Source: Escherichia phage LF82-4. From it: a stretch of DNA of 64,000 bases. The notes below the pieces were generated by a model. The model was given only the letters and a program-made list of their open reading frames with translations. It was not told where the DNA came from and searched no databases. The translations under genes were made by a program, and so were the position numbers. This document shows, piece after piece, positions 1 through 64,000 of the stretch (positions are counted from its first letter, which is position 1; every line of letters starts with the position of its first letter). Location of the stretch: the sequence record PV660448. One strand, written 5' to 3'.

Positions 1-259
1 GGCCACGCACAAAATCAATCTTACAATCAGAACCGTTGACGAACATCATTTCGGCATTGATATCATTACATAATGCTTTTGCTACGGTTGTTTTACCTGT
101 ACCAGGAGAAGGAGAGTGCAAAATAATATGAGGAAGTTTTCCTTTAGATACTAAAGACTTGAATGTTTCATGGTCATACGCAGGCAGAATACATTCGTCA
201 ATGGAAGAAGGACGATATTTCTGTTCTAGAATGTGTTCTTTGGAATTGATAGTAATCAT
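1..259 (-). CDS. 44: clamp loader subunit gp44, N-terminal part (gene continues beyond window start)
   Basis: Minus-strand translation from ATG at 259-257 reads MITINSKEHILEQKYRPSSIDECILPAYDHETFKSL...SPGTGKTT (Walker A); lies directly downstream of gene 45 as in T4. Confidence 0.85.
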   Translation of the reverse strand, partial: MITINSKEHILEQKYRPSSIDECILPAYDHETFKSLVSKGKLPHIILHSPSPGTGKTTVAKALCNDINAEMMFVNGSDCKIDFVRG

Positions 260-334
260 GTAATTTTCCTCATTATCATTAAACTGGAGGATTTCTCCTC
301 CATAATCGTACTACATTAAACGTAAAGCTTTGAC

Positions 335-1021
335 TTAGAAGTCGTGAGTAGAATCGGCTTCCATTGCAATAACATAACTTACTTGAGAGCTTTCAAACTT
401 GGCTGCAACTTTATCACCAGCTCCCCACAACATTACTTTATAGTTACCTGGCTGGATTTTCATATTAGCCATATTGATTACGAAGTTAAAGTTGTTAGAA
501 CCATCATAATCGGTAAGAGTCAAAGAATACTTAGGACGAGTTAGACCAGAATCTTCAACTTTATTATAGCCATTGATAACAATTTTACCATCTTTATTTG
601 TAATAGCAATTGTATCAATCTGAAGACCACGTGAAACTCGAAGCAATTGTTGAAGGTCTTCAGCTTTAATTTCAGTAATCACAGAAGCCACTGGGAATTG
701 AATTGGCTTATTAGGAAAAACAATGGTGCTCTTGTCGGCAGCAGGCCAATAAACTGTGGAACGTGTGTCCGCAATTTTAATATTGCCATCAGTGTGCATT
801 GAAATTTCAGCATCGTCAGACACTAGACTCAAAATGCTTAAGAAGCTATTCAAATCATAAAGTGCTACGTCAAAATCAATTTCATCAGAGATATTTGCTT
901 CCGCATAAGTGGTGCCATTAACTGCACGAGTCATAATAAATTTACCTTGACTCAGCAGAATGCCGGAGTTAATAGAGGCAAAGTTTTTCAGAATAGCGAT
1001 AGTATCTTTAGACAGTTTCAT
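335..1021 (-). CDS. 45: sliding clamp gp45
   Basis: ORF track 335..1036; start moved to ATG 1021 (MKLSKDT...) preceded by AAGGAAA RBS; sequence and C-terminus ...EADSTHDF match T4 gp45 from memory, 228 aa. Confidence 0.9.
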   Translation of the reverse strand: MKLSKDTIAILKNFASINSGILLSQGKFIMTRAVNGTTYAEANISDEIDFDVALYDLNSFLSILSLVSDDAEISMHTDGNIKIADTRSTVYWPAADKSTIVFPNKPIQFPVASVITEIKAEDLQQLLRVSRGLQIDTIAITNKDGKIVINGYNKVEDSGLTRPKYSLTLTDYDGSNNFNFVINMANMKIQPGNYKVMLWGAGDKVAAKFESSQVSYVIAMEADSTHDF

Positions 1022-1063
1022 TTTATTTCCTTTCAAGACAATTCAAAGTTTATAACAAATTTA

Positions 1064-1480
1064 TTATGCAGCAACCATCTGCTTTTTAATAGCTTCAGGC
1101 AGTGATTCAATATATTCTGGAATTTTAGAAGCAACAATTTCGCCAGCTGCAATTAATTGTTCATCGGCATCAACGCAGTAGAAATCTTCCAGGCGCTCAG
1201 AACCATCTTTATCAAGAACGATTTTTCCACCTGCTTCAATAGAATCTTTAAAGTGCTTACGCATCAGATGAATCCACATATCAGATACATCGTTATCAAT
1301 AAAACCATAAATCATAAAACGAGTTTCTTGTGGCAAAGATTGAAGCTTTTTAGCACTTGCGTCATCACAATGCAGGACCCATGCTTTACGAACACGATTA
1401 TGGTTATGCGGGTTAGCGTCAGTACGGATAGAAGTAACTTTCAGATCAGCAGCAGTGAAACCTTTAGCAGTAGTAAACAT
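1064..1480 (-). CDS. rpbA: RNA polymerase binding protein RpbA-like
   Basis: 138 aa ORF at the position between genes 45 and 46 where T4 has rpbA; assignment by synteny and size. Confidence 0.55.
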   Translation of the reverse strand: MFTTAKGFTAADLKVTSIRTDANPHNHNRVRKAWVLHCDDASAKKLQSLPQETRFMIYGFIDNDVSDMWIHLMRKHFKDSIEAGGKIVLDKDGSERLEDFYCVDADEQLIAAGEIVASKIPEYIESLPEAIKKQMVAA

Positions 1481-1492
1481 ATTATTTCTCTC

Positions 1493-1681
1493 TTATTCGT
1501 AGAAGTCAGTAACTGTCCATGCGGAATTGCGATTAGACATTATTTTATTATACTCATCTTTAAAAGCAGATTTGAGCATTTGTTCAGTAACAATATGTTC
1601 TTCACCTGAAAACGTATTGGTCAAAACATATTTTTTAATTTCAGGGACAACAAGAAGATGTTGTCCGGTTGAATACTCCAT
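1493..1681 (-). CDS. hypothetical protein (T4 45.2 position)
   Basis: ORF track 1493..1693; downstream ATG 1681 preferred because GGAG lies 6 nt upstream. Confidence 0.45.
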   Translation of the reverse strand: MEYSTGQHLLVVPEIKKYVLTNTFSGEEHIVTEQMLKSAFKDEYNKIMSNRNSAWTVTDFYE

Positions 1682-1735
1682 GTTGTTCTCCATTTAATTT
1701 GATGTGGTCATTATAACCACATCGTGTTAAAGCGT

Positions 1736-3424
1736 TTATGAAACAGTCATTACAGTAAATCGTCCAACTTTACTCATCTGAAGATGTTGTCCATAACGTT
1801 GAGGGTCATGGTCTCGATGAGAGATAATGAACACGTTAGTATTTTGTAAACTTCCAAGAATGGTATCTATAGCCTTAACAGCTTCAGAATCTACAGCGCC
1901 GTCAAAAACCTCATCAAGAATCAACGTGTTGATTTTAACACCAGAAACTTTTTCAGCAATATCTCGCCATGTAAACAACAATGCGATATCGATACGTGCC
2001 TTTTCACCTTGACTAAATGAAGCATAACTAAAATCTTCACGACCACGTGATTTTATAGATTCATTGAATTCTTCGTCAATAGAAAACACATAATCAGCTT
2101 CCATGATTTTAAGGTAATGGTTAATCTGCTTGTTGAACAGAGGCACATATTTTTTAATGATAGCACCTTTAATACCAGAATCTTTTAACATATCTGTTAT
2201 AATACCACGATGGTATTTTTCAAGAACGTTATCCGATTTTGTTTTAATGATTTTATCAAGTTCTTTTTGAAGCAAAGCTATCTCATCGGCATGGTCGATA
2301 AATTCCGCCGAGGCTTGTTCTATTGCAGCTTTAACTTTCTTAGCTTTATCAATAGTGGCAATCATTGCTTGTTTCTTGGTACGAATATCAGATGCAAGGT
2401 CCTGTTTAGTCTTAACATTAGCTCTATATTCGTCCACTAGGACACTCAGATTATCTCTGTGACAGGTAAGTTGCTCGAATGAGTGATTACATTCATGAAG
2501 CTTATCGGTAATCTTAGAGACAATAGGATCACCCTGGTGCAACTGTGATGCACAAGTAGGACATGTGCCACCGTCATGATACATCTTAATAACTTTGTTG
2601 TATGAGTCGATTTTAGATTTAATCAAGAATGCTTCTTGTCCTATCTTGTTGAATGCCTCAGTAGGGTCTTCATCAAGAACGATATTAAGTAGTCGCTCAT
2701 TAGCTTCTTCGATTTCCGCTTTTAATGAACGAGCTTCTTTGGCTAGGTCGTCATACATATTCTGTAGACGCGCTACATTATCACCAGATAATTTCTTTTG
2801 ACGTTCGATATTCTCGTTATAAATCTTAATTTGTTGGATAACACCATCTTTCTTAGCATCGAGAACTTGTCCCTGGGAATTAAGTTCTCGAACTTGAGAC
2901 TTATTGATTTTATCCATTTCAGCGAGTGTGCCGACTTCTAAAAGGTCTTCGACAAGTTTTCTACGAGCAGGGGTGCTAAGAGCCATGAAAGGGGTATACC
3001 CTGCCGTCCCAAGCACAACGATCTGTTTAAAAGACGCGTATGACATTCCGATGCTACGTTCAAATTCTTCTTGGAAGTCACGACTGCTGGCAGATTCATC
3101 GAGACGAACACCGTCAACGGAGATTTCGAAAATATTGGGCTTTTGGCCTCGTTTAATGAAGTATTTTTTATCATCGAATTCCATCCAAAGCTCAACTAAG
3201 AGCTCTTTCTTGTTCGTGCTATTAATGATTTGTCCTTTCTTAACATCACGAAATGGTTTACCGAAAAGTCCGAAAGTAATGGCTTCTAACATCGTAGATT
3301 TACCACCGCCATTTTTACCAGTGATTAATGTCTTTTGGACTTTATCTAATTGGATATCAATAGGATTCCCACCTACCGACATGATGTTTTGATAACGAAC
3401 ACGATTTAATTTAAATGATTTCAT
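1736..3424 (-). CDS. 46: recombination endonuclease subunit gp46 (Rad50/SbcC-like ATPase)
   Basis: 562 aa; N-terminal Walker A GKNGGGKST; long coiled-coil middle; C-terminal LILDEVFDG Walker B; synteny with gene 47. Confidence 0.9.
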   Translation of the reverse strand: MKSFKLNRVRYQNIMSVGGNPIDIQLDKVQKTLITGKNGGGKSTMLEAITFGLFGKPFRDVKKGQIINSTNKKELLVELWMEFDDKKYFIKRGQKPNIFEISVDGVRLDESASSRDFQEEFERSIGMSYASFKQIVVLGTAGYTPFMALSTPARRKLVEDLLEVGTLAEMDKINKSQVRELNSQGQVLDAKKDGVIQQIKIYNENIERQKKLSGDNVARLQNMYDDLAKEARSLKAEIEEANERLLNIVLDEDPTEAFNKIGQEAFLIKSKIDSYNKVIKMYHDGGTCPTCASQLHQGDPIVSKITDKLHECNHSFEQLTCHRDNLSVLVDEYRANVKTKQDLASDIRTKKQAMIATIDKAKKVKAAIEQASAEFIDHADEIALLQKELDKIIKTKSDNVLEKYHRGIITDMLKDSGIKGAIIKKYVPLFNKQINHYLKIMEADYVFSIDEEFNESIKSRGREDFSYASFSQGEKARIDIALLFTWRDIAEKVSGVKINTLILDEVFDGAVDSEAVKAIDTILGSLQNTNVFIISHRDHDPQRYGQHLQMSKVGRFTVMTVS

Positions 3425-3669
3425 ATGTATTCTCTTCGAATGAAGTCCTCTACATATTTTAACATGTCATCCCTATCAGCAAAATATTCATCTAGTTCTG
3501 CATACATAACAACACCTGGTGCGTACTCACAGGTAACATACATTGTTCCAAAGAAACGAGGAGTTGATTCCTCGTAATTCTCAGTCCATTCAACGATACC
3601 AATATAACCGTCACCAATACTAAATTCGTGACGATGGATTTCATAGTCAGTCTTCGTCATTATACGCAT
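3421..3669 (-). CDS. hypothetical protein (T4 46.1 position)
   Basis: 82 aa ORF, stop overlaps gene 46 start. Confidence 0.45.
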   Translation of the reverse strand: MRIMTKTDYEIHRHEFSIGDGYIGIVEWTENYEESTPRFFGTMYVTCEYAPGVVMYAELDEYFADRDDMLKYVEDFIRREYI

Positions 3670-3904
3670 CCTCGATACATGCTTCAGCCATTTTAAGAAT
3701 AGAGCCAGGAGTATCGTTGTCCATTATATTAAAGCTAAATTCAATAGCCCAGTCGGTACAGACATGAACGGCTTTAACTTCATTGCCTTCAACACGTAAT
3801 GGCTCAATCCAATACTTGATAGTGTTCTCGAATCCATCATCATCTTTAACGTCTATTTCAACTTCAAGCCCGAGCCCAGCATTGTTAAATTCATCTAAAG
3901 TCAT
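3647..3904 (-). CDS. hypothetical protein (T4 46.2 position)
   Basis: 85 aa acidic ORF between genes 47 and 46. Confidence 0.45.
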   Translation of the reverse strand: MTLDEFNNAGLGLEVEIDVKDDDGFENTIKYWIEPLRVEGNEVKAVHVCTDWAIEFSFNIMDNDTPGSILKMAEACIEDAYNDED

Positions 3905-4920
3905 TGTGTTGCCTCAATATAAAGTTCGTTAGAATATTTGACCAGCGCTTCTCTGTCTTCGTCTGAGATATCTGGAATCGCGTCAATATATTCTTTAATG
4001 ATATCTTGAAGTGATTTAATCTCGATTTCCTGGTCGTCATCAGATTCAACACTGTTATCAACTTTAGAAACCATACGAAGAGAGTGAACTACTTTTTCAA
4101 GTTCAGATTCAAACTTAGTCAACTCTGAATCAATTTCTGATACTATAACACGTACGGCTAGATTAGTATAATCAGAATAATTAATTTTGCCTTTAAACGG
4201 ATAAGTGATTCGTCGATGCCATGTTGTTTCATTAGGAATAAATTCCATACGTTCAACATCAGTGTCAAATACCCAGAATCCACGTGGGTCGTTCTCGTCA
4301 CCTGCAGTAAGGGTCCATGGTGTCCCAATATATTTGACGTTAGCAGCTTCAGAGATTGTGTGGAAGTGGCCAGACCAGACTTGTTTATAGGTCTTTAAGA
4401 AATCAGGTTCAAGCCCATGAGACTTCATTCCTTTATAGAAATAAAAGCCGTTCAGTTCCCAATGACCAACACAATACGCAGCAGAAGAAGTCTTGATGTG
4501 CTCTAAGATTTCACCTGTATTTTCTTCACACATCCATGGAATTAAATCAATCAGACACCCATCGAAATCAACAGTCGTAGGTTTATCATAAATAACAACA
4601 TTTTTACGATGAGACAAAAGCTCTTGGGTTGTATTAGGGTATAAAGTTGTCTTATAAAAAAGGTCGTGGTTACCCAAAATAGTGTTAACGGTTATTCCAG
4701 CGTTTTCAGCCATATCAAATAATTCACGAGTAAACTCCATACAACGTTGTGTTGTGTGAGCTCGTACATCAAATACGTCCCCGTACTGTATCCATGTTGT
4801 TATTCCATTTTTAACAGAATAATCCACCATTTGTTTGAATCCATGACGTTGGATGTTTTGAATCCACTCATCATCCTTTTTTACACCTAAGTGCAAATCG
4901 CCTACGTTAAGAATTTTCAT
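3901..4920 (-). CDS. 47: recombination endonuclease subunit gp47 (Mre11/SbcD-like phosphoesterase)
   Basis: Start at MKILNVGDLHLG (calcineurin-like phosphoesterase motifs GDLH, GNHD); 339 aa, same length as T4 gp47 from memory. Confidence 0.9.
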   Translation of the reverse strand: MKILNVGDLHLGVKKDDEWIQNIQRHGFKQMVDYSVKNGITTWIQYGDVFDVRAHTTQRCMEFTRELFDMAENAGITVNTILGNHDLFYKTTLYPNTTQELLSHRKNVVIYDKPTTVDFDGCLIDLIPWMCEENTGEILEHIKTSSAAYCVGHWELNGFYFYKGMKSHGLEPDFLKTYKQVWSGHFHTISEAANVKYIGTPWTLTAGDENDPRGFWVFDTDVERMEFIPNETTWHRRITYPFKGKINYSDYTNLAVRVIVSEIDSELTKFESELEKVVHSLRMVSKVDNSVESDDDQEIEIKSLQDIIKEYIDAIPDISDEDREALVKYSNELYIEATQ

Positions 4921-5722
4921 ATTGCACCTTAAATTTACCATAAATTATACTGTGATAACTTAAATCAGGAAAACCTTCTGCGACGGCTAAAGGTCTAAAC
5001 TTCTTAGGACTTATTCTACCACATTTTACCCAAAGAGCATATAGTGCTTCATAATATTCAAATAATGGTCCTTTACGAGCTTCAGAAACAGCTTTACGCA
5101 CTTTGTCCTTTATTGACGGGTCTAAATTTCTAAGGGTTTCACTAATTTTGTTTCGATGGGTTTCATTAATAAGATTTCCTTTAAGCCAGCCTTCGGGTTC
5201 AGTCCCTGGGACAAACATTTTCTTTTCTTTGCCATTATTATACCATTTGCGGCCTTTATTGTGACTAGAGGCTTTATATTCAGGAGAACGACCTTTTACA
5301 TTACCTTCAGGTATATAAGGTAGAAAACTTTGTTCTAACGTTTCAGGGTTGTATGAGTGTATATGGCCTTTACCATTATGTGAGCCGTACAATGGGTGCT
5401 CTTCTTTTGGAAGTGATAATCCGAAAAATCCTTTAGGAGCAGCAATTGCTTTATTCATATACATCGGGTTATTGGCAGCATCCACCTTTAGTTGGAGTAA
5501 ACGTTCAGCTTTTGTCGCTTCTTCTCTCGTGGCGTGTTCACTTACAATACATGAATCAAAAAGGTGTGGATTCATTTTTAGTTCAGAATTGTAAATTTCC
5601 TTATATGCTTTTGATAAAACCGTTCCGTGATATCCAGCTTTATGCTTTGCAATACTTGTAGAACCTATATAAAACGGTGGAAGTTTGTCACCATCATAAA
5701 TCGTAAAATATACTATGTACAT
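4907..5722 (-). CDS. putative GIY-YIG family endonuclease (Seg-like homing endonuclease)
   Basis: N-terminus MYIVYFTIYDG...PFYIGSTS resembles the GIY...YIG motif; downstream basic repeats (THRNKISETLRNL) resemble NUMOD-type DNA-binding modules; GGAG RBS before ATG 5722; overlaps gene 47 start by 14 nt. Confidence 0.5.
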   Translation of the reverse strand: MYIVYFTIYDGDKLPPFYIGSTSIAKHKAGYHGTVLSKAYKEIYNSELKMNPHLFDSCIVSEHATREEATKAERLLQLKVDAANNPMYMNKAIAAPKGFFGLSLPKEEHPLYGSHNGKGHIHSYNPETLEQSFLPYIPEGNVKGRSPEYKASSHNKGRKWYNNGKEKKMFVPGTEPEGWLKGNLINETHRNKISETLRNLDPSIKDKVRKAVSEARKGPLFEYYEALYALWVKCGRISPKKFRPLAVAEGFPDLSYHSIIYGKFKVQYENS

Positions 5723-5748
5723 GTTATTCTCCATTTTGTATAGAAATT

Positions 5749-5778
5749 ACTATATCATAGTTTATACTGTTTGTAAAC
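5749..5778 (-). promoter_or_regulatory. early sigma70-type promoter (GTTTACA -17- TATAGT)
   Basis: Minus strand GTTTACA at 5778-5772 and TATAGT at 5754-5749 with 17-nt spacer, upstream of GIY-YIG ORF. Confidence 0.5.
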
Positions 5779-5780
5779 CC

Positions 5781-5811
5781 TAGAAACGGAAAAGGAACTC
5801 CGAAGAGTTCC
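5781..5811 (-). terminator. intrinsic terminator-like hairpin
   Basis: GGAACTC-CGAA-GAGTTCC stem-loop followed on minus strand by U-rich tract. Confidence 0.45.
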
Positions 5812-6023
5812 TATCCACATAGTACACCGTACAGAGGCTCATTTGAACTTTTAAATCGAATGGGCTTGTACGTAATAGTTCCTTCGGCTTTAGCTTTATC
5901 ATAAGACTCTTTAAAACGTCTCATTCTTTCTGCTTTGCCTTTACGGATTTTATCGAAATTTTCAGAAGTCGGGATGTTCGTCATGCATAAGCACCTCTCA
6001 GAAAATGCCTAAATCGATTTCTC

Positions 6024-6245
6024 TCATCGTTTCCACCATTTCTTAACTTGAAATGAATCGACCCACACGAGTTGTTTTGGGTCTGCCTTTACAATAGGCG
6101 GACAAATTTCTGTAATAGAACCGTCGTGATATTCCTTTTCGGAAATTTTAACACAAAGAGGACCTCCCAATTTAAGGGAGAACCCTGCGTTCAGCTTCAG
6201 ACGTTTAAACTTTGTTTGAACTAGCGCCATTAATGATGTCCTCAA
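6024..6245 (-). CDS. hypothetical protein
   Basis: 73 aa ORF from track; overlaps next ORF, start uncertain. Confidence 0.3.
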   Translation of the reverse strand: MRTSLMALVQTKFKRLKLNAGFSLKLGGPLCVKISEKEYHDGSITEICPPIVKADPKQLVWVDSFQVKKWWKR

Positions 6246-6528
6246 TAGCCTGACGAGTAGTAATCCACTGGATTTTAATTAACTTGTCATTGTATGGTTG
6301 TCGTAGAATATCCCGAGATTTCTTAATAGCATATTCGTAAGCTTCGAAGTTGTTTTGAATTGCTGCTTCTTGAGCATGTGCATAAAGACGGTTTAGTTCA
6401 AAACGATTCTTTTTAAGAATCTTTTCGGATTTTTTACGTGCTTCAGCTTCATTTTTCTTTTGGATTTCTTGTAGCATTTTAGCTACTGCATCTTCTGCTT
6501 CTTTATTTTCAATAATCTCGGTAGTCAT
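6205..6528 (-). CDS. hypothetical protein
   Basis: 107 aa ORF, charged helical composition. Confidence 0.45.
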   Translation of the reverse strand: MTTEIIENKEAEDAVAKMLQEIQKKNEAEARKKSEKILKKNRFELNRLYAHAQEAAIQNNFEAYEYAIKKSRDILRQPYNDKLIKIQWITTRQAIEDIINGASSNKV

Positions 6529-6529
6529 A

Positions 6530-6745
6530 TTATCTCATTAAATTAAAATAAAAACGTCCATCCTCTTCAATACAGAACTCGTACTCAACTGGAGTCCCAT
6601 TTATTGAAAATGACACGTCATGTGGGTTCAAAGGGTCGATGTCAAAATTAATTTTAAATTCACGACCCAACAGTTTTACCAAATAAGGGATTGCTTCGTC
6701 AAAAGGTTCTTCTAAGTAGTTAGAGATGTCAATTGTCATCCTCAT
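6530..6745 (-). CDS. hypothetical protein
   Basis: ORF track 6530..6823 overlaps gene 55 end; truncated to internal ATG 6745 ([10 protein letters not shown]...). Confidence 0.35.
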
Positions 6746-7286
6746 ATAAAAAATCCAAACTAGGCGAATCGCTAACAACTTCCTTCTTTTCAGCCCCAGG
6801 AGCTTTATAAGCGGATTCTTCATAATGCGTCATTTTATCGTAGATGTCTTGAATAAACGTTTCATCTACCAACGCTACCATATCATCGTCATGACTGTCG
6901 TAGACATTATGAACGAAGTAACTATATTTCTTTGCAACTTCCTTACGTTCTTTTTTGATACGTTGGACAAAAGCATTAAAACAAGCTCGAGTTATGTATG
7001 CATGTGGGTTATTGTACTTAGTTTCGTCGAAATTATGAAGTCCCTTAATAGAGGCTTCAATCCCATCTGCAATCATCTCCTGCTTCCAAGACTGGGTATA
7101 TCCTGAAAAGTTGAAACGTTTGGACAGGCCTTCGGCGATAAGCATAATTGCTAAACCGATGGTATCATTCTGACGAATAATTTTGTTTGGGTCTTTATTA
7201 TTTAAGAGCTCCTTTTTCCACTCGATTATAGCGGCGAGAAGCTCTTTATTATTCACATAGTTATTTTTAGGTTTTTGTTCAGTCAT
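6729..7286 (-). CDS. 55: late-transcription sigma factor gp55
   Basis: Start at [17 protein letters not shown] with AAGAGGT RBS; 185 aa; sequence matches T4 gp55 from memory. Confidence 0.9.
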
Positions 7287-7358
7287 AAGTACCTCTTGGC
7301 TCAATTCATAGGTCTATTATATCATAATATTTAGAGACCTATCTTAAAGCACGAGATA

Positions 7359-7628
7359 CTATCGGAGCAAACAATAAGCCTGGAATACTTTTTCCATTAA
7401 ACGTTTGAACTCATGGATATCGATATAAAGCTCGGTTAATCCAGCTCCATAAAGAAAATCTAAAAAGTTCTCATGTGTTTCGTTATAGTCGCCTTCGTTT
7501 AATTGAGATACATGAGTTTCCCAAAAACCGACACCTTTAACAAATGGAAAATACGTAACTTTCATAAAGTTGTCGACGTAAAATTCGCCCAGCTTTTCTT
7601 CAGTTATACTGATTCGAGTTAATTTCAT
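7359..7628 (-). CDS. hypothetical protein
   Basis: 89 aa ORF, compact operon spacing. Confidence 0.45.
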   Translation of the reverse strand: MKLTRISITEEKLGEFYVDNFMKVTYFPFVKGVGFWETHVSQLNEGDYNETHENFLDFLYGAGLTELYIDIHEFKRLMEKVFQAYCLLR

Positions 7629-7852
7629 TCTAGTTCCTTTGCTGCAAATAAGGCAGCATCCAATGAATCAAATTGGTCAACGAAATCAATATTCAACGCA
7701 TCGTCAACCGTAGCATATAACCACCATTGTTTGAATTCGTATTCTAGAATAAATCCAGGACCTTCAATCTGAGGAAGACCTAGGCTATTTGTACCAACTT
7801 CGTAACCAGCTAGACGCAGGTCATTAATCAAAGTTTCTGTTAATACGCTCAT
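7625..7852 (-). CDS. hypothetical protein
   Basis: 75 aa acidic ORF, stop/start overlap with neighbours. Confidence 0.45.
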   Translation of the reverse strand: MSVLTETLINDLRLAGYEVGTNSLGLPQIEGPGFILEYEFKQWWLYATVDDALNIDFVDQFDSLDAALFAAKELE

Positions 7853-8181
7853 TTTGCCGCCTTAACAATTTTCAGGTCAACGAATTTTTTCTTACGTTGA
7901 TTTTTCATACGACGGATAGTCTTTTCAGAGATTTCATGTTTCTGATAAGCTTTAGATTCAACACCAAATGCAGCAACGTCAAATTCAGAAAGAATATATT
8001 GTACTAGAATTTCACGAATAGAATTACGTCCAATTTTCTGGTCGTGTTTTTGCATGATTTCATAAAGACGGAATTCCCACGCGTCAAGAACTTGAGGAGT
8101 AACAATACCACCTTTTTCTAGAAGACTAACAACTTTATCGAAAGCGAAAGAGTTCACTACGTTTTTGATTTTAGTAGACAT
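7849..8181 (-). CDS. hypothetical protein
   Basis: ORF track 7849..8220; start moved to ATG 8181 (MSTKIKN) because the upstream ATG lies inside the promoter -10 region; GAGGAAA RBS. Confidence 0.5.
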   Translation of the reverse strand: MSTKIKNVVNSFAFDKVVSLLEKGGIVTPQVLDAWEFRLYEIMQKHDQKIGRNSIREILVQYILSEFDVAAFGVESKAYQKHEISEKTIRRMKNQRKKKFVDLKIVKAAK

Positions 8182-8199
8182 ATTATTTTCCTCTGTTAT

Positions 8200-8244
8200 T
8201 TTATTATCCAACGAGAGCATTATACTCTGCTCTCAAGAGTTTGT
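8200..8244. repeat. 45-nt exact repeat, copy 1 (promoter cassette)
   Basis: TTTATTATCCAACGAGAGCATTATACTCTGCTCTCAAGAGTTTGT identical at 8200..8244 and 38143..38187. Confidence 0.9.
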
Positions 8245-8247
8245 GCG
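8219..8247 (-). promoter_or_regulatory. early-type promoter inside duplicated 45-nt cassette (copy 1)
   Basis: Minus strand TATAAT at 8224-8219; weak -35; -10 sits in loop of GAGAGCA/TGCTCTC stem. Confidence 0.4.
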
Positions 8248-8487
8248 TTATTTCGTGATAAGATAATGTAAATAGTTTGCTTGACGAACACTGATATCAA
8301 CACCCATATCAAAGATACCTTTATAGAACGGGTATTTGTTTTCAGTAGAATCTAGACTAAAAGCCTTTCCGCCACAACTAACGGTAATAGCATCAGTTAA
8401 AGTGTCATATACAAACTTAATAGTTGAGCCGTTCACTACAACTTCAAGACGTTTTTTCGATGTAATAATGTCTAATTCTTGTTCCAT
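8248..8487 (-). CDS. hypothetical protein
   Basis: 79 aa ORF. Confidence 0.45.
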   Translation of the reverse strand: MEQELDIITSKKRLEVVVNGSTIKFVYDTLTDAITVSCGGKAFSLDSTENKYPFYKGIFDMGVDISVRQANYLHYLITK

Positions 8488-8542
8488 GATATTCTCCTCA
8501 AATTGGTAGGAAGAAGTGTTATCTTCCTACCATCATAAACTA

Positions 8543-8755
8543 TTAACCGAACTTTTTAGCGCCTTTCCAGCCTTCGTACATAATTGCGCAAGTCAATAGC
8601 ACAGCATGTTGGCATTCTTTGTATTTGTAAATCCAGAACCAGCGTAAAAAGTCTTCATCCTCAACACCGTTGAGTTTCATATTGGCAAAGAATTCGGCAC
8701 GTTCTTCACGAAGCTTTTGCGATAACATAGATTCAGGATTCATTTTGTATTCCAC
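8543..8755 (-). CDS. hypothetical protein
   Basis: 70 aa ORF; start may be internal (MNPESML). Confidence 0.4.
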   Translation of the reverse strand: MEYKMNPESMLSQKLREERAEFFANMKLNGVEDEDFLRWFWIYKYKECQHAVLLTCAIMYEGWKGAKKFG

Positions 8756-8881
8756 GCCCCATTTTCATCGATGAACTTAATCCAGTCATTTACAGACCAT
8801 TTAGTTGTATCACCCTTTGGATTAACATTTAAAGTATATAATCCTTGCTTAAAAAGCATTCGTTTGATATTCATAATTTCC

Positions 8882-9173
8882 TCAACTGTAACGATAACAT
8901 TCGTTAGCTTTACGTTTGGCTTCAGTATGAGAAGTATTATAATCATACTCTTCTTTACTGTAAACATCTTTTTTCAACTTACGAACTTCTTTGCGGAGTT
9001 GTCGATTCATTTCATTCTTGACTTCAGAATCAACACCTTTCATACGTTTCCATTTATCTGAGCGGAAGATGTTTTCAACCATGTCTTTGTGGCTAACACC
9101 GTCAGGAGCTTTACGCTTACCAAAATAGTCGTAATCGCGAACTTTCAAATCTTTACGACGATATGTTTTACCC
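8882..9173 (-). CDS. hypothetical basic protein
   Basis: ORF track 8882..9202; ATG 9173 preferred (GAGGT RBS); lysine/arginine rich. Confidence 0.45.
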
Positions 9174-9182
9174 ATAAGTACC

Positions 9183-9431
9183 TCAGAGGTTGATTGATAC
9201 AATGCGTTTGATAAAATTCACTTCACTTACTGAAAGGTCTTTAAGTCCGATTGATTCTAAACGCTGAGTAAGCGTCAACATCGGGATATAGTCCCAATGA
9301 GTTTTATTTGCTTGATAAGTACGGACGCCATTAGCAATTTCAACATGTAAATCGGAAATGGTAATGAATACCGGATGCTCGTCATTAACTTTAAGGGTTA
9401 GAACAACCTTCTTTGAATCTAAACTAATCAT
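9183..9431 (-). CDS. hypothetical protein
   Basis: 82 aa ORF. Confidence 0.45.
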   Translation of the reverse strand: MISLDSKKVVLTLKVNDEHPVFITISDLHVEIANGVRTYQANKTHWDYIPMLTLTQRLESIGLKDLSVSEVNFIKRIVSINL

Positions 9432-9610
9432 GGCTTAATTTCCTTCGCAATTGAACAGAAGATACTACGGTCACAAAGCATTTCACCAATTTCTGGGTAT
9501 TTGATTGAACGGTACCAAACATCCAGGCTTGAAACTCTGGTTATCTGTACTGCATTACCGTTGACAGAATAGTACTGGTCAACCTTAATTTCTTTATCTT
9601 CAATTGTCAT
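9428..9610 (-). CDS. hypothetical protein
   Basis: ORF track 9428..9730; ATG 9610 preferred (GAGGAAAACAAA ATG). Confidence 0.4.
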   Translation of the reverse strand: MTIEDKEIKVDQYYSVNGNAVQITRVSSLDVWYRSIKYPEIGEMLCDRSIFCSIAKEIKP

Positions 9611-9744
9611 TTTGTTTTCCTCTATAGCAGATGGTTTAATCTTAACATATCTATCGAGGATGTAAACTGTTTTATGAAAATATTTTTGATTTGAGAGGGG
9701 CACAAGGAGATAGTGAAGTGAAGATTCCAATGGATTATATTAGA

Positions 9745-9777
9745 AATGAGATAAAGAAGACCAGGCGGCACCTGGTC
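9745..9777 (-). terminator. intrinsic terminator-like hairpin after glutaredoxin-like gene
   Basis: GACCAGG-CGGCA-CCTGGTC stem overlapping the stop codon, then U-rich tract on minus strand. Confidence 0.5.
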
Positions 9778-10099
9778 AATCTTCTATGATATCAGAGTCG
9801 TATCCTAATGAAATCAAGGACTTTTTAAACTCTGCAATATTCTTTTGTTTCTTATCATTTAAAAATATGACAGGATAACGAATATTAAGTGAAGTGAATC
9901 CTGCACGTTTAGCAAGAGATACGATTAAAGGACGGTCATATTCAATCTTACCATTATTAGTGAGGACTTTATAAAATGTATAAGGAGCATTGAGCTCCTT
10001 TAAAAGTTTTGTAACAGTATAACATCCTGGACAACGTCCAACTTCTTCAGGGATGCCATAAATTTCAATCTTGTTCTTTAAGTTCGAGTTTTGTTCCAC
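9776..10099 (-). CDS. glutaredoxin-like protein (NrdH-like)
   Basis: CPGC redox motif (GRCPGCYTVTKLL); upstream of nrdG/nrdD; in-frame ATGs lie deep inside the preceding ORF, so a GTG start at 10099 with AAGGAA RBS is proposed. Confidence 0.5.
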   Translation of the reverse strand: MEQNSNLKNKIEIYGIPEEVGRCPGCYTVTKLLKELNAPYTFYKVLTNNGKIEYDRPLIVSLAKRAGFTSLNIRYPVIFLNDKKQKNIAEFKKSLISLGYDSDIIED

Positions 10100-10382
10100 G
10101 AGAAATAATTCCTTGGTAAGCCCAATAAGGAGGATTAACCGAATCCTCACCCGAGTTTTCTTCAGGAAAATAAACCTGGATAACGAAGCCGGATTCATCA
10201 AATGTAAAATAAACTGTAGGCAGTTCACCTAACAATTCGGCACGAGCATTAATTTCTTCGAGGTCTTGTTCACGTCCAGCCCAAAAACTAGGATTTAGAT
10301 TACATTCGTAAAAATAATAGTCATTACCGAACATATCAAACCCCTTCCAACTCTCTACCACGTACCGCTCAAAACTAATCAT
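10065..10382 (-). CDS. hypothetical protein
   Basis: 105 aa ORF, acidic/aromatic. Confidence 0.45.
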   Translation of the reverse strand: MISFERYVVESWKGFDMFGNDYYFYECNLNPSFWAGREQDLEEINARAELLGELPTVYFTFDESGFVIQVYFPEENSGEDSVNPPYWAYQGIISRGTKLELKEQD

Positions 10383-10384
10383 AA

Positions 10385-10600
10385 TTAAGCCTTTTTATCA
10401 AGAACAGAATTCAGTTTGTTAGTAATTTTATCCAGACGCTCATTGAACTCATTAGAAGATAAGCCCTTTTCTGGAGAAATTAAACTAATCACGAAAAATA
10501 CACCAGTAAAAGGAATAAGAAAAATAGCTCCAACTGCCATAAACAGAAAGAATGTTACAGTTGTAAGAAAATCAGCTAAACCTTTACGAAATTTATACAT
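10385..10600 (-). CDS. hypothetical small membrane protein
   Basis: 71 aa, one long hydrophobic segment. Confidence 0.45.
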   Translation of the reverse strand: MYKFRKGLADFLTTVTFFLFMAVGAIFLIPFTGVFFVISLISPEKGLSSNEFNERLDKITNKLNSVLDKKA

Positions 10601-10711
10601 ATTTACCCTTAATTAATTAACCAAGCGTTGATAAGCAAACCATATTGCGAATAAAATTCTGGGCCAAAATGAAAAATCATATCATTTATAGTATCCATAA
10701 TATAATTCAAT

Positions 10712-11182
10712 TTAATCATGTTTCCACACCCCATCGGTATTTGACCAAAGTCGCTGATTATCTGATCCTCGCCACAGCTTTTTGGTCGGAAGATTTTTCT
10801 CATACTTCCCATCAATAATAACATCAACATATTTAAGCATTTTTAGTTGTTTAATATCTTCAAACTTATATCCTGTCCACAACCAAATGCTTTTATTGGG
10901 ATAAAGATTTTTAATAGTTTGAACCACAGAGTGAATCACATCTCGGTTATCAGGATAGAGAGGGTCACCTCCGGTTATAGTCAATCCTTCTATATAATCA
11001 TTATTCAAACATTCAATTAATTGTTCTAGTGTTTCACCAGTGAATGGAATACCATTTCTAGCATTCCATGTTGATTTATTATAACACCCTTCGCATTTAT
11101 GCAAACAACCTGTGACGAAAAGAACGACCCTACAACCAGGGCCATTCACAAAATCGCAAGGATAAAATCTATCATAATTCAT
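10712..11182 (-). CDS. nrdG: anaerobic ribonucleotide reductase activating protein NrdG (radical SAM)
   Basis: CxxxCxxC cluster (CLHKCEGC) near N-terminus; immediately downstream of nrdD with ATGA overlap. Confidence 0.9.
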   Translation of the reverse strand: MNYDRFYPCDFVNGPGCRVVLFVTGCLHKCEGCYNKSTWNARNGIPFTGETLEQLIECLNNDYIEGLTITGGDPLYPDNRDVIHSVVQTIKNLYPNKSIWLWTGYKFEDIKQLKMLKYVDVIIDGKYEKNLPTKKLWRGSDNQRLWSNTDGVWKHD

Positions 11183-12996
11183 TGGTGTTTAACCCTATGC
11201 ATGATTTCTTTATTTTTGCCGAGATTAAATCCACGTTCGTTCGGGTTCCCCAAATAACCGCACGTTCTTCTTATGGTGTTCATCTTTTTAGGATCAGTTT
11301 CTCCACAAACTGAACAAACAAATCCATTTTCAGTAGGAGTCATCTCATGGGTACTTCCACACGTAAAACATTTATCTACTGGCATGTTAACACCAAAATA
11401 ATCTAAATGTTGTGCAGCATAATCCCACACGGCCTCAAGACCTTTTAAGTTATTTTTCATATCAGGAAGTTCAACATAAGAAATGTGACCACCTGTCGCA
11501 ATGAAATGATATGGCGCTTCACGAGAAATCTTTTCAAACGGAGTAATATTTTCTTCTACTGAAACATGGAAACTATTAGTGTACCAGCCTTTATCAGTAA
11601 CATCCTTTACACTTCCATATTTTTCTGTATCAAGTTTACAGAAGCGATAACAAAGGTTTTCAGCAGGAGTAGAATACAAGCTAAAAGCAAATCCGGTTCT
11701 TTCAGTCCACTGTTTAAGACGAGCATTCATTTTAGTTAAAATTTCTTGCCCAATATCACGACCGACAAGAATATTCAATTCGTGAATACCAATGTATCCT
11801 AAAGACACTGAACTTCTACCGTTTTTAAATAACTCAATTATGTCGTCATCAGGTTTAAGACGAACCCCGAATGCACCTTCTTGGTAAAGAATAGGAGCAA
11901 CAGTCGCTTTAACACCCTTTAAAGAACTAATTCTACACATCAAGGCTTCAAAACACAGATCCATTCGTTCATTAAATAATTCGATAAATTTCTGTTCATT
12001 GAACTGTGTTCCAATATAAGAATCTAATGCGATACGAGGAAGATTCAGTGTTACAACACCAAGATTATTACGTCCATCAAGAATTTCATTACCAGTCGAA
12101 TCTTTCCATACGCTCAAGAAACTACGGCAGCCCATTGGAGAAACTGGAACTGAAGAACCGGTAATAGCTTTATTATTCTTAACAGAAATAATGTCAGGAT
12201 ACATTCTTTTGCTTGCACATTCTAACGCAAGTTGTTTAATATCATAGTTCGGATCATCTTTATAAAGATTAACACCTTCTTCAACAAACATAACAAGTTT
12301 AGGAAAAATAGGAGTTATTCCATCACGACCAAGACCTTTAATCCGATTTTTCAGAATTGCCTTCTGAATCATTCGTTCAGTCCAATCGGTTCCCGTACCA
12401 AATGTAATTGTTACAAAAGGCGTTTGTCCGTTTGAACTAAAGAGAGTATTTACTTCATATTCATAAGCTTGGAACGCATCGTATACGTCTTTTTCTGTTT
12501 TAGATTGGGCATAATTCAACGCATCAGCGATTTGCCATTTTTCTGCATCCTCAATATGTTTTGCATAGGTGCGTTTAACATAAGGAGAAAGAACTTTATC
12601 GACATTCGCAAATGTAGTTCCGCCATACTGATGTGAAGCAACTTGTGCAGTAATTTGTGCCATAATTGCAGTAGCAACACCAATCGATTTAGGCGTTTCA
12701 ATTTGAGCATTGCCTAATTTAAATCCATTCTCAAGCATCCCCTTTAAATCGACTAAACAGCAATTAGTAAATGGAAGAGCAGGAGAATAATCAATATCAT
12801 GCATATGAATGATTCCGCTTTCATGCGCATTCATAATAAAAGACGGGACCATATTTTTGGCAATGTGCTTAGACACAATACCAGCCATAAGGTCCCGTTG
12901 AGTTGGAAAAACACGAGAATCTTTATTAGCATTCTCGTTCAAAAGATCTTTATTAGTTTTATAAATTAATCCTTCAATTTCTTTTTCAATTTTCAT
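11179..12996 (-). CDS. nrdD: anaerobic ribonucleoside-triphosphate reductase NrdD
   Basis: 605 aa; C-terminal glycyl-radical motif RRTCGYLG and Zn ribbon CFTCG...CSVCG; single uninterrupted ORF. Confidence 0.95.
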   Translation of the reverse strand: MKIEKEIEGLIYKTNKDLLNENANKDSRVFPTQRDLMAGIVSKHIAKNMVPSFIMNAHESGIIHMHDIDYSPALPFTNCCLVDLKGMLENGFKLGNAQIETPKSIGVATAIMAQITAQVASHQYGGTTFANVDKVLSPYVKRTYAKHIEDAEKWQIADALNYAQSKTEKDVYDAFQAYEYEVNTLFSSNGQTPFVTITFGTGTDWTERMIQKAILKNRIKGLGRDGITPIFPKLVMFVEEGVNLYKDDPNYDIKQLALECASKRMYPDIISVKNNKAITGSSVPVSPMGCRSFLSVWKDSTGNEILDGRNNLGVVTLNLPRIALDSYIGTQFNEQKFIELFNERMDLCFEALMCRISSLKGVKATVAPILYQEGAFGVRLKPDDDIIELFKNGRSSVSLGYIGIHELNILVGRDIGQEILTKMNARLKQWTERTGFAFSLYSTPAENLCYRFCKLDTEKYGSVKDVTDKGWYTNSFHVSVEENITPFEKISREAPYHFIATGGHISYVELPDMKNNLKGLEAVWDYAAQHLDYFGVNMPVDKCFTCGSTHEMTPTENGFVCSVCGETDPKKMNTIRRTCGYLGNPNERGFNLGKNKEIMHRVKHQ

Positions 12997-13466
12997 TTTA
13001 AACTCTTTCTAAGCTGCTTTTTGAATGAAGCTATTAATTGTGTTTTAGTATCAGATTCATTATATTCAAATCCTCTTTGAAGCATCTCGGTCATCATTTC
13101 CTCTTTACCTAGTCTTGAGAACTCTTTAGTTTTGTCTGGAACAAAATTAGGATGGATATTATTATCAGAATAATCTTGTTTCAAATAAGCAAGAAGAGCT
13201 TCAAGCCATTCGAGGTAGTCGACATCACGTCCTTTAAGACCGGAACGGTTGAACTTATGCTTCATTTGACCTTCTGCTGCGTTGCACAGATTACAGAGTA
13301 ATCCACGAACTCTACCGGCTTTTGGCCCGTTTAATTCATGGTCGTGGTCAAGATGGTTACCTTGAACATCAGGGTCTAATTCACGGTGGCAAATAGGACA
13401 CTTACCATTCTGTGCATCATAAAATTTTTGTTTTTCTTCTTTATATTTTGCGCCTGATAATAACAT
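12993..13466 (-). CDS. 49: endonuclease VII (Holliday junction resolvase) gp49
   Basis: 157 aa; MLLSGAKYKEEKQKFYDAQNGKCPIC...HLDHDHELNGPKAG... near-identical to T4 endo VII from memory. Confidence 0.95.
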   Translation of the reverse strand: MLLSGAKYKEEKQKFYDAQNGKCPICHRELDPDVQGNHLDHDHELNGPKAGRVRGLLCNLCNAAEGQMKHKFNRSGLKGRDVDYLEWLEALLAYLKQDYSDNNIHPNFVPDKTKEFSRLGKEEMMTEMLQRGFEYNESDTKTQLIASFKKQLRKSLK

Positions 13467-13501
13467 GATAAACCCTTACCTTAAATAGATAAGGGTATTT
13501 A

Positions 13502-13927
13502 TTAACTTAAACGTCTTTCTAAATATTCAATGTATTCTGCGGCTGCTTGCATCAGGTTACCTTCATAGCCGTCGTTATTTTCTTGTCCAGCTAATTTAGC
13601 TAATGCATAAGAAATTCGTTCACCTTCGAATTCACCAAGTTTACTACCTAGCACATCAGCAATATCAGCCGAATCAATTTCTTCGAGTTCATCTATTGAA
13701 TGGGATTCCCAGAAGCACCAAAGAGAAGTATCACGGTCATAGATGCAAAGTTTCTCACCTGTGTTCAACATCACTTCGATAATGCCATGGTCGCCATAAC
13801 CATCTTCGGTAGTAGTACCAATTACCTTGAGGATTGTTCCTTTCTTTAATTCAGGAAACTTGACTTGTAGTTCTTCGTCTTCTTTAACAATCTTGAACCA
13901 TTTACCGCGAGTTTCAGAAATATTCAT
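13502..13927 (-). CDS. hypothetical protein (T4 pin position)
   Basis: ORF track 13502..14065, start moved to MNISETRGKWF (13927); position after gene 49 corresponds to T4 pin; assignment by synteny only. Confidence 0.4.
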   Translation of the reverse strand: MNISETRGKWFKIVKEDEELQVKFPELKKGTILKVIGTTTEDGYGDHGIIEVMLNTGEKLCIYDRDTSLWCFWESHSIDELEEIDSADIADVLGSKLGEFEGERISYALAKLAGQENNDGYEGNLMQAAAEYIEYLERRLS

Positions 13928-13928
13928 A

Positions 13929-14099
13929 TCAATATTCTCTATAAAAGTTACGATGAGAACGTTTAGCTTTGCGAAGCTGACGTTTAGTAGGACGAACTGT
14001 AAATAGTTGTCCAGAGAAAAAATTCGAATCGGTTTTAATAAGCAAATACCAATCATGCTTGCCATTTTTTAATAAACGGTACAATAATTTAACTTGCAT
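13929..14099 (-). CDS. hypothetical small basic protein
   Basis: ORF track 13929..14126; ATG 14099 with GGAAGAG RBS. Confidence 0.35.
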   Translation of the reverse strand: MQVKLLYRLLKNGKHDWYLLIKTDSNFFSGQLFTVRPTKRQLRKAKRSHRNFYREY

Positions 14100-14227
14100 A
14101 ATAATCTCTTCCCATTTCCATATCAATTAATTCATTTATTGAAGGTTCATCATAACATGGTTCTTCGTCGTTGTAAACCGTTTCGACGTCTGGCTCGACA
14201 GTCTCCCATCGAGCAGAATACCACGGT

Positions 14228-14563
14228 TTAACCCCGGAGTTTATTGAGCTCTTCATAATCAATCCAGGATTCTAGCCCTGACGGCAGGTCACATTCAATG
14301 TTCCACAGAAGCTCTTCAATGGCTTGCAGGCGATTATATTCTTCAACAGTAATAGTAACCATTGTTTCAGGCTTTTTAACCATCATGTCATTCATCAGAA
14401 TGTACAGATCTTCACAAACAGCCGGGTCGTCCCATGTCCATATTTCAGCATCTCGAACCAATGAAGTCGGAATAGAATTTAAAACTTCAAGCTTAGTAGG
14501 AGCGTCAGGACCGAGAAGAGTTGCTACAAATTTATATGCTTTGGCGAAATCAATATCGTTCAT
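14228..14563 (-). CDS. hypothetical protein
   Basis: 111 aa acidic ORF. Confidence 0.45.
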   Translation of the reverse strand: MNDIDFAKAYKFVATLLGPDAPTKLEVLNSIPTSLVRDAEIWTWDDPAVCEDLYILMNDMMVKKPETMVTITVEEYNRLQAIEELLWNIECDLPSGLESWIDYEELNKLRG

Positions 14564-14581
14564 TTAAAATATTCTCGCAGT

Positions 14582-14878
14582 TTATTGTTCTACCCAGGCA
14601 CAGGAAACTTCGAAATCAGGACCACCGTATTCCCAGTGATATTCACCAACAGGAATCCAGTCACCGTGCTCGTTTTCTTCGTAGTCTTCAGGTTCAAGAC
14701 CAACGAATCGCCATTGAACACCTATGATTCGATTACCCATTAATATACGAAATTCACCCCATGGATTATCGATAGCATATTGGATATCGTTCTTAGCACG
14801 AGAACACATTTCTTGATATAACAAAGCTTCTAATTCGCCCTGATCATAAGGGCCCGGGAAAGTTAAATCAATACTCAT
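14582..14878 (-). CDS. hypothetical protein
   Basis: 98 aa ORF. Confidence 0.45.
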   Translation of the reverse strand: MSIDLTFPGPYDQGELEALLYQEMCSRAKNDIQYAIDNPWGEFRILMGNRIIGVQWRFVGLEPEDYEENEHGDWIPVGEYHWEYGGPDFEVSCAWVEQ

Positions 14879-15138
14879 TTAAAATATTCTCGCAGTTGGT
14901 CAAATCCACCAATATGACTTCCATCAGGAGCAAATACTTGAGGCATAGTCAATCCAACTTGTGATTCACGTCCTAGTTTATTCAGAAGCTCGTCAATTTT
15001 TTCTTCATCAAATACACCTTTCTCTGGCATAACATTAATGAATTCGAATGGCTGTTTCTTAACAGTCAGCAATCGTTTCGCATTATCACAATAAATGCAT
15101 TTATGAATAGTAGAGTCATACCCGTACACTTTAAACAT
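14875..15138 (-). CDS. nrdC: thioredoxin/glutaredoxin NrdC
   Basis: MFKVYGYDSTIHKCIYCDNAKRLL with CxxC; 87 aa; matches T4 NrdC from memory. Confidence 0.9.
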   Translation of the reverse strand: MFKVYGYDSTIHKCIYCDNAKRLLTVKKQPFEFINVMPEKGVFDEEKIDELLNKLGRESQVGLTMPQVFAPDGSHIGGFDQLREYFK

Positions 15139-15544
15139 TATTTTTCCTTTCATCGATTAAATATGCAATGCCAAATACAATACATGTAATAAAACCTGTG
15201 ATACAGATAGAAACCAACAACACTGTACCAAAGAACCAAATCAAGTTATCTTTAGTAGTTTGTTTGATATCCATCTCACGAATTTCTATAGCTATCGTAT
15301 CACCTTTATTCAGAAGCGTATAAAACGACGGTGATACACGCCTGTCAAAAACTCGTCCTTGCTCATCTTTATAGACTGCAATAAATTCTAATTTAGAATA
15401 TTTTCCTGTAGATTGGCCTGAGATTAATTCCACTACCTCCACAGGAATTACTTTAGTTTCCATGTAAGTATTCTGACTGTTCCAAATGAATGGAATAACG
15501 GCAAAAACTAAAGCTGCGATAAAACAACGAAGGCTATATCTCAT
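15131..15544 (-). CDS. hypothetical membrane protein
   Basis: 137 aa, N- and C-terminal hydrophobic helices. Confidence 0.5.
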   Translation of the reverse strand: MRYSLRCFIAALVFAVIPFIWNSQNTYMETKVIPVEVVELISGQSTGKYSKLEFIAVYKDEQGRVFDRRVSPSFYTLLNKGDTIAIEIREMDIKQTTKDNLIWFFGTVLLVSICITGFITCIVFGIAYLIDERKNNV

Positions 15545-15849
15545 TATAATATTCTCTCAAATTTGTGGAAGCATTTACGGCATTTCAATTTCAAGTTATC
15601 AGTGGTCCAGTTAACCAGTTGGACTTGGATAGTTCCACATTCCGGGCATGGATGTTTTGCTGCTGATTTGGCAGCATTTTCACGTCGTTCAACCATTTTC
15701 ATTATTTCGTTCCATGCTGGAGGAACGAACTCTTCTTCACCGTGGATTTTATCTCGCTGAACAAATTCAATCTTTGAACTATCGTCAATAAACTTAACCA
15801 AGCCATGATTAGTGCTCATATCAATATCCTCTAAAAGACGTAGTTTCAT
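15544..15849 (-). CDS. hypothetical zinc-ribbon protein
   Basis: 101 aa; CPECG...CRKC four-cysteine motif. Confidence 0.5.
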   Translation of the reverse strand: MKLRLLEDIDMSTNHGLVKFIDDSSKIEFVQRDKIHGEEEFVPPAWNEIMKMVERRENAAKSAAKHPCPECGTIQVQLVNWTTDNLKLKCRKCFHKFERIL

Positions 15850-16799
15850 TATAACACCTCAATGGCATTTCGTAAACCGTCCGCTTTCGCATTCAGAGCT
15901 TTTAACGATTTAGTCTGTTCTTTAATCTGGGCTTCGACTTCTTTCAGACGAGATTTGAGATATTCACGTTCTTCGCTCAAGTTGTCAACTTTTTCTACTT
16001 TAGGTTCTTTAATAGTCTTAAGTTTATACTCGTTAGGGTTCTTCAGCTTAATTCGGGTGCGAGAACTGTATAACATTGAACCGTTATCTTCGGATTCGTC
16101 GAACGTTTCAACAACATCCATAGTCTCTAACAATGTAATAAGTTTATAAGACAATGAACGAACGGTTTTGTTATGCTTATTAATTTCTTCAGCTTTCATG
16201 GTACCGAGATTACGTGAGTAGTAATAAGGAACCTGGATATCAATTGATAATGATGCGTTACCATTACCGGTCGGTTTGAATACTGCAGTAACCCAATCTT
16301 TAACATGAACTTTATTTGTACGACCATCACCGCCCGTGAATAATTTACGAGAATGTTTAAAAAGCATATTCACTTGGTTATTGAATTCACAAGCAAATTT
16401 ATCAGCGAATTTAGTTTCAGGAATGGTAGATAACCAATCAGCCAAATGAGTCTTTTTAACATCATTAATAATAGTGAATTCAACCAAATCAGTTTTAGAT
16501 GTCACAGATTTAATAAAGCTCGGTTTCATAAAGTTTTTAATGTTATCGCGAGCTACAGTAGAAGATAATAAACGAGAACGTTTGAACCATTGAAGCAGTG
16601 TCCCTAATGAATGAGAATACGCATTCTGAGTATCTTTACAGATATGATTTTCTTGACCTGTGTATGTACCAAAATCGCGAAGAATACCACTTACTACATC
16701 TCGGTGTGGAACATCAAATCCTAGTGCACCAACAGCGCGCTGGGCACGAACGTTAGCGATAAGACCGGCAAAGTATTCAATGTAATGTGAACGTGTCAT
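15849..16799 (-). CDS. hypothetical protein with C-terminal coiled coil
   Basis: 316 aa; own early-type promoter upstream; heptad-rich C-terminus. Confidence 0.55.
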   Translation of the reverse strand: MTRSHYIEYFAGLIANVRAQRAVGALGFDVPHRDVVSGILRDFGTYTGQENHICKDTQNAYSHSLGTLLQWFKRSRLLSSTVARDNIKNFMKPSFIKSVTSKTDLVEFTIINDVKKTHLADWLSTIPETKFADKFACEFNNQVNMLFKHSRKLFTGGDGRTNKVHVKDWVTAVFKPTGNGNASLSIDIQVPYYYSRNLGTMKAEEINKHNKTVRSLSYKLITLLETMDVVETFDESEDNGSMLYSSRTRIKLKNPNEYKLKTIKEPKVEKVDNLSEEREYLKSRLKEVEAQIKEQTKSLKALNAKADGLRNAIEVL

Positions 16800-16823
16800 A
16801 ATATTTTCCTCTCGTTAAGATAG

Positions 16824-16854
16824 ATTTATTATACTCCAACCATCCTTGGTTGTA
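16824..16854. repeat. 31-nt exact repeat, copy 1 (promoter cassette)
   Basis: ATTTATTATACTCCAACCATCCTTGGTTGTA identical at 16824..16854 and 17844..17874; partial third copy near 38663..38690. Confidence 0.9.
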
Positions 16855-16857
16855 AAC
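16828..16857 (-). promoter_or_regulatory. early sigma70-type promoter with spacer stem-loop
   Basis: Minus strand GTTTACA, 17-nt spacer containing CAACCA/TGGTTG inverted repeat, TATAAT. Confidence 0.55.
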
Positions 16858-16861
16858 CGTT

Positions 16862-17821
16862 TTATGATTTTAATGCATTCATTGCATTAAAAAGTTTAGA
16901 GTACTGCAACTGGAGATTCGTTACAACACTTTGAGCATCACGAAGCTTAGCTTGTGCTTTGTCAAGTTCAACGGACAGTTGGTCTGCAGTAGCCTTGATT
17001 TGGTTGTAATGATAATCTTCGGCCGGAAGAAGGTCATTAGAAACATTTAGTTTTACTGCCGACAGTTTGCACACATTTGGCAAACCTTTAAACATACCGG
17101 GTTGTGTCGGAGAATATGCGCTTAGAACCTCTGCATTACCGACTGGTGTTGCTGTAATATTGCCTTCAAACAATGCATTTTCCTTTTTAAGATTTTGATA
17201 GTATTCAGAGTCTTTGTGCCACCATGGCGCAGGAACCTTTTTACCAATAGATACACGAGCCTGGATAGCGATATGGCCCTTATTCTTGATAGGGTCGATA
17301 ATATTAAGCTCACGAGAATAAATTGCTTTAATTTGGTGAATATTATCACCTAACACTTCCAACGCTTGGTGGAATACACGAGCAACGTTATCGTTCTTAG
17401 GTTTATATGTAAGAGTGAACTCGTTCTCACTGATAACCATGATTTCTAACTTATCGTAAGTATATTTCAAATGTTTCATGTTAATTGCTTGAGGACGAAT
17501 ACGAGAAGCAATGGCCATCAGATTGTTAAGGTTATTTCGGAACTGTTTAGCGAAATATTGTCCTTCACCGCCGATACAAAAATTACGAAGTTTCTGTTTG
17601 GCTAATAAACGGCTGAACTCACCATTTTTAATGAACTCTTTAACGGGTGTGTTAGTAATGCATTCAAATTGAGTAAACATACGAGAATTAATCCCATAAT
17701 ATGAACAGATTTCCTCAATCTCTTCAGGAGTCTTTACAGGCATACGGATAGGATTAGGTCCTGGAGTATATGCGTTCGAGGTAAATTCTTTGATAAGTTC
17801 TCTACGTGTAATAAAAGCCAT
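16862..17821 (-). CDS. hypothetical protein with C-terminal coiled coil
   Basis: 319 aa; preceded by duplicated promoter cassette. Confidence 0.55.
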   Translation of the reverse strand: MAFITRRELIKEFTSNAYTPGPNPIRMPVKTPEEIEEICSYYGINSRMFTQFECITNTPVKEFIKNGEFSRLLAKQKLRNFCIGGEGQYFAKQFRNNLNNLMAIASRIRPQAINMKHLKYTYDKLEIMVISENEFTLTYKPKNDNVARVFHQALEVLGDNIHQIKAIYSRELNIIDPIKNKGHIAIQARVSIGKKVPAPWWHKDSEYYQNLKKENALFEGNITATPVGNAEVLSAYSPTQPGMFKGLPNVCKLSAVKLNVSNDLLPAEDYHYNQIKATADQLSVELDKAQAKLRDAQSVVTNLQLQYSKLFNAMNALKS

Positions 17822-17843
17822 TTTATATTCCTCATGTTGAAAA

Positions 17844-17874
17844 ATTTATTATACTCCAACCATCCTTGGTTGTA
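17844..17874. repeat. 31-nt exact repeat, copy 2 (promoter cassette)
   Basis: Identical to 16824..16854. Confidence 0.9.
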
Positions 17875-17877
17875 CAT
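17848..17877 (-). promoter_or_regulatory. early sigma70-type promoter (duplicate of 16828..16857 core)
   Basis: Shares 31-nt identical core with 16824..16854; -35 variant TGTACA. Confidence 0.5.
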
Positions 17878-18872
17878 CATTCCTTAAGAAGTTTTACTAC
17901 TTGAATAAGATTAGCTCGTTCTGTTTTATTTTTACCGTTTAAGCCTGCTAATCGTGAGATTTCATCGTCAGTCTGTTGAATAGTTACATTAAGTTCGTTA
18001 ATCAAAGCTTCAAAGTATTTGATTTGCTCAGCATGTTTTGATTCAAATTTCTGAACCGGAATAACGTCTTGGTTCAGTCCATCAATAAGGTCTTTAAGAG
18101 CATCTTCTTGGTTGATATCATATTCAACTTCCTTTATTTCTTCAACGAGCTCGTCTTTATATCTAACGTCTTTTAGTCCTGGTGCTGGTCCTGAAATCTC
18201 TTCTTTAAGAGTACAAACATACCCAATACGGTATCCAATGCCGTCTCGCTTGATATCAACTTCGTCGATAAATCCACAATGTTTAAGTCCAGAGCCGATT
18301 ATGTCAAAATATCCTTGACGACGTCCTTCAAACGTTACACGAACTACTAAGACAGTTTTGCCACCGACCTTTTGAAGCTCACATTTATAAAAGTCCGTTG
18401 AACCTGAATAACGTGGATGAGTTTTAAAGTTCATCTGACGATCTAGGCCCATTTGTAAACGTGCTGTTACGGCCATAAAACGTGTTTGGTTCTCGTTAAG
18501 ATGAGCAACAATCCATTTCAAAGGCATTTTACACTGTTCACGACCGAACAAATCAGTACGTCCTAGATTACGCAGGATGTTGTTAGAGTTAATCATCGAC
18601 AGAACGTTAAGTTTATTCAACGCGCTGAAGATTCCGTCAGCCATTGATTTTCCATAACCTTTACACGCTTTAATAAGTGCTCGCGGCAGATTAGTATAGA
18701 TTTCAGACGGCATATGAAAATCAAATTTACTAGTCAGTAATTGATGAACTTGGATAGCAATTTGCTCATAATTAAGTGCTCTGCGATCGTTATGGTCTTT
18801 AAACCACACTTTAATCTGTGAAGCACATAAACCGTTAATTTCATGTTTTACCGCATCAGATGTAATGCTCAT
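17877..18872 (-). CDS. hypothetical protein with C-terminal coiled coil
   Basis: 331 aa. Confidence 0.55.
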   Translation of the reverse strand: MSITSDAVKHEINGLCASQIKVWFKDHNDRRALNYEQIAIQVHQLLTSKFDFHMPSEIYTNLPRALIKACKGYGKSMADGIFSALNKLNVLSMINSNNILRNLGRTDLFGREQCKMPLKWIVAHLNENQTRFMAVTARLQMGLDRQMNFKTHPRYSGSTDFYKCELQKVGGKTVLVVRVTFEGRRQGYFDIIGSGLKHCGFIDEVDIKRDGIGYRIGYVCTLKEEISGPAPGLKDVRYKDELVEEIKEVEYDINQEDALKDLIDGLNQDVIPVQKFESKHAEQIKYFEALINELNVTIQQTDDEISRLAGLNGKNKTERANLIQVVKLLKE

Positions 18873-18934
18873 AACTATTTCCTCAGATTGAATTGGAACT
18901 CAAAACCATTATAACCCGTCCTTGGGTAAAGCGT

Positions 18935-19462
18935 TTATGCGTGAACCGTCTTTAAACGTTCTTCAAATTTCCGAAGAGTACTAATACGTTCTGCTTTCTG
19001 TTTTGTATAGTTTGCAATACGTTCTGAAGTGAGAGCGTATCGTTCGTTTACTGTTTCTTTCATGAAGTCAGGGATTTCACGAGAAGCTTTAATTTCATCA
19101 AACTTGTCGAGTACTGCCTGGTCTTCAGCGATTAAATTTTCGTACATCTCGATATCTTTCTTGATAAACTCGATATCTTCCTGGGTTACTTTGGATAAAC
19201 GAGACGCTTTATCCTTTTTGTACTGCTCGTTAGTTTCACGAGACCAGAATAATGTACGTTTTTTGTTAGTGTTTTTGTAGACTTCCACAATTCCAACTGA
19301 ATCGATGATAACAATCCAATTCCAGCGAGATTTGAAAATCTGACCTCCGTCCACGGTAATCTCGTTATCATAAGCAACGTCATTAAAGAACTTGCTCTGT
19401 GCTTCAGATTTAAATTTACCGTCGTTATAATTTACCAGGTTGAAAATATCTTTAGCGTTCAT
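18935..19462 (-). CDS. hypothetical protein
   Basis: 175 aa, charged helical. Confidence 0.5.
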   Translation of the reverse strand: MNAKDIFNLVNYNDGKFKSEAQSKFFNDVAYDNEITVDGGQIFKSRWNWIVIIDSVGIVEVYKNTNKKRTLFWSRETNEQYKKDKASRLSKVTQEDIEFIKKDIEMYENLIAEDQAVLDKFDEIKASREIPDFMKETVNERYALTSERIANYTKQKAERISTLRKFEERLKTVHA

Positions 19463-19488
19463 GTTTTACCTCCAGTAGTTGATAGGTC

Positions 19489-19518
19489 TATAATAACACA
19501 ACCATAGACCTTGTAAAC
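19489..19518 (-). promoter_or_regulatory. early sigma70-type promoter with flanking inverted repeat
   Basis: Minus strand GTTTACA -17- TATTAT; arms AGGTCTAT/ATAGACCT. Confidence 0.5.
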
Positions 19519-19520
19519 AA

Positions 19521-19808
19521 CTAAAAGAAACTTTTTTCAGTATTTTTTCCACTGAACCAAACCGACTTCGGGGTTTTCTGTAACTTTTCAGATTTAAGTT
19601 TCTCTTCCTGTTCTTTCTTATATACACTCTTGTCGTACTGGAGCATCTCTATGGCATTCTTTTGCAAACGATCTAAGGTAATTAAGGCTTTAGTTTTTCC
19701 TTTCAAGGAAGAGTCCTGGCGAACCTCCTCGCTATATTGCATTGTAGAACTAACCATACGATGAGCATAGAGTTCGACTGCGGCTTTAATTTTTTGCATA
19801 AAATCCAT
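19521..19808 (-). CDS. hypothetical protein
   Basis: 95 aa ORF. Confidence 0.4.
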   Translation of the reverse strand: MDFMQKIKAAVELYAHRMVSSTMQYSEEVRQDSSLKGKTKALITLDRLQKNAIEMLQYDKSVYKKEQEEKLKSEKLQKTPKSVWFSGKNTEKSFF

Positions 19809-19946
19809 AACATATCCTCTTTGATTTGTACATCATTATTTTTAAATATTTCTATGCCCTCAGTAGGTTCCTGGTGTCCTTCTTTGAGGTAAGCCATATG
19901 ATTATTCATCTTTATGGCTTTTGTTACCTCAGGACTTCCTGTAAGC

Positions 19947-20927
19947 TTATTTCAGTAAAGTTACTTCAGAGATTTCCTCCCAACCATCTTTATCAGTTGA
20001 AATAAAATCTGCCACATAAAGAGCCGTACGTAATGATACATTGCGAAGACGAGACACGTTAGCCTTCATCCAGGACAATGCTTTGTACGTTTCAGCATTA
20101 GTCAAGCCACGTTTCTGCATCATGTCAGTAGATAATATTACATCTTCAACTCGAACCATAATCTCTTCATTAGAGTGTACTCCAAGGTCGAGATACACTG
20201 AACGAGATACTAAAGCTTGAAGGTGCGGAGCAAGTTTCGAACCGCGTTCTAACTCTTTATCGATATCAACGTTTGTAATGAAAACAATAGTACCTTCAAA
20301 CTCAAATTCTTTATCGATACCCTTATCATCAAGATAAGATGATGCAGTGCTCCAGCAAACTTTGCGTTTATCATCAGTATCTAATGCTGCTTTAAGAAGG
20401 TTCAAGATATCTATATCCGAGAATACATCAACATCGTCGATTAAGAGAACGCTGTCTGCATCACGGTTGAGCCAAAGTTGTTCGTAAAGGCCAATACCAG
20501 AGATTTTACCATTAATGCTTTTGTATTTGATGAAACCATTATCATTAGCATTATTAAGCGCTTTATCCAGAGAATACGTCTTACCAATACCAGCTGCACC
20601 TGAAATAATGAGTGAACGAATTTTGCCATCGATAATGCCATTCGTCATCATGTTCATTACTTTAAAGCGTTTGTTGATACGAGTTTTCATATCTTCAGTG
20701 CTTTCAACAACTGCAACTGGTGTCGTCTCAACTCCTTCCATTACGATGTCTGATTTGAAGACCCATACTCCACGTTCAGAACCATCAATCATAACGAAAA
20801 TTTTACCGTCACCTAAGTGGGAACATTCAGGATTAAGCTTTGCTGGGAACCATGTCTTTGTGGCAACATAAGAACCGGAGATTTCATTATTACGATAGAT
20901 ACCTTTTTTGATTTGAACGTTGAACAT
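19947..20927 (-). CDS. putative P-loop ATPase
   Basis: Walker A GAAGIGKT and Walker B LLIDDVD; start ATG 20927 with GGAG RBS. Confidence 0.6.
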   Translation of the reverse strand: MFNVQIKKGIYRNNEISGSYVATKTWFPAKLNPECSHLGDGKIFVMIDGSERGVWVFKSDIVMEGVETTPVAVVESTEDMKTRINKRFKVMNMMTNGIIDGKIRSLIISGAAGIGKTYSLDKALNNANDNGFIKYKSINGKISGIGLYEQLWLNRDADSVLLIDDVDVFSDIDILNLLKAALDTDDKRKVCWSTASSYLDDKGIDKEFEFEGTIVFITNVDIDKELERGSKLAPHLQALVSRSVYLDLGVHSNEEIMVRVEDVILSTDMMQKRGLTNAETYKALSWMKANVSRLRNVSLRTALYVADFISTDKDGWEEISEVTLLK

Positions 20928-21010
20928 TTTATTCTCCAAATTTACTCATTTCGTTTTGATAGGTCTATAATAACATATCCTAAAAACATGTACACTACTT
21001 TTTAAAAATA

Positions 21011-21040
21011 TTTTGACCCCCTAAAGGGCCCGAAGGCCCT
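21011..21040 (-). terminator. terminator-like hairpin after NTase-fold gene
   Basis: AGGGCC-CGAA-GGCCCT stem-loop 3 nt after stop; weak U tract. Confidence 0.4.
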
Positions 21041-21042
21041 TA

Positions 21043-22032
21043 TCATTTATAGTATGAATTGTGGTTTTCTAAGTAGACTTGCTCAAGGAAGTCATCCCAG
21101 AAACTCATATCTACTTTTTGCTGCATACCATTCTTGGCAGCTTGTTCTGACGCATGTTCAACTTGGTCAACGATATCTTCTAGGAATTCTTGTACAGTTT
21201 TAAACGTATGTTTACCAAGCTTAACATCGAGAATAAATGGAGCATCCTGAAGCGGGTAAACCAGGTCGCCGGTTTTGTAAATTTCTAAGAGCTGAAGTCC
21301 ACCACGGCATGCGTGACTCAATGCTTTCCAATCAATGCCTTCATTGGCTTCTGCCTTACGAGCACGTTCACCGTAGTTCTCTTCAAGTTTAACCAGGATG
21401 GCATTGAACTCTTTGTTAGTTAACGTATCTTGGAATTTACGGTCTAACAGACTATAGAATGTTTGCTTACCTGTTTTCTCGTTTTCAGTTTCAACCCATG
21501 AAGCAAATTCACCTATAGGCAAAACATTCTTCATATGTGATAAACGAATTACTGCACCGTTATCAAAGTATTGTCCCCATTCATTAGAACGTTTAAGGGC
21601 TTGACGAAGAACAGCCAGCCGAGAACCCTTGACACCGTATTTAGAAGCTTGCTTACGGACATACCCTAAATAAGATTTCATGTTAGTGGTATAGAAACGA
21701 GACCTGTTATCTTGAATATACTTCCATACATCAGGCAAATCAGATTTAACTACTAGACTTTGTGGAGTGTGAAGCATATCTAATGCGACGGTTTCACCAT
21801 CCGCAGCTAGTTTAAAGAAATATTTGAGACTATATAACTCATGGTCTACGTCGTCTTTTGTGTTCTTAGAAGATGTGTTATTCGTGTTCTTGCTCATATG
21901 TTCTTTAACGTTACCGGTCAAGATATCACGAGCATGAGGGACATAAATTTCTTTAAAATCGACGTCAGACTCAGGAGTAGACGTTCCATAAAGGTGGCTA
22001 CCAAAGTAGCCTTTCATAATTGTTTTCATCAT
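21043..22032 (-). CDS. putative nucleotidyltransferase-fold protein (Pol beta-like NTase)
   Basis: N-terminal YFGSHLYGTSTPESDVDF fits the GS-x(9-13)-DxD signature of minimal nucleotidyltransferases. Confidence 0.5.
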   Translation of the reverse strand: MMKTIMKGYFGSHLYGTSTPESDVDFKEIYVPHARDILTGNVKEHMSKNTNNTSSKNTKDDVDHELYSLKYFFKLAADGETVALDMLHTPQSLVVKSDLPDVWKYIQDNRSRFYTTNMKSYLGYVRKQASKYGVKGSRLAVLRQALKRSNEWGQYFDNGAVIRLSHMKNVLPIGEFASWVETENEKTGKQTFYSLLDRKFQDTLTNKEFNAILVKLEENYGERARKAEANEGIDWKALSHACRGGLQLLEIYKTGDLVYPLQDAPFILDVKLGKHTFKTVQEFLEDIVDQVEHASEQAAKNGMQQKVDMSFWDDFLEQVYLENHNSYYK

Positions 22033-22502
22033 TTAGCCTTATATTCAAGAGTAGGACAGACTTTTTCTTTATGAGCTTTAAGGTATTCACCTATTAATGA
22101 TTTCTTACGTTCAATAGGCTCAAGTCCATTTTTAATTCGTTCTTGGTTTTGTGCAATGAGCTCAATTTCTTTATAATATTTTCTGTCGTTATATTTGTCT
22201 AACAACCAAGACGGACCAATTACCAACCCGGTAGCAATAAAAGCCATGACTGCTACAATTAAAATGCCTACACCAATTGAGGCTGGAACTAATGTCCATA
22301 GACTGCTAAAAACAAAGAATTTAGTTAAAATTTCCTGGCCAATGATTGTGACTGCTGCTAAAATCGCAAATCCAATAATTGAAGCAGCCAATACCGGGAT
22401 TAACGTTTTCCAAAAATAAGCACACAACGTTTTAGGACGATTCCATGTACTATTGAATGCAGCATAAATTTTATAGTGCCAAGAGTTTTCATTGATAATC
22501 AT
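22029..22502 (-). CDS. hypothetical membrane protein
   Basis: 157 aa with three or more hydrophobic helices. Confidence 0.5.
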   Translation of the reverse strand: MIINENSWHYKIYAAFNSTWNRPKTLCAYFWKTLIPVLAASIIGFAILAAVTIIGQEILTKFFVFSSLWTLVPASIGVGILIVAVMAFIATGLVIGPSWLLDKYNDRKYYKEIELIAQNQERIKNGLEPIERKKSLIGEYLKAHKEKVCPTLEYKAK

Positions 22503-22511
22503 AATAATTCC

Positions 22512-23048
22512 TTATTTCAAAGTCGGGATAATAGAATCAAGATAAGCTTTAAGAGCAACTGCTTCGTCTTTGGTAAACGTAGTAATATGTGAACGTAAAT
22601 CATCAATTTGACGAATAGTTACGACATCACCATCTTCATAAGAATTCCGTACATCCAACGTCGTGGTATAGTTTAGAGCTACCGGATTAATAATAAAAGC
22701 ACCACGTCCTTTACCCCATTGAAGTTTAGCCTTTTCGGGTGTTTCAGGTGTTTCAGAATTCAAGAATTCTTTAACCTTATCAACGAATGTTTTCCAATTA
22801 TCAATAGAAAGACACATATCTTCAGTTTCGATATTAGCACCACGTTCCCCACGATAAAAACGAACTTGTAGCTCATTGCCAATACTAGTTACGCTATTAA
22901 ATCCTGAAGGAGCATAAGATAAAATCTCTTCCAATTCCATAGGAAGAATAGTAATACTATCATCTTCTTGAGTGAAAAGATAGGTATTACCGAGTTTTTC
23001 GATAGTCAAGTCACCGAACATTTCAGTTGTTTCAATTACAGTTTTCAT
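22512..23048 (-). CDS. hypothetical protein
   Basis: ORF track 22512..23060; ATG 23048 preferred. Confidence 0.5.
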   Translation of the reverse strand: MKTVIETTEMFGDLTIEKLGNTYLFTQEDDSITILPMELEEILSYAPSGFNSVTSIGNELQVRFYRGERGANIETEDMCLSIDNWKTFVDKVKEFLNSETPETPEKAKLQWGKGRGAFIINPVALNYTTTLDVRNSYEDGDVVTIRQIDDLRSHITTFTKDEAVALKAYLDSIIPTLK

Positions 23049-23393
23049 ATTATTCACCAATTAAAGTTTCAACAAAATTCACCAAATCATTCTGACGAGC
23101 ATCAACTTGCTTTTCATAGAAGTCTCCGCTATCATTTACTGCGTGATAAGCTACATCATTTAAATCAGTATCGGCTTCACGCAAGTCATGGATAAGGTCC
23201 ATCAATTTATTAGCTTGTTCACGGGTCATTTTACCATACTCGTTTCAATAAGATTCACTATGCCGTTTACCATGTTATAAGTAAACATCGGATAATTGTA
23301 TTGTACTACAACATAAGCGATAAGCAAAAGTTTCATTTTGTTCTCCGTTCGTTTTGGTAGGACTACTATAACATAGTCCTACCAAGATGTAAA

Positions 23394-23627
23394 CTACCGA
23401 TTGTGTTTTAAATGTTGATAAAGTTCTTCAACTTGTTTAGGGTCCAAAACAATTAGGTCATTTTCTTGGCGAAGATAAAGCCATCCCTTATCCCCAGGAC
23501 CATTTTTACAAAACATCGCCACCATATCATCATCTTCAGCGCTTTCAGGTAAAAGTTCAAGCACACCGTCTTCAGATTTTCCAGTATAATCGTAAAGCAT
23601 AATATCCTCACATAATCTCGTTAACAT
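23394..23627 (-). CDS. hypothetical protein
   Basis: 77 aa acidic ORF. Confidence 0.4.
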   Translation of the reverse strand: MLTRLCEDIMLYDYTGKSEDGVLELLPESAEDDDMVAMFCKNGPGDKGWLYLRQENDLIVLDPKQVEELYQHLKHNR

Positions 23628-23826
23628 ACATTTGCAATTCGGTGTGAGCGTCGGCCATCTTTTTCATAGCTCTGTTAATGTCGATGTCTCCATCTTCGCA
23701 ACCATGAGCATTTTCCCAATCAGATACCGCATTAGCGTACTCTTCAATCAAAAACATCAACTTAGAAATCTTTTCTTTACGTGTCATAACGTTCTCCTCT
23801 AGTAAGTAAGGTCTACTATAACACAA
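23608..23826 (-). CDS. hypothetical protein
   Basis: 72 aa ORF. Confidence 0.4.
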   Translation of the reverse strand: MCYSRPYLLEENVMTRKEKISKLMFLIEEYANAVSDWENAHGCEDGDIDINRAMKKMADAHTELQMYVNEIM

Positions 23827-23852
23827 CCTGAGGAGAAGTAAACTGCTAAATG

Positions 23853-23882
23853 CAAAAAAGCCCCAACCTTTCGGAAGGGGCT
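23853..23882 (-). terminator. intrinsic terminator (repeated 24-nt hairpin, copy 1)
   Basis: AGCCCCAACCTTTCGGAAGGGGCT with GNRA-type loop, followed on minus strand by UUUUUU. Confidence 0.6.
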
Positions 23883-23886
23883 TTGA

Positions 23887-24444
23887 TTAGTTTTTGTAAT
23901 ATCGTAAAGGGTTGATATGGAATGAAAGCATTGCGCGTGGAATAGGACGTCTCAAAAGACTCTTAAGTTTCCAACCACAGTAAACACGCAGATAAAATGT
24001 AATACCACCAACCTTAAGATAAGGTATAGCAGCGAATAATCCCCATGCAGACTCGTTCCAAACTAAAAGATATCCATGATGTGCTGGGTCAGGAGATCCT
24101 GATTTAGTTTCGGCGTTGCCTTTATAGTGCCATTTTGATGAAGCTTCGCGACCTAAAACATGATACGAAAAATTATATGCTTTGTTGCGCCATAACCAAG
24201 CTACGCGTTGAGCATATTTACCTATAACAGGAATTTTACGTATTTTAGACCAACGTTCAACATGGCCACGGTCACCATCGATAGGATTATCGTAAGTCAT
24301 CATCCAGTCAAAGCCATAAGGTAGTTTACCGGTTTTTTCACTATGGAATGGAACTACAAATGGTGCTAGAATAATTGCTAAAATCGCTGCGATCCAATCT
24401 ATAGGAACAAGAACAACCCAACTTACATATTTTAAAAATTTCAT
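23887..24444 (-). CDS. hypothetical membrane protein (T4 rI.-1 position)
   Basis: 185 aa; N-terminal transmembrane helices; own late promoter TATAAATA upstream and hairpin terminators on both sides. Confidence 0.55.
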   Translation of the reverse strand: MKFLKYVSWVVLVPIDWIAAILAIILAPFVVPFHSEKTGKLPYGFDWMMTYDNPIDGDRGHVERWSKIRKIPVIGKYAQRVAWLWRNKAYNFSYHVLGREASSKWHYKGNAETKSGSPDPAHHGYLLVWNESAWGLFAAIPYLKVGGITFYLRVYCGWKLKSLLRRPIPRAMLSFHINPLRYYKN

Positions 24445-24462
24445 ATATCCTCTCTTAGTTTA

Positions 24463-24470
24463 CAAGGATA
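24463..24470 (-). promoter_or_regulatory. late promoter TATAAATA for membrane protein gene 23887..24444
   Basis: Minus strand TATAAATA 19 nt upstream of ATG 24444. Confidence 0.55.
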
Positions 24471-24474
24471 TTTA

Positions 24475-24505
24475 TACAAAAAGCCCCAACCTTTCGGAAG
24501 GGGCT
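24475..24505 (-). terminator. intrinsic terminator (repeated 24-nt hairpin, copy 2)
   Basis: Identical 24-nt hairpin directly after rI stop, U tract follows. Confidence 0.6.
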
Positions 24506-24511
24506 AGTAAA

Positions 24512-24814
24512 TTAGATAGATGTAGGCTCTAATTTTATTTTCATGAACTCGGCAAATTGTCTGGCGGTTTTTATGCCTTGTTCATGACATTCAAATGCAT
24601 CATCACAGGGGCTATTTTTGTAATGCTTTGCCATATACTTATAGAATTTTTCAGAGTTCTCGACATTTTGAATTTCAAACAAAGTATATACGTTTTTAAT
24701 CCCTGATTCCATAAAGTTATCAAAGTATGGGTCAATATGTGCAGTACCAACGATAGGAGTTGTTGCTGCAAAAAACCCCAGCATCGCCATGACAGCTATC
24801 GCTCTTAAGGCCAT
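24512..24814 (-). CDS. rI: lysis inhibition regulator rI (antiholin)
   Basis: 100 aa; signal-anchor MALRAIAVMAMLGFF...; motifs DPYFDNFMESGI and KNSPCDD...C match T4 rI from memory. Confidence 0.8.
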   Translation of the reverse strand: MALRAIAVMAMLGFFAATTPIVGTAHIDPYFDNFMESGIKNVYTLFEIQNVENSEKFYKYMAKHYKNSPCDDAFECHEQGIKTARQFAEFMKIKLEPTSI

Positions 24815-24826
24815 ATAGGCCTCCTG

Positions 24827-25039
24827 TTAATTTTGGCCAGTATTTATTTTTCGCCTTTGGACGGCCTTAACATCTGTGAGGTATTTTTCCAGCTTGCGCT
24901 TGCGTGTATAATCAGCTTTAGAACCAGTTTGACGGATATCCTCGTTTAAATGAGAAATAGAATGTCCTAATTCTCTTCGGATTTCATCCAATTGGGTTAC
25001 AGTAAGATTACGAAGTTGTCTTTCGTTTAATTGCTGCAT
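24827..25039 (-). CDS. hypothetical protein (rI.1 position)
   Basis: 70 aa basic ORF between tk and rI. Confidence 0.45.
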
Positions 25040-25063
25040 ATATACCTCTTGGTTAGATATTAG

Positions 25064-25071
25064 TATTTATA
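25064..25071 (-). promoter_or_regulatory. late promoter TATAAATA upstream of rI.1/rI
   Basis: Minus strand TATAAATA 25 nt upstream of ORF 24827..25039. Confidence 0.5.
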
Positions 25072-25648
25072 ACAACCCTGTCAAATCATTCCAATGCTTC
25101 CGGCATAATGACACATATCTATCGGTATCACCAATTTCAATTTGACTGCCATCTGTAATTGGAAGTCCGTCTTCCGTGACTCTAGCTACCATTGTGGCCT
25201 TTTTACCACAATGACAGACACCTTTAAGTTCAACAAGCTTATCGGCAATAGCCATTAATGCTTGAGAACCTTCAAATAGATTACCTTTAAAATCTGTTCG
25301 TAGTCCATATGCCATTACCGGCACATTGTATACGTCAACAATACGACTAAGTTGATACACCTTTTCAGTAGTTAAGAACTGAGCTTCGTCAACAAATACG
25401 CAGTGAATATCCTTTTGTGCTGCAGCCCATTTATAGAATTCAAAGATATCCATGTCTTTTGTAATTATATTGGCATCCTGACGAATACCAATACGAGAGA
25501 CTATTTCACCTTTTGAATTACGAGTATCAATAGCCGGTTTAAGAACTAATACACCCATGCCACGTTCTTTATAGTTATGTGCGGCAGTAAGTAATGAAGC
25601 AGACTTACCAGCGTTCATAGCGGCATAGGTAAAAATTAAACTAGCCAT
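25067..25648 (-). CDS. tk: thymidine kinase
   Basis: 193 aa; P-loop AAMNAGKSASL; C-terminal zinc motif CHCGKKA...CRKH. Confidence 0.95.
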   Translation of the reverse strand: MASLIFTYAAMNAGKSASLLTAAHNYKERGMGVLVLKPAIDTRNSKGEIVSRIGIRQDANIITKDMDIFEFYKWAAAQKDIHCVFVDEAQFLTTEKVYQLSRIVDVYNVPVMAYGLRTDFKGNLFEGSQALMAIADKLVELKGVCHCGKKATMVARVTEDGLPITDGSQIEIGDTDRYVSLCRKHWNDLTGLL

Positions 25649-25838
25649 AAGAGTCCTTAGTTAAATTTTCTAAATATGTTTCTAAATCATTTTCAGCTTT
25701 ATTGATAGATTTTACTAATTCGTAGTATGTTTCGGCATCTCCATATTCAGAAGATATTTCAAAAGACAAATCCTTTTCTAAACTAATAATTTCACCAACT
25801 AAAAATAATATTTCGTTCTTTTGTTCGCGAGTAATCAT
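25641..25838 (-). CDS. hypothetical protein
   Basis: 65 aa acidic ORF. Confidence 0.4.
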   Translation of the reverse strand: MITREQKNEILFLVGEIISLEKDLSFEISSEYGDAETYYELVKSINKAENDLETYLENLTKDSYG

Positions 25839-26026
25839 AATGAATTTATATAATCAATAAGTTCTTGCTCTTTATCGTCAAAATCTTTACACAGTTCTTC
25901 GTATTCGTCAGTATTAAAAGGACCGCATTCATTACAAACTTTTTCCAATTCGCTATTTTTATCCATAACTTCGTGGATAAGAGAAAAGAGTTTGTCTTTT
26001 TGTTCTTTACTTAAACTCATAACCAT
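25835..26026 (-). CDS. hypothetical protein
   Basis: 63 aa acidic ORF. Confidence 0.4.
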   Translation of the reverse strand: MVMSLSKEQKDKLFSLIHEVMDKNSELEKVCNECGPFNTDEYEELCKDFDDKEQELIDYINSL

Positions 26027-26244
26027 GTCACCTTTAAACAGTATTCTTCTACATGCTGTTTACGACCTTTCTTATCAATAAAGGTATATTCAACGAATGT
26101 TCCAATGTAGTCTTTATCGACATCATGTGGACTATTAATTGGACATTTAGTACGACAAATGCGTTCCCATTGACGAATAATTACTGCTTTATTTTTAGGA
26201 TCAAACGGATGTGGGTAATGCACATTCATAATAATGGTTCCCAA
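26017..26244 (-). CDS. hypothetical protein
   Basis: 75 aa ORF. Confidence 0.4.
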   Translation of the reverse strand: MGTIIMNVHYPHPFDPKNKAVIIRQWERICRTKCPINSPHDVDKDYIGTFVEYTFIDKKGRKQHVEEYCLKVTWL

Positions 26245-26723
26245 TCAACAATCACAATTTCTAGTTTAGTGGAATATGTATCAAGAATTTCTTCAATGAT
26301 ATCCCAGTTTCCACCACCTATACCTGCACCAATTCTTGGCATGTAAATCACAGGCTTTGCTATCTTATTCTTTCCGAATTTATTTAATTCTATTATACAA
26401 TTCATTAAAGCAGAGTACTCAAAATTAGGTCCGGGCTCAAACTGTGTATAAAGATTAAAGCAATAAGCTTTATGGGTCTTAAAATATTTTTCATAAACCG
26501 AATAGGAACCGAGTTTAGACTCGTCTCCGAATTCGGTTTGAAGTTTATCGGCTTCTAAAATTTTTGGATAAGCCTTTGCTAATTGTCCTGCTACACCAGC
26601 GCCCATTGTATGAAAACAATTGCACCCATGAGCAATATTATTACCTTTAGAAAACAGGGCGACAATATCGCCCTTGATATAGTTTTTAATCACTTGCTGC
26701 AAGTCCTCTAGTATAAGAGTCAA
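26226..26723 (-). CDS. putative macro-domain-like protein (ADP-ribose binding/processing)
   Basis: 165 aa; glycine-rich motifs MGAGVAGQLAKAYP and PRIGAGIGGGNW resemble the two signature loops of macro domains; assignment by motif only. Confidence 0.45.
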   Translation of the reverse strand: MTLILEDLQQVIKNYIKGDIVALFSKGNNIAHGCNCFHTMGAGVAGQLAKAYPKILEADKLQTEFGDESKLGSYSVYEKYFKTHKAYCFNLYTQFEPGPNFEYSALMNCIIELNKFGKNKIAKPVIYMPRIGAGIGGGNWDIIEEILDTYSTKLEIVIVDWEPLL

Positions 26724-27033
26724 CTAGACGGTCCACCATAGAATTGCATGCTGCCTTATCTTTAGGTTCCGCCACCGAGCATTCTAATATTTGCCATTTT
26801 TTATAGTATCTTTTAATTAAGGTAGACGCCTTGAACCTACTAGACGCCCCATCTTTTTCTCCGTCTTTATATGCATATAACAATTTTTGTGAAAAATCTA
26901 CTTTACACTCTTGACTTTTACCACAATAATCAGACGCCGTTCTGTTTGTATACTCCGTTACATCAGTATATGTAGTATTAGCAAGAGCGTTAAATGAAAC
27001 CAAGCCAACTATTAAAGCCAACATTTTGGTCAT
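26686..27033 (-). CDS. hypothetical secreted protein (T4 vs position)
   Basis: 115 aa with N-terminal signal peptide MTKMLALIVGLVSFNALA; several cysteines. Confidence 0.45.
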   Translation of the reverse strand: MTKMLALIVGLVSFNALANTTYTDVTEYTNRTASDYCGKSQECKVDFSQKLLYAYKDGEKDGASSRFKASTLIKRYYKKWQILECSVAEPKDKAACNSMVDRLVDSYTRGLAASD

Positions 27034-27572
27034 TCTTTTATTTCCAGTAGTTTATTTGATTTAAGGTAATTAGCCTTTTCTAGGACTTCAGAAGCATATT
27101 TACTTCCAGCACTTGTCTTCCATCCAGCATTATATGAGGATATGGCTTTCCTTATATCCCCGTTATGTATATTTAACCAATAAGAAAATTCGATATAAGC
27201 CCATCTTGCTGAATTAGACCGCTTAGATAGCATTTTCTTAATTTGGGCATCAGTCATATTATAACCAAGCTGGTTAATTCTTGCCCTCATTGTTGGTAGA
27301 TAATTTTGGAACATTCCATACGCATGGTGACCTTTCTTATCTTTAAGATTAATACCGGCAGATGATTCCTGCCATAGTATTGCGGCCATTATGTATCCAA
27401 GTCCTTTCTTATGCATATTTTCATGCGTTTTAAATTTTCCATCCTTAGAAAACTGTTCCCCAAACTGATAAGCATAATTCAAGTTATCGAGTTGGACATT
27501 ACTAAAAGTATGCTCGGAGCTATGTGCTGATAACGAAAGAGCAAATAGACCAGCGAGTAGTGCTTTTCTCAT
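27030..27572 (-). CDS. putative periplasmic lytic transglycosylase
   Basis: Signal peptide MRKALLAGLFALSLSAHS; catalytic-type ES motif (ILWQESSAG) and AYNAG-like motif typical of SLT domains. Confidence 0.65.
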   Translation of the reverse strand: MRKALLAGLFALSLSAHSSEHTFSNVQLDNLNYAYQFGEQFSKDGKFKTHENMHKKGLGYIMAAILWQESSAGINLKDKKGHHAYGMFQNYLPTMRARINQLGYNMTDAQIKKMLSKRSNSARWAYIEFSYWLNIHNGDIRKAISSYNAGWKTSAGSKYASEVLEKANYLKSNKLLEIKE

Positions 27573-27580
27573 GTTTACCT

Positions 27581-28039
27581 CTAGATTTTAATCACTGCTT
27601 TAGAAGCTTTTCCTGGTAGTCGTTTACTGTTAATAATAGCCATTCTGCATTGAAGAGTCTTCATTTTGAATGCTGGATTTTCGCGACAAACTGTAAGTCC
27701 TAACCAAAGATTTCCATCAGTTATTTCTAAACGGCCTGGGCGATATTCGACACCTTCGACAAAATCTTCATCAACATCTGGACGTGCCGGCATTGATAAA
27801 AATTCTGCAACTTCTTTAGCATGATTTTTTACTTTATGAAATAATTCAAAAACGTAATTCTCATCTATTTCTCTCTGGATGGCACGATCTAAGAGATGTT
27901 GAGAATACTTGATATGAAAGCCTGGTAGTCCAAGAGACTTTGCAGCATCTTTTATACCGGCATTTATTTTGCGGAACTCCGTTTCAAAGATTCGACGGAG
28001 TTTATTACGGCGGATAAAAACTTCCGAATTGATAGTCAT
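27581..28039 (-). CDS. regB: endoribonuclease RegB
   Basis: Start MTINSEVFIRRNKLRR...; C-terminus LQCRMAIINSKRLPGKASKAVIK matches T4 RegB from memory. Confidence 0.9.
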   Translation of the reverse strand: MTINSEVFIRRNKLRRIFETEFRKINAGIKDAAKSLGLPGFHIKYSQHLLDRAIQREIDENYVFELFHKVKNHAKEVAEFLSMPARPDVDEDFVEGVEYRPGRLEITDGNLWLGLTVCRENPAFKMKTLQCRMAIINSKRLPGKASKAVIKI

Positions 28040-28095
28040 TTTGATTTCTCCTCTAGTTGACAAGTCTATAGTAACACAACTAGAGGAGAAGTAAA

Positions 28096-28395
28096 CTACT
28101 CTTTGAAAGGAATTAACTTTTTAACTGCTTTAGATACTTCGTCACGAACCTGATGGAAGTTCTTGAGCTGTTCAAGGCGTTGTTCGTAATACGCAATCTC
28201 ATCTTCTTCAAGACAATCGTCAGCGTCTTCTTTCAGATATGCCTTGTACTCATTAAAGAGGGCCCATAGGCGGTTCTCAAAGTCATCAAGGCTTTGAATT
28301 TTCTTGTGCTTCGGAACAAGGCCAAAAGGATTGCTTTCAGTTATGCGTCTAGATGCTTCATAATGAGTTCCAAAGCCTGATAGGATTTGAGCCAT
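28096..28395 (-). CDS. hypothetical protein
   Basis: 99 aa ORF. Confidence 0.45.
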
Positions 28396-28661
28396 TAGTA
28401 TTTTTCCTCAGGTCGAAATACTGCACGACAGGCCCACATGCTGGCTTCTTTTAGATGTTGCTTAGCATACTTAAGAGCCTGTACTGCATCCATATCTTCT
28501 TTGGTTTGTTGCTCTGTTTCATTTTCTTTCAAGATATATGCTTCTTCAATCAGAGCATCAAACAACAATCCAAGACGGACTTCTGCATCTTTAATAGCGT
28601 TCACTTTACCGATTTTATCGTCGGTATGCGGCTTGTAGCCTTTGATGTCTTCAATCGACAT
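28395..28661 (-). CDS. hypothetical small protein at T4 vs.4 (Acb2) position
   Basis: ORF track 28395..28829 truncated to ATG 28661 (GAGGAAA RBS); 88 aa helical protein; assignment by gene order after regB only. Confidence 0.35.
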
Positions 28662-28875
28662 AAGGAATTTCCTCATCGGTGACAAGGTCATATTCGACCA
28701 ATTGGATAGGCTCGTTAATACCATATCCACGTACAGTGATATCGGTTGTCGGATATTTTCCAGTAATATCACCCATTCTAAATGCTTCAGTGAATGATTG
28801 CTCACCTGAGCAACTAAACCAGGCGGCAAAACATTTTAAAACATCTTCAGACCCTTCTATAATCAATTTAGCCAT
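28651..28875 (-). CDS. hypothetical protein
   Basis: 74 aa acidic ORF. Confidence 0.4.
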   Translation of the reverse strand: MAKLIIEGSEDVLKCFAAWFSCSGEQSFTEAFRMGDITGKYPTTDITVRGYGINEPIQLVEYDLVTDEEIPYVD

Positions 28876-29237
28876 TATAGACTCTCAGTAAAGGTACGAG
28901 CGATAACGTCGCGCTGCTGTTCCGGAGTCAGAGAGTTAAAGCGAACTGCATAACCGGATACACGAATGGTCAGCTGAGGATATTTTTCCGGATGCTTAAC
29001 TGCATCTTCCAGAGTTTCACGACGCAGAACGTTAACGTTCAGGTGTTGACCACCTTCAATTTTAACTTTAGGTTGATGTTCAATTTCAATTTCACGGGCA
29101 TGTAAACCGTAGAAAATTTCCGGGTCTACAATAGCGTCTTCTTTAAAAGTCTTAGAGACGATAATCCGGGCTTGAGTACCATCTTCAAAATAAATAGTGC
29201 CTTTATGTACACCTTCAAGAATTTGATATGCTTTCAT
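28875..29237 (-). CDS. autonomous glycyl radical cofactor (GrcA/YfiD-like)
   Basis: 120 aa; C-terminal glycyl-radical motif [13 protein letters not shown] as in pyruvate formate-lyase C-terminus; T4 is known to encode such a homolog. Confidence 0.8.
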
Positions 29238-29243
29238 ATAACC

Positions 29244-29552
29244 TCAATTAGAAAATAAATTTATCCAAGTTTTTTCTTTAATCAAAAATGGGTCGGAATT
29301 AAACGCCATTAAACTTTGAGTGATTAATCCCTTAAACGGCCCATCAATAAATTCCATTTTGAAATGCGGAATACTAGTCATCAACCGTGCATTAGGAGCA
29401 GTACAAAGAACCTGCTGCCCCGCGAAAGGACCTTTAGTCAAACTGTATCGTTTAGGTTTAAAATGGTAAATCTCATAATTTTCTACAAGAGCCCTTTTAT
29501 TGCATACTGGGCTGTTATAACAATATTCAAAAACTTCAATAGTGGTCATCAT
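29244..29552 (-). CDS. hypothetical protein
   Basis: 102 aa ORF. Confidence 0.45.
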   Translation of the reverse strand: MMTTIEVFEYCYNSPVCNKRALVENYEIYHFKPKRYSLTKGPFAGQQVLCTAPNARLMTSIPHFKMEFIDGPFKGLITQSLMAFNSDPFLIKEKTWINLFSN

Positions 29553-30088
29553 TGCATTCCAATCACAAAAAATTGAGGACGAGCATTACCGCCGATGCAA
29601 TATTTGCTTTTGCAACAGTGTTGGACTGTTTTAATATGGACATTGTAAATCTTATCCATATCAGGAGCTTTAATAGGCTCGTCAATTATGTACAGAATAC
29701 GAGAAAGCGTTAATCCACGGAATTTAGAACCTTCATTGCCAATAAAACTACGGACAGAATCGGTAAATAAACGGAATCGAATATCATCGCTAGAATAACG
29801 AGAAAATTCTTTTTTAATGTTGCCAGCAGAAATTTTAGCATAGGCTGAAGTATTAGAAAGAACAATAACTGTTCCACCATCATACAGCCAATTAGCAGCA
29901 AAGTTAGTCACAGCAATTGATTTACCTGATTGTCGGCCGCCGTCTAAACGAAGTGTACAGTACTGCTTGAGTACGTCTTCAAACGGTGGGATATAACCGT
30001 TCTTACAAATTTCTTCTACTCTAGCATCAGAATGGTGTGTAAAAGCATTCATCAGGGATAGATAAGGTCCAGTTAAAAATGTTCTCAT
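29549..30088 (-). CDS. putative P-loop NTPase
   Basis: 179 aa; Walker A-like GGRQSGKS and Walker B-like ILYIIDEP. Confidence 0.45.
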   Translation of the reverse strand: MRTFLTGPYLSLMNAFTHHSDARVEEICKNGYIPPFEDVLKQYCTLRLDGGRQSGKSIAVTNFAANWLYDGGTVIVLSNTSAYAKISAGNIKKEFSRYSSDDIRFRLFTDSVRSFIGNEGSKFRGLTLSRILYIIDEPIKAPDMDKIYNVHIKTVQHCCKSKYCIGGNARPQFFVIGMQ

Positions 30089-30201
30089 TTAGTTTCTCTT
30101 TTAGGTTGGGCCATTCCGTGGCGCATGAATTGTCCATTTCTGTATTTACCCCTCTAAGTAATTATGAATATACTATCACAATTCTAGGAGAAAGTAAACT
30201 G

Positions 30202-30504
30202 TTATTTACCTTTAATTACTTTAGCTGCTTCGATAGCCGCTTGCTGAAGGTCATCCATAGACATACCGAATTTAGAAGCAAAGTTATCAATTTTCTTTTC
30301 GACAGCATTCAAAGGCTTGGCCTGTTTACCTTCATTAGCGCCAGGAAGAGCGAGAATACGCTCTTTGTCAATATAAAGGCTTACAAGTTTCTTACGGTCT
30401 TTATCGGACAAATCATGAAATGAATGGGCCTTTTTATTTATAGCGGCTTCTAATTTACCTGCACTCACTCGCGCTTCAGTAATAAATTCTTGATATGTTT
30501 TCAT
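30202..30504 (-). CDS. internal protein (capsid-targeting-sequence bearing)
   Basis: N-terminus MKTYQEFITEA matches the conserved capsid targeting sequence of T4 internal proteins IPI/IPII/IPIII. Confidence 0.65.
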   Translation of the reverse strand: MKTYQEFITEARVSAGKLEAAINKKAHSFHDLSDKDRKKLVSLYIDKERILALPGANEGKQAKPLNAVEKKIDNFASKFGMSMDDLQQAAIEAAKVIKGK

Positions 30505-30568
30505 TTTTTGTTTCCTTGTTTGTTTTGATAGAGTAATTATACCATATTAATACTTAAGCGTAAACAAT

Positions 30569-30829
30569 TTAAGCTTTACCGCCAGAAATAATTCCGAAGT
30601 TGTTAAAATCGTATCCAATATCGTCAACATCTACTTTAGGATTTACTACAACATAAGCAATTTCACTACGTTTTGCATAGGTGTTGATTTCTTTACCATC
30701 GCCACCTAAGAAAGAATACCCATTACGTTTTAATGAGCCAAAGTCTTCGGCATCACCAATGAAAGCTTTAACTTTAAATTTAGGACCTTTGGCATCTGCT
30801 TCAATGATAAATTCTTGATACATTTTCAT
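30569..30829 (-). CDS. internal protein (capsid-targeting-sequence bearing)
   Basis: N-terminus MKMYQEFIIEA. Confidence 0.65.
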   Translation of the reverse strand: MKMYQEFIIEADAKGPKFKVKAFIGDAEDFGSLKRNGYSFLGGDGKEINTYAKRSEIAYVVVNPKVDVDDIGYDFNNFGIISGGKA

Positions 30830-30835
30830 TTTTCC

Positions 30836-31249
30836 TTAGTAAATTGATTTACCATAGTATTTGTACCAAGTAGGACGTTGAGCAATTTTTTCATCTAAGC
30901 GTGCTTGACTTATCGCAACGGACGCTTCGGACGGGACATAATTATTACGAAATTCGGCAGGGATGTCGGAAATATCCTGGACTGTCGTGTCCTTGATTTT
31001 GAAACCACGTTTCAAGCATTCAGCGATTAGCTCGATTTGTCGTAAACGTAAAAATTCAAGTTTGTCGTAAAAGAATGTTACGTGACCTGTGCCTAAGATA
31101 AATGTTGGAGAGATTTTAAAATCCTTTACACGTTTACCGTTTTGGACATGTTTACGGACTGCACTAAATACGCGTGGTAATTCACGATACTCAGCCATAA
31201 GATGTTGATCGGTCAGTTCAGAAACAAGTGTTAAATTGATACGAGTCAT
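30836..31249 (-). CDS. denV: endonuclease V (pyrimidine dimer DNA glycosylase) DenV
   Basis: Start [28 protein letters not shown]; near-identical to T4 DenV from memory, 137 aa. Confidence 0.95.
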
Positions 31250-31307
31250 AATTTCCTCCAAGTAGTTGATGAATGTATAGTATCAAAACCCTTGGAGGAA
31301 GTAAACA

Positions 31308-31589
31308 CTATTTTTCTGAAGCGCCTGAAATATATTTTTCAAGACGTTGTTTCATCAGCGAGCCGTTCTTAGCGATTTCTTCCGGTTTATCGCACATACG
31401 TAACAAGGCTTCAAGCTTAGCGATATCGCTGGTACGTTCAAATTTGCGAGTATCTATCTTACTAGCAAGTTCAGAAATACGTGCTAATAGACTTTCGGCT
31501 TCAACCAAAGCTGCACCTAGCTTAGTTGCAAATGTGTCAGTAGCTTCGTTAAGAATAGATTCTGATAAAAATTCACTATATGTTTTCAT
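31308..31589 (-). CDS. internal protein-like (capsid-targeting-sequence bearing)
   Basis: Start at [11 protein letters not shown] (ATG 31589). Confidence 0.6.
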
Positions 31590-32074
31590 ATATACGCTTT
31601 CCAAGTTCCTGTTTTAAATGTTGAGATTACGCGTTTCGCGCGATTAGGTGTCTGACGATACCATTTAGATTGGGCGAGATTTACTGCCGCTTCATCCCAA
31701 CGTTTCTGTTGAAGCATACGAAGAGAATTAGTAAAACCAGCAACGCCTGCTACACCCATTTGGAAGACCATATTGACCAATGCACATCGACGAACCGCGT
31801 CTAAAGAATCATATACCGGTTTAAGTTTAGCATTACCCAAGATTCCGCGAACGGCTTTATCGACGTCTTCGTTAAATAGCTTTTCAGCCTCATCAAGGGT
31901 AATTGTACCGTTGCATTTACGACCGATCATTCTGTCAAGTTCAGCTTTAGCTACGGCTAAAGACGGGTTCTTTGTTACTAAATGGCCTATGCCAATCGTC
32001 CAAAAGCCTTCAGTGTCTTTGTATAAAGTCAGTCTAAGACCTTCGTCATTACGAAGCATTTCAAATATATTCAT
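31586..32074 (-). CDS. e: endolysin (T4 lysozyme family)
   Basis: [28 protein letters not shown]; catalytic E11, D20, T26 context conserved; C-terminus differs from T4 lysozyme. Confidence 0.95.
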
Positions 32075-32108
32075 AATACCTCCCACGTTTATAGGAGGTA
32101 TTTATTAC

Positions 32109-32567
32109 TTATAGGATGGTAGTGAGCACCTTGTATAACGATTTGCCCATTACATATTCCCATTGAGAAGGTTTAATTAAAGCGAATGCATCAAATTCAG
32201 GAATCTGTCGTCCGTCTGGGAATGTATGATAGGAATTACAAACACTGTTTCTGAATTGCTCATGCTCTACAGGGATGGTATATAGGAACAGATGAATATT
32301 CTTATTGTCTGAGTAATGATGTTCACCTAGGTCTTTCAGGAAGGCAGGGTCATATTGTGTAAACCCAGTTTCTTCTTCGCATTCACGAATAGCGGCTTCA
32401 ATAGGAGATTCGCCAGGTTCGACACGGCCTTTAGGAATATCCCACCGATGAGCTAATGCACCTTTAGGACGAGAACCAGTTACACGACCCATGAATAATT
32501 CTTTATTTTCGGTAAGGAAAATAATACCGGCAGATAGTTCTTTCACTTTATTTTTCTTACTCATCAT
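32109..32567 (-). CDS. nudE: Nudix hydrolase NudE
   Basis: Nudix box GRVEPGESPIEAAIRECEEETGF; directly after lysozyme gene as T4 e.1. Confidence 0.85.
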   Translation of the reverse strand: MMSKKNKVKELSAGIIFLTENKELFMGRVTGSRPKGALAHRWDIPKGRVEPGESPIEAAIRECEEETGFTQYDPAFLKDLGEHHYSDNKNIHLFLYTIPVEHEQFRNSVCNSYHTFPDGRQIPEFDAFALIKPSQWEYVMGKSLYKVLTTIL

Positions 32568-32793
32568 CTCGGTCCCATGATTTGGCCATTAATTCAGACA
32601 TAAATTCTTCAATGCGCGTTTCTTTAGATGGACTTTCACTATTAGAGACCGCAAGTTTGTAATCTGCAATAGGACGGAACAAATCAAGGTCCATATTAAG
32701 ATCGTCTTTGATTTGTTCTTCAGATACGTCTTTATCATACGTATACAAATAACTATCACCCGATTCTGATTTAACGTAAATTGCTATGCTCAT
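32557..32793 (-). CDS. hypothetical protein
   Basis: 78 aa acidic ORF. Confidence 0.4.
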   Translation of the reverse strand: MSIAIYVKSESGDSYLYTYDKDVSEEQIKDDLNMDLDLFRPIADYKLAVSNSESPSKETRIEEFMSELMAKSWDRDDE

Positions 32794-33188
32794 CTCAAAT
32801 TCCTACATTCGGTAATAAAACGTTCAACTTCATTATTCTTGGCCTTTATCTTGTCTTTACGTTCCTGTAAACTACTTTTAACAAGATTAATAATGATGCC
32901 TATAGTACCTCCACCAATAATACCACCAATAATACTTACGATAGTAGATGCTAATAATATAGCGATAATATCTGGTATGGCAAAGGCACTTACTTTAGTA
33001 CTAAAAAACCATACCGACGGTACAAATATAATCCATCCTGTTATCCATTGGCACTTATTGAAAAACTTTTCAAGCTCAGCTTGAGTTGTTCTTATTACTT
33101 CATCGATAGGTTGATATCCATTAATGTATCTGTTCACGATAATACCTGCTGGCTGGTCGATTTTAAATTCTTGACAAATACGTTTCAC
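32790..33188 (-). CDS. hypothetical membrane protein
   Basis: 132 aa; central glycine/isoleucine-rich hydrophobic stretch. Confidence 0.45.
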   Translation of the reverse strand: MKRICQEFKIDQPAGIIVNRYINGYQPIDEVIRTTQAELEKFFNKCQWITGWIIFVPSVWFFSTKVSAFAIPDIIAILLASTIVSIIGGIIGGGTIGIIINLVKSSLQERKDKIKAKNNEVERFITECRNLR

Positions 33189-33269
33189 TAAGTAGGATGG
33201 ACATCCTGTCCAATCTACTGAATAGTACGAAATACCTTCATTACTTAGACCAATATGTTTTGTTAATCA

Positions 33270-33956
33270 TTACCAGCCTTCCATAGGGAATTCCAGATAA
33301 ACTTGAGCATTGACACGAATTTCATTGGTAATCTTTTTAACTCGGTCTGTATTACGAGATACACGTCCGAACCAACGCCATCCATTACTAATTGCACGAG
33401 AACCAGTGTGCCATGTTTGCCAATCAAACTGAAGAAGAGTACGGTCCGGAGCTTCCCATTTCTCTAGTTCACCTTTTTCAATTTTTTCGAGGACTTCTTT
33501 GTGCCATTGGCGATAGATAAGTTCGCCATCAGGAATCTGACTGAACTCTGCAGTTCCTGTTGCAAAATGAGTAGGACACACGTCAGCGTTAACAAGACCA
33601 AGAATATGTTCAGAATGGTAACGAGGGTTATCATAGTCAGGTTGTCCTGCAGTAATAAAGTGTTGGCCGACTGGAATATCAGGGCGAGGAACATCGTCAT
33701 GGTGATATCCAGGAATAGCAGGATACCAACCAGGCATCAGCATATGAACCCGAGAATCAAATACAACATGTTGATTAGTCCAATCAATTGGGAGATTGGC
33801 AATAAAGCTACGAGTAATAGGACCGCCGTTATCCCAAGCAAAACTCAAATCACAGTTAAAGAACATTGGTTCATTTTTGATTTGGTCATTTTGTACGTTA
33901 TGAGCAAAACCACCTACTGCGCGAGCTTGACTATTAAACACTTTAGAACTATTCAT
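33270..33956 (-). CDS. hypothetical protein (His/Asp-rich, possible metal-dependent enzyme)
   Basis: 228 aa; HHDD and later His residues plus R-x-S near C-terminus could form a 2-His-1-carboxylate site; speculative. Confidence 0.45.
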   Translation of the reverse strand: MNSSKVFNSQARAVGGFAHNVQNDQIKNEPMFFNCDLSFAWDNGGPITRSFIANLPIDWTNQHVVFDSRVHMLMPGWYPAIPGYHHDDVPRPDIPVGQHFITAGQPDYDNPRYHSEHILGLVNADVCPTHFATGTAEFSQIPDGELIYRQWHKEVLEKIEKGELEKWEAPDRTLLQFDWQTWHTGSRAISNGWRWFGRVSRNTDRVKKITNEIRVNAQVYLEFPMEGW

Positions 33957-33957
33957 A

Positions 33958-34263
33958 TTATTTTCCTCGACATTCTTTAATGAAATTTTCTAGATTGGTA
34001 GATTCAATAGCTTTTTTACGAGCTTCTGCATGTTCTTCTTCAGACAATTTACATTTATAATTAACCCAGACGTTATGGTCAAAACTAGTCGTGGCATATA
34101 ATAACAATGCTCCAACGAATAGCAAAAACGGCGATAAGAATACAAAACCAGGAACACCATCCATATCGTAAGCCTTTTGTAATACTGCAACAGAAAGGGC
34201 TGCGTAAAAAGGTGATGCAAATATTGTTAAAAGACCAATTCGGTTGGTTTCGCCTAATTTCAT
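33958..34263 (-). CDS. hypothetical membrane protein
   Basis: 101 aa, two hydrophobic helices; own early promoter upstream. Confidence 0.45.
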   Translation of the reverse strand: MKLGETNRIGLLTIFASPFYAALSVAVLQKAYDMDGVPGFVFLSPFLLFVGALLLYATTSFDHNVWVNYKCKLSEEEHAEARKKAIESTNLENFIKECRGK

Positions 34264-34292
34264 AATATTCTCCTCATGTTTTTAATAGGACT

Positions 34293-34322
34293 ACTATAAC
34301 ATAGTCCTATAATTGTGTAAAC
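34293..34322 (-). promoter_or_regulatory. early sigma70-type promoter with flanking inverted repeat
   Basis: Minus strand GTTTAC -18- TATAGT; arms ATAGGACT/AGTCCTAT around the -10. Confidence 0.5.
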
Positions 34323-34334
34323 AGTTTTGTGAAG

Positions 34335-35291
34335 TTATTTGAAAGGTTTTACCATATGGAAATTTTGTTTGAAACGTTTGACGTAATCATTTTTGCCGAG
34401 CTTATGATACATAGCCACTACTTCATAATAGTTCTCGTATGCGTACTCACGGAACCATCCGGAGGTGATGCTTGTACAGACTTTTTCCAATGCCATCATA
34501 AAACTGGCTTCAGGGTTAATTTTAAAGTTATTAGGAATCTGAGAACGTTCTAATGCTAATACACATGATTCTTCGTATACACCGGCCAATTTGACCATTT
34601 CTGGTAATGATTCGAACTTCTCGCGTGAGGTCATGACTTCAGAACCATCTTTCATATAAAATGTATACGCTGGACGGTCTGTTAGTGCAATGGCTTCATG
34701 AATAGTATCATGGTCATATGTATAGATGTCATCTTTAAAGAACGCACTTTTAGAAGTGTCAAGAACCGGGTGAGCATAGTTCAAAGTTTCTTTCTGGCGT
34801 TTCAACATAATTTCAGTAAGTTCATCGTTCAGTGTAACACCTTTACCACGAAGATACTGAATATGGTTCATAGTCTTTAAAAAGAATGGATTATTTTTCT
34901 TGAAACGATGAGACATCTTAATTGCAAGACATATCTCAGGAGTTGCCCAGTAAAACCCAGTCAAACGGTCTTTAGTCAAATTTTTCTTGGCGTATTTTAA
35001 AAGGTCATAAGAAGATGTGAAATCTTCAGGAGTGAGTTCACCGACTAATTCACGGACATTAGTGATTGCCGGAACAATATATGCTTCAAAATGAGTTTCA
35101 CGTCCATTATGGAAGCATTTGAAAACTTGGACATCAGGGTTATCTTGGTGAACATATACACCCATCATTTGATTTTTGAATACATTCCAAGAACCTTGGT
35201 CCGCAATAAAGTCCCAATCACTATTTTTGATAGCGCTAGAATCAATAAGGCCATGGTAGTGAAGTGCACGAGAACCAATAACTAACATCAT
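34335..35291 (-). CDS. hypothetical protein
   Basis: 318 aa; N-terminal IGSRALHYHG...SDWDFIAD weakly resembles a nucleotidyltransferase GS...DxD motif. Confidence 0.5.
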   Translation of the reverse strand: MMLVIGSRALHYHGLIDSSAIKNSDWDFIADQGSWNVFKNQMMGVYVHQDNPDVQVFKCFHNGRETHFEAYIVPAITNVRELVGELTPEDFTSSYDLLKYAKKNLTKDRLTGFYWATPEICLAIKMSHRFKKNNPFFLKTMNHIQYLRGKGVTLNDELTEIMLKRQKETLNYAHPVLDTSKSAFFKDDIYTYDHDTIHEAIALTDRPAYTFYMKDGSEVMTSREKFESLPEMVKLAGVYEESCVLALERSQIPNNFKINPEASFMMALEKVCTSITSGWFREYAYENYYEVVAMYHKLGKNDYVKRFKQNFHMVKPFK

Positions 35292-35316
35292 AATATTTTC
35301 CTCGAATTTAGATTAC

Positions 35317-35556
35317 TTAAATTTCGCGACATGCGATATTATATTCATCCCAGAGGTCGTCATGTGAAGCCTCTACCAATGGAACGATTGTACCATTTAT
35401 ATCTTCATTATAAGGGCAAATTGTACAGTGCGCATCTTCGAATCGGATGCCTTTGTGTTCAGATTTTTTATAACGCATATCGAATATCTTTGCAAACTTT
35501 TCACGAGTAATAGTTTTAGCAACTACTTCGGTTCCTATACTTTCGTAATAAACCAT
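35317..35556 (-). CDS. hypothetical cysteine-containing protein
   Basis: ORF track 35317..35568; ATG 35556 with GGAG RBS. Confidence 0.4.
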   Translation of the reverse strand: MVYYESIGTEVVAKTITREKFAKIFDMRYKKSEHKGIRFEDAHCTICPYNEDINGTIVPLVEASHDDLWDEYNIACREI

Positions 35557-35618
35557 TGTTGTCTCCATTTAATTTGATAGGACTACTATAACATAGCCCT
35601 ATCTTGTTGTAAACTGTT

Positions 35619-35816
35619 TTAGCAAGAATAACTAGATGATACCCAGCCTTGAACAGTGATACTATTGTGGGATAATGAGATCGCGTCCTGGAGATTCAGA
35701 CCTGCATTATCTTCAATCCACAATGTAACTTCTTCACGCTCTTCGGTTGCAATCTGGAACAGGTTTTCTAGAGCAGCTACGGCCGTACGTACAGCACAAT
35801 CTAATTCACGAGACAT
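35619..35816 (-). CDS. small protein, paralog family member 3 (C-terminal WVSSSYSC)
   Basis: 65 aa; shares C-terminal motif with two upstream ORFs. Confidence 0.45.
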   Translation of the reverse strand: MSRELDCAVRTAVAALENLFQIATEEREEVTLWIEDNAGLNLQDAISLSHNSITVQGWVSSSYSC

Positions 35817-35825
35817 ATGATTTCC

Positions 35826-36098
35826 TTAACAAGTGTGAGAAGATGCAACCCAACCACCAGTTTCGAGGCTCAGGTTGTAGTCGTATTGGTAAACGTCAGC
35901 CCATTCGGCATAACCGTTTTTTGTACAACGTTCAAGATCGGCTTTAAGATGTCCGGGTGAATGATAGGTTCCACCCATACCATAAGCTGGGTACAAGTTG
36001 AATGTTGTGTTTTGTTTATCAGCAATTTCTTTGGCAGCCTCAATAGCTGCATAGATTTTTGCTACAGCTTCAGCCAGTTCGGTTTGTTCTTTAGACAT
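35826..36098 (-). CDS. small protein, paralog family member 2 (C-terminal GGWVASSHTC)
   Basis: 90 aa; starts MSKEQ; shares architecture with 36108..36413. Confidence 0.5.
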   Translation of the reverse strand: MSKEQTELAEAVAKIYAAIEAAKEIADKQNTTFNLYPAYGMGGTYHSPGHLKADLERCTKNGYAEWADVYQYDYNLSLETGGWVASSHTC

Positions 36099-36107
36099 AA
36101 TGATTCC

Positions 36108-36413
36108 TTAGCACAACGCAGAAGATGAAACCCAAGCACCTTCAGTAATAACGTATCCATTACCTTCACGCTTAACATCGCCGCCATTATTTTCAATTTC
36201 ATCTTTCATCCACTGGGATACGATTTCACCCTTAGGATAATAAGTACGACCGCTACCATAATCACCTACAGAAAATGATACGGCATATTGGTCTGCGATC
36301 TTTGTTGCTTCTTCTTCGATACGTTCAGCTTGATTCAGAAGTTTATAAATTGCATCTGAAGCGGATTTGGCATCATTAAACTCTGGTACTTTAATTTCAA
36401 TAATCTTACTCAT
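36108..36413 (-). CDS. small protein, paralog family member 1 (C-terminal GAWVSSSALC)
   Basis: 101 aa; starts MSKII; early-type promoter just upstream. Confidence 0.5.
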   Translation of the reverse strand: MSKIIEIKVPEFNDAKSASDAIYKLLNQAERIEEEATKIADQYAVSFSVGDYGSGRTYYPKGEIVSQWMKDEIENNGGDVKREGNGYVITEGAWVSSSALC

Positions 36414-36511
36414 TTTCTACATTCCTTAATAAAGTTTTCGATTGTTTCATTTTCACGTTTAGCTAGGAGTTCATTATAACTAATCATTTGAGAAGCGTAA
36501 ACAGCATAAAT

Positions 36512-36934
36512 TCAGTTAAGGCTTTTGCATCTTATTTCCTTAACGAATTCCATAGCTTCTTCATATTCATACTTTTTAACAGCTTCATCATACTGAGCTT
36601 GGGCTTTTGCGCACTGAACTTTCCATTCTCTTAATCGGGCTCTGTGATGACGGCCTTGGTACCAATATCCCATCCAGTTAATAGGCATTAATAAAAATGG
36701 TACAATAAGTGGTGCGACGAACATTAATGAAAATGCTGCATCAGACGATATAACTTCACTAGAATCTAAAACGGCTCCTATAATCATAAAGATTAAAAAT
36801 GCTAAAGCTAAAATAGGGCCAAATAGTACTTCATTTGGGATTAATTTACGCTTGTATTCATACGCCCAGGGCTTACTTGGCATGTACAGGGTTGGCTTTG
36901 ACATATTCTCTACATTCCATAATAAATTGCTCAA
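36512..36934 (-). CDS. hypothetical membrane protein
   Basis: 140 aa, two or three transmembrane helices followed by charged tail. Confidence 0.45.
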   Translation of the reverse strand: MSNLLWNVENMSKPTLYMPSKPWAYEYKRKLIPNEVLFGPILALAFLIFMIIGAVLDSSEVISSDAAFSLMFVAPLIVPFLLMPINWMGYWYQGRHHRARLREWKVQCAKAQAQYDEAVKKYEYEEAMEFVKEIRCKSLN

Positions 36935-37475
36935 GGATTAAATTGTTAGTGAAATTAGGACTAACAACCATAGTTTCATAAAGCGCATCAATAGCACTTA
37001 AAGCATCAACTCTCTTAAGCAAAGGCTTGCCTTCATACATAGTTTCAGAATCGACGATTAACGTAAAGTAGTATTTTTTATTATCGACTAGAACTTCTGT
37101 ATCGATATAAAACATATTAGACCTCAGAAGCTTATCTCTAAAACCATAATAATCTTCAGAGCGTTCGCTGATATATTCCCATTCAGTGTTTAAACAACAA
37201 ACAGACCACGTAGGAGCAACGAAATCAGTGAATCTAATATCATAGTCTGCAACTAGTTTAGCAATAGCTCCGATATCATGAATCATAATACCTGGGGCTA
37301 ATAAAGATTTTCTGCTATGGCTAGCCGTTTTCTCAGTGGTTTCATAAGAAGACGACCAATACCATTTACGTCCGGTTGCAACATATCGTAATGAATCAAC
37401 TAAAGACGTAGGTGGATTTACCTTATCTCGGAACTCTTCGAACATTGAGTCAATATCATTATTTTGGTTTCGCAT
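36873..37475 (-). CDS. hypothetical protein
   Basis: ORF track 36873..37496; ATG 37475 with AAAGGAG RBS. Confidence 0.5.
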   Translation of the reverse strand: MRNQNNDIDSMFEEFRDKVNPPTSLVDSLRYVATGRKWYWSSSYETTEKTASHSRKSLLAPGIMIHDIGAIAKLVADYDIRFTDFVAPTWSVCCLNTEWEYISERSEDYYGFRDKLLRSNMFYIDTEVLVDNKKYYFTLIVDSETMYEGKPLLKRVDALSAIDALYETMVVSPNFTNNLILEQFIMECREYVKANPVHAK

Positions 37476-37524
37476 GTTAACTCCTTTATTATCCAAAAGG
37501 AGGACCGGAGTCCTCCGTATTATT

Positions 37525-38118
37525 TTATTTCAAAGAGTTAATATATTCTTGTACATCAGCAGAAGTGGTTTCGACACCGGCTGGAGTGCCATTGAACGTT
37601 TCAACACGAGTCAGAGTGTCTTCGATATCAACCTTAGTCAGTGCAGCGATTTCAATCACATCATCAGCCGTAGAGATACCAAGGGCATTGGCTGCTCGAG
37701 TTTCACGAATGTATTCGAGTTTGATTGCCAGGTTCTGACGAGCATCATCAAGTTCAACCACCTTACGAGCAATTTCAATTCGCATAGCGGCATACCCATC
37801 AGCTTTTGTATTAAGTTGTTCGGCAGTTCGACGATACAGAAGACCAAGCTTAGCATGCATGGTAACATCTTGTCCTTCAGCCAGGAGCTTACGAATTTCA
37901 CGTTCCTTAGAAGCGGCTTGCTTGTTCTTTTCATTAACAAGTTCGCGAATACGTTTTTCTTCATTAATAGATTTAACAGAAGCCGTTTTTAGTTCTTTGA
38001 TTTGGGTAATCAACTTATCTGCAGCTGCGTTATACTGTTCTTCGACAGTCAGATTTTTAGCCATAGCAGTACCCAGTTTAGTGCGGATGAATTCAACAAG
38101 TTTCTTCAGTGTGTTCAT
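37525..38118 (-). CDS. hypothetical coiled-coil protein (PspA-like composition)
   Basis: ORF track 37525..38133; ATG 38118; long heptad-repeat helices; driven by the duplicated 45-nt promoter cassette. Confidence 0.5.
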
Positions 38119-38142
38119 ATTATTACCTTTCAATTGGTGGTT

Positions 38143-38187
38143 TATTATCCAACGAGAGCATTATACTCTGCTCTCAAGAGTTTGTAA
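38143..38187. repeat. 45-nt exact repeat, copy 2 (promoter cassette)
   Basis: Identical to 8200..8244. Confidence 0.9.
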
Positions 38188-38191
38188 ATTA
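38162..38191 (-). promoter_or_regulatory. early-type promoter inside duplicated 45-nt cassette (copy 2)
   Basis: Minus strand ATTTACA -17- TATAAT; identical core to copy at 8200..8244. Confidence 0.5.
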
Positions 38192-38416
38192 TTTTTTAAT
38201 CAAATTGACATAAAACTTGGCATCTTCGGGGTGCATGCCTTCGCAGTATTCTTCAACCATGAACTTCTTAACAGCTTCATAAGGACCACTCAGATTAAGC
38301 TCAGTTGTCCAGAACTTGGAATCTTGTACTGAATCGATACGAACTTCAGGGTGACGGTTGCGAATAACTTCTTCTGTGTATTCATAATCAACGACATCAA
38401 TACTAACTTTAGCCAT
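38189..38416 (-). CDS. hypothetical protein
   Basis: 75 aa acidic ORF. Confidence 0.4.
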   Translation of the reverse strand: MAKVSIDVVDYEYTEEVIRNRHPEVRIDSVQDSKFWTTELNLSGPYEAVKKFMVEEYCEGMHPEDAKFYVNLIKK

Positions 38417-38645
38417 TTTGTTTTCCTCTTGATTTGATGTGATTACTATAACATAAACTTACTTAGATGTAAACTATTTCAACATCACCTTTAGCTGCTT
38501 TATAACCTTCGGCCCAAGATACAACAGAGTTTTTATCTGAGGATTCAAATTCAGGCATTGGACTTTCACCAATATTCACACAGTATGTTTCTTCATTTTC
38601 ATCGAACCAAATAATTAAAGTAGTCATTTTGTTTACTCCACTGTA

Positions 38646-38666
38646 GTTGATAAGTCTATAGTATCA
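38646..38666. repeat. 21-nt repeat, copy 1
   Basis: GTTGATAAGTCTATAGTATCA identical at 38646..38666 and 39018..39038, both in promoter regions. Confidence 0.85.
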
Positions 38667-38695
38667 CCATCCTTGGTGCTTGTACATCATTATTT

Positions 38696-39001
38696 TTAAT
38701 TTTTCCAACTTAACAACTTGTAGTGTCCTTCATTCGTACGAGGTTTATCCCAATAGATATTAATAAACGATGTCTCACCAATAGAAGTCGGCGGTTTTTT
38801 CTCTACAGTAAGACCTTCGCTTTCTAACCACTCAATGACTTTTGTAGATAAAGCTAAAGAAACATGTAATGGACAACGACAGTATTTTTCACCTTTAGCT
38901 GAAGACTCGTACATCATTTCTAAAATACGTTTTTGCACTTTTTTAAAAATAGTTTCAGCAGATTCTTCAGATTTTTTATTCAGTTCAGTGTAAAGACTCA
39001 T
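38696..39001 (-). CDS. hypothetical protein
   Basis: 101 aa; CRCP motif; GGAG RBS. Confidence 0.45.
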   Translation of the reverse strand: MSLYTELNKKSEESAETIFKKVQKRILEMMYESSAKGEKYCRCPLHVSLALSTKVIEWLESEGLTVEKKPPTSIGETSFINIYWDKPRTNEGHYKLLSWKN

Positions 39002-39017
39002 AATATTCTCCTCTGCG

Positions 39018-39038
39018 GTTGATAAGTCTATAGTATCA
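39018..39038. repeat. 21-nt repeat, copy 2
   Basis: Identical to 38646..38666. Confidence 0.85.
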
Positions 39039-39087
39039 TGTCCTTAGAAGAAGTAAACAACTTTTTAAACTTTTTCTGCCCTAGATA

Positions 39088-39117
39088 CCAAAAAGCCCCA
39101 ACCTTTCGGAAGGGGCT
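39088..39117 (-). terminator. intrinsic terminator (repeated 24-nt hairpin, copy 3)
   Basis: Identical 24-nt hairpin at 3-prime end of tRNA-like RNA region, U tract follows. Confidence 0.6.
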
Positions 39118-39119
39118 AA

Positions 39120-39430
39120 GCCTTGCGGCAACCTTGTCGGGGTTTCCACCTACTAGGTAAGTGTTTGTACGAAACGCCGGGATTCGAACCCGGTTATTAA
39201 GCAGTTGACGCTACTCAATATTTTTAAAAGGCCATATCTCGACCATATCCGAACGTTCCGTCAAAAACGCTACTCGGCTTACGGCAAAGATATTTCCTCG
39301 AATCGATAATTCTGTGCGCCGTTTCTGCTGTGATGTAAGGGGATATTAACGAATCATAAAGATTTATTAAGACCAGTCCTTACTCAGGGAACATCAGTCC
39401 GACGACTTACCGGTAGCGACCCGGCTTCTT
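39120..39430 (-). ncRNA. non-coding, tRNA-like RNA region (possible remnant tRNA or T4 species-1/2-type stable RNA)
   Basis: About 310 nt with no ORF; minus strand contains canonical T-arm CCGGGTTCGAATCCCGG followed by CGTTTCG that pairs with upstream CGGAACG, but the intervening 58 nt do not fold into a standard D/anticodon arm; followed by a hairpin terminator. Confidence 0.3.
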
Positions 39431-39773
39431 ATTTTGGCATATCATCAATTTGCTCTCGACGCCGACGCCATAGATTAATCGCTTCATAAACACATTCAGC
39501 ATTTGGTATATGGCGACAATAGTATAGTGATTCGCGTTTCTGGAACCGATGTTGCAATGGGATTTCGTTTAAAAGGTCTTTACGGTCAAAGTATTCAAAA
39601 CTAGTTAACCCGGAACGGTTTTTAAGAAACTTCCAATGGCCAAATTCATTTTGGAAATAAACGTAATCAGCGTGTTGATATAATGAATTAATCAACCGGT
39701 CGGAAATAACTGTATCCTGTTCGTTAAAATAAAACGTTAAATCATGAACTACCAGATAAATATTGCCTTTCAT
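39429..39773 (-). CDS. hypothetical protein
   Basis: 114 aa ORF between segB-like gene and RNA region. Confidence 0.45.
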   Translation of the reverse strand: MKGNIYLVVHDLTFYFNEQDTVISDRLINSLYQHADYVYFQNEFGHWKFLKNRSGLTSFEYFDRKDLLNEIPLQHRFQKRESLYYCRHIPNAECVYEAINLWRRRREQIDDMPK

Positions 39774-39780
39774 ATTTTCC

Positions 39781-40449
39781 TCACTTAAATTTTAGTTTAT
39801 AGCCTTTAATCCAACCTTCCGGAATAGGATCGGTTTTCTTAATTTTCTTAGATTTCTTTTCTTCTAATGAATGAATCCACATAGTACCAAACTGGGAATT
39901 TTTCTCGCCTTGTTGGTGTTTGTTCCTGGCGTGGGTATCTTTCATTTTAGCAATAGTTTCGGAAGTATGATTTTTATTTAAAAACGACTTAGTGCTAGAG
40001 AATTTTTCTCTGTATTCAGGTAAAGTCCACAGATGCTTTAATTTCTCTGAACCCATTTTACGATATTTTTCTTGAAGCACTTCATCAGAATCAAATCTCT
40101 CTTTAAAAGCTTTGGCTCCTTTAATAGAGGCTTCTTTCTTTTTATAATTAAATTCGTAAGTATTTAAATGGTCCCAACCACCTTCGCCACCAAGTTTTAA
40201 ATTATATACGTCAGAACGATTCAAAAATTCTTCGTTTACGATATTTTTCTCGGCTTCAAACATCTGCTCTTTAGTGTCAAAGAATTCTAAAATTTCTTTA
40301 TTAAAATTTTCTATACCATACTTGTCTTGGGCTCTTTTTAATAATTTACCAGAACCCATATATCCATCATCTAAATTTTCGGTAGAATGAGCGCCTATAT
40401 AGATTTTATTATTAATTTTATTTGTTATTTTATAAGTGTAATGGAACAT
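39781..40449 (-). CDS. segB: GIY-YIG homing endonuclease (SegB-like)
   Basis: N-terminus HYTYKITNKINNKIYIGAHS is a canonical GIY-YIG motif; 222 aa; sits between tRNA genes as T4 segB does. Confidence 0.75.
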   Translation of the reverse strand: MFHYTYKITNKINNKIYIGAHSTENLDDGYMGSGKLLKRAQDKYGIENFNKEILEFFDTKEQMFEAEKNIVNEEFLNRSDVYNLKLGGEGGWDHLNTYEFNYKKKEASIKGAKAFKERFDSDEVLQEKYRKMGSEKLKHLWTLPEYREKFSSTKSFLNKNHTSETIAKMKDTHARNKHQQGEKNSQFGTMWIHSLEEKKSKKIKKTDPIPEGWIKGYKLKFK

Positions 40450-40490
40450 AAATATCTCCTATTTCTAAGAGTATTTATGTTCCCAAAATA

Positions 40491-40562
40491 TGGCCCTGGC
40501 TGGTTTCGATCCAGCTACCTATCAGTTATGAGCTGACAGCTCTCCCATTGAGCTACAGGGCC
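40491..40562 (-). tRNA. tRNA with CAU anticodon (elongator Met or lysidine-modified Ile)
   Basis: Minus strand 72 nt folds as a cloverleaf: acceptor GGCCCTG/CAGGGCC, D stem GCTC/GAGC, anticodon stem GTCAG/CTGAT with loop CTCATAA, T stem GCTGG/CCAGC with loop ATCGAAA, discriminator A; no encoded CCA. Confidence 0.85.
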
Positions 40563-40656
40563 TTAATAACTTTCTATTATGAAAGGCACTTTAGAGCACC
40601 TTTGGTAATAGAGGGTAGATTAATAATAACACATAATTCTTAAAGCAAATTACGTT

Positions 40657-40947
40657 TTACCATACCATATTAATGTAATTATACTCAATACATTCAAGAT
40701 TTAAAGGATTCTTGAAAATATCATATTCAAGAGGACCTTTTTCTGTTTCAATAAAGAAATCAAAGTTCACACTATTAAATTTGCGGTCTTCCCAAAGTAA
40801 TTTAACCTGTGAAGATGAACGGTCGACGTAAACCTTTTCAACTTCAAAGTGGGTCAAAATACCATAGTAATCGACTAGTGCTTTAGCTGCACGTTGATCG
40901 CTTTCATATCCATTCTCAACGGATTTTACCTTAGCATAAAGAATCAT
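40657..40947 (-). CDS. hypothetical protein
   Basis: 96 aa ORF. Confidence 0.45.
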   Translation of the reverse strand: MILYAKVKSVENGYESDQRAAKALVDYYGILTHFEVEKVYVDRSSSQVKLLWEDRKFNSVNFDFFIETEKGPLEYDIFKNPLNLECIEYNYINMVW

Positions 40948-41324
40948 GAATGTTCCACCACTTCAAAGGTGTGAGCATCAACAATATGATACCAGTCAAA
41001 ATTTTCTTCTGCGTTTTTATAAATTTCGCGAAGAGCCTCAACAGTTTTTCCTGTAGCAACAAGGTCGTCAATACCACCAAGAGGATAACAGTCATAACCA
41101 GCAAACAGAAGGAAATTAATAGTTTCTGTAGGTTCTGGATGCAAAACACCATTATCATCTACCACTTCAAAGAAAGTGTAAGAAGGAGTACAAGTTTTAA
41201 TCCAAGCCCATGCTTGAGCTGCTGAATCAAATGGTCTGCGTATCAAACGACAATCAGGGTCTTTAGAAGGATTTGCTTCAAAATCCGCATATACGTGATA
41301 TTTCATTTTACTCACCTTTTGCAA
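40944..41324 (-). CDS. hypothetical protein
   Basis: 126 aa acidic ORF. Confidence 0.45.
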   Translation of the reverse strand: MQKVSKMKYHVYADFEANPSKDPDCRLIRRPFDSAAQAWAWIKTCTPSYTFFEVVDDNGVLHPEPTETINFLLFAGYDCYPLGGIDDLVATGKTVEALREIYKNAEENFDWYHIVDAHTFEVVEHS

Positions 41325-41493
41325 TTTTATCCATAACGATAGCGATTAAGCCGATTAGAAATGCTACTACCAATGAGATAGAATTTTCTGTTGTTGTCAG
41401 TAGTCCACAAATGAATCCTACAAACATCGAAAAACTAAAAGCCATTGAAGCAATTACTACAGCAACATTACGAATCAGTTCAGCGCGTTTCAT
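41308..41493 (-). CDS. hypothetical small membrane protein
   Basis: 61 aa with two hydrophobic helices. Confidence 0.4.
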   Translation of the reverse strand: MKRAELIRNVAVVIASMAFSFSMFVGFICGLLTTTENSISLVVAFLIGLIAIVMDKIAKGE

Positions 41494-41562
41494 TTTATTC
41501 TCCTCAGTAGTTGATAGGGTAATAGTATCACTACCCTATCTAAAAGTAAACGGTTTTATAAA

Positions 41563-41871
41563 CTATTTTATTCCGCGTGATGCAATCGTATTCTGCCGTT
41601 TAACACCAGTTTGTTTAAAGTCATGACTGTCGATTTGATCGGTGCGAGCAACTCCGAATGATGATTTAATCTTAGCTTTAGATCCTTTAGTTATAGAAAT
41701 AAACATCTCGGAAGACCCTTTCTTAAAGTCTGATGCAGATACTTCAACACCGTTCTTAGCAAGTGACCTCAGAATTGCATCCGCGTACTCATCATCAAGA
41801 CTCGCTTGAGTATTAATAACAAATGTCTTTGGTGCAGCCGCTTCATTGATAAATTCTTTATAGGTTTTCAT
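41563..41871 (-). CDS. internal protein-like (capsid-targeting-sequence bearing)
   Basis: N-terminus MKTYKEFINEA; own early promoter-stem-loop upstream. Confidence 0.6.
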   Translation of the reverse strand: MKTYKEFINEAAAPKTFVINTQASLDDEYADAILRSLAKNGVEVSASDFKKGSSEMFISITKGSKAKIKSSFGVARTDQIDSHDFKQTGVKRQNTIASRGIK

Positions 41872-41901
41872 TTTATTTTCCTAATTAATTTTGATAGGAC
41901 T

Positions 41902-41931
41902 ACTATAACATAGTCCTATTAGCATGTAAAC
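41902..41931 (-). promoter_or_regulatory. early sigma70-type promoter with flanking inverted repeat
   Basis: Minus strand GTTTAC -18- TATAGT with TG extended -10; arms ATAGGACT/AGTCCTAT. Confidence 0.5.
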
Positions 41932-41934
41932 TAC

Positions 41935-42222
41935 TTACAGAAGGGTTTTTGCAATAATTTTAAGCTGAGCTACAGAAATATGCTTAGCTTTAAACAGTGC
42001 AGTCTCTTCAGCCGGAGAGATAACAATAGTAGCGCCATCTTTCTTAGCAGACCATCCATCCCCTAAGTAAACAGTACCTTTTACTTCTTCGCCATCAACC
42101 AGACTAATCATTGGTTTACCCTCACGTCCTTTATTTGCTTTAATAACTTCGGAAGTAAGGGTCGCTTCGGTCAGAGTAGAAACGTTAGCATCAGGTGATA
42201 TAAATTCTTTATAGGTTTTCAT
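41935..42222 (-). CDS. internal protein-like (capsid-targeting-sequence bearing, IPI position)
   Basis: N-terminus MKTYKEFISPD...LTEA; 95 aa; located just upstream of 57B/57A as ipI is in T4. Confidence 0.6.
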   Translation of the reverse strand: MKTYKEFISPDANVSTLTEATLTSEVIKANKGREGKPMISLVDGEEVKGTVYLGDGWSAKKDGATIVISPAEETALFKAKHISVAQLKIIAKTLL

Positions 42223-42299
42223 TTTATTTCCTTGAGGTTGTTTATTTTATAGGATGATAGTAACACACCATCATCCTTATGTAAACTGTTTTGTGAAAA

Positions 42300-42985
<686 letters not shown>

Positions 42986-42989
42986 TTTA

Positions 42990-43724
42990 TTACCTTAAGA
43001 TTTTTTCAATTTTAGAATAAAGCTCTTCTAACGAGCCGTCGTTTGTAATAACTAAGTCGCCTTCTTCAATAGGCAACCCAGCTTCTGTAATATGTTTATC
43101 AGTGGATTCCGTACCAGAGCGAACCACATGAATAACTGTAGCACCCATCGCTCTAGCGGTTTCCATTTCATGGACTTGTCGTGTATCGGTCACAACGTAG
43201 TAATCGAAATCACTTCCAATATAATCCATATAGTTTAATGCAAAAAGCTTAACCCAATACATACGGTCAAATAAATTAACGACAACATCCGTACCGAGGG
43301 CTTGCATAAGACGGCGGATCGACCATGTGTCGTTGATATTATTTATAGCTTCACGCAGGGCTTCATATGGTTTAATATCTAGATATGAATATCCACCTTC
43401 TAACGATGATAATACTTTAACATTATTAATTGGTAAATATTGACTTTGCAAATAAATTAGCGCTTCTTCCAATAATTCAATAACATCCAACTTATTGAGA
43501 TTTAATGGTGTTTCACGGTCGTATCCAATGCCTTCAAAGTATTCGTATTTCAACTCTGTGAATACATCAGGATTTTCAGCATGTCTACGTCCCCAGGCTA
43601 TTGCTAGAGCGTCTTTAATTGGATATGCTAATTGGTATTTTACGGATTTAAAGTTTGAATTGATGTAATCAGCAGTAGTGTCTTTACCACTACGTTTGAT
43701 GCCACTTAAAAAGATTAGCTCCAT
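42990..43724 (-). CDS. 1: deoxynucleoside monophosphate kinase gp1
   Basis: MELIFLSGIKRSGKDTTADY P-loop; 244 aa; ...MGATVIHVVR...GLPIEEGDLVITNDGSLEEL matches T4 gp1. Confidence 0.9.
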   Translation of the reverse strand: MELIFLSGIKRSGKDTTADYINSNFKSVKYQLAYPIKDALAIAWGRRHAENPDVFTELKYEYFEGIGYDRETPLNLNKLDVIELLEEALIYLQSQYLPINNVKVLSSLEGGYSYLDIKPYEALREAINNINDTWSIRRLMQALGTDVVVNLFDRMYWVKLFALNYMDYIGSDFDYYVVTDTRQVHEMETARAMGATVIHVVRSGTESTDKHITEAGLPIEEGDLVITNDGSLEELYSKIEKILR

Positions 43725-43777
43725 AGGTTTTCCTCATATAATTTATAAGTGATTATAACATACGGAGCTAGAAGCGA

Positions 43778-44362
43778 TTAACGCAAGGAAGGGTGTCTAG
43801 AAATGGATTTAGATTCGGCTGCTTGACGAGGCTGTTGAGATACAATGACTTCGCCGTCTTTTTCTATCGTCATATACGCGTAGTGAATAGTTGCTACGCA
43901 CGTAACGGCAGGATCAGAATCTTCAGTGTAACTAAATTCAATTTCGCTCAAATCAGAAATCCATGGTTTATAGAAATTTGCCGTCAAAACGACTTCAGTC
44001 TTATTGTTGTTTAAAATGTGCAAAGTAACAAACTCAGGACCATCGGCATGGGCTGTATTATGACCGGTTATATAGTTATTAGTGCTGAGCATCCATTTAT
44101 ACATGTTCATCCAGGACGTCATGTCTTCATCAACTATAAATCGTACAATAAAAGGGTCATATTCAAATGTAGTGCCTGCGCGCATTGCACGTCCTAACCC
44201 CATTGTGCCTGTCACAGTTTCAACAACAGGAATTCTCACACCTGGCAATGGTGCCGTTTGGGCATTGAGCACAAAACCTGAAGTTCGTGTACTATCTGGG
44301 ATATCCACAACAAAGTTTGTTATATTTGTTTGGTTAAAAATCTGTCTCGTTGGACGAGTCAT
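43778..44362 (-). CDS. 3: tail tube terminator / sheath stabiliser gp3
   Basis: 194 aa from ATG 44362 (GAGGTG RBS); position between genes 1 and 2 as in T4. Confidence 0.65.
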   Translation of the reverse strand: MTRPTRQIFNQTNITNFVVDIPDSTRTSGFVLNAQTAPLPGVRIPVVETVTGTMGLGRAMRAGTTFEYDPFIVRFIVDEDMTSWMNMYKWMLSTNNYITGHNTAHADGPEFVTLHILNNNKTEVVLTANFYKPWISDLSEIEFSYTEDSDPAVTCVATIHYAYMTIEKDGEVIVSQQPRQAAESKSISRHPSLR

Positions 44363-44464
44363 AAGCACCTCAAAAACGCTTTAATAAAAATACAGTATAA
44401 TGGTTTTAGGTCTCTTCCATTAATCCGGTTCAACAGAATATCAGAAGAACGGAAGAGAATAGAA

Positions 44465-45286
44465 TTAAGATTTCCAAACAGTATTCGCAGAGAAACGTTT
44501 TCCTTTTGACATAAATTGCTGAGTAGGTAACATGATTATGTTAGCCCAGTCTTTAGGAGCGATTTCTGTTATTGTTCCTCTAATGTGGCCTGGCAGGTAT
44601 GCTTTAATCATTTTGTCAGCACCTTGAAATCCTTTCACCTTGCTCCAGTCTATCTTCAACTTTGTGTTATTAGTAATAGTAGTTGTGCTAGCATATTGCT
44701 TCAGCAATTCTTCAAGAAACTGTTGACGTGCTTTAGGTGGGATATAGTGCAAGTTTAACCCGTACATCAAATTATGTTTACCTAATCCTAAATAAATAAT
44801 CAAAGGATATCGGTCCCAGTATGGCAGAGTATCTTTATGTTTAGCATCATACACGTAAGTATAAATTTTGCCTGGTGTAGGCTTGACTACTTTGTGACCT
44901 TTTACACTTTTCTTAATTGTTTCAACAAACCACTTAGATGATTTGTTGTTTACTGCTGCGCCTTCATTTCTAATCTTTTCTCGTATTGAACTGCGAAACG
45001 AGTTTATCATCAGAAGTTGTCGTTCTTGCTTATTGAGTTTATTTTTAGGTTTGGATTCAAGCGTTTCAATTTTCTGTGCAGTCTTAATAGATGATGCATA
45101 TCTAGACATTGCAGATGTAAACGACGAGTATTTTATTCCTTTTGATTCTGCAAATGCTTTTGCAGTGATTCCTTTCTCTTTAGCTTTCTTGTATTCTAAT
45201 CCTATCTCAATCCATTTTCTTTCATTCATAGACTGAGCAATCTTAGGGGCTTGTACGCCTTCAGATATAATTTGGAATATGCTCAT
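44465..45286 (-). CDS. 2: DNA end protector protein gp2
   Basis: 273 aa basic protein; synteny 3-2-4 and size match T4 gp2. Confidence 0.8.
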
Positions 45287-45288
45287 AA

Positions 45289-45738
45289 TTACCCCTTGTA
45301 TCCGAGTTTCCTAAGTCCGTCTTCGGTTAGAACTCGAAATTTTATATTTCTCTTTTCTGCGACAGCAGAAGCAGCTTTCCATTTGTCGCAGTTCACAGAC
45401 CAGGTGTATATTTCATTCATATAACGTTTCTTTGCTGCGGTCGTAAGATTTGCAGGCTTAATAGGTGGTTGAGTTTCTTTCTTTGGTTTTATTTCTACAA
45501 AGAACTCTTGACCTGATGCATCTTTCATCCATATGTCCATATAGTATCGACGTTTCTTACCTTCAGCATTACAAAAATATGGAATTACGGCTGTTTCACT
45601 ACCCCATGCAATAATTTCCGGATTTTTATCCAACCATTCGAAAAAGAATTTTTCCCAGTTTGAACGATACGTTATTTTGGTATGGTCTCCACGGTATTTT
45701 TTTAAATTTTTTGGGACCCATTTACCAGAGTAGGCCAT
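45289..45738 (-). CDS. 4: head completion protein gp4
   Basis: [18 protein letters not shown]...; 149 aa; matches T4 gp4 from memory; late promoter TATAAATA 27 nt upstream. Confidence 0.9.
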
Positions 45739-45749
45739 GTTGTCCTCCT

Positions 45750-45757
45750 TATAAATA
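45750..45757 (+). promoter_or_regulatory. late promoter TATAAATA for genes 53 onward
   Basis: Exact T4 late consensus TATAAATA 43 nt upstream of gene 53 start. Confidence 0.6.
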
Positions 45758-45764
45758 GTATTAT

Positions 45765-45772
45765 TATTTATA
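45765..45772 (-). promoter_or_regulatory. late promoter TATAAATA for genes 4-2-3
   Basis: Minus strand TATAAATA 27 nt upstream of gene 4 ATG; divergent from the gene 53 late promoter. Confidence 0.6.
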
Positions 45773-45799
45773 CCAATTTAATATTGGAAGGAGACTATT

Positions 45800-46375
45800 T
45801 TGTTATTTACATTCTTCGACCCAATAGGATATAGTGCTAAAACAGTTGATAAGAATGCACCTACTATTCCTATGACAGACATATTTCGTAACTATAAAGA
45901 GTACTTTAAACGTGTTGCTGCCAATTATAGATTACGTTCTTATTACATTAAAGGCTCTCCACGTCCTGAAGAACTAGCAAACATAATTTATGGCAACCCT
46001 CAATTATACTGGGTCCTTTTGATGTGTAATGATAACTATGATCCGTATTATGGTTGGATTACATCTCAGGAAGCAGCGTATCAAGCGTCTATTCAGAAAT
46101 ATGCAAATGCTGGCGGAGACCAAATTCTTTACCATATTAACGAGAATCGTGAGAAATTTTACAATTTAGTTTCATACCCAGACGAGCCTTTAGTGTGGTA
46201 TGATAAAGGTGATGAAGCTCGTAAGTATCCGCAATATAAAGGACCTTTAGCTGCAGTAGATACTTATGAAGCGGCAATATTAGATAATGAAAAACTTCGT
46301 AAAATAAAAATTGTTGCAAAAGAAGATATAAACTCGTTTATTACTGATTTGATTCGTGAGATGGAGATTGCATAA
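45800..46375 (+). CDS. 53: baseplate wedge protein gp53
   Basis: MLFTFFDPIGYSAKTV...; TTG start 6 nt after GGAAGGAG RBS; late promoter upstream. Confidence 0.85.
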   Translation: MLFTFFDPIGYSAKTVDKNAPTIPMTDIFRNYKEYFKRVAANYRLRSYYIKGSPRPEELANIIYGNPQLYWVLLMCNDNYDPYYGWITSQEAAYQASIQKYANAGGDQILYHINENREKFYNLVSYPDEPLVWYDKGDEARKYPQYKGPLAAVDTYEAAILDNEKLRKIKIVAKEDINSFITDLIREMEIA

Positions 46376-48108
46376 TGGAAATGATTAGCAGTAGCCTTAA
46401 TTGGTTCGTGGGTGTTGTTGAGGACAGAATGGACCCATTAAAACAAGGGCGAGTTCGAGTTCGAGTCGTTGGTCTTCATCCAGCACAGAGAGCACAAGGT
46501 GATGTACAAGGTATTCCTACAGAAAAACTTCCGTGGATGACTGTTATTCAACCTATTACGTCTGCATCAATTTCAGGTATTGGTGGTTCTGTTACAGGTC
46601 CTGTTGAAGGAACTCGAGTATATGGTCATTTCTTAGACAAATGGAAAACAAACGGGATTGTACTTGGTACATACGGCGGAATCGTACGTGAAAAGCCTAA
46701 TAGACTTGAAGGTTTTTCAGACCCGACTGGCCAATATCCGCGACGTTTAGGTAATGATACGAACGTATTAAACCAAGGTGGTGAAGCTGGTTATTATTCA
46801 AACTCTAACGTAATTCAAGATAACAACTTGGATTATGGTATAAACCCAGATGATACAGATTTGGCAAATATTCCAGAAGATGATGACCCTAATTTTACAA
46901 TAACAGAAATGTTACGTCGTGACGAAGGACTTCGTGATAAAGTGTATTGGGACCATCTAGGGTATCCTACAGTAGGTATTGGACACCTTATCGTAATGGA
47001 AAAGACCCGAGATATGTCTCGAATTAATAAATTGTTATCTGACCAAGTAGGGCGTGAAGTAACAGGAAATCCAGGGACTATTACATTAGAAGAAGCAACA
47101 GCGTTATTTGAGAAAGACCTTGCTAAGATGCAGAAAGATATTCGTTCTAATTCTAAAGTAGGTCCTGTTTATGCCAAAATGAATAGGTCTCGCCAAATGG
47201 CATTAGAAAACATGTGCTTCCAAATGGGTGTTGGCGGTGTAGCAAAATTCAATACTATGCTTAAAGCAATGGCCGCAGGCGATTGGAAAACTGCATACAA
47301 ATCTGGGCGTGATTCGTTATGGTTCCAACAGACTAAAGGACGTGCTTCACGCGTAACAACAATTATTTTAACTGGTAACATGGAATCATACGGTGTTCCT
47401 GTTAAAACACCACCTTCGCCTGGTGTTGGTGCCGATTTAGTTACTAGAAATACAGATCCAGAAGATCCGGCTAGTCCTCCTGTTCCATTAGATTCACGTA
47501 TCCTTTTTAAAGAACCGGAATCAAGTTATCGTGGTGAATACCCGTATGTTCATGCTATGGAAACAGAAAGCGGACATATCCAAGAGTTTGACGACACTCC
47601 AGGTAATGAACGTTATCGCTTAGTTCATCCGACAGGGTCATATGAGGAAGTTTCTCCATCCGGTCGTCGTACTCGTAAAACTGTAGAAGACCTTTTTGAC
47701 ATCACTAATGGCGATGGGAACTTCTTGATTTCTGGTGATAAACTTGTTAACGTTGGTGCTAATGAAATATATTATAACATGGCAGACCGCCTCCATCAAA
47801 TAGATGGCAGCGACACAATCTTTATTCGTGGTAACCAAACTAAAACTGTTGAAGGCGATGGAACTCTTTACGTTAAGGGCAATATCAAAATAGTTGTTGA
47901 CGGAAATGCAGATATTCTTGTTAAAGGTGATGCTAAGACTCAAGTTGAAGGGAATCATGACTATACTGTCAATGGTAATGTTAAATGGACTGTCAATGGT
48001 AATGTTGATATGACTGTTGCTGGCAATTGGTCTGAGACAATGACTACAATGAGCTCAATAGCTTCAGGACAATATACTGTTGACGGATCTCGTATTGATA
48101 TTGGGTAA
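46375..48108 (+). CDS. 5: baseplate hub and tail lysozyme gp5
   Basis: 577 aa; central lysozyme domain (DEGLRDKVYWDHLGYPTVGIGHL) and C-terminal beta-helix V-x-G repeats ending VDGSRIDIG. Confidence 0.95.
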   Translation: MEMISSSLNWFVGVVEDRMDPLKQGRVRVRVVGLHPAQRAQGDVQGIPTEKLPWMTVIQPITSASISGIGGSVTGPVEGTRVYGHFLDKWKTNGIVLGTYGGIVREKPNRLEGFSDPTGQYPRRLGNDTNVLNQGGEAGYYSNSNVIQDNNLDYGINPDDTDLANIPEDDDPNFTITEMLRRDEGLRDKVYWDHLGYPTVGIGHLIVMEKTRDMSRINKLLSDQVGREVTGNPGTITLEEATALFEKDLAKMQKDIRSNSKVGPVYAKMNRSRQMALENMCFQMGVGGVAKFNTMLKAMAAGDWKTAYKSGRDSLWFQQTKGRASRVTTIILTGNMESYGVPVKTPPSPGVGADLVTRNTDPEDPASPPVPLDSRILFKEPESSYRGEYPYVHAMETESGHIQEFDDTPGNERYRLVHPTGSYEEVSPSGRRTRKTVEDLFDITNGDGNFLISGDKLVNVGANEIYYNMADRLHQIDGSDTIFIRGNQTKTVEGDGTLYVKGNIKIVVDGNADILVKGDAKTQVEGNHDYTVNGNVKWTVNGNVDMTVAGNWSETMTTMSSIASGQYTVDGSRIDIG

Positions 48109-48111
48109 TAT

Positions 48112-48627
48112 ATGGCACAAATACTTCCTTTAAATACCGACTTAGGAGAAGACATGGAAGTGGCGTCTATTGACGTCCTTTTTACTCCTCAGCTAGAAAC
48201 GTCCGAAACTTTAGTGTCAATAAATATAACAGATTATGAACCGACACAAGGCATTACGGTAGATGGTAATCGTTTATATGGAACATATGAAAGTGTGTTT
48301 AGCTTTTCTTCGGATGCATTGAAATATCGATTAAATGATGATTTTAAAACTGCATCTTCATGGGATGATTTACCGAAAGATGAATCCGCACAGTTATATT
48401 TGTGGAGAGCTCCTCAGAATCTTCGTAAAGTGTTTAGTTATACGGTTGAAATGATTTATAACTACCAAGAAGAAAGTTCATCAGGCGGCACAAGAAGTGA
48501 CTCTGGTGCAGAACCTCCACCGGCTCCAGTACAAAAAACTCTTACTAAGGTTTATACAAAAACTATAGTAGGAAATTGGAGCAAATGGGCACAACAATTA
48601 CGAAACTATGTTTATATGAGGCCATAA
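48112..48627 (+). CDS. 5.1: hypothetical protein gp5.1
   Basis: 171 aa ORF directly after gene 5 as in T4. Confidence 0.6.
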
Positions 48628-48629
48628 AA

Positions 48630-48923
48630 ATGTCTGGCTTAAGTTACGACCAGTGCGTTACAACAGGTCATGAAGCATGGCCTCCTACGGTAATTAACGC
48701 TTCTCAATCTAAAGTATTCACCGGTGGTATTCCTGTTCTTGTAGCAGGAGACCAAATAACACCTCATACAGAAATTAAAAAACCATACGAGACTCATGGT
48801 GGTGTTACTGAACCTCGTACATCTAAAGTATATGTCACCGGTAAAAAGGCCGTTCAAATGGCTGACCCAATTTCATGCGGGGATACTGTTTCTCAGGCCT
48901 CGTCAAAAGTCTTTATCAAATAG
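48630..48923 (+). CDS. 5.4: PAAR-repeat baseplate spike tip protein gp5.4
   Basis: 97 aa from [16 protein letters not shown]; PAAR-like motifs; ORF track upstream extension rejected. Confidence 0.75.
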
Positions 48924-48931
48924 GAATTAAA

Positions 48932-50902
48932 ATGGCAAACACTCCTGTAAATTATCAATTAACCCGAACAGCGAATGCTATTCCCGAGATTTTTATCGGG
49001 GGCACATTTGCCGAAATCAAACAAAACATTATCGAATGGCTCAATGGACAGAACGAATTTCTTGATTATGATTTTGAAGGTTCGCGTTTAAACGTATTGT
49101 GCGACCTTTTAGCATATAATACTCTTTATATCCAACAGTTCAGTAATAGTGCGGTGTATGAAAGCTTTATGCGCACTGCAAACTTGCGTAGCTCTGTTGT
49201 ACAAGCGGCTCAAGATAACGGATACCTGCCTGCATCTAAATCGGCAGCACAAACAGAAATTATGCTCACATGTACGGATGCGTTAAATAGAAACTATATC
49301 ACTATTCCGCGTGGTACTCGTTTCCTGGCGTATGCTAAAGGTACTTCTGTTAACCCGTATAACTTTGTTTCCACCGAAGACGTCATTGTAGTTAAAGACA
49401 AAAATAATCAATATTTCCCACGTCTTAGGTTAGCTCAGGGACGTATTGTTCGTACTGAATTAACATTTGATAAATTAAAACCTATCATTATTCGTGATAA
49501 GAACATTGACCGTAATTTGGTTAAATTGTATGTTGACGGAGCAGAATGGATTAACTGGACTCGCAAATCGATGGTTCATGCTGGTTCTACTTCAACCATT
49601 TATTATATGCGAGAAACTGTTGACGGGAACACTGAATTTTATTTTGGTGAAGGTGAAATCTCTATTAACACATCAGAAGGTGCTTTAACATCTAACTACG
49701 TTGGCGGCCTTAAACCTGTCCAGGGTTCTAAAATCGTAATTGAATATATTTCTACTAATGGTGCTGAAGCAAATGGTGCAGTAGGATTCTCTTATGCTGA
49801 TACATTAGCTAATATCACAGTTATTGGAATTAATGAAAACCCAAGTAATAACCCTGACTTCGTTGGTGCGGATGGCGGTGGCGACCCTGAAGATATTGAA
49901 CGTATCCGTGAATTAGGTACAATTAAACGCGAAACTCAACAACGATGTGTGACTGCGACAGATTACGACACATTCGTCTCTGAACGATTTGGTTCTATTA
50001 TTCAAGCGGTTCAGACATTTACGGATTCATCTAAGCCTGGGTACGCATTTATTGCTGCTAAACCTAAGTCTGGGTTATATTTGACTTCCGTCCAACGAGA
50101 CGATATTAAAAATTATCTTAATGAGTATAACTTAGGGACGATAACTCCTGTTGTTATTTCTCCTGATTATTTGTTTATTAAAATGAATATTCGCGTTACG
50201 TATGCATTGAACAAATTACAGGAATCTGAACAATGGTTAGAAGGCCAAATTATTAATAAAATCGACCGGTATTATATTGAAGACGTGGAAATTTTTAACT
50301 CGTCATTCGCAAAATCTAAAATGCTAACGTATGTCGATGACGCAGATATTTCTATCATTGGTTCGTCTGCGACTATTCAAATGGTTCGCGAGGTACAGAA
50401 CTTCTACAAAACACCTGAAACAGGTATTAAATACAATAACCAGATTAAAGATAGAACATTAGAATCTAACGTGTTTTCATTTGATAGTTTACGCGTTGAC
50501 CCTGAAACGGAAGCTACTATTAAATACGACGTTCGCATTGTAGGTTCAGATAGAAATGACCGTGGCATTGGACAAGTTATCATTGGCCCGTTTGCAGATG
50601 GCGACGTTATAGAAAATGCTTATATTCAACCATATACTGGTGACGATTTTAATAAACTTCATGTTACGGACGGAAGAAACAAATATTACTCTATAGGTGA
50701 AGTAAATTATCCTGCTGATTCAATTTATTGGAATATAGCTAAAATTGATTTAACTTCTGATAGGTTTGAAGTTCAAACTATTGAACTCTATTCAGACCCA
50801 GCTGATGATGTTATCTTTACTAAAGACGGGTCATTAATTGTATTTGAAAATGACTTACGTCCGCAATATTTAACCATAGATTTGGAGCCTATTTCACAAT
50901 GA
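48932..50902 (+). CDS. 6: baseplate wedge protein gp6
   Basis: Start MANTPVNYQL after AGGAAT RBS; 656 aa; synteny 5-6-7. Confidence 0.9.
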   Translation: MANTPVNYQLTRTANAIPEIFIGGTFAEIKQNIIEWLNGQNEFLDYDFEGSRLNVLCDLLAYNTLYIQQFSNSAVYESFMRTANLRSSVVQAAQDNGYLPASKSAAQTEIMLTCTDALNRNYITIPRGTRFLAYAKGTSVNPYNFVSTEDVIVVKDKNNQYFPRLRLAQGRIVRTELTFDKLKPIIIRDKNIDRNLVKLYVDGAEWINWTRKSMVHAGSTSTIYYMRETVDGNTEFYFGEGEISINTSEGALTSNYVGGLKPVQGSKIVIEYISTNGAEANGAVGFSYADTLANITVIGINENPSNNPDFVGADGGGDPEDIERIRELGTIKRETQQRCVTATDYDTFVSERFGSIIQAVQTFTDSSKPGYAFIAAKPKSGLYLTSVQRDDIKNYLNEYNLGTITPVVISPDYLFIKMNIRVTYALNKLQESEQWLEGQIINKIDRYYIEDVEIFNSSFAKSKMLTYVDDADISIIGSSATIQMVREVQNFYKTPETGIKYNNQIKDRTLESNVFSFDSLRVDPETEATIKYDVRIVGSDRNDRGIGQVIIGPFADGDVIENAYIQPYTGDDFNKLHVTDGRNKYYSIGEVNYPADSIYWNIAKIDLTSDRFEVQTIELYSDPADDVIFTKDGSLIVFENDLRPQYLTIDLEPISQ

Positions 50903-53900
50903 CAGTAAAAGCGCCAGCAGTCACGAGTCTCAGATTATCTAAATTGTCCGCAAACCAAGTTCAAATTCGCTGGGATGAGGTTGGCGCTAATTTCTACTAT
51001 TTTGTGGAAATAGCTGAGACCAAAACAGCTAACGGGGAAGCAATTCCCCGTAATAGCTATAGATGGACTAATTTAGGATATACCGCTGATAACAATTTCT
51101 TTGAGTCTGGTTTAAATTCATTAACAACATATATGATGCGTGTGGCTACAGCAGCGGAGGGATTTGAGCAGTCTGATTGGAGATACACCGAAGAGTTTGA
51201 AACATTTGAAATAAACGCTTACACATTCCAACATATGATTGAAATGCAATTAGCTAACGAGTTTATTTCTGAAAAATTTACAAAAAATAATACAAGCTAC
51301 GTTGATTTTAATAATGACACGATCATGGCAGCACTGATGAGCGAGTCGTTCCAATTTAGTCCTGCATACACCGATGTGTCATCGATTAGAAATTTTATAA
51401 TTGGTGAAAATCAGTATCATGAAATCCAGGGGCATATCCAGGATGTATGTAAAGATATAAATCGAGTATATCTAATGGAATCTGAAGGAATTCTTTACCT
51501 TTTTGAAAGATTCCAACCTATTGTAAAAGTGTCTAATGATAAAGGCCAAACATGGAAAGCGGTTAAATTGCTTAATGACCGTGTAGGATATCCACTTTCA
51601 CGAACCGTATATTACCAATCAGAATATACGACGTATTTGCTCGGCTATGATAAGATTTTTTACGGGCGTAAATCATCCGATATTCGTTGGTCTGCTGATG
51701 ATGTTCGTTTCAGTTCACAAGACGTAACATTTGCTAAAATCGGGGACCAATTAAATTTAGGTTTTGATGTAGAGATTTTCGGTACATACGCGTCATTACC
51801 AGGAAACGTATCACGTATTGCAGAAGCTATTACTTGTAATGATGACTATGTTTATATTGCGGCCAGAGATAAAGTTCGCTTCGTTAAAACCAGTAACGCT
51901 CCTATTGATTCAGATCCATTATCTCCGACCTATTCCGAACGGTTGTTTGAACCTGAGATGTTTACAATAACAGGCAACCCTAAAGCAGTTTGTTATAAAA
52001 TGGATTCTGTTGGTGGAAGAATATTCGCTCTTATTATTGGTGAAGTCGAAAACGTTAATGACGACCCAAGAACAAAGCCTATTTTGGATTCTGTTGATAA
52101 AGGTGTATACGTTTTAGACCATGACGCTGGAACATTTAAAAGGATATTTGGTAATACTGAAGAAGAACGCCGTCGTATAGAACCGGCTTTCACCAATATG
52201 TCTACTGACGGTGTTGAGCTTTATATCTCTTCTAGTAATTTTAAATTTTTAGAATCTGATATTGTTGACGACCCGGAAACGCAATCTAAGTATGGACTTT
52301 TAGGAGCGGTTAAGTATGAATATCCTAGAGAATGGCTCGCAGATAAACATTACCATATGATGATTTTCGCATCAAACGAAGAAAGTAATTGGGAAACTTT
52401 TTCACCAACTCCTATGCAGTATTATGCAGAACCTTTCTTTAGTTATTCTAGAAAATCAGGCACACGTTCTTGGATTAATAACTCTGATAGAGCGGTAGTG
52501 ATTTATTCTGATTTGCTTTACACAAAGGTAGTGGAAAGCTACCCTAGCACTTCACCTGATCGTAAAGTTCACGAATACTGGAATGATGGCGATTGTAAGA
52601 TTGTTATGCCGAATATAGAATTCACTGGATTTAAAAAATACGCGTCTGGTATGTTGTTTTATAAATCATCAGGTGAAATAATTTCATATTATGATTTTAG
52701 TTATCGTGTTAGAGATAACGTTTCTATAATTTGGAAGCCCACTAACGTATTTTTGACCGCCTCATTACAAAACCAAGAAAAAGAAACTTCTTGGGTTCCT
52801 GTTGAAGAGACAGGTCTAGCTGACCCGGATTTACGCCCATTACTCACTACAATGATGCCAGAGTCTTATCTGTTGGATAATACAAACTTTGAAGCATTTT
52901 GTGAAGCGTATATTCAATATCTTTCTGATGGATATGGGACTCATTATAATAACTTATTGAATTTGATTAAAAATAAATACCCGCGAGAAGAACACGCATG
53001 GGAATATCTTTGGTCTGAAATTTATAAACGGAACATTTATTTGAATGCTGAGAAACGTGATTTAGTTTCTAGGTTCTTTGAGTCCAGAAGTTATGATTTT
53101 TATTCTACTAAAGGAACTGAAGCATCGTATAAGTTTTTGTTTAAAGTTCTTTATAACGAAGACGTTGAAGTAGAAATCGAGTCATCTGCTGGAACAGAGT
53201 ATGATATCATAATTCAATCTGATTCTATAAGTGAAGATTTGGTTGGACAAACTATATACACCGCTACAGGTAGATGTAATGTTACATATTTAGAAAGAAG
53301 CTATTCTAAAGGTAAATTACAATGGACTGTGACTATTCATAACCTTTTAGGTAGGCTTTTAGTCGGTCAAGAAGTAAAAGCCGAAAGACTAGCAGATTTT
53401 GAAGGTGAAATAGTTCGCGGTATTAAAGGTAAAGAACTTGCCCAAAACACTATCGATTATTTTAATCGTGGTAGAGCTTATTACGTCATGAAAATAAAGT
53501 CAAATCTTCCATCCTCTCGTTGGAAATCTGACGTACTACGTTTTGTACATCCGGTAGGATTTGGATTTATTGCAATAACCTTATTAACAATGTTTATTAA
53601 TACAGGATTAACGCTTAAACATGTTGAAACTATTATTAATAAATATAAAAATTATAAGTGGGATTCCGGACTGCCTACGGAATATGCAGACCGCGTCGCT
53701 CGTTTAGACCCTCAAGGTAATGTAGAATTCAATCCTGTTACAGGTGAAGTAATTTATGATGCTGGTCCTTATGCCGGTATCGAATACCCTTTACCTGCAA
53801 ATTATAATGAAGAAAATGATAACTCTATTTTCCAAGGACAATTACCGTCCGAACGACGCAAGCCGATGAGCCCATTATTTGATGCATCAGGTACAACGTT

Positions 53901-53997
53901 CTCTAGATTTAGAGAGCTTGTTAATGAAAGATTGTTAGATAACGTGGGAAATCCTAGAGACCCGATTAATCCACCACAGGTTAAATTAGATGAATGA
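50899..53997 (+). CDS. 7: baseplate wedge initiator gp7
   Basis: 1032 aa, same length as T4 gp7; ATGA overlap with gene 6. Confidence 0.9.
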   Translation: MTVKAPAVTSLRLSKLSANQVQIRWDEVGANFYYFVEIAETKTANGEAIPRNSYRWTNLGYTADNNFFESGLNSLTTYMMRVATAAEGFEQSDWRYTEEFETFEINAYTFQHMIEMQLANEFISEKFTKNNTSYVDFNNDTIMAALMSESFQFSPAYTDVSSIRNFIIGENQYHEIQGHIQDVCKDINRVYLMESEGILYLFERFQPIVKVSNDKGQTWKAVKLLNDRVGYPLSRTVYYQSEYTTYLLGYDKIFYGRKSSDIRWSADDVRFSSQDVTFAKIGDQLNLGFDVEIFGTYASLPGNVSRIAEAITCNDDYVYIAARDKVRFVKTSNAPIDSDPLSPTYSERLFEPEMFTITGNPKAVCYKMDSVGGRIFALIIGEVENVNDDPRTKPILDSVDKGVYVLDHDAGTFKRIFGNTEEERRRIEPAFTNMSTDGVELYISSSNFKFLESDIVDDPETQSKYGLLGAVKYEYPREWLADKHYHMMIFASNEESNWETFSPTPMQYYAEPFFSYSRKSGTRSWINNSDRAVVIYSDLLYTKVVESYPSTSPDRKVHEYWNDGDCKIVMPNIEFTGFKKYASGMLFYKSSGEIISYYDFSYRVRDNVSIIWKPTNVFLTASLQNQEKETSWVPVEETGLADPDLRPLLTTMMPESYLLDNTNFEAFCEAYIQYLSDGYGTHYNNLLNLIKNKYPREEHAWEYLWSEIYKRNIYLNAEKRDLVSRFFESRSYDFYSTKGTEASYKFLFKVLYNEDVEVEIESSAGTEYDIIIQSDSISEDLVGQTIYTATGRCNVTYLERSYSKGKLQWTVTIHNLLGRLLVGQEVKAERLADFEGEIVRGIKGKELAQNTIDYFNRGRAYYVMKIKSNLPSSRWKSDVLRFVHPVGFGFIAITLLTMFINTGLTLKHVETIINKYKNYKWDSGLPTEYADRVARLDPQGNVEFNPVTGEVIYDAGPYAGIEYPLPANYNEENDNSIFQGQLPSERRKPMSPLFDASGTTFSRFRELVNERLLDNVGNPRDPINPPQVKLDE

Positions 53998-54994
53998 TTC
54001 AAGTGTTGTCTATCGTGCGATAGTTACTTCAAAATTTAGAACTGAAAAAATGTTGAATTTCTACAATTCAATAGGTGATGGTGATAATAAAAACACCATC
54101 TTTATAACGTTTGGTCGGTCTGAACCATGGGCTGCTAATGAAAATGAGGTGGGCTTCGCCCCACCGTATCCAACAGACTCGGTTTTAGGTGTAACAGATA
54201 TGTGGACTAACATGATGGGTTTAGTTAAAGTTATCCCATCTATGTTAGACTCGGTTATTCCTAGACGTGACTGGGGAGATATTCGTTATCCGGACCCTTA
54301 TACATTCAAAATAAATGATATAGTCGTATGTAATACAGCCCCATATAATGCCACTGAAGTCGGAGCTGGATGGTTAGTATACCGTTGCGTAGATGTTCCT
54401 GATGTTGGGATATGTTCTATTGAGTCTCTCGACAACAAAGAAGAATGTCTTAAATTAGGCGGTAAATGGACTCCATCTGTTAGGTCTTTAACCCCTCCTG
54501 AAGGCCGTGGAGATGCTGAAGGGATTATCGAAGTTGGTGATGGATATATATGGGAGTATCTTTATGAGATTCCACCTGATGTGTCTATAAACCGATGTAC
54601 TAATGAATATATAGTCGTTCCATGGCCGGAAGAAGTTAAAGAAGACCCTGCTCGTTGGGGATATGAAAACAATCTAACCTGGCAACAAGATGATTTTGGC
54701 CTTGTGTATAGAGTTAAAGCAAACATAATTCGTTTTAAAGCCTATTTAGACTCAGTTTATTTCCCTAATGCAGCACTGCCTGGTAATAAAGGATTTAGAC
54801 AAATTTCTATTATCACAAACCCGTTGGAAGCTAAACTCCGTCCTAATGACCCTAATATAAAAGCTGAAAAGGATTATTATGACCCCAGAGATTTACAGCG
54901 TCATTCCGGTGAAATGATTTATATGGAAAACCGTCCACCTATTATTATGGCAATGGACCAAACCGAAGAGATCAATATTTTGTTTATGTTCTAA
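53990..54994 (+). CDS. 8: baseplate wedge protein gp8
   Basis: 334 aa as T4 gp8; followed by hairpin terminator. Confidence 0.9.
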   Translation: MNDSSVVYRAIVTSKFRTEKMLNFYNSIGDGDNKNTIFITFGRSEPWAANENEVGFAPPYPTDSVLGVTDMWTNMMGLVKVIPSMLDSVIPRRDWGDIRYPDPYTFKINDIVVCNTAPYNATEVGAGWLVYRCVDVPDVGICSIESLDNKEECLKLGGKWTPSVRSLTPPEGRGDAEGIIEVGDGYIWEYLYEIPPDVSINRCTNEYIVVPWPEEVKEDPARWGYENNLTWQQDDFGLVYRVKANIIRFKAYLDSVYFPNAALPGNKGFRQISIITNPLEAKLRPNDPNIKAEKDYYDPRDLQRHSGEMIYMENRPPIIMAMDQTEEINILFMF

Positions 54995-54998
54995 TTTA

Positions 54999-55020
54999 GG
55001 GAGACTTCGGTCTCCCTTTC
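54999..55020 (+). terminator. intrinsic terminator after gene 8
   Basis: GGGAGAC-TTCG-GTCTCCC followed by TTTC. Confidence 0.6.
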
Positions 55021-55023
55021 GTG

Positions 55024-55031
55024 TATAAATA
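55024..55031 (+). promoter_or_regulatory. late promoter TATAAATA for gene 9
   Basis: Exact TATAAATA 26 nt upstream of gene 9 ATG, just after the gene 8 terminator. Confidence 0.65.
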
Positions 55032-55056
55032 GTATAAACTATTAAGGATTAGCCAC

Positions 55057-55920
55057 ATGTATATTCAAACTCCAAAACAATTGATTGACGTTGGCGAAAT
55101 TGGTAACGCTTCTACAGGCGATATCCTTTTTGACGGCGGTGTTAAAATAAACAATGATATAAATGCTATTTACAATGCGTTTGGCGACCAACGAAAAATG
55201 GCAACTGCTAATGGGACAGGACCAAATGGACAAATAATCCATGCTACTGGATACTACCAAAAAGGAGGTCCTACTGATTATTTCACCCCTGTTCCAGTAG
55301 GAAGTAGACACGACATAGATGCTTCCACCGGTGGTGTTATTGTTACTGTTGCTAGAGGTGAACTCGGTGATTCCGTGGAATTTATAAATTCAAACGGGTC
55401 AATTTCGGTAAACAACCCATTAAGTATCCAAGCATTAGATTCTATTAAAGGTGTTGCAGGTAATTTAGTTATAACCACACCTTATACTAAAGTTACTCTT
55501 CGTTGTATTTCTTCTGGTACAGGCGGCTCAATATGGGATTATTCTACAGAAAGTATGTTTAGTCATACCGAAATTCCTGTAGACGGGACATGGAATATTA
55601 TTTCAGACTATGTCAATATTCCTCTATTTTATAAAACTGAATATAATGCTGCTAAACTTTTGGTTACATGCCAATCTGCCAACGGCAGAAAAATTAAATC
55701 ATGCGAAATAAATATTCTAATAGATACAATTAATTCAAGAGTTATTTCAACCGAATACGCAGTGATGCGCGTTGGTAATGATAACGAAGAAGATGAAATT
55801 GCGAATATTAGTTTTTCGATAATTAACAATTTTGCCACTATGACAGTTTCTTCACATATAAATGGTCTTCGAGTGGCAGCTAAAGTTATTTCAACTCAGA
55901 AAATTAGGGTCGCTCAATAA
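55057..55920 (+). CDS. 9: baseplate wedge tail fiber connector gp9
   Basis: MYIQTPKQLIDVGEIGNASTGDILFDGG; 287 aa; late promoter TATAAATA 26 nt upstream. Confidence 0.9.
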   Translation: MYIQTPKQLIDVGEIGNASTGDILFDGGVKINNDINAIYNAFGDQRKMATANGTGPNGQIIHATGYYQKGGPTDYFTPVPVGSRHDIDASTGGVIVTVARGELGDSVEFINSNGSISVNNPLSIQALDSIKGVAGNLVITTPYTKVTLRCISSGTGGSIWDYSTESMFSHTEIPVDGTWNIISDYVNIPLFYKTEYNAAKLLVTCQSANGRKIKSCEINILIDTINSRVISTEYAVMRVGNDNEEDEIANISFSIINNFATMTVSSHINGLRVAAKVISTQKIRVAQ

Positions 55921-57734
55921 TGAAACAAAATATTAAAATTGGGAACGTCGTTGATGACGGACAAGGCGATTACCTTCGTCGTGGTGGTGCAAAAATTAAT
56001 GAAAACTTTGATGAGTTGTATTATGAATTAGGCGATGGCGAAGTTCCATATTCCGCTGGTGCCTGGAAAACATACCATTCTTCAGATGGACTTAATTTAG
56101 CTGCTGAATGGGGTAAATCATACGCAATTGATACTTCAACAGGGCGTGTTTCTATAAATTTACCTAAAGGAACAGTGGAAGATTATAATAAAGTAATTAG
56201 AGCCCGTGATGTATTCGCCACGTGGAATATTAACCCTGTAACATTAATTGCTGCCAGCGGTGATACTATTAAAGGTTCTTCCAGCCCAGTAGAAATCAAT
56301 GTGCAGTTTTCAGACTTAGAATTAGTTTACTGTTCTCCTGGGCGCTGGGAATACGTTAAAAATAAACAAATAGACAAAATTACTAGTTCTGATATTAGTA
56401 GTGTAGCTCGTAAAGAATTTTTAGTCGAAGTTCAAGGTCAAACTGATTTTCTTGATGTATTTGGGTCTGTTTCTTATAATGTGAATAATATCCGTGTAAA
56501 ACATCGTGGTAACGAATTATACTACGGTGATGCGTTCAGTGACAATAGCGACTTTGGTTCTCCAGGAGCTAATCCCGGAGAAATCGTTGCATTAGATGGT
56601 AAAAACATCCGTTTAAGACAACCATGTAATATTGGCGACACCGTACAAATTGAAACCTTTTTGGATGGGATTACACAATTACGCAGTTCTTATTCTCGCC
56701 GCCAAATACGTATTTTAGATTCAAAATTAACAACCCGTCCTTCCTTAGAAGGAAGTGTATATGTCGCTGATTTGTCAACTTTGAAATCTATTCCTTTTTC
56801 CGCATTTGGAGTTAATCCTTCAGAACCGGTCAATACCAATTCTTTAGAAGTTCGTTTTAACGGTATTCTTCAAGAATTAGCTGGTACTGTTGGTTTACCT
56901 ATGTTCAGATGTGAAGGAGCTGACGCAGAAACTTCTACTGAGTGTTCAGCTTTAGGTGGGACTTGGGTTACATCTAACACAGATTATTCTATTGAATATG
57001 ATGATAACGATGCAACTATCGCACGTGCTTTAGTCTTTGACCGTAAGTTTGAAGACCAAGACATTATTGATATTACATGGTTTAATAACGATTTAGGCAC
57101 TTTATTAAGTATCGATGACATTTTAGATACAACTGATGAAAGGTATGTCGCACAAGGTGCAACCGTAAATGTGACAGGCGATGTGGCTTTGACCGATTTC
57201 AATAATATCGGATGGCCTAATGTAGAACCTGTTCCGACATATAGCAGGGAATTCTCGTCTATTGCAAATATTTTTAACACTATTTACCCTGTCGGTACTA
57301 TTTACGAAAATGCGGTGAACCCTAATAACCCAGCCACATATTTAGGATTTGGCTCTTGGAAATTATGGGGACAAGGAAAAGTATTAGTTGGATGGAATGA
57401 CGATATTAGCGATCCTAATTTTGCATTAAATAATAACGACCTTGATTCTAGCGGGAATCCTACACATACCGCCGGTGGAACAGTCGGAACAACGTCTAAC
57501 ACACTAACTAATTCTGATTTACCTCCTACTCAAACTGACGAGAAAGTTCTTATTTCCGATGAGAACGGTACAATTATTATTGGTGGTTGTCAATACGACC
57601 CTGATGCAGAAGGTCCTATATACACCAAATACCGTGAAGGCCACGCCACAACGAATAGTACACACATACCGCCTCAAGCTGTAAATAATATTCAACCGTC
57701 AATTACCGTATACCGTTGGGTAAGGATTGCATAA
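55920..57734 (+). CDS. 10: baseplate wedge protein gp10
   Basis: 604 aa; N-terminus shares the [21 protein letters not shown] motif with gp9 start; synteny. Confidence 0.9.
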
Positions 57735-58393
57735 TGACCATACTTAGTACTAAAGCGGGAGTAATATCCCGCGAAGCAGATTTTTTAGGATTTAGAAAAA
57801 ATCCTACTCAAATTGATATTTTAAACAACCAAGGCGTAGGTTCTGTAACTATTTCTCAATTGGCAAAAGGATTCTATGATGATAACGTAGAATCTGCAAT
57901 AAACGATGTTCATAATATTGCTAGAGCAGATGTAGGAACAGTTACAATTAACACCTCAGGTGTATCTCCTGAAGGAACTTCACAGGTAGATTATTGGTCC
58001 TTTAGTGGAAGTGTAACTGACCCTAGTTTGCCCGATGGAAGCCCTGTTATTGTAAAAGTTTATGGACTTCCTGTTAATGCTACTGTAGGTATGACCGCCG
58101 ACGAATTTGTTGTACAATTACGTACTACTCTCCGGAATGCGATTTCCGACCAATTGGCTATTGCAGAGTATAAAGATGACCCCACTGTTGGGACTAAATT
58201 ACAAATAACATATTTAGATAACCAAAGACACGTACTCCCAACGTATTCCTCTTATGGTATCACGGTTTCTCAAGAAATAGTGTCTCAGGCTAAGTCCGGG
58301 TACGGCACTTGGAATTTACTAGGTGCGCAAACCATTACTCTTGACAACCATATTTCACCTACAACCTTTTATTATTTTGTGAGAACCGCATGA
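57734..58393 (+). CDS. 11: baseplate wedge short tail fiber connector gp11
   Basis: 219 aa from [13 protein letters not shown]; start overlaps gene 10 stop (TAATG). Confidence 0.85.
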
Positions 58394-59940
58394 GTAATAA
58401 TACATATCAACACGTTTCGAACGAATCTGTATATGTTGAATTTGACCCGGTAGGGTCAAATTTTGATAGTTCAATAACCAATGTCCAGGCAGCCTTAGCC
58501 TCAATTAGCGCGTATGGTGTTAAAGGTGTTCCGGACGCAAGTGAAGCAGAAAAAGGTGTAATTCAATTAGCGACAGAACAAGAAGTTCTTGATGGATTTA
58601 ATAGTACTAAAGCCGTTACACCCGCCACATTAAATGCAAGACTTCAGTATCCGAACGCGTCAGAAACACAATACGGTGTAACTAAATATGCAACACAAGA
58701 GGAAGCCATTGCCGGCACTTTAGACACTGTTTCTATTACTCCGCTTAAATTAGACAAAACTATTGATAACACGTTCTCTACTCGTTATTCCACCGAAACA
58801 ACTAATGGTGTTATTAAAATTGCAACTCAAACCGCTGCACTTGCCGGGTCTGATGATACCACGGCAATGACACCGCTTAAAACTCAGCAATTAGCAATAA
58901 AATTAATTTCTCAAATAGCTCCTAATAACGACCCGGCTTCAGAATCTATTACCGGTGTTGTGCGTTTAGCTACGGTGGCTCAAACACGTCAAGGAACTCT
59001 TCGCGAAGGATATGCAATTTCCCCATACACCTTTATGAATTCTGTTGCAACACAAGAATATAAAGGTGTTATACGTCTAGGAACACAAGCGGAAATTAAT
59101 AGTAATTTAGGAGATGTTGCTGTAACAGGTGAAACGCTAAATGGTAGAGGAGCTACCGGTTCTATGCGTGGAGTCGTAAAATTAACGACGCAGGCCGGTG
59201 TTGCACCCGAAGGCGATAGCTCTGGAGCATTAGCATGGAACGCAGATGTAATTAATACACGCGGTGGGCAAACTATTAATGGTTCTTTAAATTTAGACCA
59301 TCTAACAGCAAATGGAATTTGGTCACGTGGCGGAATGTGGAAAAACGGTGACCAGCCGGTTGCAACAGAGCGATATGCATCTGAACGTGTTCCTGTTGGA
59401 ACAATTCAAATGTTCGCAGGTGATAGCGCTCCTCCAGGTTGGGTTTTATGTCATGGCGGGACCGTTTCTGGGAACCAATTTCCAGACTATCGAAATGTGG
59501 TTGGAACGAGATTTGGCGGTGATTGGAATAATCCTGGAATTCCAGACATGCGCGGTCTTTTTGTTAGAGGAGCTGGTACAGGCAGCCATATTTTAAATAA
59601 TCGCGGTCAAGATGGCTATGGAAAGGATAGATTAGGTGTAGGATGTGACGGTATGCATGTTGGTGGTGTCCAAGCACAGCAAATGTCATATCATAAACAC
59701 GCTGGTGGATGGGGCGAATATCAACGTCATGAGGCACCATTCGGAGCATCCGTATATCAAGGTTATTTGGGTACTAGAAAATACGCTGATTGGGATAACG
59801 CGTCATATTTCACAAATGACGGCTTCGAATTAGGTGGTCACCGCGACGCAACAGGCACTCTTAACCGTGAAGGACTTATCGGATATGAGACTCGTCCATG
59901 GAATATATCTTTAAATTATATTATTAAAGTCCATTACTAA
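58390..59940 (+). CDS. 12: short tail fiber protein gp12
   Basis: 516 aa; repetitive VTKYATQ / VIKIATQ / VVRLATVAQ / VIRLGTQ / VVKLTTQ beta-helix repeats; C-terminal His-rich receptor-binding region. Confidence 0.9.
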
Positions 59941-59949
59941 GGGTAAAAA

Positions 59950-61392
59950 ATGATCGAATTAAAAAGTCTACCATACGTTGATGGCCCTCCTGATGTGGGT
60001 CAAAAACGCTTAAACTGGATTAAAAATTCAGAAGAAATAACTGGCGCTGATACGTTATACGGTTCTGAAGGAGTAATGAACCGTCCAATAACAGAAGTTC
60101 AACGAAATGTAGAAACAATTAACGATAACGTTAAGACTATCGCAGAATCTTTAGATACCGCTAATGCTGATATTGTCACAATTAAAAGTATCTTGGATGT
60201 TTCTGGTGATGTAGATGCTTTAGCACAAATTGGACATAACACTGATGATATTGAAGTATTAAAACACACTGTAAATTCACACGGTGTTGATATTTTAAAC
60301 ACTGAAGAAAAACTAGATGATACTATTGCTAATATCGGAGTAGTTAATCCAGAAACAGATTCGGTGTATCGTACGGTGCGTAACGACCTTCTTTGGATTA
60401 AAACCGAATTAGGGCAATATACTGGACAAGATATTAATGGTGTCCCAACCGAAGGTAATGAAAGCACCGGTATGAAACGACGTATTATTACTAACAGTTC
60501 AGTGTTGGTTGACCAAGGCGTTCGTTTAACCGAGTTAGAAAATAAATTTGCCGATTCTGATGTTGGGGCTCTGACAACCGAAGTTGAAAACCTCCGTCAA
60601 GAAATAGGTCCTAGACCATCGTTAACAGTACCGGTTTACACTCGTTTATCCGGTATTGATTCATCCATTTCTATCCAAACTAGAGATATTGCGGCATTAA
60701 AAGATTTTGTTGGATATCCTAATTCAACCGCTATTAAAACTCAAGTCGAGGCCAATCGTCTTTCTATATCAACAATAAATTCAGACATTAACTCGCCTGG
60801 CGGTATTAAACCACGTTTGACAACGTTAGAAACTACTATAGGCTCTCCAGATTTACCAACTACTCTTCAGGGTAAGATCAAATTAAATACCGATTCCATT
60901 TCAGGTATTAACACAGTTTTAGGTGTTGATTCTTCTAGTGGTTTACGTTTTAACGTAGCATGGCTTAATCAGGTGGTTGGCGTTGATTCAAACGGTGGAC
61001 AACCTGAACCGGCCGATTCACTTTTATATAGGACTCGTATTCTTGAAACTGGTGTTACCGACCTAGGCAATAACATTCAAAACGTTCAAACTGAATTGGG
61101 AACTAATTCGTCTGGTATTAAAGGACAAGTAACTAGTTTAAATAAACTTATAAGCGGCACCAACCCAAACGGTCAAACCATAGAAGAACGTGGTATATTG
61201 CCAACAGTTAAAAACCACGACACGACAATTACGGATTTAACTACGCGTGTTACCACTTTAGAAACAGACCTTGCTGCAGCAGAAGCAGAAATTCAAGCCC
61301 TTAAAGAGGCTGGATATATCGAAGATGCTCCTTCAGACGGTAAATTCTATGTTCGTAAAGATGGTGCTTGGGTTGAACTTCCTACAGCTTAA
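59950..61392 (+). CDS. wac: fibritin (whisker antigen control protein)
   Basis: 480 aa segmented coiled coil; C-terminal foldon GYIEDAPSDGKFYVRKDGAWVELPTA. Confidence 0.85.
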   Translation: MIELKSLPYVDGPPDVGQKRLNWIKNSEEITGADTLYGSEGVMNRPITEVQRNVETINDNVKTIAESLDTANADIVTIKSILDVSGDVDALAQIGHNTDDIEVLKHTVNSHGVDILNTEEKLDDTIANIGVVNPETDSVYRTVRNDLLWIKTELGQYTGQDINGVPTEGNESTGMKRRIITNSSVLVDQGVRLTELENKFADSDVGALTTEVENLRQEIGPRPSLTVPVYTRLSGIDSSISIQTRDIAALKDFVGYPNSTAIKTQVEANRLSISTINSDINSPGGIKPRLTTLETTIGSPDLPTTLQGKIKLNTDSISGINTVLGVDSSSGLRFNVAWLNQVVGVDSNGGQPEPADSLLYRTRILETGVTDLGNNIQNVQTELGTNSSGIKGQVTSLNKLISGTNPNGQTIEERGILPTVKNHDTTITDLTTRVTTLETDLAAAEAEIQALKEAGYIEDAPSDGKFYVRKDGAWVELPTA

Positions 61393-61398
61393 TGAAAA

Positions 61399-61412
61399 GG
61401 GCCTTCGGGCCC
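61399..61412 (+). terminator. stem-loop after wac (terminator or mRNA stability element)
   Basis: GGGCC-TTCG-GGCCC hairpin 7 nt after wac stop; no clear U tract; sits just 5-prime of gene 13 RBS. Confidence 0.35.
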
Positions 61413-61424
61413 TAAAGGATTTAT

Positions 61425-62351
61425 ATGTCAGGTTATAATGCACAAAACCCTAAAGAATTAAAGGATGTAATATTACGTCGTTTAGGCGCTCCTATTGTAA
61501 ATGTTGAATTAACTACAGACCAAATTTATGATTGTATTTCACGAGCGTTAGAACTTTACGGCGAATACCATTTTGACGGGTTGAATAAAGGTTTCCATGT
61601 ATTTTTTGTTGATGACGAAGAAAAATACCGTCATGGCGTATTTGATATGCGTGGTTCTAATGTATTTGCTGTAACAAGAATTATAAGAACAAACGTTGGC
61701 TCTATTACTTCAATGGATGGTAACGCAACTTATCCATGGTTCACCGATTTCCTTTTAGGAATGGCTGGTGTTTCAGGTGGTATGGGCAGTAATTGTGGTA
61801 AATTCTACGGCCCGAACGCTTTTGGCGCTGACCTCGGATATTATTCTCAATTAGTATCTTATATGGGTATGCTTCAAGATATGATTGCTCCTCTTCCGGA
61901 TTTTTGGTTTAACTCTGCAAACGAGCAATTAAAAGTAATGGGTAACTTTAGACAGAAAGATGTCATTATCGTTGAATCGTATGTTCGCTCTTATATCGAG
62001 ACCCATAAGATGGTAGGAAATACAGTAGGGTACGGTCAGGTCGGTCCTCGTGATTCATGGTCTATTTCTGAACGTTATGATAATCCAGACCATAATTTGG
62101 TAGGACGTCGAGTTGGTGAAGATCCTGCAACTAAACAAGGCGCATATAACAACCGCTGGGTTAAAGATTATGCAACTGCATTAGCTAAAGAGCTTAACGG
62201 ACAAATTCTTGCTAAACATCAAGGTATGATGTTACCAGGCGGTGTCACTGTTGATGGTGTTCGATTAATTGAAGAAGCCCGTTTAGAGAAAGAAGCTTTA
62301 CGAGAAGAGTTATATTTACTAGACCCTCCTGCAGGTATTTTGGTAGGTTAA
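61425..62351 (+). CDS. 13: neck protein gp13
   Basis: 308 aa; synteny wac-13-14-15. Confidence 0.85.
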
Positions 62352-62352
62352 T

Positions 62353-63117
62353 ATGGCAACTTATGATAAAAATCTTTTCGCCAAACTAGAAAATCGTGGT
62401 GGGTATTCTAAGACAAATGAGACTGAAATCCTCAATCCATTTGTCAATTTTAATAACTACGAGAATAGTCAGACATTAGCTGATGTTCTAGTGGCAGAAA
62501 GCATACAAATGCGCGGTATTGAATGTTTTTATGTTCCACGTGAATATGTTGCTGTGGATCTTATCTTTGGTGAGGACCTTAAAAATAAATTTACTAAAGC
62601 ATGGAAATTTGCTGCGTATCTGAACTCTTTTGAAGGTTATGAAGGAGCGAAATCGTTCTTCAGCAACTTCGGAATGCAAGTTCAAGATGAAGTTACATTA
62701 TCTATTAACCCGGGTCTTTTCAAACACCAGGTCAACAATCAGGAGCCTAAGGAAGGTGATTTAATATACTTCCCAATGGACAACAGTTTGTTTGAGATTA
62801 ACTGGGTTGAACCATATGACCCGTTCTATCAAGTAGGTAAAAATGCGATTCGTAAAATTACTGCAGGCAAGTTTATTTACTCTGGCGAAGAAATCAATCC
62901 GGTGCTTCAGAAAAATGAAGGTATCAATATACCTGAATTTAGTGACTTGGAACTTAACCCTGTTAGAAATCTTGACGGTATCCATGACATTAATATCGAT
63001 GAATATTCTGAAGTTGAGCAAATCAATTCAGAGGCAAGTGAATACGTTGAACCATATGTAGTAGTTAACAACCGTGGTAGACAAAATTCACCATTTGACG
63101 ATGGGTTTATGAATTAA
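62353..63117 (+). CDS. 14: neck protein gp14
   Basis: 254 aa; synteny. Confidence 0.85.
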
Positions 63118-63166
63118 TAAATAGATAAGATAAAGCAAACACCGGTCGAAAGGCCGGTTAGGAGAA

Positions 63167-63991
63167 ATGATGTTTGGTTATTTTTACAACTCGTCGTTCA
63201 GGCGATATATCACAATGATGGGCGATTTGTTTTCAAATATCCAAGTTAACCGTCAATTGACTACAGGCAATAAATTAATTAGAGTTCCTATTACGTATGC
63301 ATCTAAAGAGCACTTTATGATGAAACTTAATAAATGGACCTCTATAAACTCACAAGAAGATGTGGCTAAAGTCGAAACTATTCTACCACGTATAAATCTC
63401 CAAATGGTAGATTTCGTTTATAACCCGACTTTTAAAACGAATATATTGAATAACTCTCTTTTGAGTAAATCGACTAAGGATATTGTAGACCAATACAACC
63501 CATCACCAATTAAAATGATTTTTGAACTGAGCATCTTTACTCGTTACGAAGATGATATGTTCCAAATCGTTGAGCAAATTATTCCATATTTTCAGCCGCA
63601 TTTTAATACGACTATGATTGAGCAATATGGGCAGGATATTCCATTTGAAAGGGATATTAAAGTCGTATGGATGGCAGCAGCAATGGATGAACAAATAGAC
63701 GGTGATAATTTATCCCGTCGACGTTTAGAGTGGTCATTAACATTTGAAGTAAATGGATGGATGTATCCTCCGGTAGGCGCAGCTGAAGGCCTTATTAAAA
63801 CGACTTATCTTGATTTTCATGCTAATGAACGAGACCTTCAAACAGCCGCCAGCGTTTTTGAATCAGTTGATACAGAAATTAAACCGAGAGACGTTGAAGC
63901 ACAAGATTGGAATGGTGAAGTTGAACAAACTTATACTCATGATATTCCAATCCCGACTCCACCAACCCCTCCTGGTCCTAGAAAACAATAA
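63167..63991 (+). CDS. 15: tail sheath stabiliser / tail terminator gp15
   Basis: MMFGYFYNSSFRRYITMMGDLFSNIQ...; 274 aa; AGGAG RBS; matches T4 gp15 from memory. Confidence 0.85.
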   Translation: MMFGYFYNSSFRRYITMMGDLFSNIQVNRQLTTGNKLIRVPITYASKEHFMMKLNKWTSINSQEDVAKVETILPRINLQMVDFVYNPTFKTNILNNSLLSKSTKDIVDQYNPSPIKMIFELSIFTRYEDDMFQIVEQIIPYFQPHFNTTMIEQYGQDIPFERDIKVVWMAAAMDEQIDGDNLSRRRLEWSLTFEVNGWMYPPVGAAEGLIKTTYLDFHANERDLQTAASVFESVDTEIKPRDVEAQDWNGEVEQTYTHDIPIPTPPTPPGPRKQ

Positions 63992-64000
63992 GAGGTAAAT

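What the first reader, a model, noticed from the sequence alone, without database searches (positions are those of the whole stretch)
35619..36413. Tandem triplet of small paralogs with a conserved C-terminal GxWV(S/A)SSxxC tail
Three consecutive minus-strand ORFs (101, 90 and 65 aa) end in GAWVSSSALC, GGWVASSHTC and QGWVSSSYSC respectively, while their N-terminal halves are divergent helical sequences. Conservation of the extreme C-terminus, including a terminal cysteine, across tandem duplicates suggests a functional C-terminal module (targeting, modification or binding site). I do not recognise this motif from T4.
Basis: seen in the sequence. Interest (0 to 1): 0.6.

Follow-up and report, generated by a model that had tools for sequence, protein, structure and literature searches.

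The report
Cysteine-tailed small proteins partnering phage nucleotidyltransferase
Three small early genes of this RB69-like phage belong to a large, undescribed phage protein family whose members end in Trp-x-x-Ser-Ser-(x-x)-Cys and almost always sit just upstream of one uncharacterised nucleotidyltransferase gene, so the pair looks like a conserved two-part system of unknown function.

Summary
Three minus-strand ORFs (101, 90 and 65 aa) end in GAWVSSSALC, GGWVASSHTC and QGWVSSSYSC. They are the only such ORFs in the window. Each has a ribosome-binding site, they follow a T4-early-type promoter, and dN/dS against Mosigvirus orthologues is 0-0.22.

The motif is a family signature, not a local quirk. 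An exhaustive profile search found 173 clusters at 50% identity, and 134 of 153 inspected proteins end exactly in W-x-[SAP]-S-S-x-x-C. No Pfam, NCBIfam or PDB sequence match exists, and PHROGs lists the families as unknown function.

My best reading (confidence ~0.4) is that these are acidic accessory or regulatory, antitoxin-like partners of the enzyme, with the tail as the contact element. Covalent modification of the tail is the main rival. The function is untested.

The parts
36473..36501 (-). T4-early-type promoter-like site (G)TTTACG-17 nt-TATAAT directly upstream of ORF1
   Evidence: (10 of 12 consensus matches) and the sequence. This is a consensus match only; the number of such sites in the region is not above the shuffle expectation.
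36108..36413 (-). ORF1, 101 aa, acidic (pI 4.6). Family member of the YGSGRTYYP subtype. RB69 ORF139c+138c is its orthologue.
   Evidence: phrog_899, E 1e-22; family HMM E 6e-24.
36111..36140 (-). C-terminal signature GAWVSSSALC of ORF1
35826..36098 (-). ORF2, 90 aa, pI 5.0. Canonical family member with the AYGMGGTY loop. RB69 ORF137c is its orthologue.
   Evidence: (phrog_899, E 5e-19). AlphaFold2 model: pLDDT 88.7, helix 3-29, strands 32-35, 43-46 and 81-85.
35829..35858 (-). C-terminal signature GGWVASSHTC of ORF2. Residues 81-85 are predicted to form a beta-strand.
35619..35816 (-). ORF3, 65 aa, pI 4.2 (phrog_4882; RB69 ORF136c). It carries the same tail on a body that is not detectably homologous to ORF1 and ORF2.
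   Evidence: hhalign aligns only the 11-residue tail; dN/dS 0-0.02.
35622..35651 (-). C-terminal signature QGWVSSSYSC of ORF3
35585..35613 (-). Second early-type promoter-like site (TTTACA-17 nt-TATAGT, with a TG extension) between ORF3 and the next gene
35317..35568 (-). Intervening 83-aa ORF (phrog_3723; RB69 ORF135c). It has no tail motif, and its membership in the module is uncertain. I saw it between the small genes and the enzyme only in the Mosigvirus records I inspected.
34335..35291 (-). Partner gene: a 318-aa DUF7277+DUF7275 protein (RB69 ORF134c) with a Pol-beta-type nucleotidyltransferase fold close to the MenT/AbiEii/ANT group

Best explanation
ORF1-3 are three anciently diverged members of a widespread, phage-specific family of small acidic proteins. 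With the gene downstream they form a conserved early-expressed module: one to six small proteins ending in W-x-x-S-S-(x-x)-Cys-COOH, followed by one MenT/AbiEii-like nucleotidyltransferase (DUF7277-DUF7275).

I propose that the small proteins are accessory or regulatory subunits of that enzyme. They would resemble the small helical antitoxin MenA1, which is encoded upstream of MenT1 and blocks its active site. In this model the acidic body and long N-terminal helix cover the enzyme's basic, conserved surface. The invariant C-terminal element (Trp anchor, Ser-Ser hydroxyls, terminal thiol and carboxylate) reaches the catalytic or clade-specific CTSITSGWFRE region as a pseudo-substrate or contact. 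The paralogues would then gate or re-target the enzyme during early infection.

Shown: the family, the motif, purifying selection, the linkage and the enzyme's fold. Inferred: physical interaction, the role of the tail, and the direction of regulation.
For: The family and motif are real.
- 173 clusters at 50% identity match the profile, and 134 of 153 inspected proteins end in W-x-[SAP]-S-S-x-x-C.
- 676 clusters at 90% identity match.

The linkage holds in both directions.
- Among 42 viral loci picked by the small protein, every locus with enough downstream DNA (40) has the ~300-aa homologue directly downstream on the same strand. No other gene family is shared by more than 11 loci.
- Among 80 loci picked by the enzyme, about 75 have 1-6 upstream tail ORFs.
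- The strict tail occurs in 175 of 970 upstream same-strand ORFs against 7 of 4506 others, and those 7 are also upstream of an off-centre enzyme gene.
- The contigs range from ~40 to 390 kb with enzyme identity down to ~36-40%, so this is not simple inherited synteny.
- The tail sits on sequence-distinct bodies next to the same enzyme.

There is a precedent. MenA1 is a 68-aa helical protein encoded upstream of MenT1 that blocks its active site (PMC10435456).

The small proteins fit a partner role.
- They are acidic, with a family median pI of 4.5, and have a 27-residue N-terminal helix.
- Family members g126, g127 and g128 of Yersinia phage phiR1-RT were not toxic in E. coli, with relative CFU of 0.94, 0.69 and 1.08 (PMC6893735 supplement).

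Partner-less relatives argue that the small proteins are an add-on. Five distant relatives of the enzyme (Smoothie gp16, KVP40.0037, Annadreamy gp196, K354_0139, prophiGD54-2 gp84) keep the catalytic residues (GS, DxD, K125, H128, K139, HDxxH, EE, ER). They lack both the small partners and C272, S277 and R281. This suggests the small proteins are a clade-specific addition and not the enzyme's universal substrate.
Against: - No interaction was tested. A co-fold attempt failed for technical reasons.
- One to six divergent paralogues per enzyme is unusual for an antitoxin.
- Invariant Ser-Ser and a terminal Cys look more like a chemical site than a binding site.
- About 5 of 80 close-clade enzymes have no tail ORF within 2.5-3 kb upstream.
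- The enzyme's own toxicity and its substrate are unknown; phiR1-RT g125 was not in the toxicity screen.
- The C272 correlation is clade-level and therefore not phylogenetically independent. C243 is Tyr in Acinetobacter phage Berthold, which does have partners.
Confidence: 0.4

Rival explanations
1. Acceptor-substrate model. The nucleotidyltransferase covalently modifies the tail, by nucleotidylylation or phosphorylation of the Ser-Ser hydroxyls or the Cys. The paralogues are a set of substrates that share a recognition tag. The modified proteins are the actual effectors.
For: - W, S, S and the terminal C are invariant while everything around them varies.
- The tail sits on unrelated bodies, all encoded next to the same enzyme. 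One enzyme with many tagged substrates is a natural reading of that pattern.
- W-x-S-S repeats occur in the acidic linkers and in 'double-motif' proteins.
- The structural neighbours ANT(2'') and LnuA nucleotidylylate hydroxyl groups.
- MenT3 is phosphorylated on an active-site Ser, an auto-phosphorylation induced by its antitoxin according to the later of the two papers cited (PMC10435456 and abstract of PMC11375011).
Against: - Partner-less relatives keep the whole catalytic set, so the ancestral substrate is something else.
- AlphaFold2 places the W-V strand inside the sheet, not as a free peptide.
- No mass-spectrometry or biochemical data exist.
Confidence: 0.25
2. Independent-effector model. 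The small proteins act on a host target or bind a metal or cofactor through the Cys tail. Candidates include inhibitors or decoys of a host defence or of an RNA-damaging enzyme. They would be linked to the enzyme only because both serve the same pathway, for example RNA or tRNA repair or counter-defence, with no direct contact.
For: - The genes sit in an early region of accessory genes, where T4 has e.2.
- The proteins are acidic, as many phage inhibitors are (the comparison rests on my own knowledge).
- In three lineages the enzyme lies within 1-7 kb of RNA-repair genes, as Pfam confirms: Rnl1 plus Pnkp in the ~360-kb jumbo phages, a Pnkp-like gene in L006 and L007, and an RNA ligase in Annadreamy.
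- The small proteins alone are non-toxic.
Against: - The adjacency is strict, same-strand and immediately upstream across very distant phages where nothing else is syntenic. That is tighter than usual for merely co-functional genes.
- In the sample picked by the small protein, none was seen without the enzyme.
- tRNA genes lie nearby in only 7 of 56 loci.
Confidence: 0.2
3. RiPP-like maturation. Ser at -4 and the C-terminal Cys (S-x-x-C-COOH) are converted into a thioether or aminovinyl-cysteine-type ring. The route would be activation of Ser by the nucleotidyltransferase, elimination, then Cys addition. The tandem genes would be multiple precursors.
For: - The S-x-x-C-COOH spacing equals that of the C-terminal AviCys ring of epidermin-type lanthipeptides (my own knowledge, not tested here).
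- Tandem arrays of multiple precursor-like genes sit next to a single enzyme.
- The enzyme's C-terminal domain carries invariant Cys and His residues in the partner-associated clade.
Against: - No LanB, LanM, LanKC, LanC or LanD-type domain was found in the enzyme or the flanking genes scanned.
- The short variant W-x-x-S-S-C lacks the i/i+3 spacing.
- A few members carry one residue after the Cys.
- The protein is predicted to be a folded domain, not a leader plus core peptide.
Confidence: 0.05
4. Artefact. The shared tail is a remnant of recent DNA duplication of 3' gene ends, or the ORFs are not real genes.
For: A 48-nt repeat at 73% identity spans the two gene junctions.
Against: - dN/dS is 0-0.22.
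- The conserved residues use different synonymous codons in the three copies.
- The motif is retained at 25-40% overall identity in hundreds of clusters.
- Orthologues of each paralogue exist in other genera.
Confidence: 0.01

Closest known systems
MenAT1 toxin-antitoxin system of Mycobacterium tuberculosis (MenA1, 68 aa, plus the MenT1 DUF1814 nucleotidyltransferase)
   Same: - The gene order is the same: a small protein immediately upstream of the nucleotidyltransferase.
- The small partner has a long N-terminal helix, and MenA1 uses a long helix to block the active site.
   Different: - There is no sequence relationship. The 56 enzyme homologues scanned matched only DUF7277 and DUF7275 consistently, with no recurring match to any known nucleotidyltransferase family. 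The small-protein profile finds no PDB chain.
- The phage enzyme is ~120 aa longer, with a highly conserved extra helical domain (DUF7275).
- There are 1-6 partner paralogues instead of one.
- The partners carry an invariant W-x-x-S-S-(x-x)-C end, whereas the MenA1 C-terminus is dispensable.
- The module is found in lytic phage genomes, not on bacterial chromosomes. Only 6 hits, all in MAGs, appeared among 185,579 species genomes.
AbiE (AbiEi/AbiEii) and MenAT3/MenAT4 type IV/VII toxin-antitoxin systems
   Different: Those antitoxins are large COG5340 proteins with wHTH and kinase-like domains. They are unrelated to the small acidic Cys-tailed proteins found here.
Aminoglycoside and lincosamide nucleotidyltransferases (ANT(2''), LnuA, LinB)
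   Different: They act on small-molecule substrates, have no partner proteins, and lack a DUF7275 domain.
RlaP (PF10127) RNA-ligase-associated nucleotidyltransferases of phages and bacteria
   Same: They are phage-borne Pol-beta-type enzymes. In some lineages the enzyme here lies next to RNA ligase and Pnkp genes.
   Different: They form a different Pfam family, and no PF10127 match appeared. The RlaP papers I read describe no small Cys-tailed partner.
PHROG families phrog_899, phrog_4882 (small proteins) and phrog_2141 (enzyme)
   Same: ORF1 and ORF2 match phrog_899, ORF3 matches phrog_4882, and the enzyme matches phrog_2141.
   Different: PHROGs lists all three as 'unknown function' and does not connect them.

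Membership tests
Small-protein family defined here (phrog_899-like, 'W-x-x-S-S-(x-x)-C-COOH' proteins) | C-terminus W-x-[SAP]-S-S-x-x-C with Cys as the last residue | tested here: met
   All three ORFs carry it. So do 134 of 153 profile hits.
Small-protein family defined here (phrog_899-like, 'W-x-x-S-S-(x-x)-C-COOH' proteins) | Core of an amphipathic helix ending in IAD(E), an FxF strand and the YGMGGTYYPxG loop | tested here: met
   Met for ORF1 (YGSGRTYYPKG) and ORF2 (YGMGGTYHSPG). Not met for ORF3, which shares only the tail.
Small-protein family defined here (phrog_899-like, 'W-x-x-S-S-(x-x)-C-COOH' proteins) | Encoded directly upstream of, and on the same strand as, a DUF7277-DUF7275 gene | tested here: met
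   In the window the enzyme gene is at 34335-35291. The same arrangement holds in 40 of 40 and about 75 of 80 loci.
MenT/AbiEii (DUF1814) nucleotidyltransferase toxins (for the partner gene) | Pol-beta nucleotidyltransferase fold with motif I (hG[GS]) and motif II ([DE]x[DE]) | tested here: met
MenT/AbiEii (DUF1814) nucleotidyltransferase toxins (for the partner gene) | Sequence membership in the DUF1814/AbiEii family | tested here: not met
   None of the families matched by any of the 56 homologues at E<=1 recurred apart from DUF7277 and DUF7275. The only nucleotidyltransferase-type matches were single weak hits to DUF6036, Polbeta and Poly_A_pol_cat.
MenT/AbiEii (DUF1814) nucleotidyltransferase toxins (for the partner gene) | C-terminal motifs III and IV forming the catalytic site | tested here: inconclusive
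   Conserved K125, K139 and D193-H194-D195 lie at roughly comparable spacing. No residue-level structural superposition was available.
MenT/AbiEii (DUF1814) nucleotidyltransferase toxins (for the partner gene) | Growth toxicity, neutralised by the upstream gene product, through extension of tRNA 3' ends | not testable with these tools
   The only indirect data are that the small genes alone are non-toxic in E. coli. The enzyme gene was not screened.
MenA1-type small antitoxin | Sequence or fold similarity to MenA1 | tested here: not met
YefM/Phd antitoxin fold | Significant structural match | tested here: inconclusive
RiPP precursors (lanthipeptide or AviCys type) | Leader plus core peptide, with a dedicated dehydratase, cyclase or decarboxylase encoded nearby | tested here: not met
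   No Lan-type Pfam domain was found in the flanking genes scanned or in the enzyme. The small protein is predicted to be a folded domain.
RlaP (PF10127) | Pfam PF10127 match | tested here: not met

The most novel reading that the evidence does not exclude
The tail is a portable covalent acceptor tag. The DUF7277-DUF7275 enzyme would nucleotidylylate or phosphorylate, and possibly further process, the Ser-Ser/Cys end of a set of dedicated small proteins. That would make this a phage-encoded protein-tagging or protein-maturation system of a kind not described in anything I searched, present in many hundreds of phage genomes.
Probability: 0.2. Interest if true: 0.85.

Novelty: new variant of a known kind. 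Interest (0 to 1): 0.65.

Why it matters
The enzyme family is large: more than 2,100 clusters at 90% identity, found in 733 of 50,697 deposited phage genomes. It occurs in many T4-like coliphages used for therapy (Mosigvirus, Dhakavirus and T4-like phages of Enterobacter), in Acinetobacter and Aeromonas T4-like phages, and in jumbo phages. Every record I inspected annotates it as hypothetical or as 'putative nucleotidyltransferase'.

Three findings turn two sets of orphan genes into one hypothesis that can be tested.
- The enzyme travels with 1-6 small proteins that share an invariant Trp/Ser-Ser/terminal-Cys end.
- The enzyme has the fold of the MenT/AbiEii tRNA-modifying toxins.
- The module is expressed early.

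Either outcome would be new phage biology, and the experiments are simple (co-expression, pull-down, intact-mass spectrometry). If the small proteins gate a MenT-like enzyme, this would be a toxin-antitoxin-like pair used by lytic phages. If the tail is covalently modified, it would be a new protein-tagging chemistry.

Tried and rejected
1. **Co-folding.** I tried to co-fold the enzyme and ORF1 as a linker fusion. MAFFT spread the small-protein homologues across the enzyme part, so the alignments were unusable and I did not submit them.
2. **The search for related loci with the broad family alignment.** It failed because no conserved 7-10-column stretch existed. A 13-sequence sub-alignment worked.
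3. **Library searches for the small proteins.** Pfam, NCBIfam, PADLOC and PDB sequence searches gave nothing significant. Weak hits to XkdF, E217_Gp32 and designed helical bundles were rejected as noise.
4. **P0068.** This 953-aa protein with five weak matches has a helicase-like N-terminal region followed by tandem repeats. I treated it as a false positive.
5. **T4 e.2 as a positional homologue.** Its sequence is unrelated. T4 has neither gene. Tk.1 shows only a weak resemblance to the core.
7. **RlaP identity.** Rejected, because RlaP is a different Pfam family.
8. **Linkage to tRNA genes.** Only 7 of 56 loci have a tRNA gene nearby.
9. **Link to RB69 arabinosyl-hmC synthesis.** Those genes are elsewhere in the genome.
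10. **'Sulfurtransferase' annotation in phage JK42.** It belongs to the neighbouring e.4-like membrane protein and looks spurious.
11. **A Cys243/Cys272 pair as a shared thiol site.** C243 is Tyr in a partner-bearing Acinetobacter phage. Only C272, S277 and R281 track with having partners, and only at clade level.
12. **afdb50 fold library.** It was unavailable.
Full report
**1. The observation**

The window is a Mosigvirus (RB69-like T4-type coliphage). The 1.65-kb region is 97-98% identical to phages TH12, CCU7, Shf125875 and p000v.

Three consecutive minus-strand ORFs are present exactly as described:
- 36413-36108, 101 aa, ending GAWVSSSALC
- 36098-35826, 90 aa, ending GGWVASSHTC
- 35816-35619, 65 aa, ending QGWVSSSYSC

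A six-frame scan of all 64 kb finds this ending nowhere else. Each ORF has an AAGGA ribosome-binding site. A T4-early-type promoter-like site (GTTTACG-17 nt-TATAAT, 36501-36473) lies just upstream of ORF1. A second such site (35613-35585) follows ORF3. No terminator-like site on the minus strand separates these genes.

**2. Real genes under protein-level constraint**

Against orthologues in four other Mosigviruses, dN/dS is 0-0.22 for all three ORFs. ORF3 against RB69, for example, shows 14 synonymous changes and 1 non-synonymous change.

Within the tails, the conserved residues use different codons in the three copies: GTT/GTT/GTA, TCT/TCT/AGT and TGC/TGT/TGC. DNA-level repeats are limited to 48 nt at 73% identity over the junction and tail, and 25 nt at 76% over the YGxGxTY motif.

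The copies are old. ORF1-type proteins occur in Aeromonas phage CC2 at 45% identity. ORF2-type proteins occur in JS98, VR7, Klebsiella and Citrobacter phages at 55-62%. ORF3-type proteins occur in Dhakavirus-like and Klebsiella-phage-like loci.

**3. A large, undescribed family**

A profile of seven sequences was searched exhaustively against 1.84 billion representatives. It found 173 clusters at E<=1e-3. Of 153 sequences inspected, 134 end exactly in W-x-[SAP]-S-S-x-x-C and 7 more have one extra residue. A word-indexed profile search found 676 clusters at 90% identity.

The consensus is: an amphipathic helix...EAExIADE.., FxF, YGMGGTYYPxG, an acidic variable linker that sometimes holds extra W-x-S-S repeats, then (E)GGW[VILM]SSSxxC. 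The median pI is 4.5.

There is no Pfam, NCBIfam, PADLOC or PDB sequence match. PHROGs places ORF1 and ORF2 in phrog_899 and ORF3 in phrog_4882, both listed as unknown function. ORF1 and ORF2 are full-length homologues. ORF3-type proteins share only the tail with the canonical family: hhalign aligns 11 columns at 77.5% probability.

AlphaFold2 on ORF2 with 82 sequences gives pLDDT 88.7 and pTM 0.76. It predicts a compact fold:
- helix 3-29
- strands 32-35 and 43-46 flanking the Gly-rich loop
- two short helices
- the GGWVA segment as a third strand (81-85), followed by a terminal turn

**4. The key context: obligate linkage to one enzyme gene**

I fetched 42 viral-contig loci through the small protein. 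All-against-all clustering of their ORFs showed one other family shared by 40 loci: homologues of the window's 318-aa ORF at 34335-35291. The three loci without it end shortly after the match. The next-best real gene family is shared by only 11 loci. In every one of those loci the homologue lies downstream on the same strand, 50-1500 bp after the last small ORF. The small ORFs form arrays of 1-6.

I then ran the reciprocal test on 80 loci fetched through the 318-aa protein. About 75 have 1-6 upstream same-strand ORFs with the tail, including five-gene arrays in JS98-like phages. The strict tail occurs in 175 of 970 upstream same-strand ORFs against 7 of 4506 others. Those 7 are also upstream of an off-centre enzyme gene.

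The contigs span ~40-390 kb and the enzymes diverge to ~36-40% identity. This is a module that moves as a unit, not inherited synteny. Besides the canonical family, the upstream ORFs include several sequence-distinct groups that share only the tail:
- ORF3-type proteins
- 74-76-aa 'double-motif' proteins (...DWLNSSCYGE...IWYPSSC)
- 45-52-aa minimal forms
- 139-173-aa proteins

Across all groups the common core is W-x-x-S-S, followed by Cys either immediately or two residues later, at the C-terminus.

Only 6 hits occur among 185,579 bacterial and archaeal species genomes. All are in MAG contigs, and 5 of the 6 have tail ORFs. T4 has neither gene in the 83% of its genome that I scanned, which covers all its early regions. 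In RB69 the module is ORF139c/138c, 137c, 136c, 135c and 134c. It sits next to e.3-e.6, where T4 has e.2.

**5. What the partner is**

The 318-aa protein matches Pfam DUF7277 plus DUF7275. It has more than 2,100 homologous clusters at 90% identity and is present in 733 phage records. Invariant residues include G6-S7, D25-x-D27 and E69, the Pol-beta nucleotidyltransferase signature. There is also a very conserved C-terminal domain with K125, H128, K139, R165, H174, H194-D195-x-x-H198, E240-E241, E248-R249 and C272-T-S-I-T-S-G-W-F-R-E.

At sequence level it is not a member of any known nucleotidyltransferase family that I could detect, and it is not RlaP. About 170 residues of DUF7275 have no identified structural counterpart.

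**6. Mechanistic inference**

*Shown:* the family, the motif, purifying selection, the linkage and the enzyme's fold.

*Precedent:* MenA1, a 68-aa helical protein encoded upstream of MenT1, blocks the MenT1 active site (PMC10435456).

*Experimental datum:* in the phiR1-RT toxicity screen, g126 (...WASSSSDC), g127 (...WVSSSDMC) and g128 (...WESSSC) gave relative CFU of 0.94, 0.69 and 1.08, so they were non-toxic. I identified these genes by matching the published primer sequences to the orthologous locus L065. The enzyme gene g125 was not screened.

*Comparative datum:* five distant relatives of the enzyme lack upstream tail ORFs. They are Gordonia phage Smoothie gp16, KVP40.0037, Streptomyces phage Annadreamy gp196, Vibrio phage K354_0139 and prophiGD54-2 gp84. 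They keep the catalytic residues but lack C272, S277, R281, R165 and H174. Acinetobacter phage Berthold has partners and keeps C272. This suggests the enzyme's primary substrate is something other than the small proteins, and that the partners together with the CTSITSGWFRE region are a clade-specific addition. The correlation is clade-level, not phylogenetically independent.

On this basis I favour accessory or regulatory, antitoxin-like or pseudo-substrate partners (confidence ~0.4) over dedicated covalent substrates (~0.25). A model of independent effectors in the same pathway gets ~0.2, and RiPP-like processing ~0.05.

Two features keep the covalent-acceptor model alive: the invariance of Ser-Ser and the terminal Cys, and the presence of the tail on unrelated bodies.

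RNA-repair genes lie within 1-7 kb in three lineages: Rnl1 plus Pnkp in the jumbo phages, a Pnkp-like gene in L006 and L007, and an RNA ligase in Annadreamy. This hints that the enzyme acts on RNA ends. Proximity to tRNA genes is not general, at 7 of 56 loci.

**7. Novelty and verdict**

No paper in the searchable library mentions DUF7275 or DUF7277, the RB69 ORF names, or such a motif. The module resembles a MenAT1-like pair in gene order and enzyme fold. It differs in four ways: no sequence relationship, multiple partner paralogues, an invariant Cys-terminal signature, and residence in lytic phage genomes. I classify it as a new variant of a known kind, with a 0.2 chance of being something more novel, a protein-tagging system.

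Function remains untested. The decisive experiments are straightforward.

Noticed in passing
L132 (RB69 NC_004928) 2185-2491; corresponds to window 36108-36413: The RB69 reference record splits the ORF1 orthologue into ORF139c (71 aa) and ORF138c (33 aa). This is a frameshift relative to the window and other Mosigviruses. It is either a real pseudogene in RB69 or a sequencing error.
   Followed up: partly
window 36414-36520, compared with L001 4100-4459 and L002 4110-4469: Most Mosigviruses carry an extra ~360-nt gene for a 119-aa e.3-like membrane protein between ORF1 and the e.4 homologue. The window lacks it, as do TH12, CCU7 and p000v, and has the early-type promoter there instead.
   Followed up: partly
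L003 (T4) about 20347-20535, gene tk.1: T4 Tk.1 (62 aa) weakly resembles the FxF...YGxxxTYY core of the family (E 0.005 in a T4-only ORF set) but has no W..SS..C tail. It may be a degenerate relative or a chance match.
   Followed up: no
L008, L010, L016, L026, L032, L038 (contigs up to ~371 kb); L006, L007; L137 (Streptomyces phage Annadreamy): In the jumbo-phage loci the module lies within 7 kb downstream of T4-type RNA ligase 1 and polynucleotide kinase-phosphatase genes, both confirmed by Pfam. L006 and L007 have a Pnkp-like gene 3 kb upstream. Annadreamy has an RNA ligase 1.2 kb upstream of its partner-less enzyme.
   Followed up: partly
window 35317-35568 (-): An 83-aa ORF (phrog_3723; RB69 ORF135c) lies between ORF3 and the enzyme gene. 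It contains an HCTICP motif and has its own early-type promoter at 35613-35585. Its function is unknown.
   Followed up: no
window 35570-35600 (-): An imperfect inverted repeat, TAGGGCTA...TAGTCCTA, overlaps the -10 region of the promoter-like site after ORF3. It could be a hairpin or a regulatory element.
   Followed up: no
window 34293-34321, 35585-35613, 36473-36501, 38160-38188, 38445-38473 (-): Five evenly spread minus-strand sites match (G)TTTAC(A/G)-17 nt-TATA(A/G)T. Each precedes a gene or gene group, as expected for T4-type early promoters in this accessory-gene region. The scan total is not above the shuffle expectation.
   Followed up: no
window 36512-36934 (-) (e.4 homologue, membrane protein): In the phiR1-RT screen the toxic hits Gp136 and Gp137 are small proteins with predicted transmembrane helices, numbered a few genes beyond the small tail genes g126-g128. 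They may correspond to the e.3/e.4-type membrane proteins next to this module. I did not verify the homology.
   Followed up: no
L014 / L124 (IMGVR_UViG_3300044693_000036) 413-3421: This is the largest array seen. Five contiguous tail-bearing paralogues and a sixth after the enzyme gene carry unusually degenerate ends: ...GWEGSAC, ...GWTNSSTYC, ...GWKNSSSYC, ...GGWYSSHC and ...GWQPSAGTC.
   Followed up: partly
L138 (Acinetobacter phage Berthold) 1700-1876, gp070: One paralogue ends ...WHNSNWSNSES with no terminal Cys, and sits between two intact tail-bearing paralogues. It looks like a natural tail-loss variant.
   Followed up: no

Follow-up and report, generated by a model that had tools for sequence, protein, structure and literature searches.

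The bacteriophage T4 rnaD and rnaC transcripts (species 2 and species 1) have been known as small stable RNAs since the 1970s. In T4, segB, the tRNAs and the species I/II RNAs are transcribed together from a middle promoter that lies directly 5' of the tRNA cluster, and their common precursor of ~1.75 kb terminates after species I (PMC2330249). Both RNAs, designated RNAC and RNAD, were validated by Northern blotting as late RNAs, and the rnaC of T4 accumulates as an abundant stable RNA (PMC9697503). Their biological roles are given as unknown in reviews and later papers (PMC3014915, PMC9697503). The core recognition motif of SegB is GGTTCRANTCC (PMC2330249), and the tRNA loci linked to SegB are documented anti-defence loci (PMC13096335).

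The phage analysed here is a Mosigvirus, i.e., an RB69-like T-even coliphage. In the window (the whole 64,000-nt stretch of DNA that was analysed), we read the locus as the distal part of a minus-strand tRNA operon of the T-even type, and we assign a probability of about 0.9 to its identity and anatomy taken jointly. The element is already known: it is textbook T4 biology in an RB69-like relative, and therefore the finding itself is not news. The new handles are a covariation-supported fold of rnaC, in which an acceptor stem joins the two ends and a loop-loop contact is predicted, a map of the invariant unpaired segments of rnaD, and a BW-1 SNP that restores an rnaD base pair.

Layout of the tRNA operon

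All the features of the locus are carried by the minus strand (Table 1). The initial annotation was silent on this placement. Read from 5' to 3', the operon would comprise a candidate middle promoter, tRNA(CAU), segB, an RB69ORF150c-like ORF, rnaD, rnaC, a hairpin and a terminator, and the order of the genes agrees with that in T4, G8 and ATK47. The candidate promoter consists of TTTGCTTTA at 40649-40641, which we take to match the MotA-box consensus, a 12-nt spacer and TATTAT at 40628-40623. No perfect late-promoter TATAAATA was found near the locus. At the distal end, AGCCCCTTCCGAAAGGTTGGGGCTTTTT is present in three identical copies in the window (at 23855, 24478 and 39090; chance expectation of 0), in agreement with the repeated hairpin terminator initially placed there. 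A strict terminator scan returned no terminator at the locus; it missed this one because the hairpin has an internal U.U loop. The T4 counterpart of the hairpin that directly follows rnaC reads CACUUGC...GCAGGUG, which amounts to a compensatory A-U/G-C change, and this hairpin is probably a piece of the precursor trailer.

Table 1. Positions of the genes, RNAs and structural elements of the locus, in 5' to 3' order of the minus strand.
Feature	Position	Strand	Basis or remark
Candidate MotA-type (T4 middle) promoter	40623..40649	-	upstream of the tRNA; read from sequence; inferred
tRNA, anticodon CAU	40491..40562	-	ARAGORN; Rfam tRNA
segB orthologue, GIY-YIG homing endonuclease, 222 aa	39781..40449	-	BLASTP, Pfam, PHROG
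RB69ORF150c-like gene, 114 aa	39429..39773	-	phrog_3355 at 1.9e-50
rnaD, species 2 RNA orthologue, ~120 nt	39313..39432	-	ends inferred from T4 annotation
rnaC, species 1 RNA orthologue, 139 nt, tRNA-like	39168..39306	-	ends transferred from T4 annotation
rnaC acceptor-like stem, 5' strand CGAUUCG (rnaC nt 2-8)	39299..39305	-	pairs with CGUUUCG 39170-39176
rnaC long-arm apical-loop segment UUGACG	39259..39264	-	complementary to CGUCAA 39205-39210
rnaC 10-bp hairpin, conserved loop CGUCAA (39205-39210)	39195..39220	-	compensatory changes in 8/10 pairs
rnaC T-arm CCGGG-UUCGAAU-CCCGG (CCGGGTTCGAATCCCGG)	39177..39193	-	2/5 pairs co-vary
Conserved hairpin CACUUAC-CUA-GUAGGUG	39147..39163	-	directly 3' of rnaC; fold
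Intrinsic-terminator-like hairpin and U-run, AGCCCCTTCCGAAAGGTTGGGGCTTTTT	39090..39117	-	closes the operon; copy search and fold

The tRNA reported in the initial annotation is real. ARAGORN identified it as the single tRNA (anticodon CAT) of the 64-kb window, and the Rfam tRNA model matched it over its full length at 62.4 bits (gathering score 29, E 3.8e-11). The tools typed it as tRNA-Met. Its D-arm and its acceptor stem (GGCCCUG) are shared with T4 tRNA-Ile, and by position it is the orthologue of T4 tRNA-Ile(CAU). The pairs C4:G69 and C5:G68 are TilS determinants and mark an acceptor of the tRNA-Ile2 type. This tRNA is probably a tRNA-Ile2, whose CAU would be read as lysidine.

The proposal of a SegB-like endonuclease within the tRNA locus likewise held. 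In the BLASTP alignment, 169/221 residues were identical to T4 SegB (76%, E 2e-128), and the protein matched Pfam GIY-YIG (PF01541) at 1.3e-6 and phrog_314 'homing endonuclease' at 1e-49. The gene is free-standing, between tRNA(CAU) and rnaD/rnaC, and shares with T4 segB both the position directly downstream of tRNA(CAU) and the 5' UTR. In T4 and G8, segB is followed by tRNA-Arg, whereas in the window tRNA-Arg has been lost in a clean deletion at the junction between segB and the RB69ORF150c-like gene, and the ribosome-binding site of the latter adjoins the segB stop codon. The orthologue of this 114-aa downstream gene is named RB69ORF150c in the ATK47 annotation, and a Pfam search with the protein from the window gave no match. 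The TAA stop of the gene overlaps the 5' end assigned by homology to rnaD, which is preceded in T4 by tRNA-Arg; a tRNA also directly precedes rnaD in ESCO47, A7_1 and Moon. The 5' end of rnaD in the window may differ from that in T4, because an ORF and not a tRNA precedes it. The sole match to GGTTCRANTCC in the window was located in the T-arm of rnaC (39180-39190), a candidate SegB site.

Identity and distribution of rnaD and rnaC

Judged by sequence, the segment 39120-39430 is the orthologue of T4 rnaD and rnaC, in T4's order. The initial annotation had listed the T4 species 1/2 RNAs among the options for this segment and had named an alignment to T4 rnaC/rnaD as the means of checking it; this alignment bears the option out and settles the identity of the segment. 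In the three-way comparison (T4 tRNA-Arg/rnaD/rnaC, ATK47 rnaC annotation), the agreement was base for base. The rnaC sequence was identical to T4 70908-71046 at 137/139 positions (98.6%), and rnaD was identical to T4 71053-71171 in 103 of 121 aligned columns (85%), with invariant core segments. rnaD lies immediately 5' of rnaC, with a spacer of 6 nt. What had been taken for a single 310-nt RNA is actually two RNAs, of 120 and 139 nt, followed by a 3' trailer.

Matches were found in 801 phage records, in several of which rnaC or rnaD is annotated at the matching place. Homologues of rnaC, which share only 57-87% identity, are flanked by tRNA genes in Karamvirus, Gelderlandvirus, Tegunavirus, Kanagawavirus, Mosugukvirus, Moonvirus and Klebsiella phages. 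Each of the RNAs was found without the other, and without segB and ORF150c. In 185,579 bacterial and archaeal genomes, there were no matches to the rnaC or rnaD patterns, and these scans thus gave neither a cellular homologue nor a cellular gene neighbourhood. When the whole window was searched against Rfam at gathering thresholds, tRNA(CAU) alone passed, and a search of 39000-39500 to E 10 gave no family covering rnaC or rnaD. ARAGORN found no tRNA in 39100-39440, and the best Rfam match there was a sub-threshold tRNA-Sec (16.6 bits, E 1.6; gathering score 47), in line with the earlier view that the segment holds no standard tRNA.

In many GenBank records, 'hypothetical protein' CDSs are annotated over rnaC/rnaD. 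The initial annotation had described the segment as lacking an ORF, and the ORFs that touch 39120-39430 are all mechanical, with 31-40 aa. Taken together with open frames as long as 46 codons across rnaC, the annotated CDSs could be read as a sign that the stretch codes for small proteins. However, the longest frame shifts both strand and frame among the homologues, the length differences are not multiples of three (138-141 nt for rnaC, 99-122 nt for rnaD), and the substitutions are compensatory in pairs and show no codon periodicity. We consider the coding of small proteins to be extremely improbable.

Structures of rnaC and rnaD

The fold of rnaC was examined by comparing 29 distinct sequences, which span eight or more phage genera. 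The minimum free energy of the window sequence was -50.2 kcal/mol (z = -4.55), a value as low as which was reached by 0/200 shuffles, and the same architecture was obtained for nine divergent rnaC sequences, each folded independently. Across the alignment (n = 29), 94% of the cells were paired, versus 35-50% with slid partners. Compensatory changes were found in 31/47 pairs, a number reached by 0/500 shuffles. With covariance model R1, the window rnaC scored 158.5 bits over model positions 1-140; the rnaC family scored at least 110 bits, and tRNAs at most 24 bits.

The acceptor-like stem of rnaC is 7 bp long, forms between the 5' and 3' termini of rnaC itself and contains a tandem U.U mismatch. 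At pair 4:138, 15 sequences have G-C and 13 have A-U. The two U.U mismatches are present in 26/29 sequences; in phiR1-RT and PM2, every pair of the stem is Watson-Crick. The stem abuts a canonical T-arm of 5 bp, giving a tRNA-like total of 12 bp; this is the perfect T-arm (CCGGGTTCGAATCCCGG) that had been recognised at the outset. A different acceptor-like pairing had been proposed, between CGGAACG (39254-39260) and CGTTTCG (39170-39176). The complementarity is present, and 85.7% of its cells were paired across the alignment, but only a single double change was seen, 13 cells were broken at one of the pairs, and the covariation favours CGAUUCG as the partner of CGTTTCG. CGGAACG is instead part of the long-arm apical hairpin, where it overlaps the UUGACG segment. 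The G3:U70 pair (alanine identity, as in tmRNA) that would follow from the CGGAACG pairing was also rejected, as the conserved partner gives A-U or G-C at 3:70.

A long arm of ~60 nt and a 10-bp hairpin stand in place of the D-arm and anticodon arm, and in this model rnaC is a mimic of the upper half of a tRNA only. The 7+5 bp acceptor/T-arm geometry, the canonical T-loop UUCGAAU and the 10-bp hairpin in the place of a long variable arm would also suit a chargeable tRNA-like molecule (tmRNA-like, an unusual class II tRNA or a suppressor tRNA) that enters translation. We regard this as very improbable: ARAGORN detected neither a tRNA nor a tmRNA in the region, the best tmRNA_permuted match (10.1 bits) was to the T-arm alone, there is no anticodon arm and no tag ORF, and the stem is followed by UACAAA and not by CCA.

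The perfect T-arm, the acceptor-like stem and the weak tRNA-Sec-like alignment (16.6 bits) would also suit a tRNA gene that decayed to a pseudogene after the insertion of SegB, and the locus has indeed lost one real tRNA, tRNA-Arg. That loss lies elsewhere, however, at the segB/ORF150c junction, and the T4 orthologue is an abundant stable RNA. Moreover, the length of 138-141 nt and all the helices are retained across at least 8 genera, and together with the 31 compensatory pairs this indicates purifying selection. The conservation of the fold through compensatory changes contradicts the option of a decayed tRNA raised in the initial annotation, which we find scarcely credible.

The conserved loop of the 10-bp hairpin and the apical loop of the long arm can form six contiguous pairs (UUGACG/CGUCAA), 99.4% of which are paired in the 29 sequences. 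Two of these positions co-vary in separate lineages, as the kv_tblp5 clade has G-C in place of A-U and the phiR1-RT clade has U-A in place of C-G. We propose that the two segments form a kissing-loop contact in the modelled fold; the complementarity could alternatively reflect another secondary structure instead of a tertiary kiss.

The predicted fold of rnaD (minimum free energy of -33.6 kcal/mol, z = -2.36) combines a 5' hairpin with a long-range stem and also has invariant unpaired segments and an apical hairpin that is freely replaceable. The unpaired segments AUGUUCCCUG and AUCACAGC are invariant across genera, and the length of the homologues ranges from 99 to 122 nt. Double changes were seen in just 4/21 tested pairs, and the RNAalifold signal was weak; covariation is uninformative here because the core is nearly invariant. 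Two resemblances were considered and rejected. A hammerhead-like core (CUGAUG...GAAAC, GUC) leaves no space for stem I, its A9 is not conserved and Rfam gave no match, and a ZTP/pfl-like resemblance (GGGUCG...GACUG) found no support in Rfam.

A single convergent SNP in phage BW-1 was the sole mutation fixed in three lines during their adaptation to E. coli ECOR34 (PMC12685909). We mapped this A-to-G SNP to the apical hairpin of rnaD, where it restores a C-G pair of natural relatives and shifts the predicted minimum free energy structure to the family fold. The SNP hints at a host-specific role, although it could act via neighbouring genes or transcript stability and not via rnaD itself.

Possible roles and comparison with known systems

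The tRNA-like spacing within tRNA arrays and the single precursor in T4 suggest that rnaC and rnaD would be excised from the precursor by host tRNA-processing enzymes. RNase P may act at the acceptor/T-arm minihelix of rnaC, and RNase E together with 3' exonucleases elsewhere, while the compact folds would let the excised RNAs persist. Because the acceptor-like stem carries U.U mismatches and no CCA is encoded, recognition by RNase P or the CCA enzyme is not guaranteed.

It is possible, although on balance unlikely, that rnaC and rnaD act only in cis, as processing spacers, stability elements or 3' protection of the tRNA/segB/ORF150c precursor, and are stable by-products of tight folding. Consistently, the RNAs always lie within tRNA precursors and show tRNA-like spacing, the literature consulted reports no function, and precursor processing has been discussed as limiting segB expression (PMC2330249). 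On the other hand, CGUCAA/UUGACG in rnaC and both unpaired segments of rnaD are invariant across genera and the loop-loop pairs co-vary, which suggests selection beyond that for a generic stable hairpin. The independent occurrence of the two RNAs, also with respect to segB and ORF150c, and the restoration of rnaD structure by an adaptive SNP in BW-1 also argue against a role restricted to cis.

More speculatively, and with a rather low likelihood, the mature rnaC and rnaD may act in trans as mimics or decoys, and their target would be a host factor that handles tRNAs and varies from strain to strain, for example a tRNA-directed nuclease of a defence system or a processing or modification enzyme. 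The complete proposal is doubtful: both would be trans-acting anti-host RNAs, with rnaC as a kiss-locked, rigid mimic of the upper half of a tRNA and with the integrity of the structured rnaD affecting phage growth on particular E. coli strains, and each would titrate or misdirect a host factor. The reading as anti-host RNAs would account for their travelling together with tRNAs and SegB across the Tevenvirinae and into rV5-like phages. T4 deletions of the tRNA region grow on laboratory hosts, so any function in trans would be conditional. If a host-interaction or anti-defence role is true, rnaC and rnaD would join the phage tRNAs as RNA-level countermeasures.

Compared with T4, rnaC occupies the same place (last in the tRNA operon, after rnaD), has the same length and predicted fold, and differs by two substitutions. 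Eight tRNAs lie upstream of it in the T4 operon, whereas the window has one tRNA and an extra ORF. The rnaD of T4 differs in the sequence of the apical hairpin, which is of the Mosigvirus type in the window, and at the 3' end (...GCGCACA in the window, ...GCGCACC(A) in T4). The likeness of rnaC to a canonical tRNA lies in the continuous 7-bp and 5-bp stems, the UUCGAAU loop and the location in a tRNA array, and the enzymes that process it are probably the same as those of a tRNA. Unlike a canonical tRNA, it has no D-arm and no anticodon arm, carries a tandem U.U, is 139 nt long and fails the tRNA models; CCA is neither encoded nor conserved, and the T4 annotation ends in ...CGUA. With tmRNA, rnaC shares only the concept of an acceptor/T-arm mimic on a non-tRNA body, as it lacks an mRNA-like ORF and a pseudoknot ring. 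In the Rfam search to E 10, the tmRNA, YrlA and viral tRNA-like structure families were unmatched beyond the bare T-arm. Bacterial Y RNAs (YrlA) and viral tRNA-like structures combine, as does rnaC, an acceptor/T-arm mimic with a non-tRNA body.

Identity of the RNAs beside segB

Megablast placed the window in Mosigvirus (RB69-like T-even coliphages), with p000v (96.8%) and ATK47 as the best matches, and the ATK47 record labels the homologous position 'rnaC, small stable RNA, species 1 RNA'. In the T4 reference record, the homing endonuclease gene segB is followed downstream by tRNA-Arg, rnaD (species 2, 71053-71171) and rnaC (species 1, 70908-71046), in that order. A three-way alignment matched 39432-39168(-) of the window to T4 rnaD plus rnaC base for base. 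The initial annotation had named T4 species 1/2 RNA as one option for the tRNA-like stretch and had proposed this alignment; its interpretation is therefore supported. As judged by sequence comparison, the locus is another copy of the already known T4 rnaD/rnaC pair beside SegB and not a new element. The ends of both RNAs were transferred from the T4 annotation. All features described in the initial annotation lie on the minus strand, and its two 7-mers and T-arm fall inside rnaC. Neither rnaC nor rnaD matched an Rfam family. Across both RNAs, the matched GenBank T-even records mostly carry 'hypothetical protein' CDSs or no annotation, and RNA labels occur in only a few GenBank records (T4, RB68, ATK47, GiZh, Kha5h, RB3 and RB7).

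Features of the rnaC/rnaD locus in window coordinates
Feature	Position	Strand	Description
Candidate middle promoter	40649-40623	(-)	TTTGCTTTA-12 nt-TATTAT, upstream of the tRNA
tRNA(CAU)	40491-40562	(-)	Sole tRNA in the 64-kb window (ARAGORN); DNA anticodon CAT
segB orthologue	39781-40449	(-)	222 aa; GIY-YIG domain; PHROG homing-endonuclease family
RB69ORF150c-like ORF (ORF150c)	39429-39773		phrog_3355, no assigned function
rnaD	39313-39432	(-)	120 nt; 85% identity to T4, apical hairpin alone differs
Spacer GAAUUA			6 nt, between rnaD and rnaC
rnaC	39168-39306	(-)	139 nt; 137/139 identical to T4
Hairpin CACUUAC-CUA-GUAGGUG	39147-39163	(-)	Directly 3' of rnaC
Terminator hairpin AGCCCCTTCCGAAAGGTTGGGGCTTTTT	39090-39117	(-)	28 nt

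A coding sequence was rejected, as the longest open frames change strand and frame among homologues and the length differences are not multiples of three. The decayed tRNA, another option of the initial annotation, was discarded because the RNA has kept its length and every helix from genus to genus. The stretch was correctly described as holding no standard tRNA: every tRNA/tmRNA model rejected it (ARAGORN, Rfam), the best being a sub-threshold tRNA-Sec (16.6 bits versus a gathering score of 47). The absence of an anticodon arm, a tag ORF and CCA likewise excluded a tmRNA or chargeable tRNA. No cellular homologues emerged from pattern scans in which each bacterial and archaeal species was represented by one genome.

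Conserved fold of rnaC

Homologues of rnaC were found inside Tevenvirinae tRNA gene arrays (Karamvirus, where tRNA-Trp and tRNA-Gly flank it, Gelderlandvirus, Tegunavirus, Kanagawavirus, Mosugukvirus, Moonvirus and Klebsiella phages) and on metagenomic contigs. The window rnaC folds at -50.2 kcal/mol (z = -4.55), and all nine divergent members (57-87% identity to the window), folded independently, adopted one architecture. A 7-bp stem joins the RNA's own ends, nt 2-8 (CGAUUCG) with nt 131-137 (CGUUUCG). The further elements are a 3-bp AGG/CCU helix closing an irregular arm of ~60 nt, an A/U-rich linker, a 10-bp hairpin whose loop is CGUCAA, and a T-arm that runs, like that of a tRNA, straight into the terminal stem's 3' strand. 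The perfect T-arm reported earlier, CCGGGTTCGAATCCCGG, is present at 39177-39193(-).

Among 29 distinct sequences, this structure was 94% paired, whereas sliding the 3' partners by 1-3 columns left 35-50%. Two-sided changes were observed in 31 of the 47 pairs, a value reached by none of 500 shuffles. The terminal stem contains tandem U.U in 26/29 sequences and is entirely Watson-Crick in phiR1-RT (CAGUCCG/CGGACUG) and PM2; pair 4:138 is either A-U (13 sequences) or G-C (15), a clean switch. The alignment was used to build a covariance model, which gave family members 110-159 bits and tRNAs no more than 24 bits, and which found exactly one copy in the window. The acceptor-like pairing proposed initially, CGGAACG (39254-39260) with CGTTTCG (39170-39176), was placed correctly, but CGGAACG is not the supported partner: with it, one double change was seen and a single position had 13 broken cells. 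In the supported fold, CGGAACG lies in the hairpin at the tip of the long arm.

The apical segment UUGACG of that arm is complementary to the hairpin loop CGUCAA, and the sole substitutions in either loop compensate each other (UUGGCG/CGCCAA in the kv_tblp5 clade, UUGAUG/CAUCAA in phiR1-RT). We read this covariation as suggesting a kissing-loop contact; alternatively, the complementarity could reflect a different conformer. The single-stranded linker reads CUUUUAA at 39224-39230(-), which is also the anticodon loop sequence of E. coli tRNA-Lys(UUU), the PrrC target. This likeness is probably due to chance, since the sequence is not kept in other genera (CUUUGAA, CUUCUAA, CUCAUAA).

Variation in rnaD and possible function

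Sequences resembling rnaD occur in Tequatrovirus, Mosigvirus, Dhakavirus, Moonvirus and Klebsiella phages, and directly after tRNA(CAU) in a few rV5-like Vequintavirinae (A7_1, UPEC06). The RNA of Escherichia phage A7_1 (locus L023, 807-907) retains the full conserved core, and Vequintavirinae lie outside Straboviridae. Horizontal transfer is the probable origin of these copies, because only ~5 rV5-like records carry rnaD. The sequence hardly varies in four segments (AAGUCGUCG, (C)UGAUGUUCCCUG, AUCACAGC and GAAACGGCGCA). The apical hairpin between them is entirely different from lineage to lineage, both in sequence and in length, so that the whole RNA measures 99-122 nt. Covariation was seen in the 5' hairpin (A-U/G-C at 8:24), and the long-range stem GUCGUCG/CGGCGC shows one compensatory change; the rest of the core is too conserved for covariation to be informative. 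In the rnaD alignment, columns 40 (U/A, in CUGAU) and 110 (A/U, in CAGCA) partly co-vary: A40, present in two lineages, is always accompanied by U110. Neither column is paired in the nested model. The 3' end of T4 rnaD encodes CCA, which is not conserved, and the window has ACAG instead.

For T4, RNAC and RNAD are reported as late RNAs, with Northern-blot confirmation (PMC9697503), and their roles have been stated as unknown (PMC3014915). In phage BW-1, adapted to E. coli ECOR34, a convergent adaptive SNP was accompanied by a rise in relative virulence from 0.17 to 0.98 (PMC12685909). We mapped it (locus L046, OR125554.1 position 164264, A to G on the RNA strand) to the rnaD apical hairpin, where CACAG-UUUUA-CUAUG becomes CACAG-UUUUA-CUGUG, bringing back a C-G pair found in natural relatives. 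The predicted minimum free energy structure, a non-family fold at -25.9 kcal/mol before the change, becomes the family fold at -31.0 kcal/mol; according to PMC12685909, no drastic fold change occurs. Together, these observations argue indirectly that the structure of rnaD matters on some hosts.

Judging from the anatomy of the locus and knowledge of T4, host tRNA-processing enzymes would free both RNAs from a tRNA/segB precursor, the 7+5-bp minihelix of rnaC would be an RNase P-type substrate, and compactness would let both RNAs persist. A role in trans, as mimic or decoy for a strain-variable host factor, is speculative, and its main rival is that rnaC and rnaD are solely cis-acting processing or stability modules. 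With identity, operon order and the rnaC fold established, the value of the locus lies in this functional question and in structural details open to test.

Organization of the operon

The candidate promoter resembles a MotA-dependent middle promoter of T4. The tRNA with anticodon CAU, recognized from the start, was recovered by ARAGORN and, at full length, by the Rfam tRNA model (62.4 bits). It shares the acceptor stem GGCCCUG and the D-arm with the T4 gene annotated as tRNA-Ile, likewise with DNA anticodon CAT. Although called tRNA-Met by the tool, it is probably a lysidine-modified tRNA-Ile2 reading AUA, because it carries C4:G69 and C5:G68, which are determinants of lysidine formation.

The neighbouring gene was rightly taken as SegB-like: in addition to its domain and PHROG matches, 169/221 residues are identical to T4 SegB (E 2e-128), and its 5' UTR and its place behind the tRNA(CAU) gene match those in T4 and G8. 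The SegB recognition site core GGTTCRANTCC corresponds to a T-arm motif (PMC2330249). Within the 64-kb window this core is matched only once, in the T-arm of rnaC (39180-39190(-)), which makes rnaC DNA a possible target of SegB or a possible marker of co-conversion. The T-arms of tRNA(CAU), GGATCGAAACC, and of T4 tRNA-Ile deviate from this motif. SegB-linked tRNA loci act as anti-defence loci (PMC13096335).

The stop codon of ORF150c overlaps the inferred first nucleotides of rnaD. T4, G8 and ATK47 carry a tRNA-Arg(UCU) gene between segB (or tRNA-Met) and the gene that follows, whereas a clean deletion has removed it from the window and from p000v. At the junction (39774-39781), the TAA of segB lies directly against the ribosome-binding site of ORF150c, and there is a short TAA/TTA microhomology; speculatively, the loss could have resulted from SegB-induced breakage and repair.

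The hairpin adjoining rnaC is kept in T4 as CACUUGC...GCAGGUG, a compensatory change, and may be part of the precursor trailer. The terminator was indeed repeated, as initially described, with further identical copies at 23855-23882(-) and 24478-24505(-) (three in all; 0 expected by chance). Two identical terminators are similarly annotated in the G8 locus. The T4 precursor of roughly 1.75 kb is transcribed from a middle promoter situated immediately upstream of the tRNA cluster (PMC2330249); the window layout, with a hairpin terminator at its end, fits this scheme.

Follow-up and report, generated by a model that had tools for sequence, protein, structure and literature searches.

The 64,000-nt stretch of Escherichia phage LF82-4 (PV660448) analysed here, hereafter the window, belongs to an RB69-like T-even phage of the genus Mosigvirus. 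Its segment 40500-43500 is matched at 99.4% by Escherichia phage LF82-1 and at 96.8% by Shigella phage Shf125875, itself classified as a Mosigvirus (RB69-like T-even phages), while T4 is syntenic with the 64-kb window at an identity of only ~70-80%. The window spans gene 44 through the baseplate and neck genes, and because the genes below ~45.5 kb lie on the minus strand, this is the early strand up to that point. An initial annotation had flagged positions 41894-41931 as an early promoter built into a stem-loop, and we could locate all the elements of such a cassette (41869..41931, minus strand) upstream of the gene for an internal head protein (MKTYKEFI...): the -35 box GTTTAC at 41926-41931, a 5' arm ATAGGACTA at 41911-41919, the -10 box TATAGT at 41902-41907, a 3' arm TAGTCCTAT at 41894-41902 and the ATG at 41871. 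Read along the minus strand the cassette is GTTTAC-atgcta-ATAGGACTA-tgt-TATAG(T-AGTCCTAT) followed by caaaattaattAGGAaaataaaATG, the last T of the -10 box being the first base of the 3' arm. Folded as RNA, this hairpin has a predicted energy of -12.9 kcal/mol (z = -4.3), and none of 200 shuffles was equally stable.

The initial annotation had likened this arrangement to published promoter-stem-loop cassettes of T4-type phages, and rightly so: these are the PeSLs, described for RB49/phi1 (Arbiol 2010, PMC2839356) and subsequently for PST/T4 and nt-1/KVP40 (Comeau 2014, PMC4122927). Their stem-loop lies mostly between the two promoter elements, -35 and -10, or overlaps the -10 (PMC2839356), and in PST/T4 the promoter follows TTTACW-N17-TAYWAT and the stem AGNA-loop-TCNT (PMC4122927). 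The window cassettes share with them an intergenic A/T-rich region, a sigma-70-type early promoter, a stem-loop, a Shine-Dalgarno sequence (SD) and a start codon, in addition to AGGA...TCCT stems that agree with AGNA...TCNT. The kind is hence not new, and what the window contributes is members from another genus; Mosigvirus (RB69-like) does not figure among the genome pairs analysed in those papers.

A search of the window for GTTTAC-N17-20-TAnnnT recovered 22 matches on the minus strand and two on the plus strand; of the 22, about four probably lie within genes and are false positives. The promoters have spacers of 17-18 nt, with TGn before many of the -10 boxes, and conform to the sigma-70-like PeSL pattern. 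The cassette parts follow one another in the order A/T-rich upstream region, -35 box GTTTAC, spacer of 17-18 nt, TGn/TAnnnT -10 region, short leader, SD and start codon. In 12 of the 13 hairpin cassettes the 29 nt upstream have an A+T content of 0.66-0.83 (whole window, 0.63), the exception being the promoter at 23843 (0.55), and in the hairpin cassettes the SD and ATG lie 45-65 nt downstream of the G of GTTTAC. A scan of the whole window at the Rfam gathering thresholds recovered one tRNA only and no known RNA family at the hairpins, and the RefSeq record of T4 carries no promoter features.

Hairpins embedded in the early promoters of the window

The initial annotation held that inverted repeats surround the -10 box of many minus-strand early promoters. 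This is indeed the case: perfect inverted repeats of at least 8 bp occur in nine of the 22 promoter segments, as against 1.9% of 2149 same-strand control windows (binomial p ~1e-10). Folding of the 56 nt after each GTTTAC gave strong hairpins at 42286, 41931, 41551, 35614, 34322, 23394, 19518, 31306 and 28096, and weaker ones at 23843, 9667, 39058 and 30199. Nine of ten folded hairpins had z-scores of -4.2 to -7.1, with none of 200 dinucleotide shuffles as stable for those nine, and between nine and 13 of the 22 promoters carry a stem-loop in or near the promoter, as in PeSLs, at -12.7 to -21.6 kcal/mol. We also shuffled the columns of a -10-anchored alignment, a procedure that retains any palindromic consensus and breaks the matching within each promoter. 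The mean MFE was then -7.04 +/- 0.52, compared with -11.66 observed (z = -8.9), and repeats of at least 8 bp numbered 0.63 on average (at most three in 300 shuffles), compared with the nine observed. As four of these nine repeats have a 24-nt core, TAGGACTATGTTATAGTAGTCCTA, in common (four matches, 0 expected), the window holds about seven independent arm types.

The hairpins can be sorted by layout, using the 92 strong helices of the wider promoter set described below. In class A (62 helices) the 5' arm is in the spacer, the -10 box is in the loop and the 3' arm extends from the final bases of the -10 to about +3. In class B (22 helices) the 5' arm follows immediately on the -35 box and is anti-SD (CTCC), the 3' arm being the Shine-Dalgarno region. 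In class C (8 helices) the 5' arm is the -10/+1 region and the 3' arm the SD plus, in seven of the eight, the AUG. A profile of arm positions has its maxima at +5..+20 (5' arm) and +30..+50 (3' arm), and in about half of the cassettes the complementary parts are two freely varying promoter segments, the spacer and a downstream segment.

The flagged site belongs to class A, as do six further minus-strand cassettes. That of a second internal protein gene (42220..42286; -15.4 kcal/mol, z = -4.5) has its -35 box at 42281-42286, 5' arm AGGATGAT at 42270-42277, -10 box TACTAT at 42257-42262, 3' arm ATCATCCT at 42251-42258 (12 bp with a G.U extension) and ATG at 42222. That of the trna.4 orthologue, encoding 61 aa (41491..41551; -16.4 kcal/mol, z = -5.6), has 5' arm GATAGGGTA at 41532-41540, the -10 at 41522-41527, 3' arm TACCCTATC at 41513-41521 and ATG at 41493; the T4 trna.4 promoter has an identical 3' arm, with the partner 5' arm 6 nt farther upstream than in the window. 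Three cassettes carry versions of the recurrent core. One, at 34261..34322 (-12.7 kcal/mol, z = -4.3), has the identical 24-nt core, with the 5' arm at 34302-34310, the -10 at 34293-34298, the 3' arm at 34285-34293 and ATG at 34263. Another, at 35566..35614 (-16.0 kcal/mol, z = -5.9; hairpin 35576-35603, -10 at 35585-35590), copies the TAGGACTA core except for a single A>G change, which yields a G.U pair. In the third, at 23334..23394 (-20.6 kcal/mol, z = -7.1), the outer pair is changed from A-T to G-C and the stem is longer, with arms TTGGTAGGACTA at 23374-23385 and TAGTCCTACCAA at 23354-23365, the -10 at 23365-23370 and ATG at 23336. The last, at 19460..19518 (-13.4 kcal/mol, z = -4.2), has different arms, AGGTCTAT at 19504-19511 and ATAGACCT at 19484-19491, with the -10 box TATTAT at 19490-19495 and ATG at 19462; the orthologue in T4 carries an SD-pairing stem of class B instead.

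The remaining minus-strand cassettes are of class B. At regB (28037..28096; -21.6 kcal/mol, z = -4.9) the 5' arm TTCTCCTCTAGTTG at 28077-28090 comes directly after the -35, the -10 at 28068-28073 is in the loop, and the 3' arm CAACTAGAGGAGAA at 28046-28059 includes the Shine-Dalgarno sequence, with ATG at 28039. At denV (31247..31306; -17.4 kcal/mol, z = -4.9) the 5' arm is TTCCTCCAAG at 31291-31300, the -10 is at 31277-31282, the 3' arm CTTGGAGGAA at 31253-31262 is the SD itself and ATG is at 31249. A weaker cassette at 23785..23843 (z only -1.5) pairs TTCTCCTC at 23830-23837 with GAGGAGAA at 23792-23799 (ATG 23787) and is preceded by a canonical terminator at 23855-23881. Three others are weak: one that is weak or imperfect at 9608..9667 (CCTCgATAG ... 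CTATaGAGG; ATG 9610), one with G.U pairs at 38999..39058 (TTCTTCT ... AGAGGAG; ATG 39001), which follows a terminator at 39090-39116, and a class B-like one at 30135..30199 (TTTCTC ... GAGGGG; ATG 30137).

The arm sequences quoted in the initial annotation were all correct, and its positions partly so: 34285-34310 was exact and the sites 42251-42277 and 35576-35603 were exact or nearly exact, but three others were 9-31 nt off, the hairpins placed near 23326-23351, at 41505-41530 and at 28041-28076 being in fact at 23354-23385 (~30 nt away), 41513-41540 and 28046-28090. The last of these is the regB example, and it belongs to the class with the Shine-Dalgarno sequence as 3' arm, a class missing from that annotation.

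Covariation and exchange of the arms

Using RegB, DenV, Tk and gp1 as protein probes we collected the early regions of ~50 T-even-like IMG/VR contigs. Together with T4 and the window these contain 424 matches to the promoter pattern on the early strand and 47 on the other; the 424 represent 311 distinct sequences, or 225 once near-duplicates are collapsed, among which related promoters remain non-independent data points. A helix of at least 8 Watson-Crick pairs is found in 41% of the 225 promoters versus 5.6% of 3000 control windows, and one of at least 10 pairs in 23% versus 0.6%. Across the 225 promoters the duplex between spacer and downstream segment averages -9.55 kcal/mol for cognate arms and -6.19 +/- 0.15 kcal/mol for non-cognate arms (z = -22), and the cognate partner ranks in the top 5% for 78 promoters, where ~11 are expected.

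Column-wise covariation was examined in an ungapped alignment of 116 of the 171 promoters with a spacer of 18, from which near-duplicates and obvious non-promoter matches had been removed by eye, a selection that makes the count illustrative and not fully unbiased. In the commonest register, columns 13-21 with 30-38, 54.7% of cells are paired compared with 51.4 +/- 1.0% in shuffles (reached by 0 of 500), and registers slid from this one have 33-44% paired. The covariation score of these 116 promoters is 0.275 compared with 0.225 +/- 0.012 in shuffles, again reached by 0 of 500.

The same is seen at orthologous promoters. The stem upstream of regB is formed by TTCTCCTCTAGTTG/CAACTAGAGGAGAA in the window, by TTTTCCTCTTGAC/GTTAAGAGGAGAA with two G.U pairs in T4, and by TTTCTCCTCTTTAT/ATAAAGAGGAGAAA, TCTCCTGTAAG/CTTACAGGAGA, ATCTCCTTTTAGT/ACTAAAAGGAGAT and ATCCTCATTTG/CAAATGAGGAT in other orthologues. 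The denV promoters likewise retain the stem with differing arm sequences, and arm pairs across the regB and denV orthologues include CTAGTTG/CAACTAG, CTTGAC/GTTAAG with a G.U pair, CTTTAT/ATAAAG and TGTAAG/CTTACA. RNAalifold found no consensus structure in 19 regB-upstream sequences, because the stems occupy different registers. The initial annotation had maintained that the arms differ between sites and stay complementary, and had read this as selection on the structure. The first point holds both within the window and across the orthologous T-even promoters, and the second is backed by the column shuffle (z = -8.9) and the cognate-arm comparison (z = -22). Judged from these sequences, the arms co-vary and the structure is under selection.

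Two observations bear on the strand that folds. Internal mismatches in the strong helices comprise 25 G.T and 4 A.C, compared with 185:111 in control helices (Fisher p = 0.013), an excess that is based on 29 mismatches and to which a strand-biased mutation spectrum could contribute. Since a G.T mismatch on one strand is an A.C mismatch on the other, this asymmetry suggests that it is the sense strand that folds, most simply as RNA. Between close relatives, substitutions fall in the loops or outside the arms, and the sole change within an arm, C to T, gives a G.U pair.

The cassettes cluster in variable early regions, as PeSLs do, and some adjoin indels between close relatives. The 24-nt core stands at its four loci amid unrelated flanks, and its exact form is present in only seven IMG/VR stretches. 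In a relative with 99% identical flanks (L142) both internal-protein genes are absent and a different hairpin cassette stands instead, the replaced segment being bounded exactly by the GTTTAC at 42281 and the SD at 41503. A T4-like ipI promoter has flanks identical to those of the window promoter at 41931 and arms of wholly different sequence that are nonetheless complementary. In LF82-1 a further 710-bp gene stands immediately upstream of the -35 at 39058. Two further indels between relatives lie away from the cassettes, and the events are too few for statistics. The polymorphism of the T-even internal protein (IP) locus, as distinct from the hairpin, has been described previously (Repoila 1994, as cited in PMC4122927); in the window the cassettes 41869-41931 and 42220-42286 precede IP genes that share the promoter, the SD and an MKTY(K/Q)EF capsid-targeting leader. 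As to the earlier description of the cassettes as mobile, the recurrence of one core at four unrelated loci and the replacement of the IP-locus segment from -35 to SD in the 99% relative speak for it indirectly. On sequence comparison the pattern fits the proposal of the PeSL papers that cassettes are exchanged at conserved motifs, namely promoter and SD; the conserved -35 and SD/start flanks would, as a secondary consequence, offer short homologies for swapping whole cassettes. Recombination between PeSL cassettes is also described as giving rise to excised mini-circles.

Upstream gene ends, terminators and ribosome-binding sites

By position, the hairpins near these promoters form two populations, one across the -10 and one wholly upstream of the -35. 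The 10 nt that follow the perfect helices across the -10 (n = 70) are A-rich, with 5.0 A and 2.1 T, and contain at least five T in 3% of cases, whereas those after the hairpins wholly upstream of the -35 (n = 25) are T-rich and contain at least five T in 56%. The upstream hairpins are ordinary intrinsic terminators. The available text of the PeSL papers does not separate the two populations.

The two tend to exclude one another. An embedded helix is present in none of 28 promoters with a terminator-like hairpin and T tail up to 80 nt upstream, as compared with 67 of 197 without (p = 3e-5). Likewise, an MFE of -12 kcal/mol or lower is seen in two of 33 promoters with an upstream terminator and in 102 of 192 without (p = 1e-7), the mean MFE being -6.3, about background, in the former and -12.5 in the latter. 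Exceptions in the window are the promoters 23843 and 39058, where a class B stem coexists with an upstream terminator. The hairpin promoters further differ in their distance from the preceding gene: the stop codon of the upstream ORF lies a median of 5 nt before GTTTAC in hairpin promoters and 23 nt in the rest, and falls within -15..+1 in 84-92% of hairpin promoters compared with 42% of the rest. The embedded hairpins are probably alternatives to terminators at tightly packed gene junctions, and because their presence tracks the absence of an upstream terminator, the job they do would be needed only for RNA arriving from upstream. The geometry agrees with this. With the transcription start predicted from the position of the -10, 87 of the 92 helices have +1 in their loop, within the 3' arm or past it; class A and B hairpins have the 5' arm between the two promoter elements, -35 and -10, so that the promoter's own transcript would not contain it, and the hairpin would therefore form only in RNA reading through from an upstream promoter.

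The role that the PeSL papers assign to such hairpins is that of terminators or attenuators for polymerase coming from upstream. In RB49 one G/C-rich stem-loop lowered the expression of downstream lacZ to an extent similar to that seen with the rrnB T1 terminator (PMC2839356), and near mutual exclusivity with canonical upstream terminators is what would be expected of elements with the same role. The embedded stems of the window have neither the U tract nor the G/C richness of the RB49 stems presented there as effective terminators: they are A/T-rich, of 8-12 bp, with loops of 6-30 nt. The A-rich tails argue against canonical intrinsic termination, as does a terminator scan of 26000-45900, a region with nine of the 13 embedded hairpins, which called none of them, and we rejected that identification. 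Class B stems, moreover, end in the SD, which is hard to square with simple termination. Termination or attenuation as the general function is accordingly a reading to which we would give a minor though real chance.

The class B arms direct attention to translation. The spacer contains CTCC in 13% of promoters, as against 1.9% of random 14-mers, and a spacer:SD duplex of -10 kcal/mol or lower is formed in 13.5% of promoters, compared with 5.2% for the reversed spacer and 1.0% for the 17-nt segment upstream. On going from the read-through RNA to the promoter's own transcript, the predicted probability that the SD is unpaired rises from 0.00 to 0.61 at regB, 0.00 to 0.41 at denV, 0.00 to 0.53 at promoter 23843, 0.04 to 0.67 at promoter 9667, 0.12 to 0.80 at promoter 30199 and 0.04 to 0.31 at promoter 39058. 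Pairing of the SD or AUG in the long transcript is confined to classes B and C, that is to six of the 18 gene-proximal promoters of the window and 30 of the 92 strong helices; class A hairpins, including that of the flagged site, do not pair them, and SD pairing is mostly little altered in this class, with 34322 going from 0.21 to 0.61. Across 94 transferred gene starts, mean SD pairing is no different for promoter-proximal genes (0.55) than for the others (0.57). Masking by all cassettes was dropped on this ground, and SD masking is to be regarded as a property of a subset. Translational coupling may be an alternative to simple masking even there, for the upstream stop codon precedes the -35 by a few nt and the first part of the 5' arm would be covered by a ribosome terminating there.

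Comparison with known systems and probable function

Hairpins that sequester the ribosome-binding site and have a promoter within them are known for the T4 genes e, soc, 49 and I-TevI (Uzan & Miller 2010, PMC3014915). As in those genes, SD and/or AUG of the class B and C cassettes pair with an upstream segment in long transcripts, and a promoter within the hairpin would give a short transcript without the 5' arm that can be translated; the geometry is exactly that of classes B and C. The difference is that the internal promoter of e, soc, 49 and I-TevI is late (TATAAATA) and the logic one of genes silent early and expressed late, whereas the internal promoter of the window cassettes is an early sigma-70 promoter and does not match the late one. 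Their logic would be expression from the immediate-early transcript and masking on read-through RNA. Class A differs further from this group in that its hairpins leave the SD untouched. The cassettes also recall canonical intrinsic terminators and 'morons', genes that bring their own promoter and terminator, in flanking small accessory genes and in placing a hairpin at the gene boundary, but the U tract is absent, the hairpin is in the promoter instead of after the gene, and the G+C content of the flanked genes is not distinctive.

In RB69, 57 early promoters have been predicted, with C at -3 to -1 and without mention of hairpins (Nolan 2006, PMC1524935), and the additional consensus of the T4 early promoters is described as unexplained (Hinton 2010, PMC2988021). 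In the accessible portions of the published PeSL and early-promoter literature we found no account of the missing U tract, the exclusivity with terminators, the distance from the stop codon, the G.U asymmetry or the SD-pairing subclass; use of the SD as 3' arm, seen in a third of the stems, is not noted in the corresponding parts of the PeSL papers. A literature search for mapped T4 starts or SD masking at early promoters returned nothing relevant, the older T4 literature lying mostly outside its scope.

The interpretation we favour, with some confidence though well short of certainty, is that these are PeSL-type cassettes whose hairpin acts on read-through RNA, by SD masking in about a third of them and otherwise as a substitute for a terminator, a boundary or a 3'-protecting element. 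On read-through RNA the hairpin would serve as a boundary element at junctions with the end of the upstream gene directly against the -35; as these leave no intergenic room for a separate terminator, it would be placed in the variable segments of the promoter. In class B (regB, denV and others) it would mask the ribosome-binding site, such that the gene is translated from its own immediate-early transcript and poorly from read-through RNA, or else is translated from the latter only once a ribosome terminating on the upstream gene has melted the stem. For class A, where there is no U tract, we can offer a guess: the hairpin might be a weak attenuator or, once the RNA is cleaved in the A-rich leader or SD, might protect the upstream cistron at its 3' end.

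An action of the repeats in DNA, as operators bound by a dimeric protein of phage or host, or as cruciforms that modulate or shut off early promoters, appears improbable to us. The repeats do overlap the -10, a typical place for repressor binding, one 24-nt palindromic core is present four times in the window, and the shut-off of T4 early promoters is not fully understood (PMC3014915). Yet the arms differ widely among promoters and orthologues and share no half-site, the preference for G.T over A.C means that only one strand folds well, and the class B loops of 17-30 nt are ill-suited to cruciform extrusion. Neither the dependence of the hairpins on upstream terminators and stop-codon distance nor the absence of a repeat from about half of equally good promoters would be expected of a function intrinsic to the promoter.

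It is at least as doubtful that the complementarity is a functionless by-product, with quasipalindromes perfected by templated mutation or gene conversion during the recombination-dependent replication of T4-type phages. Correction of quasipalindromes by templating is classical in T4, and four copies of one core with unrelated flanks, as well as the exchange of entire hairpin patches between relatives within conserved flanks, would be in keeping with such an origin. Left unexplained by it are the consistent position across the -10 in many genera with unrelated arms, the frequent use of the SD as 3' arm, the avoidance of promoters that follow terminators and the preference for G.U over A.C. Finally, an origin by chance, or simply from a promoter consensus that is itself palindromic (TAGG ... 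CCTA), has practically nothing left to recommend it: the T-even early consensus does have a spacer AGG and a CCTATC near +1 that are partly complementary, but the consensus-preserving column shuffle, the comparison of cognate with non-cognate arms and the dinucleotide shuffles of the nine hairpins refute it.

The finding is for the most part a rediscovery of PeSLs, with the comparative analysis sharpening the probable role of their hairpins as elements acting on read-through RNA. We propose, more tentatively than for the cassettes themselves, that T-even phages may generally use promoter-embedded hairpins to make the origin of a transcript matter. If so, the translation or protection of one and the same early gene would depend on whether its RNA came from its own immediate-early promoter or from read-through, and an embedded hairpin would replace a terminator wherever genes are packed too tightly. 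The principle of e, soc, 49 and I-TevI would then extend from a few late promoters to early ones, amounting to roughly 10-15% of early promoters for SD masking or 40% for any embedded hairpin, and could bear on the old distinction between immediate-early and delayed-early genes. The role on read-through RNA outlined above would, if it holds, provide a simple sequence rule for early genes that are 'immediate-early only' in translation and a way to test how T4-type phages keep dozens of small accessory genes insulated from one another, of relevance to the annotation and engineering of therapeutic T-even phages.

Promoter sequences beyond the strict pattern

Examination of the sequence immediately 5' of GTTTAC revealed a recurrent motif, TCA(C/T)AAA(A/G)NN, which accompanies many, though not all, early promoters, including those whose GTTTAC lies at window positions 42286, 34322, 16857 and 9667 and several T4 promoters in the fetched locus L002. 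This motif presumably belongs to the UP-element consensus or to that of the extended T-even early promoter. The strict promoter pattern also overlooked two good matches: ATTTACA-N17-TATAAT (minus strand, 38160-38188), which precedes the ATG at 38118, and TTTACA-N18-TATAGT (plus strand, 45806-45835), which lies at the divergent junction preceding the baseplate genes.

Terminator hairpins

A 27-nt terminator hairpin, GCCCCTTCCGAAAGGTTGGGGCTTTTT, is present on the minus strand in three identical copies (23855-23881, 24478-24504 and 39090-39116), against none expected by chance. Two of the three directly precede early promoters, namely those at 23843 and 39058, and this repeat is a second type of recurrent regulatory cassette in the window. 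Additionally, the palindromic G/C-rich hairpin GGAGGACTCCGGTCCTCC at 37499-37516, which is followed by T-rich tails on either strand, looks like a bidirectional terminator within the early region.

Internal protein genes and variable segments

Three small minus-strand genes (41563-41871, 41935-42222 and approximately 30202-30504) code for proteins with the N-terminal capsid-targeting leader of T-even internal proteins, which reads MKTYKEFI in two of them and MKTYQEFI in the other. The adjacent genes at 41563-41871 and 41935-42222 are missing from L142, a relative 99% identical in the flanks, and constitute the classical polymorphic internal-protein locus. In T4 the arms TCCTAGAATTGTGA/TCACAATTCTAGGA form a 14-bp perfect inverted repeat within the ipII promoter (position 35800 of L002; 65799 of the record), and the ipIII promoter (36499; record 66498) has an 8-bp repeat from the same core, AATTGTGA/TCACAATT.

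Comparison with the closely related Escherichia phage LF82-1 recovered indels at 33147-33245, 39066-39085, 39789-40491 and 40650-40659. LF82-1 carries additional ORFs (710 bp and 512 bp), whereas a segment of about 700 nt is specific to the window and resembles the segB/tRNA region of T4; elsewhere, 98 nt are replaced by 19 nt. The sole tRNA detected in the window lies at 40491-40562 on the minus strand.

Alternative pairing at denV and regB orthologues

Roughly 60 nt ahead of position 1501 in seven loci fetched from relatives (L023, L029, L030, L038, L039, L040 and L044), the -10/+1 region of the promoter itself pairs with the denV Shine-Dalgarno sequence and AUG, e.g. ATGATGTCTTCC...GGAGGACATCAT. 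With this third layout (class C) at denV orthologues, one and the same gene is predicted to be masked by three separate arrangements, depending on the genus. At the equivalent distance in the regB orthologues of L013, L014 and L017, the 5' segment TCTCCTGTAAGAT is able to pair either with the proximal ATCTTAC, as in hairpins that join the promoter spacer to the end of the -10 element, or with the distal CTTACAGGAGA, at the Shine-Dalgarno sequence. The repetition of CTTAC suggests that two alternative structures exist at regB in these phages.
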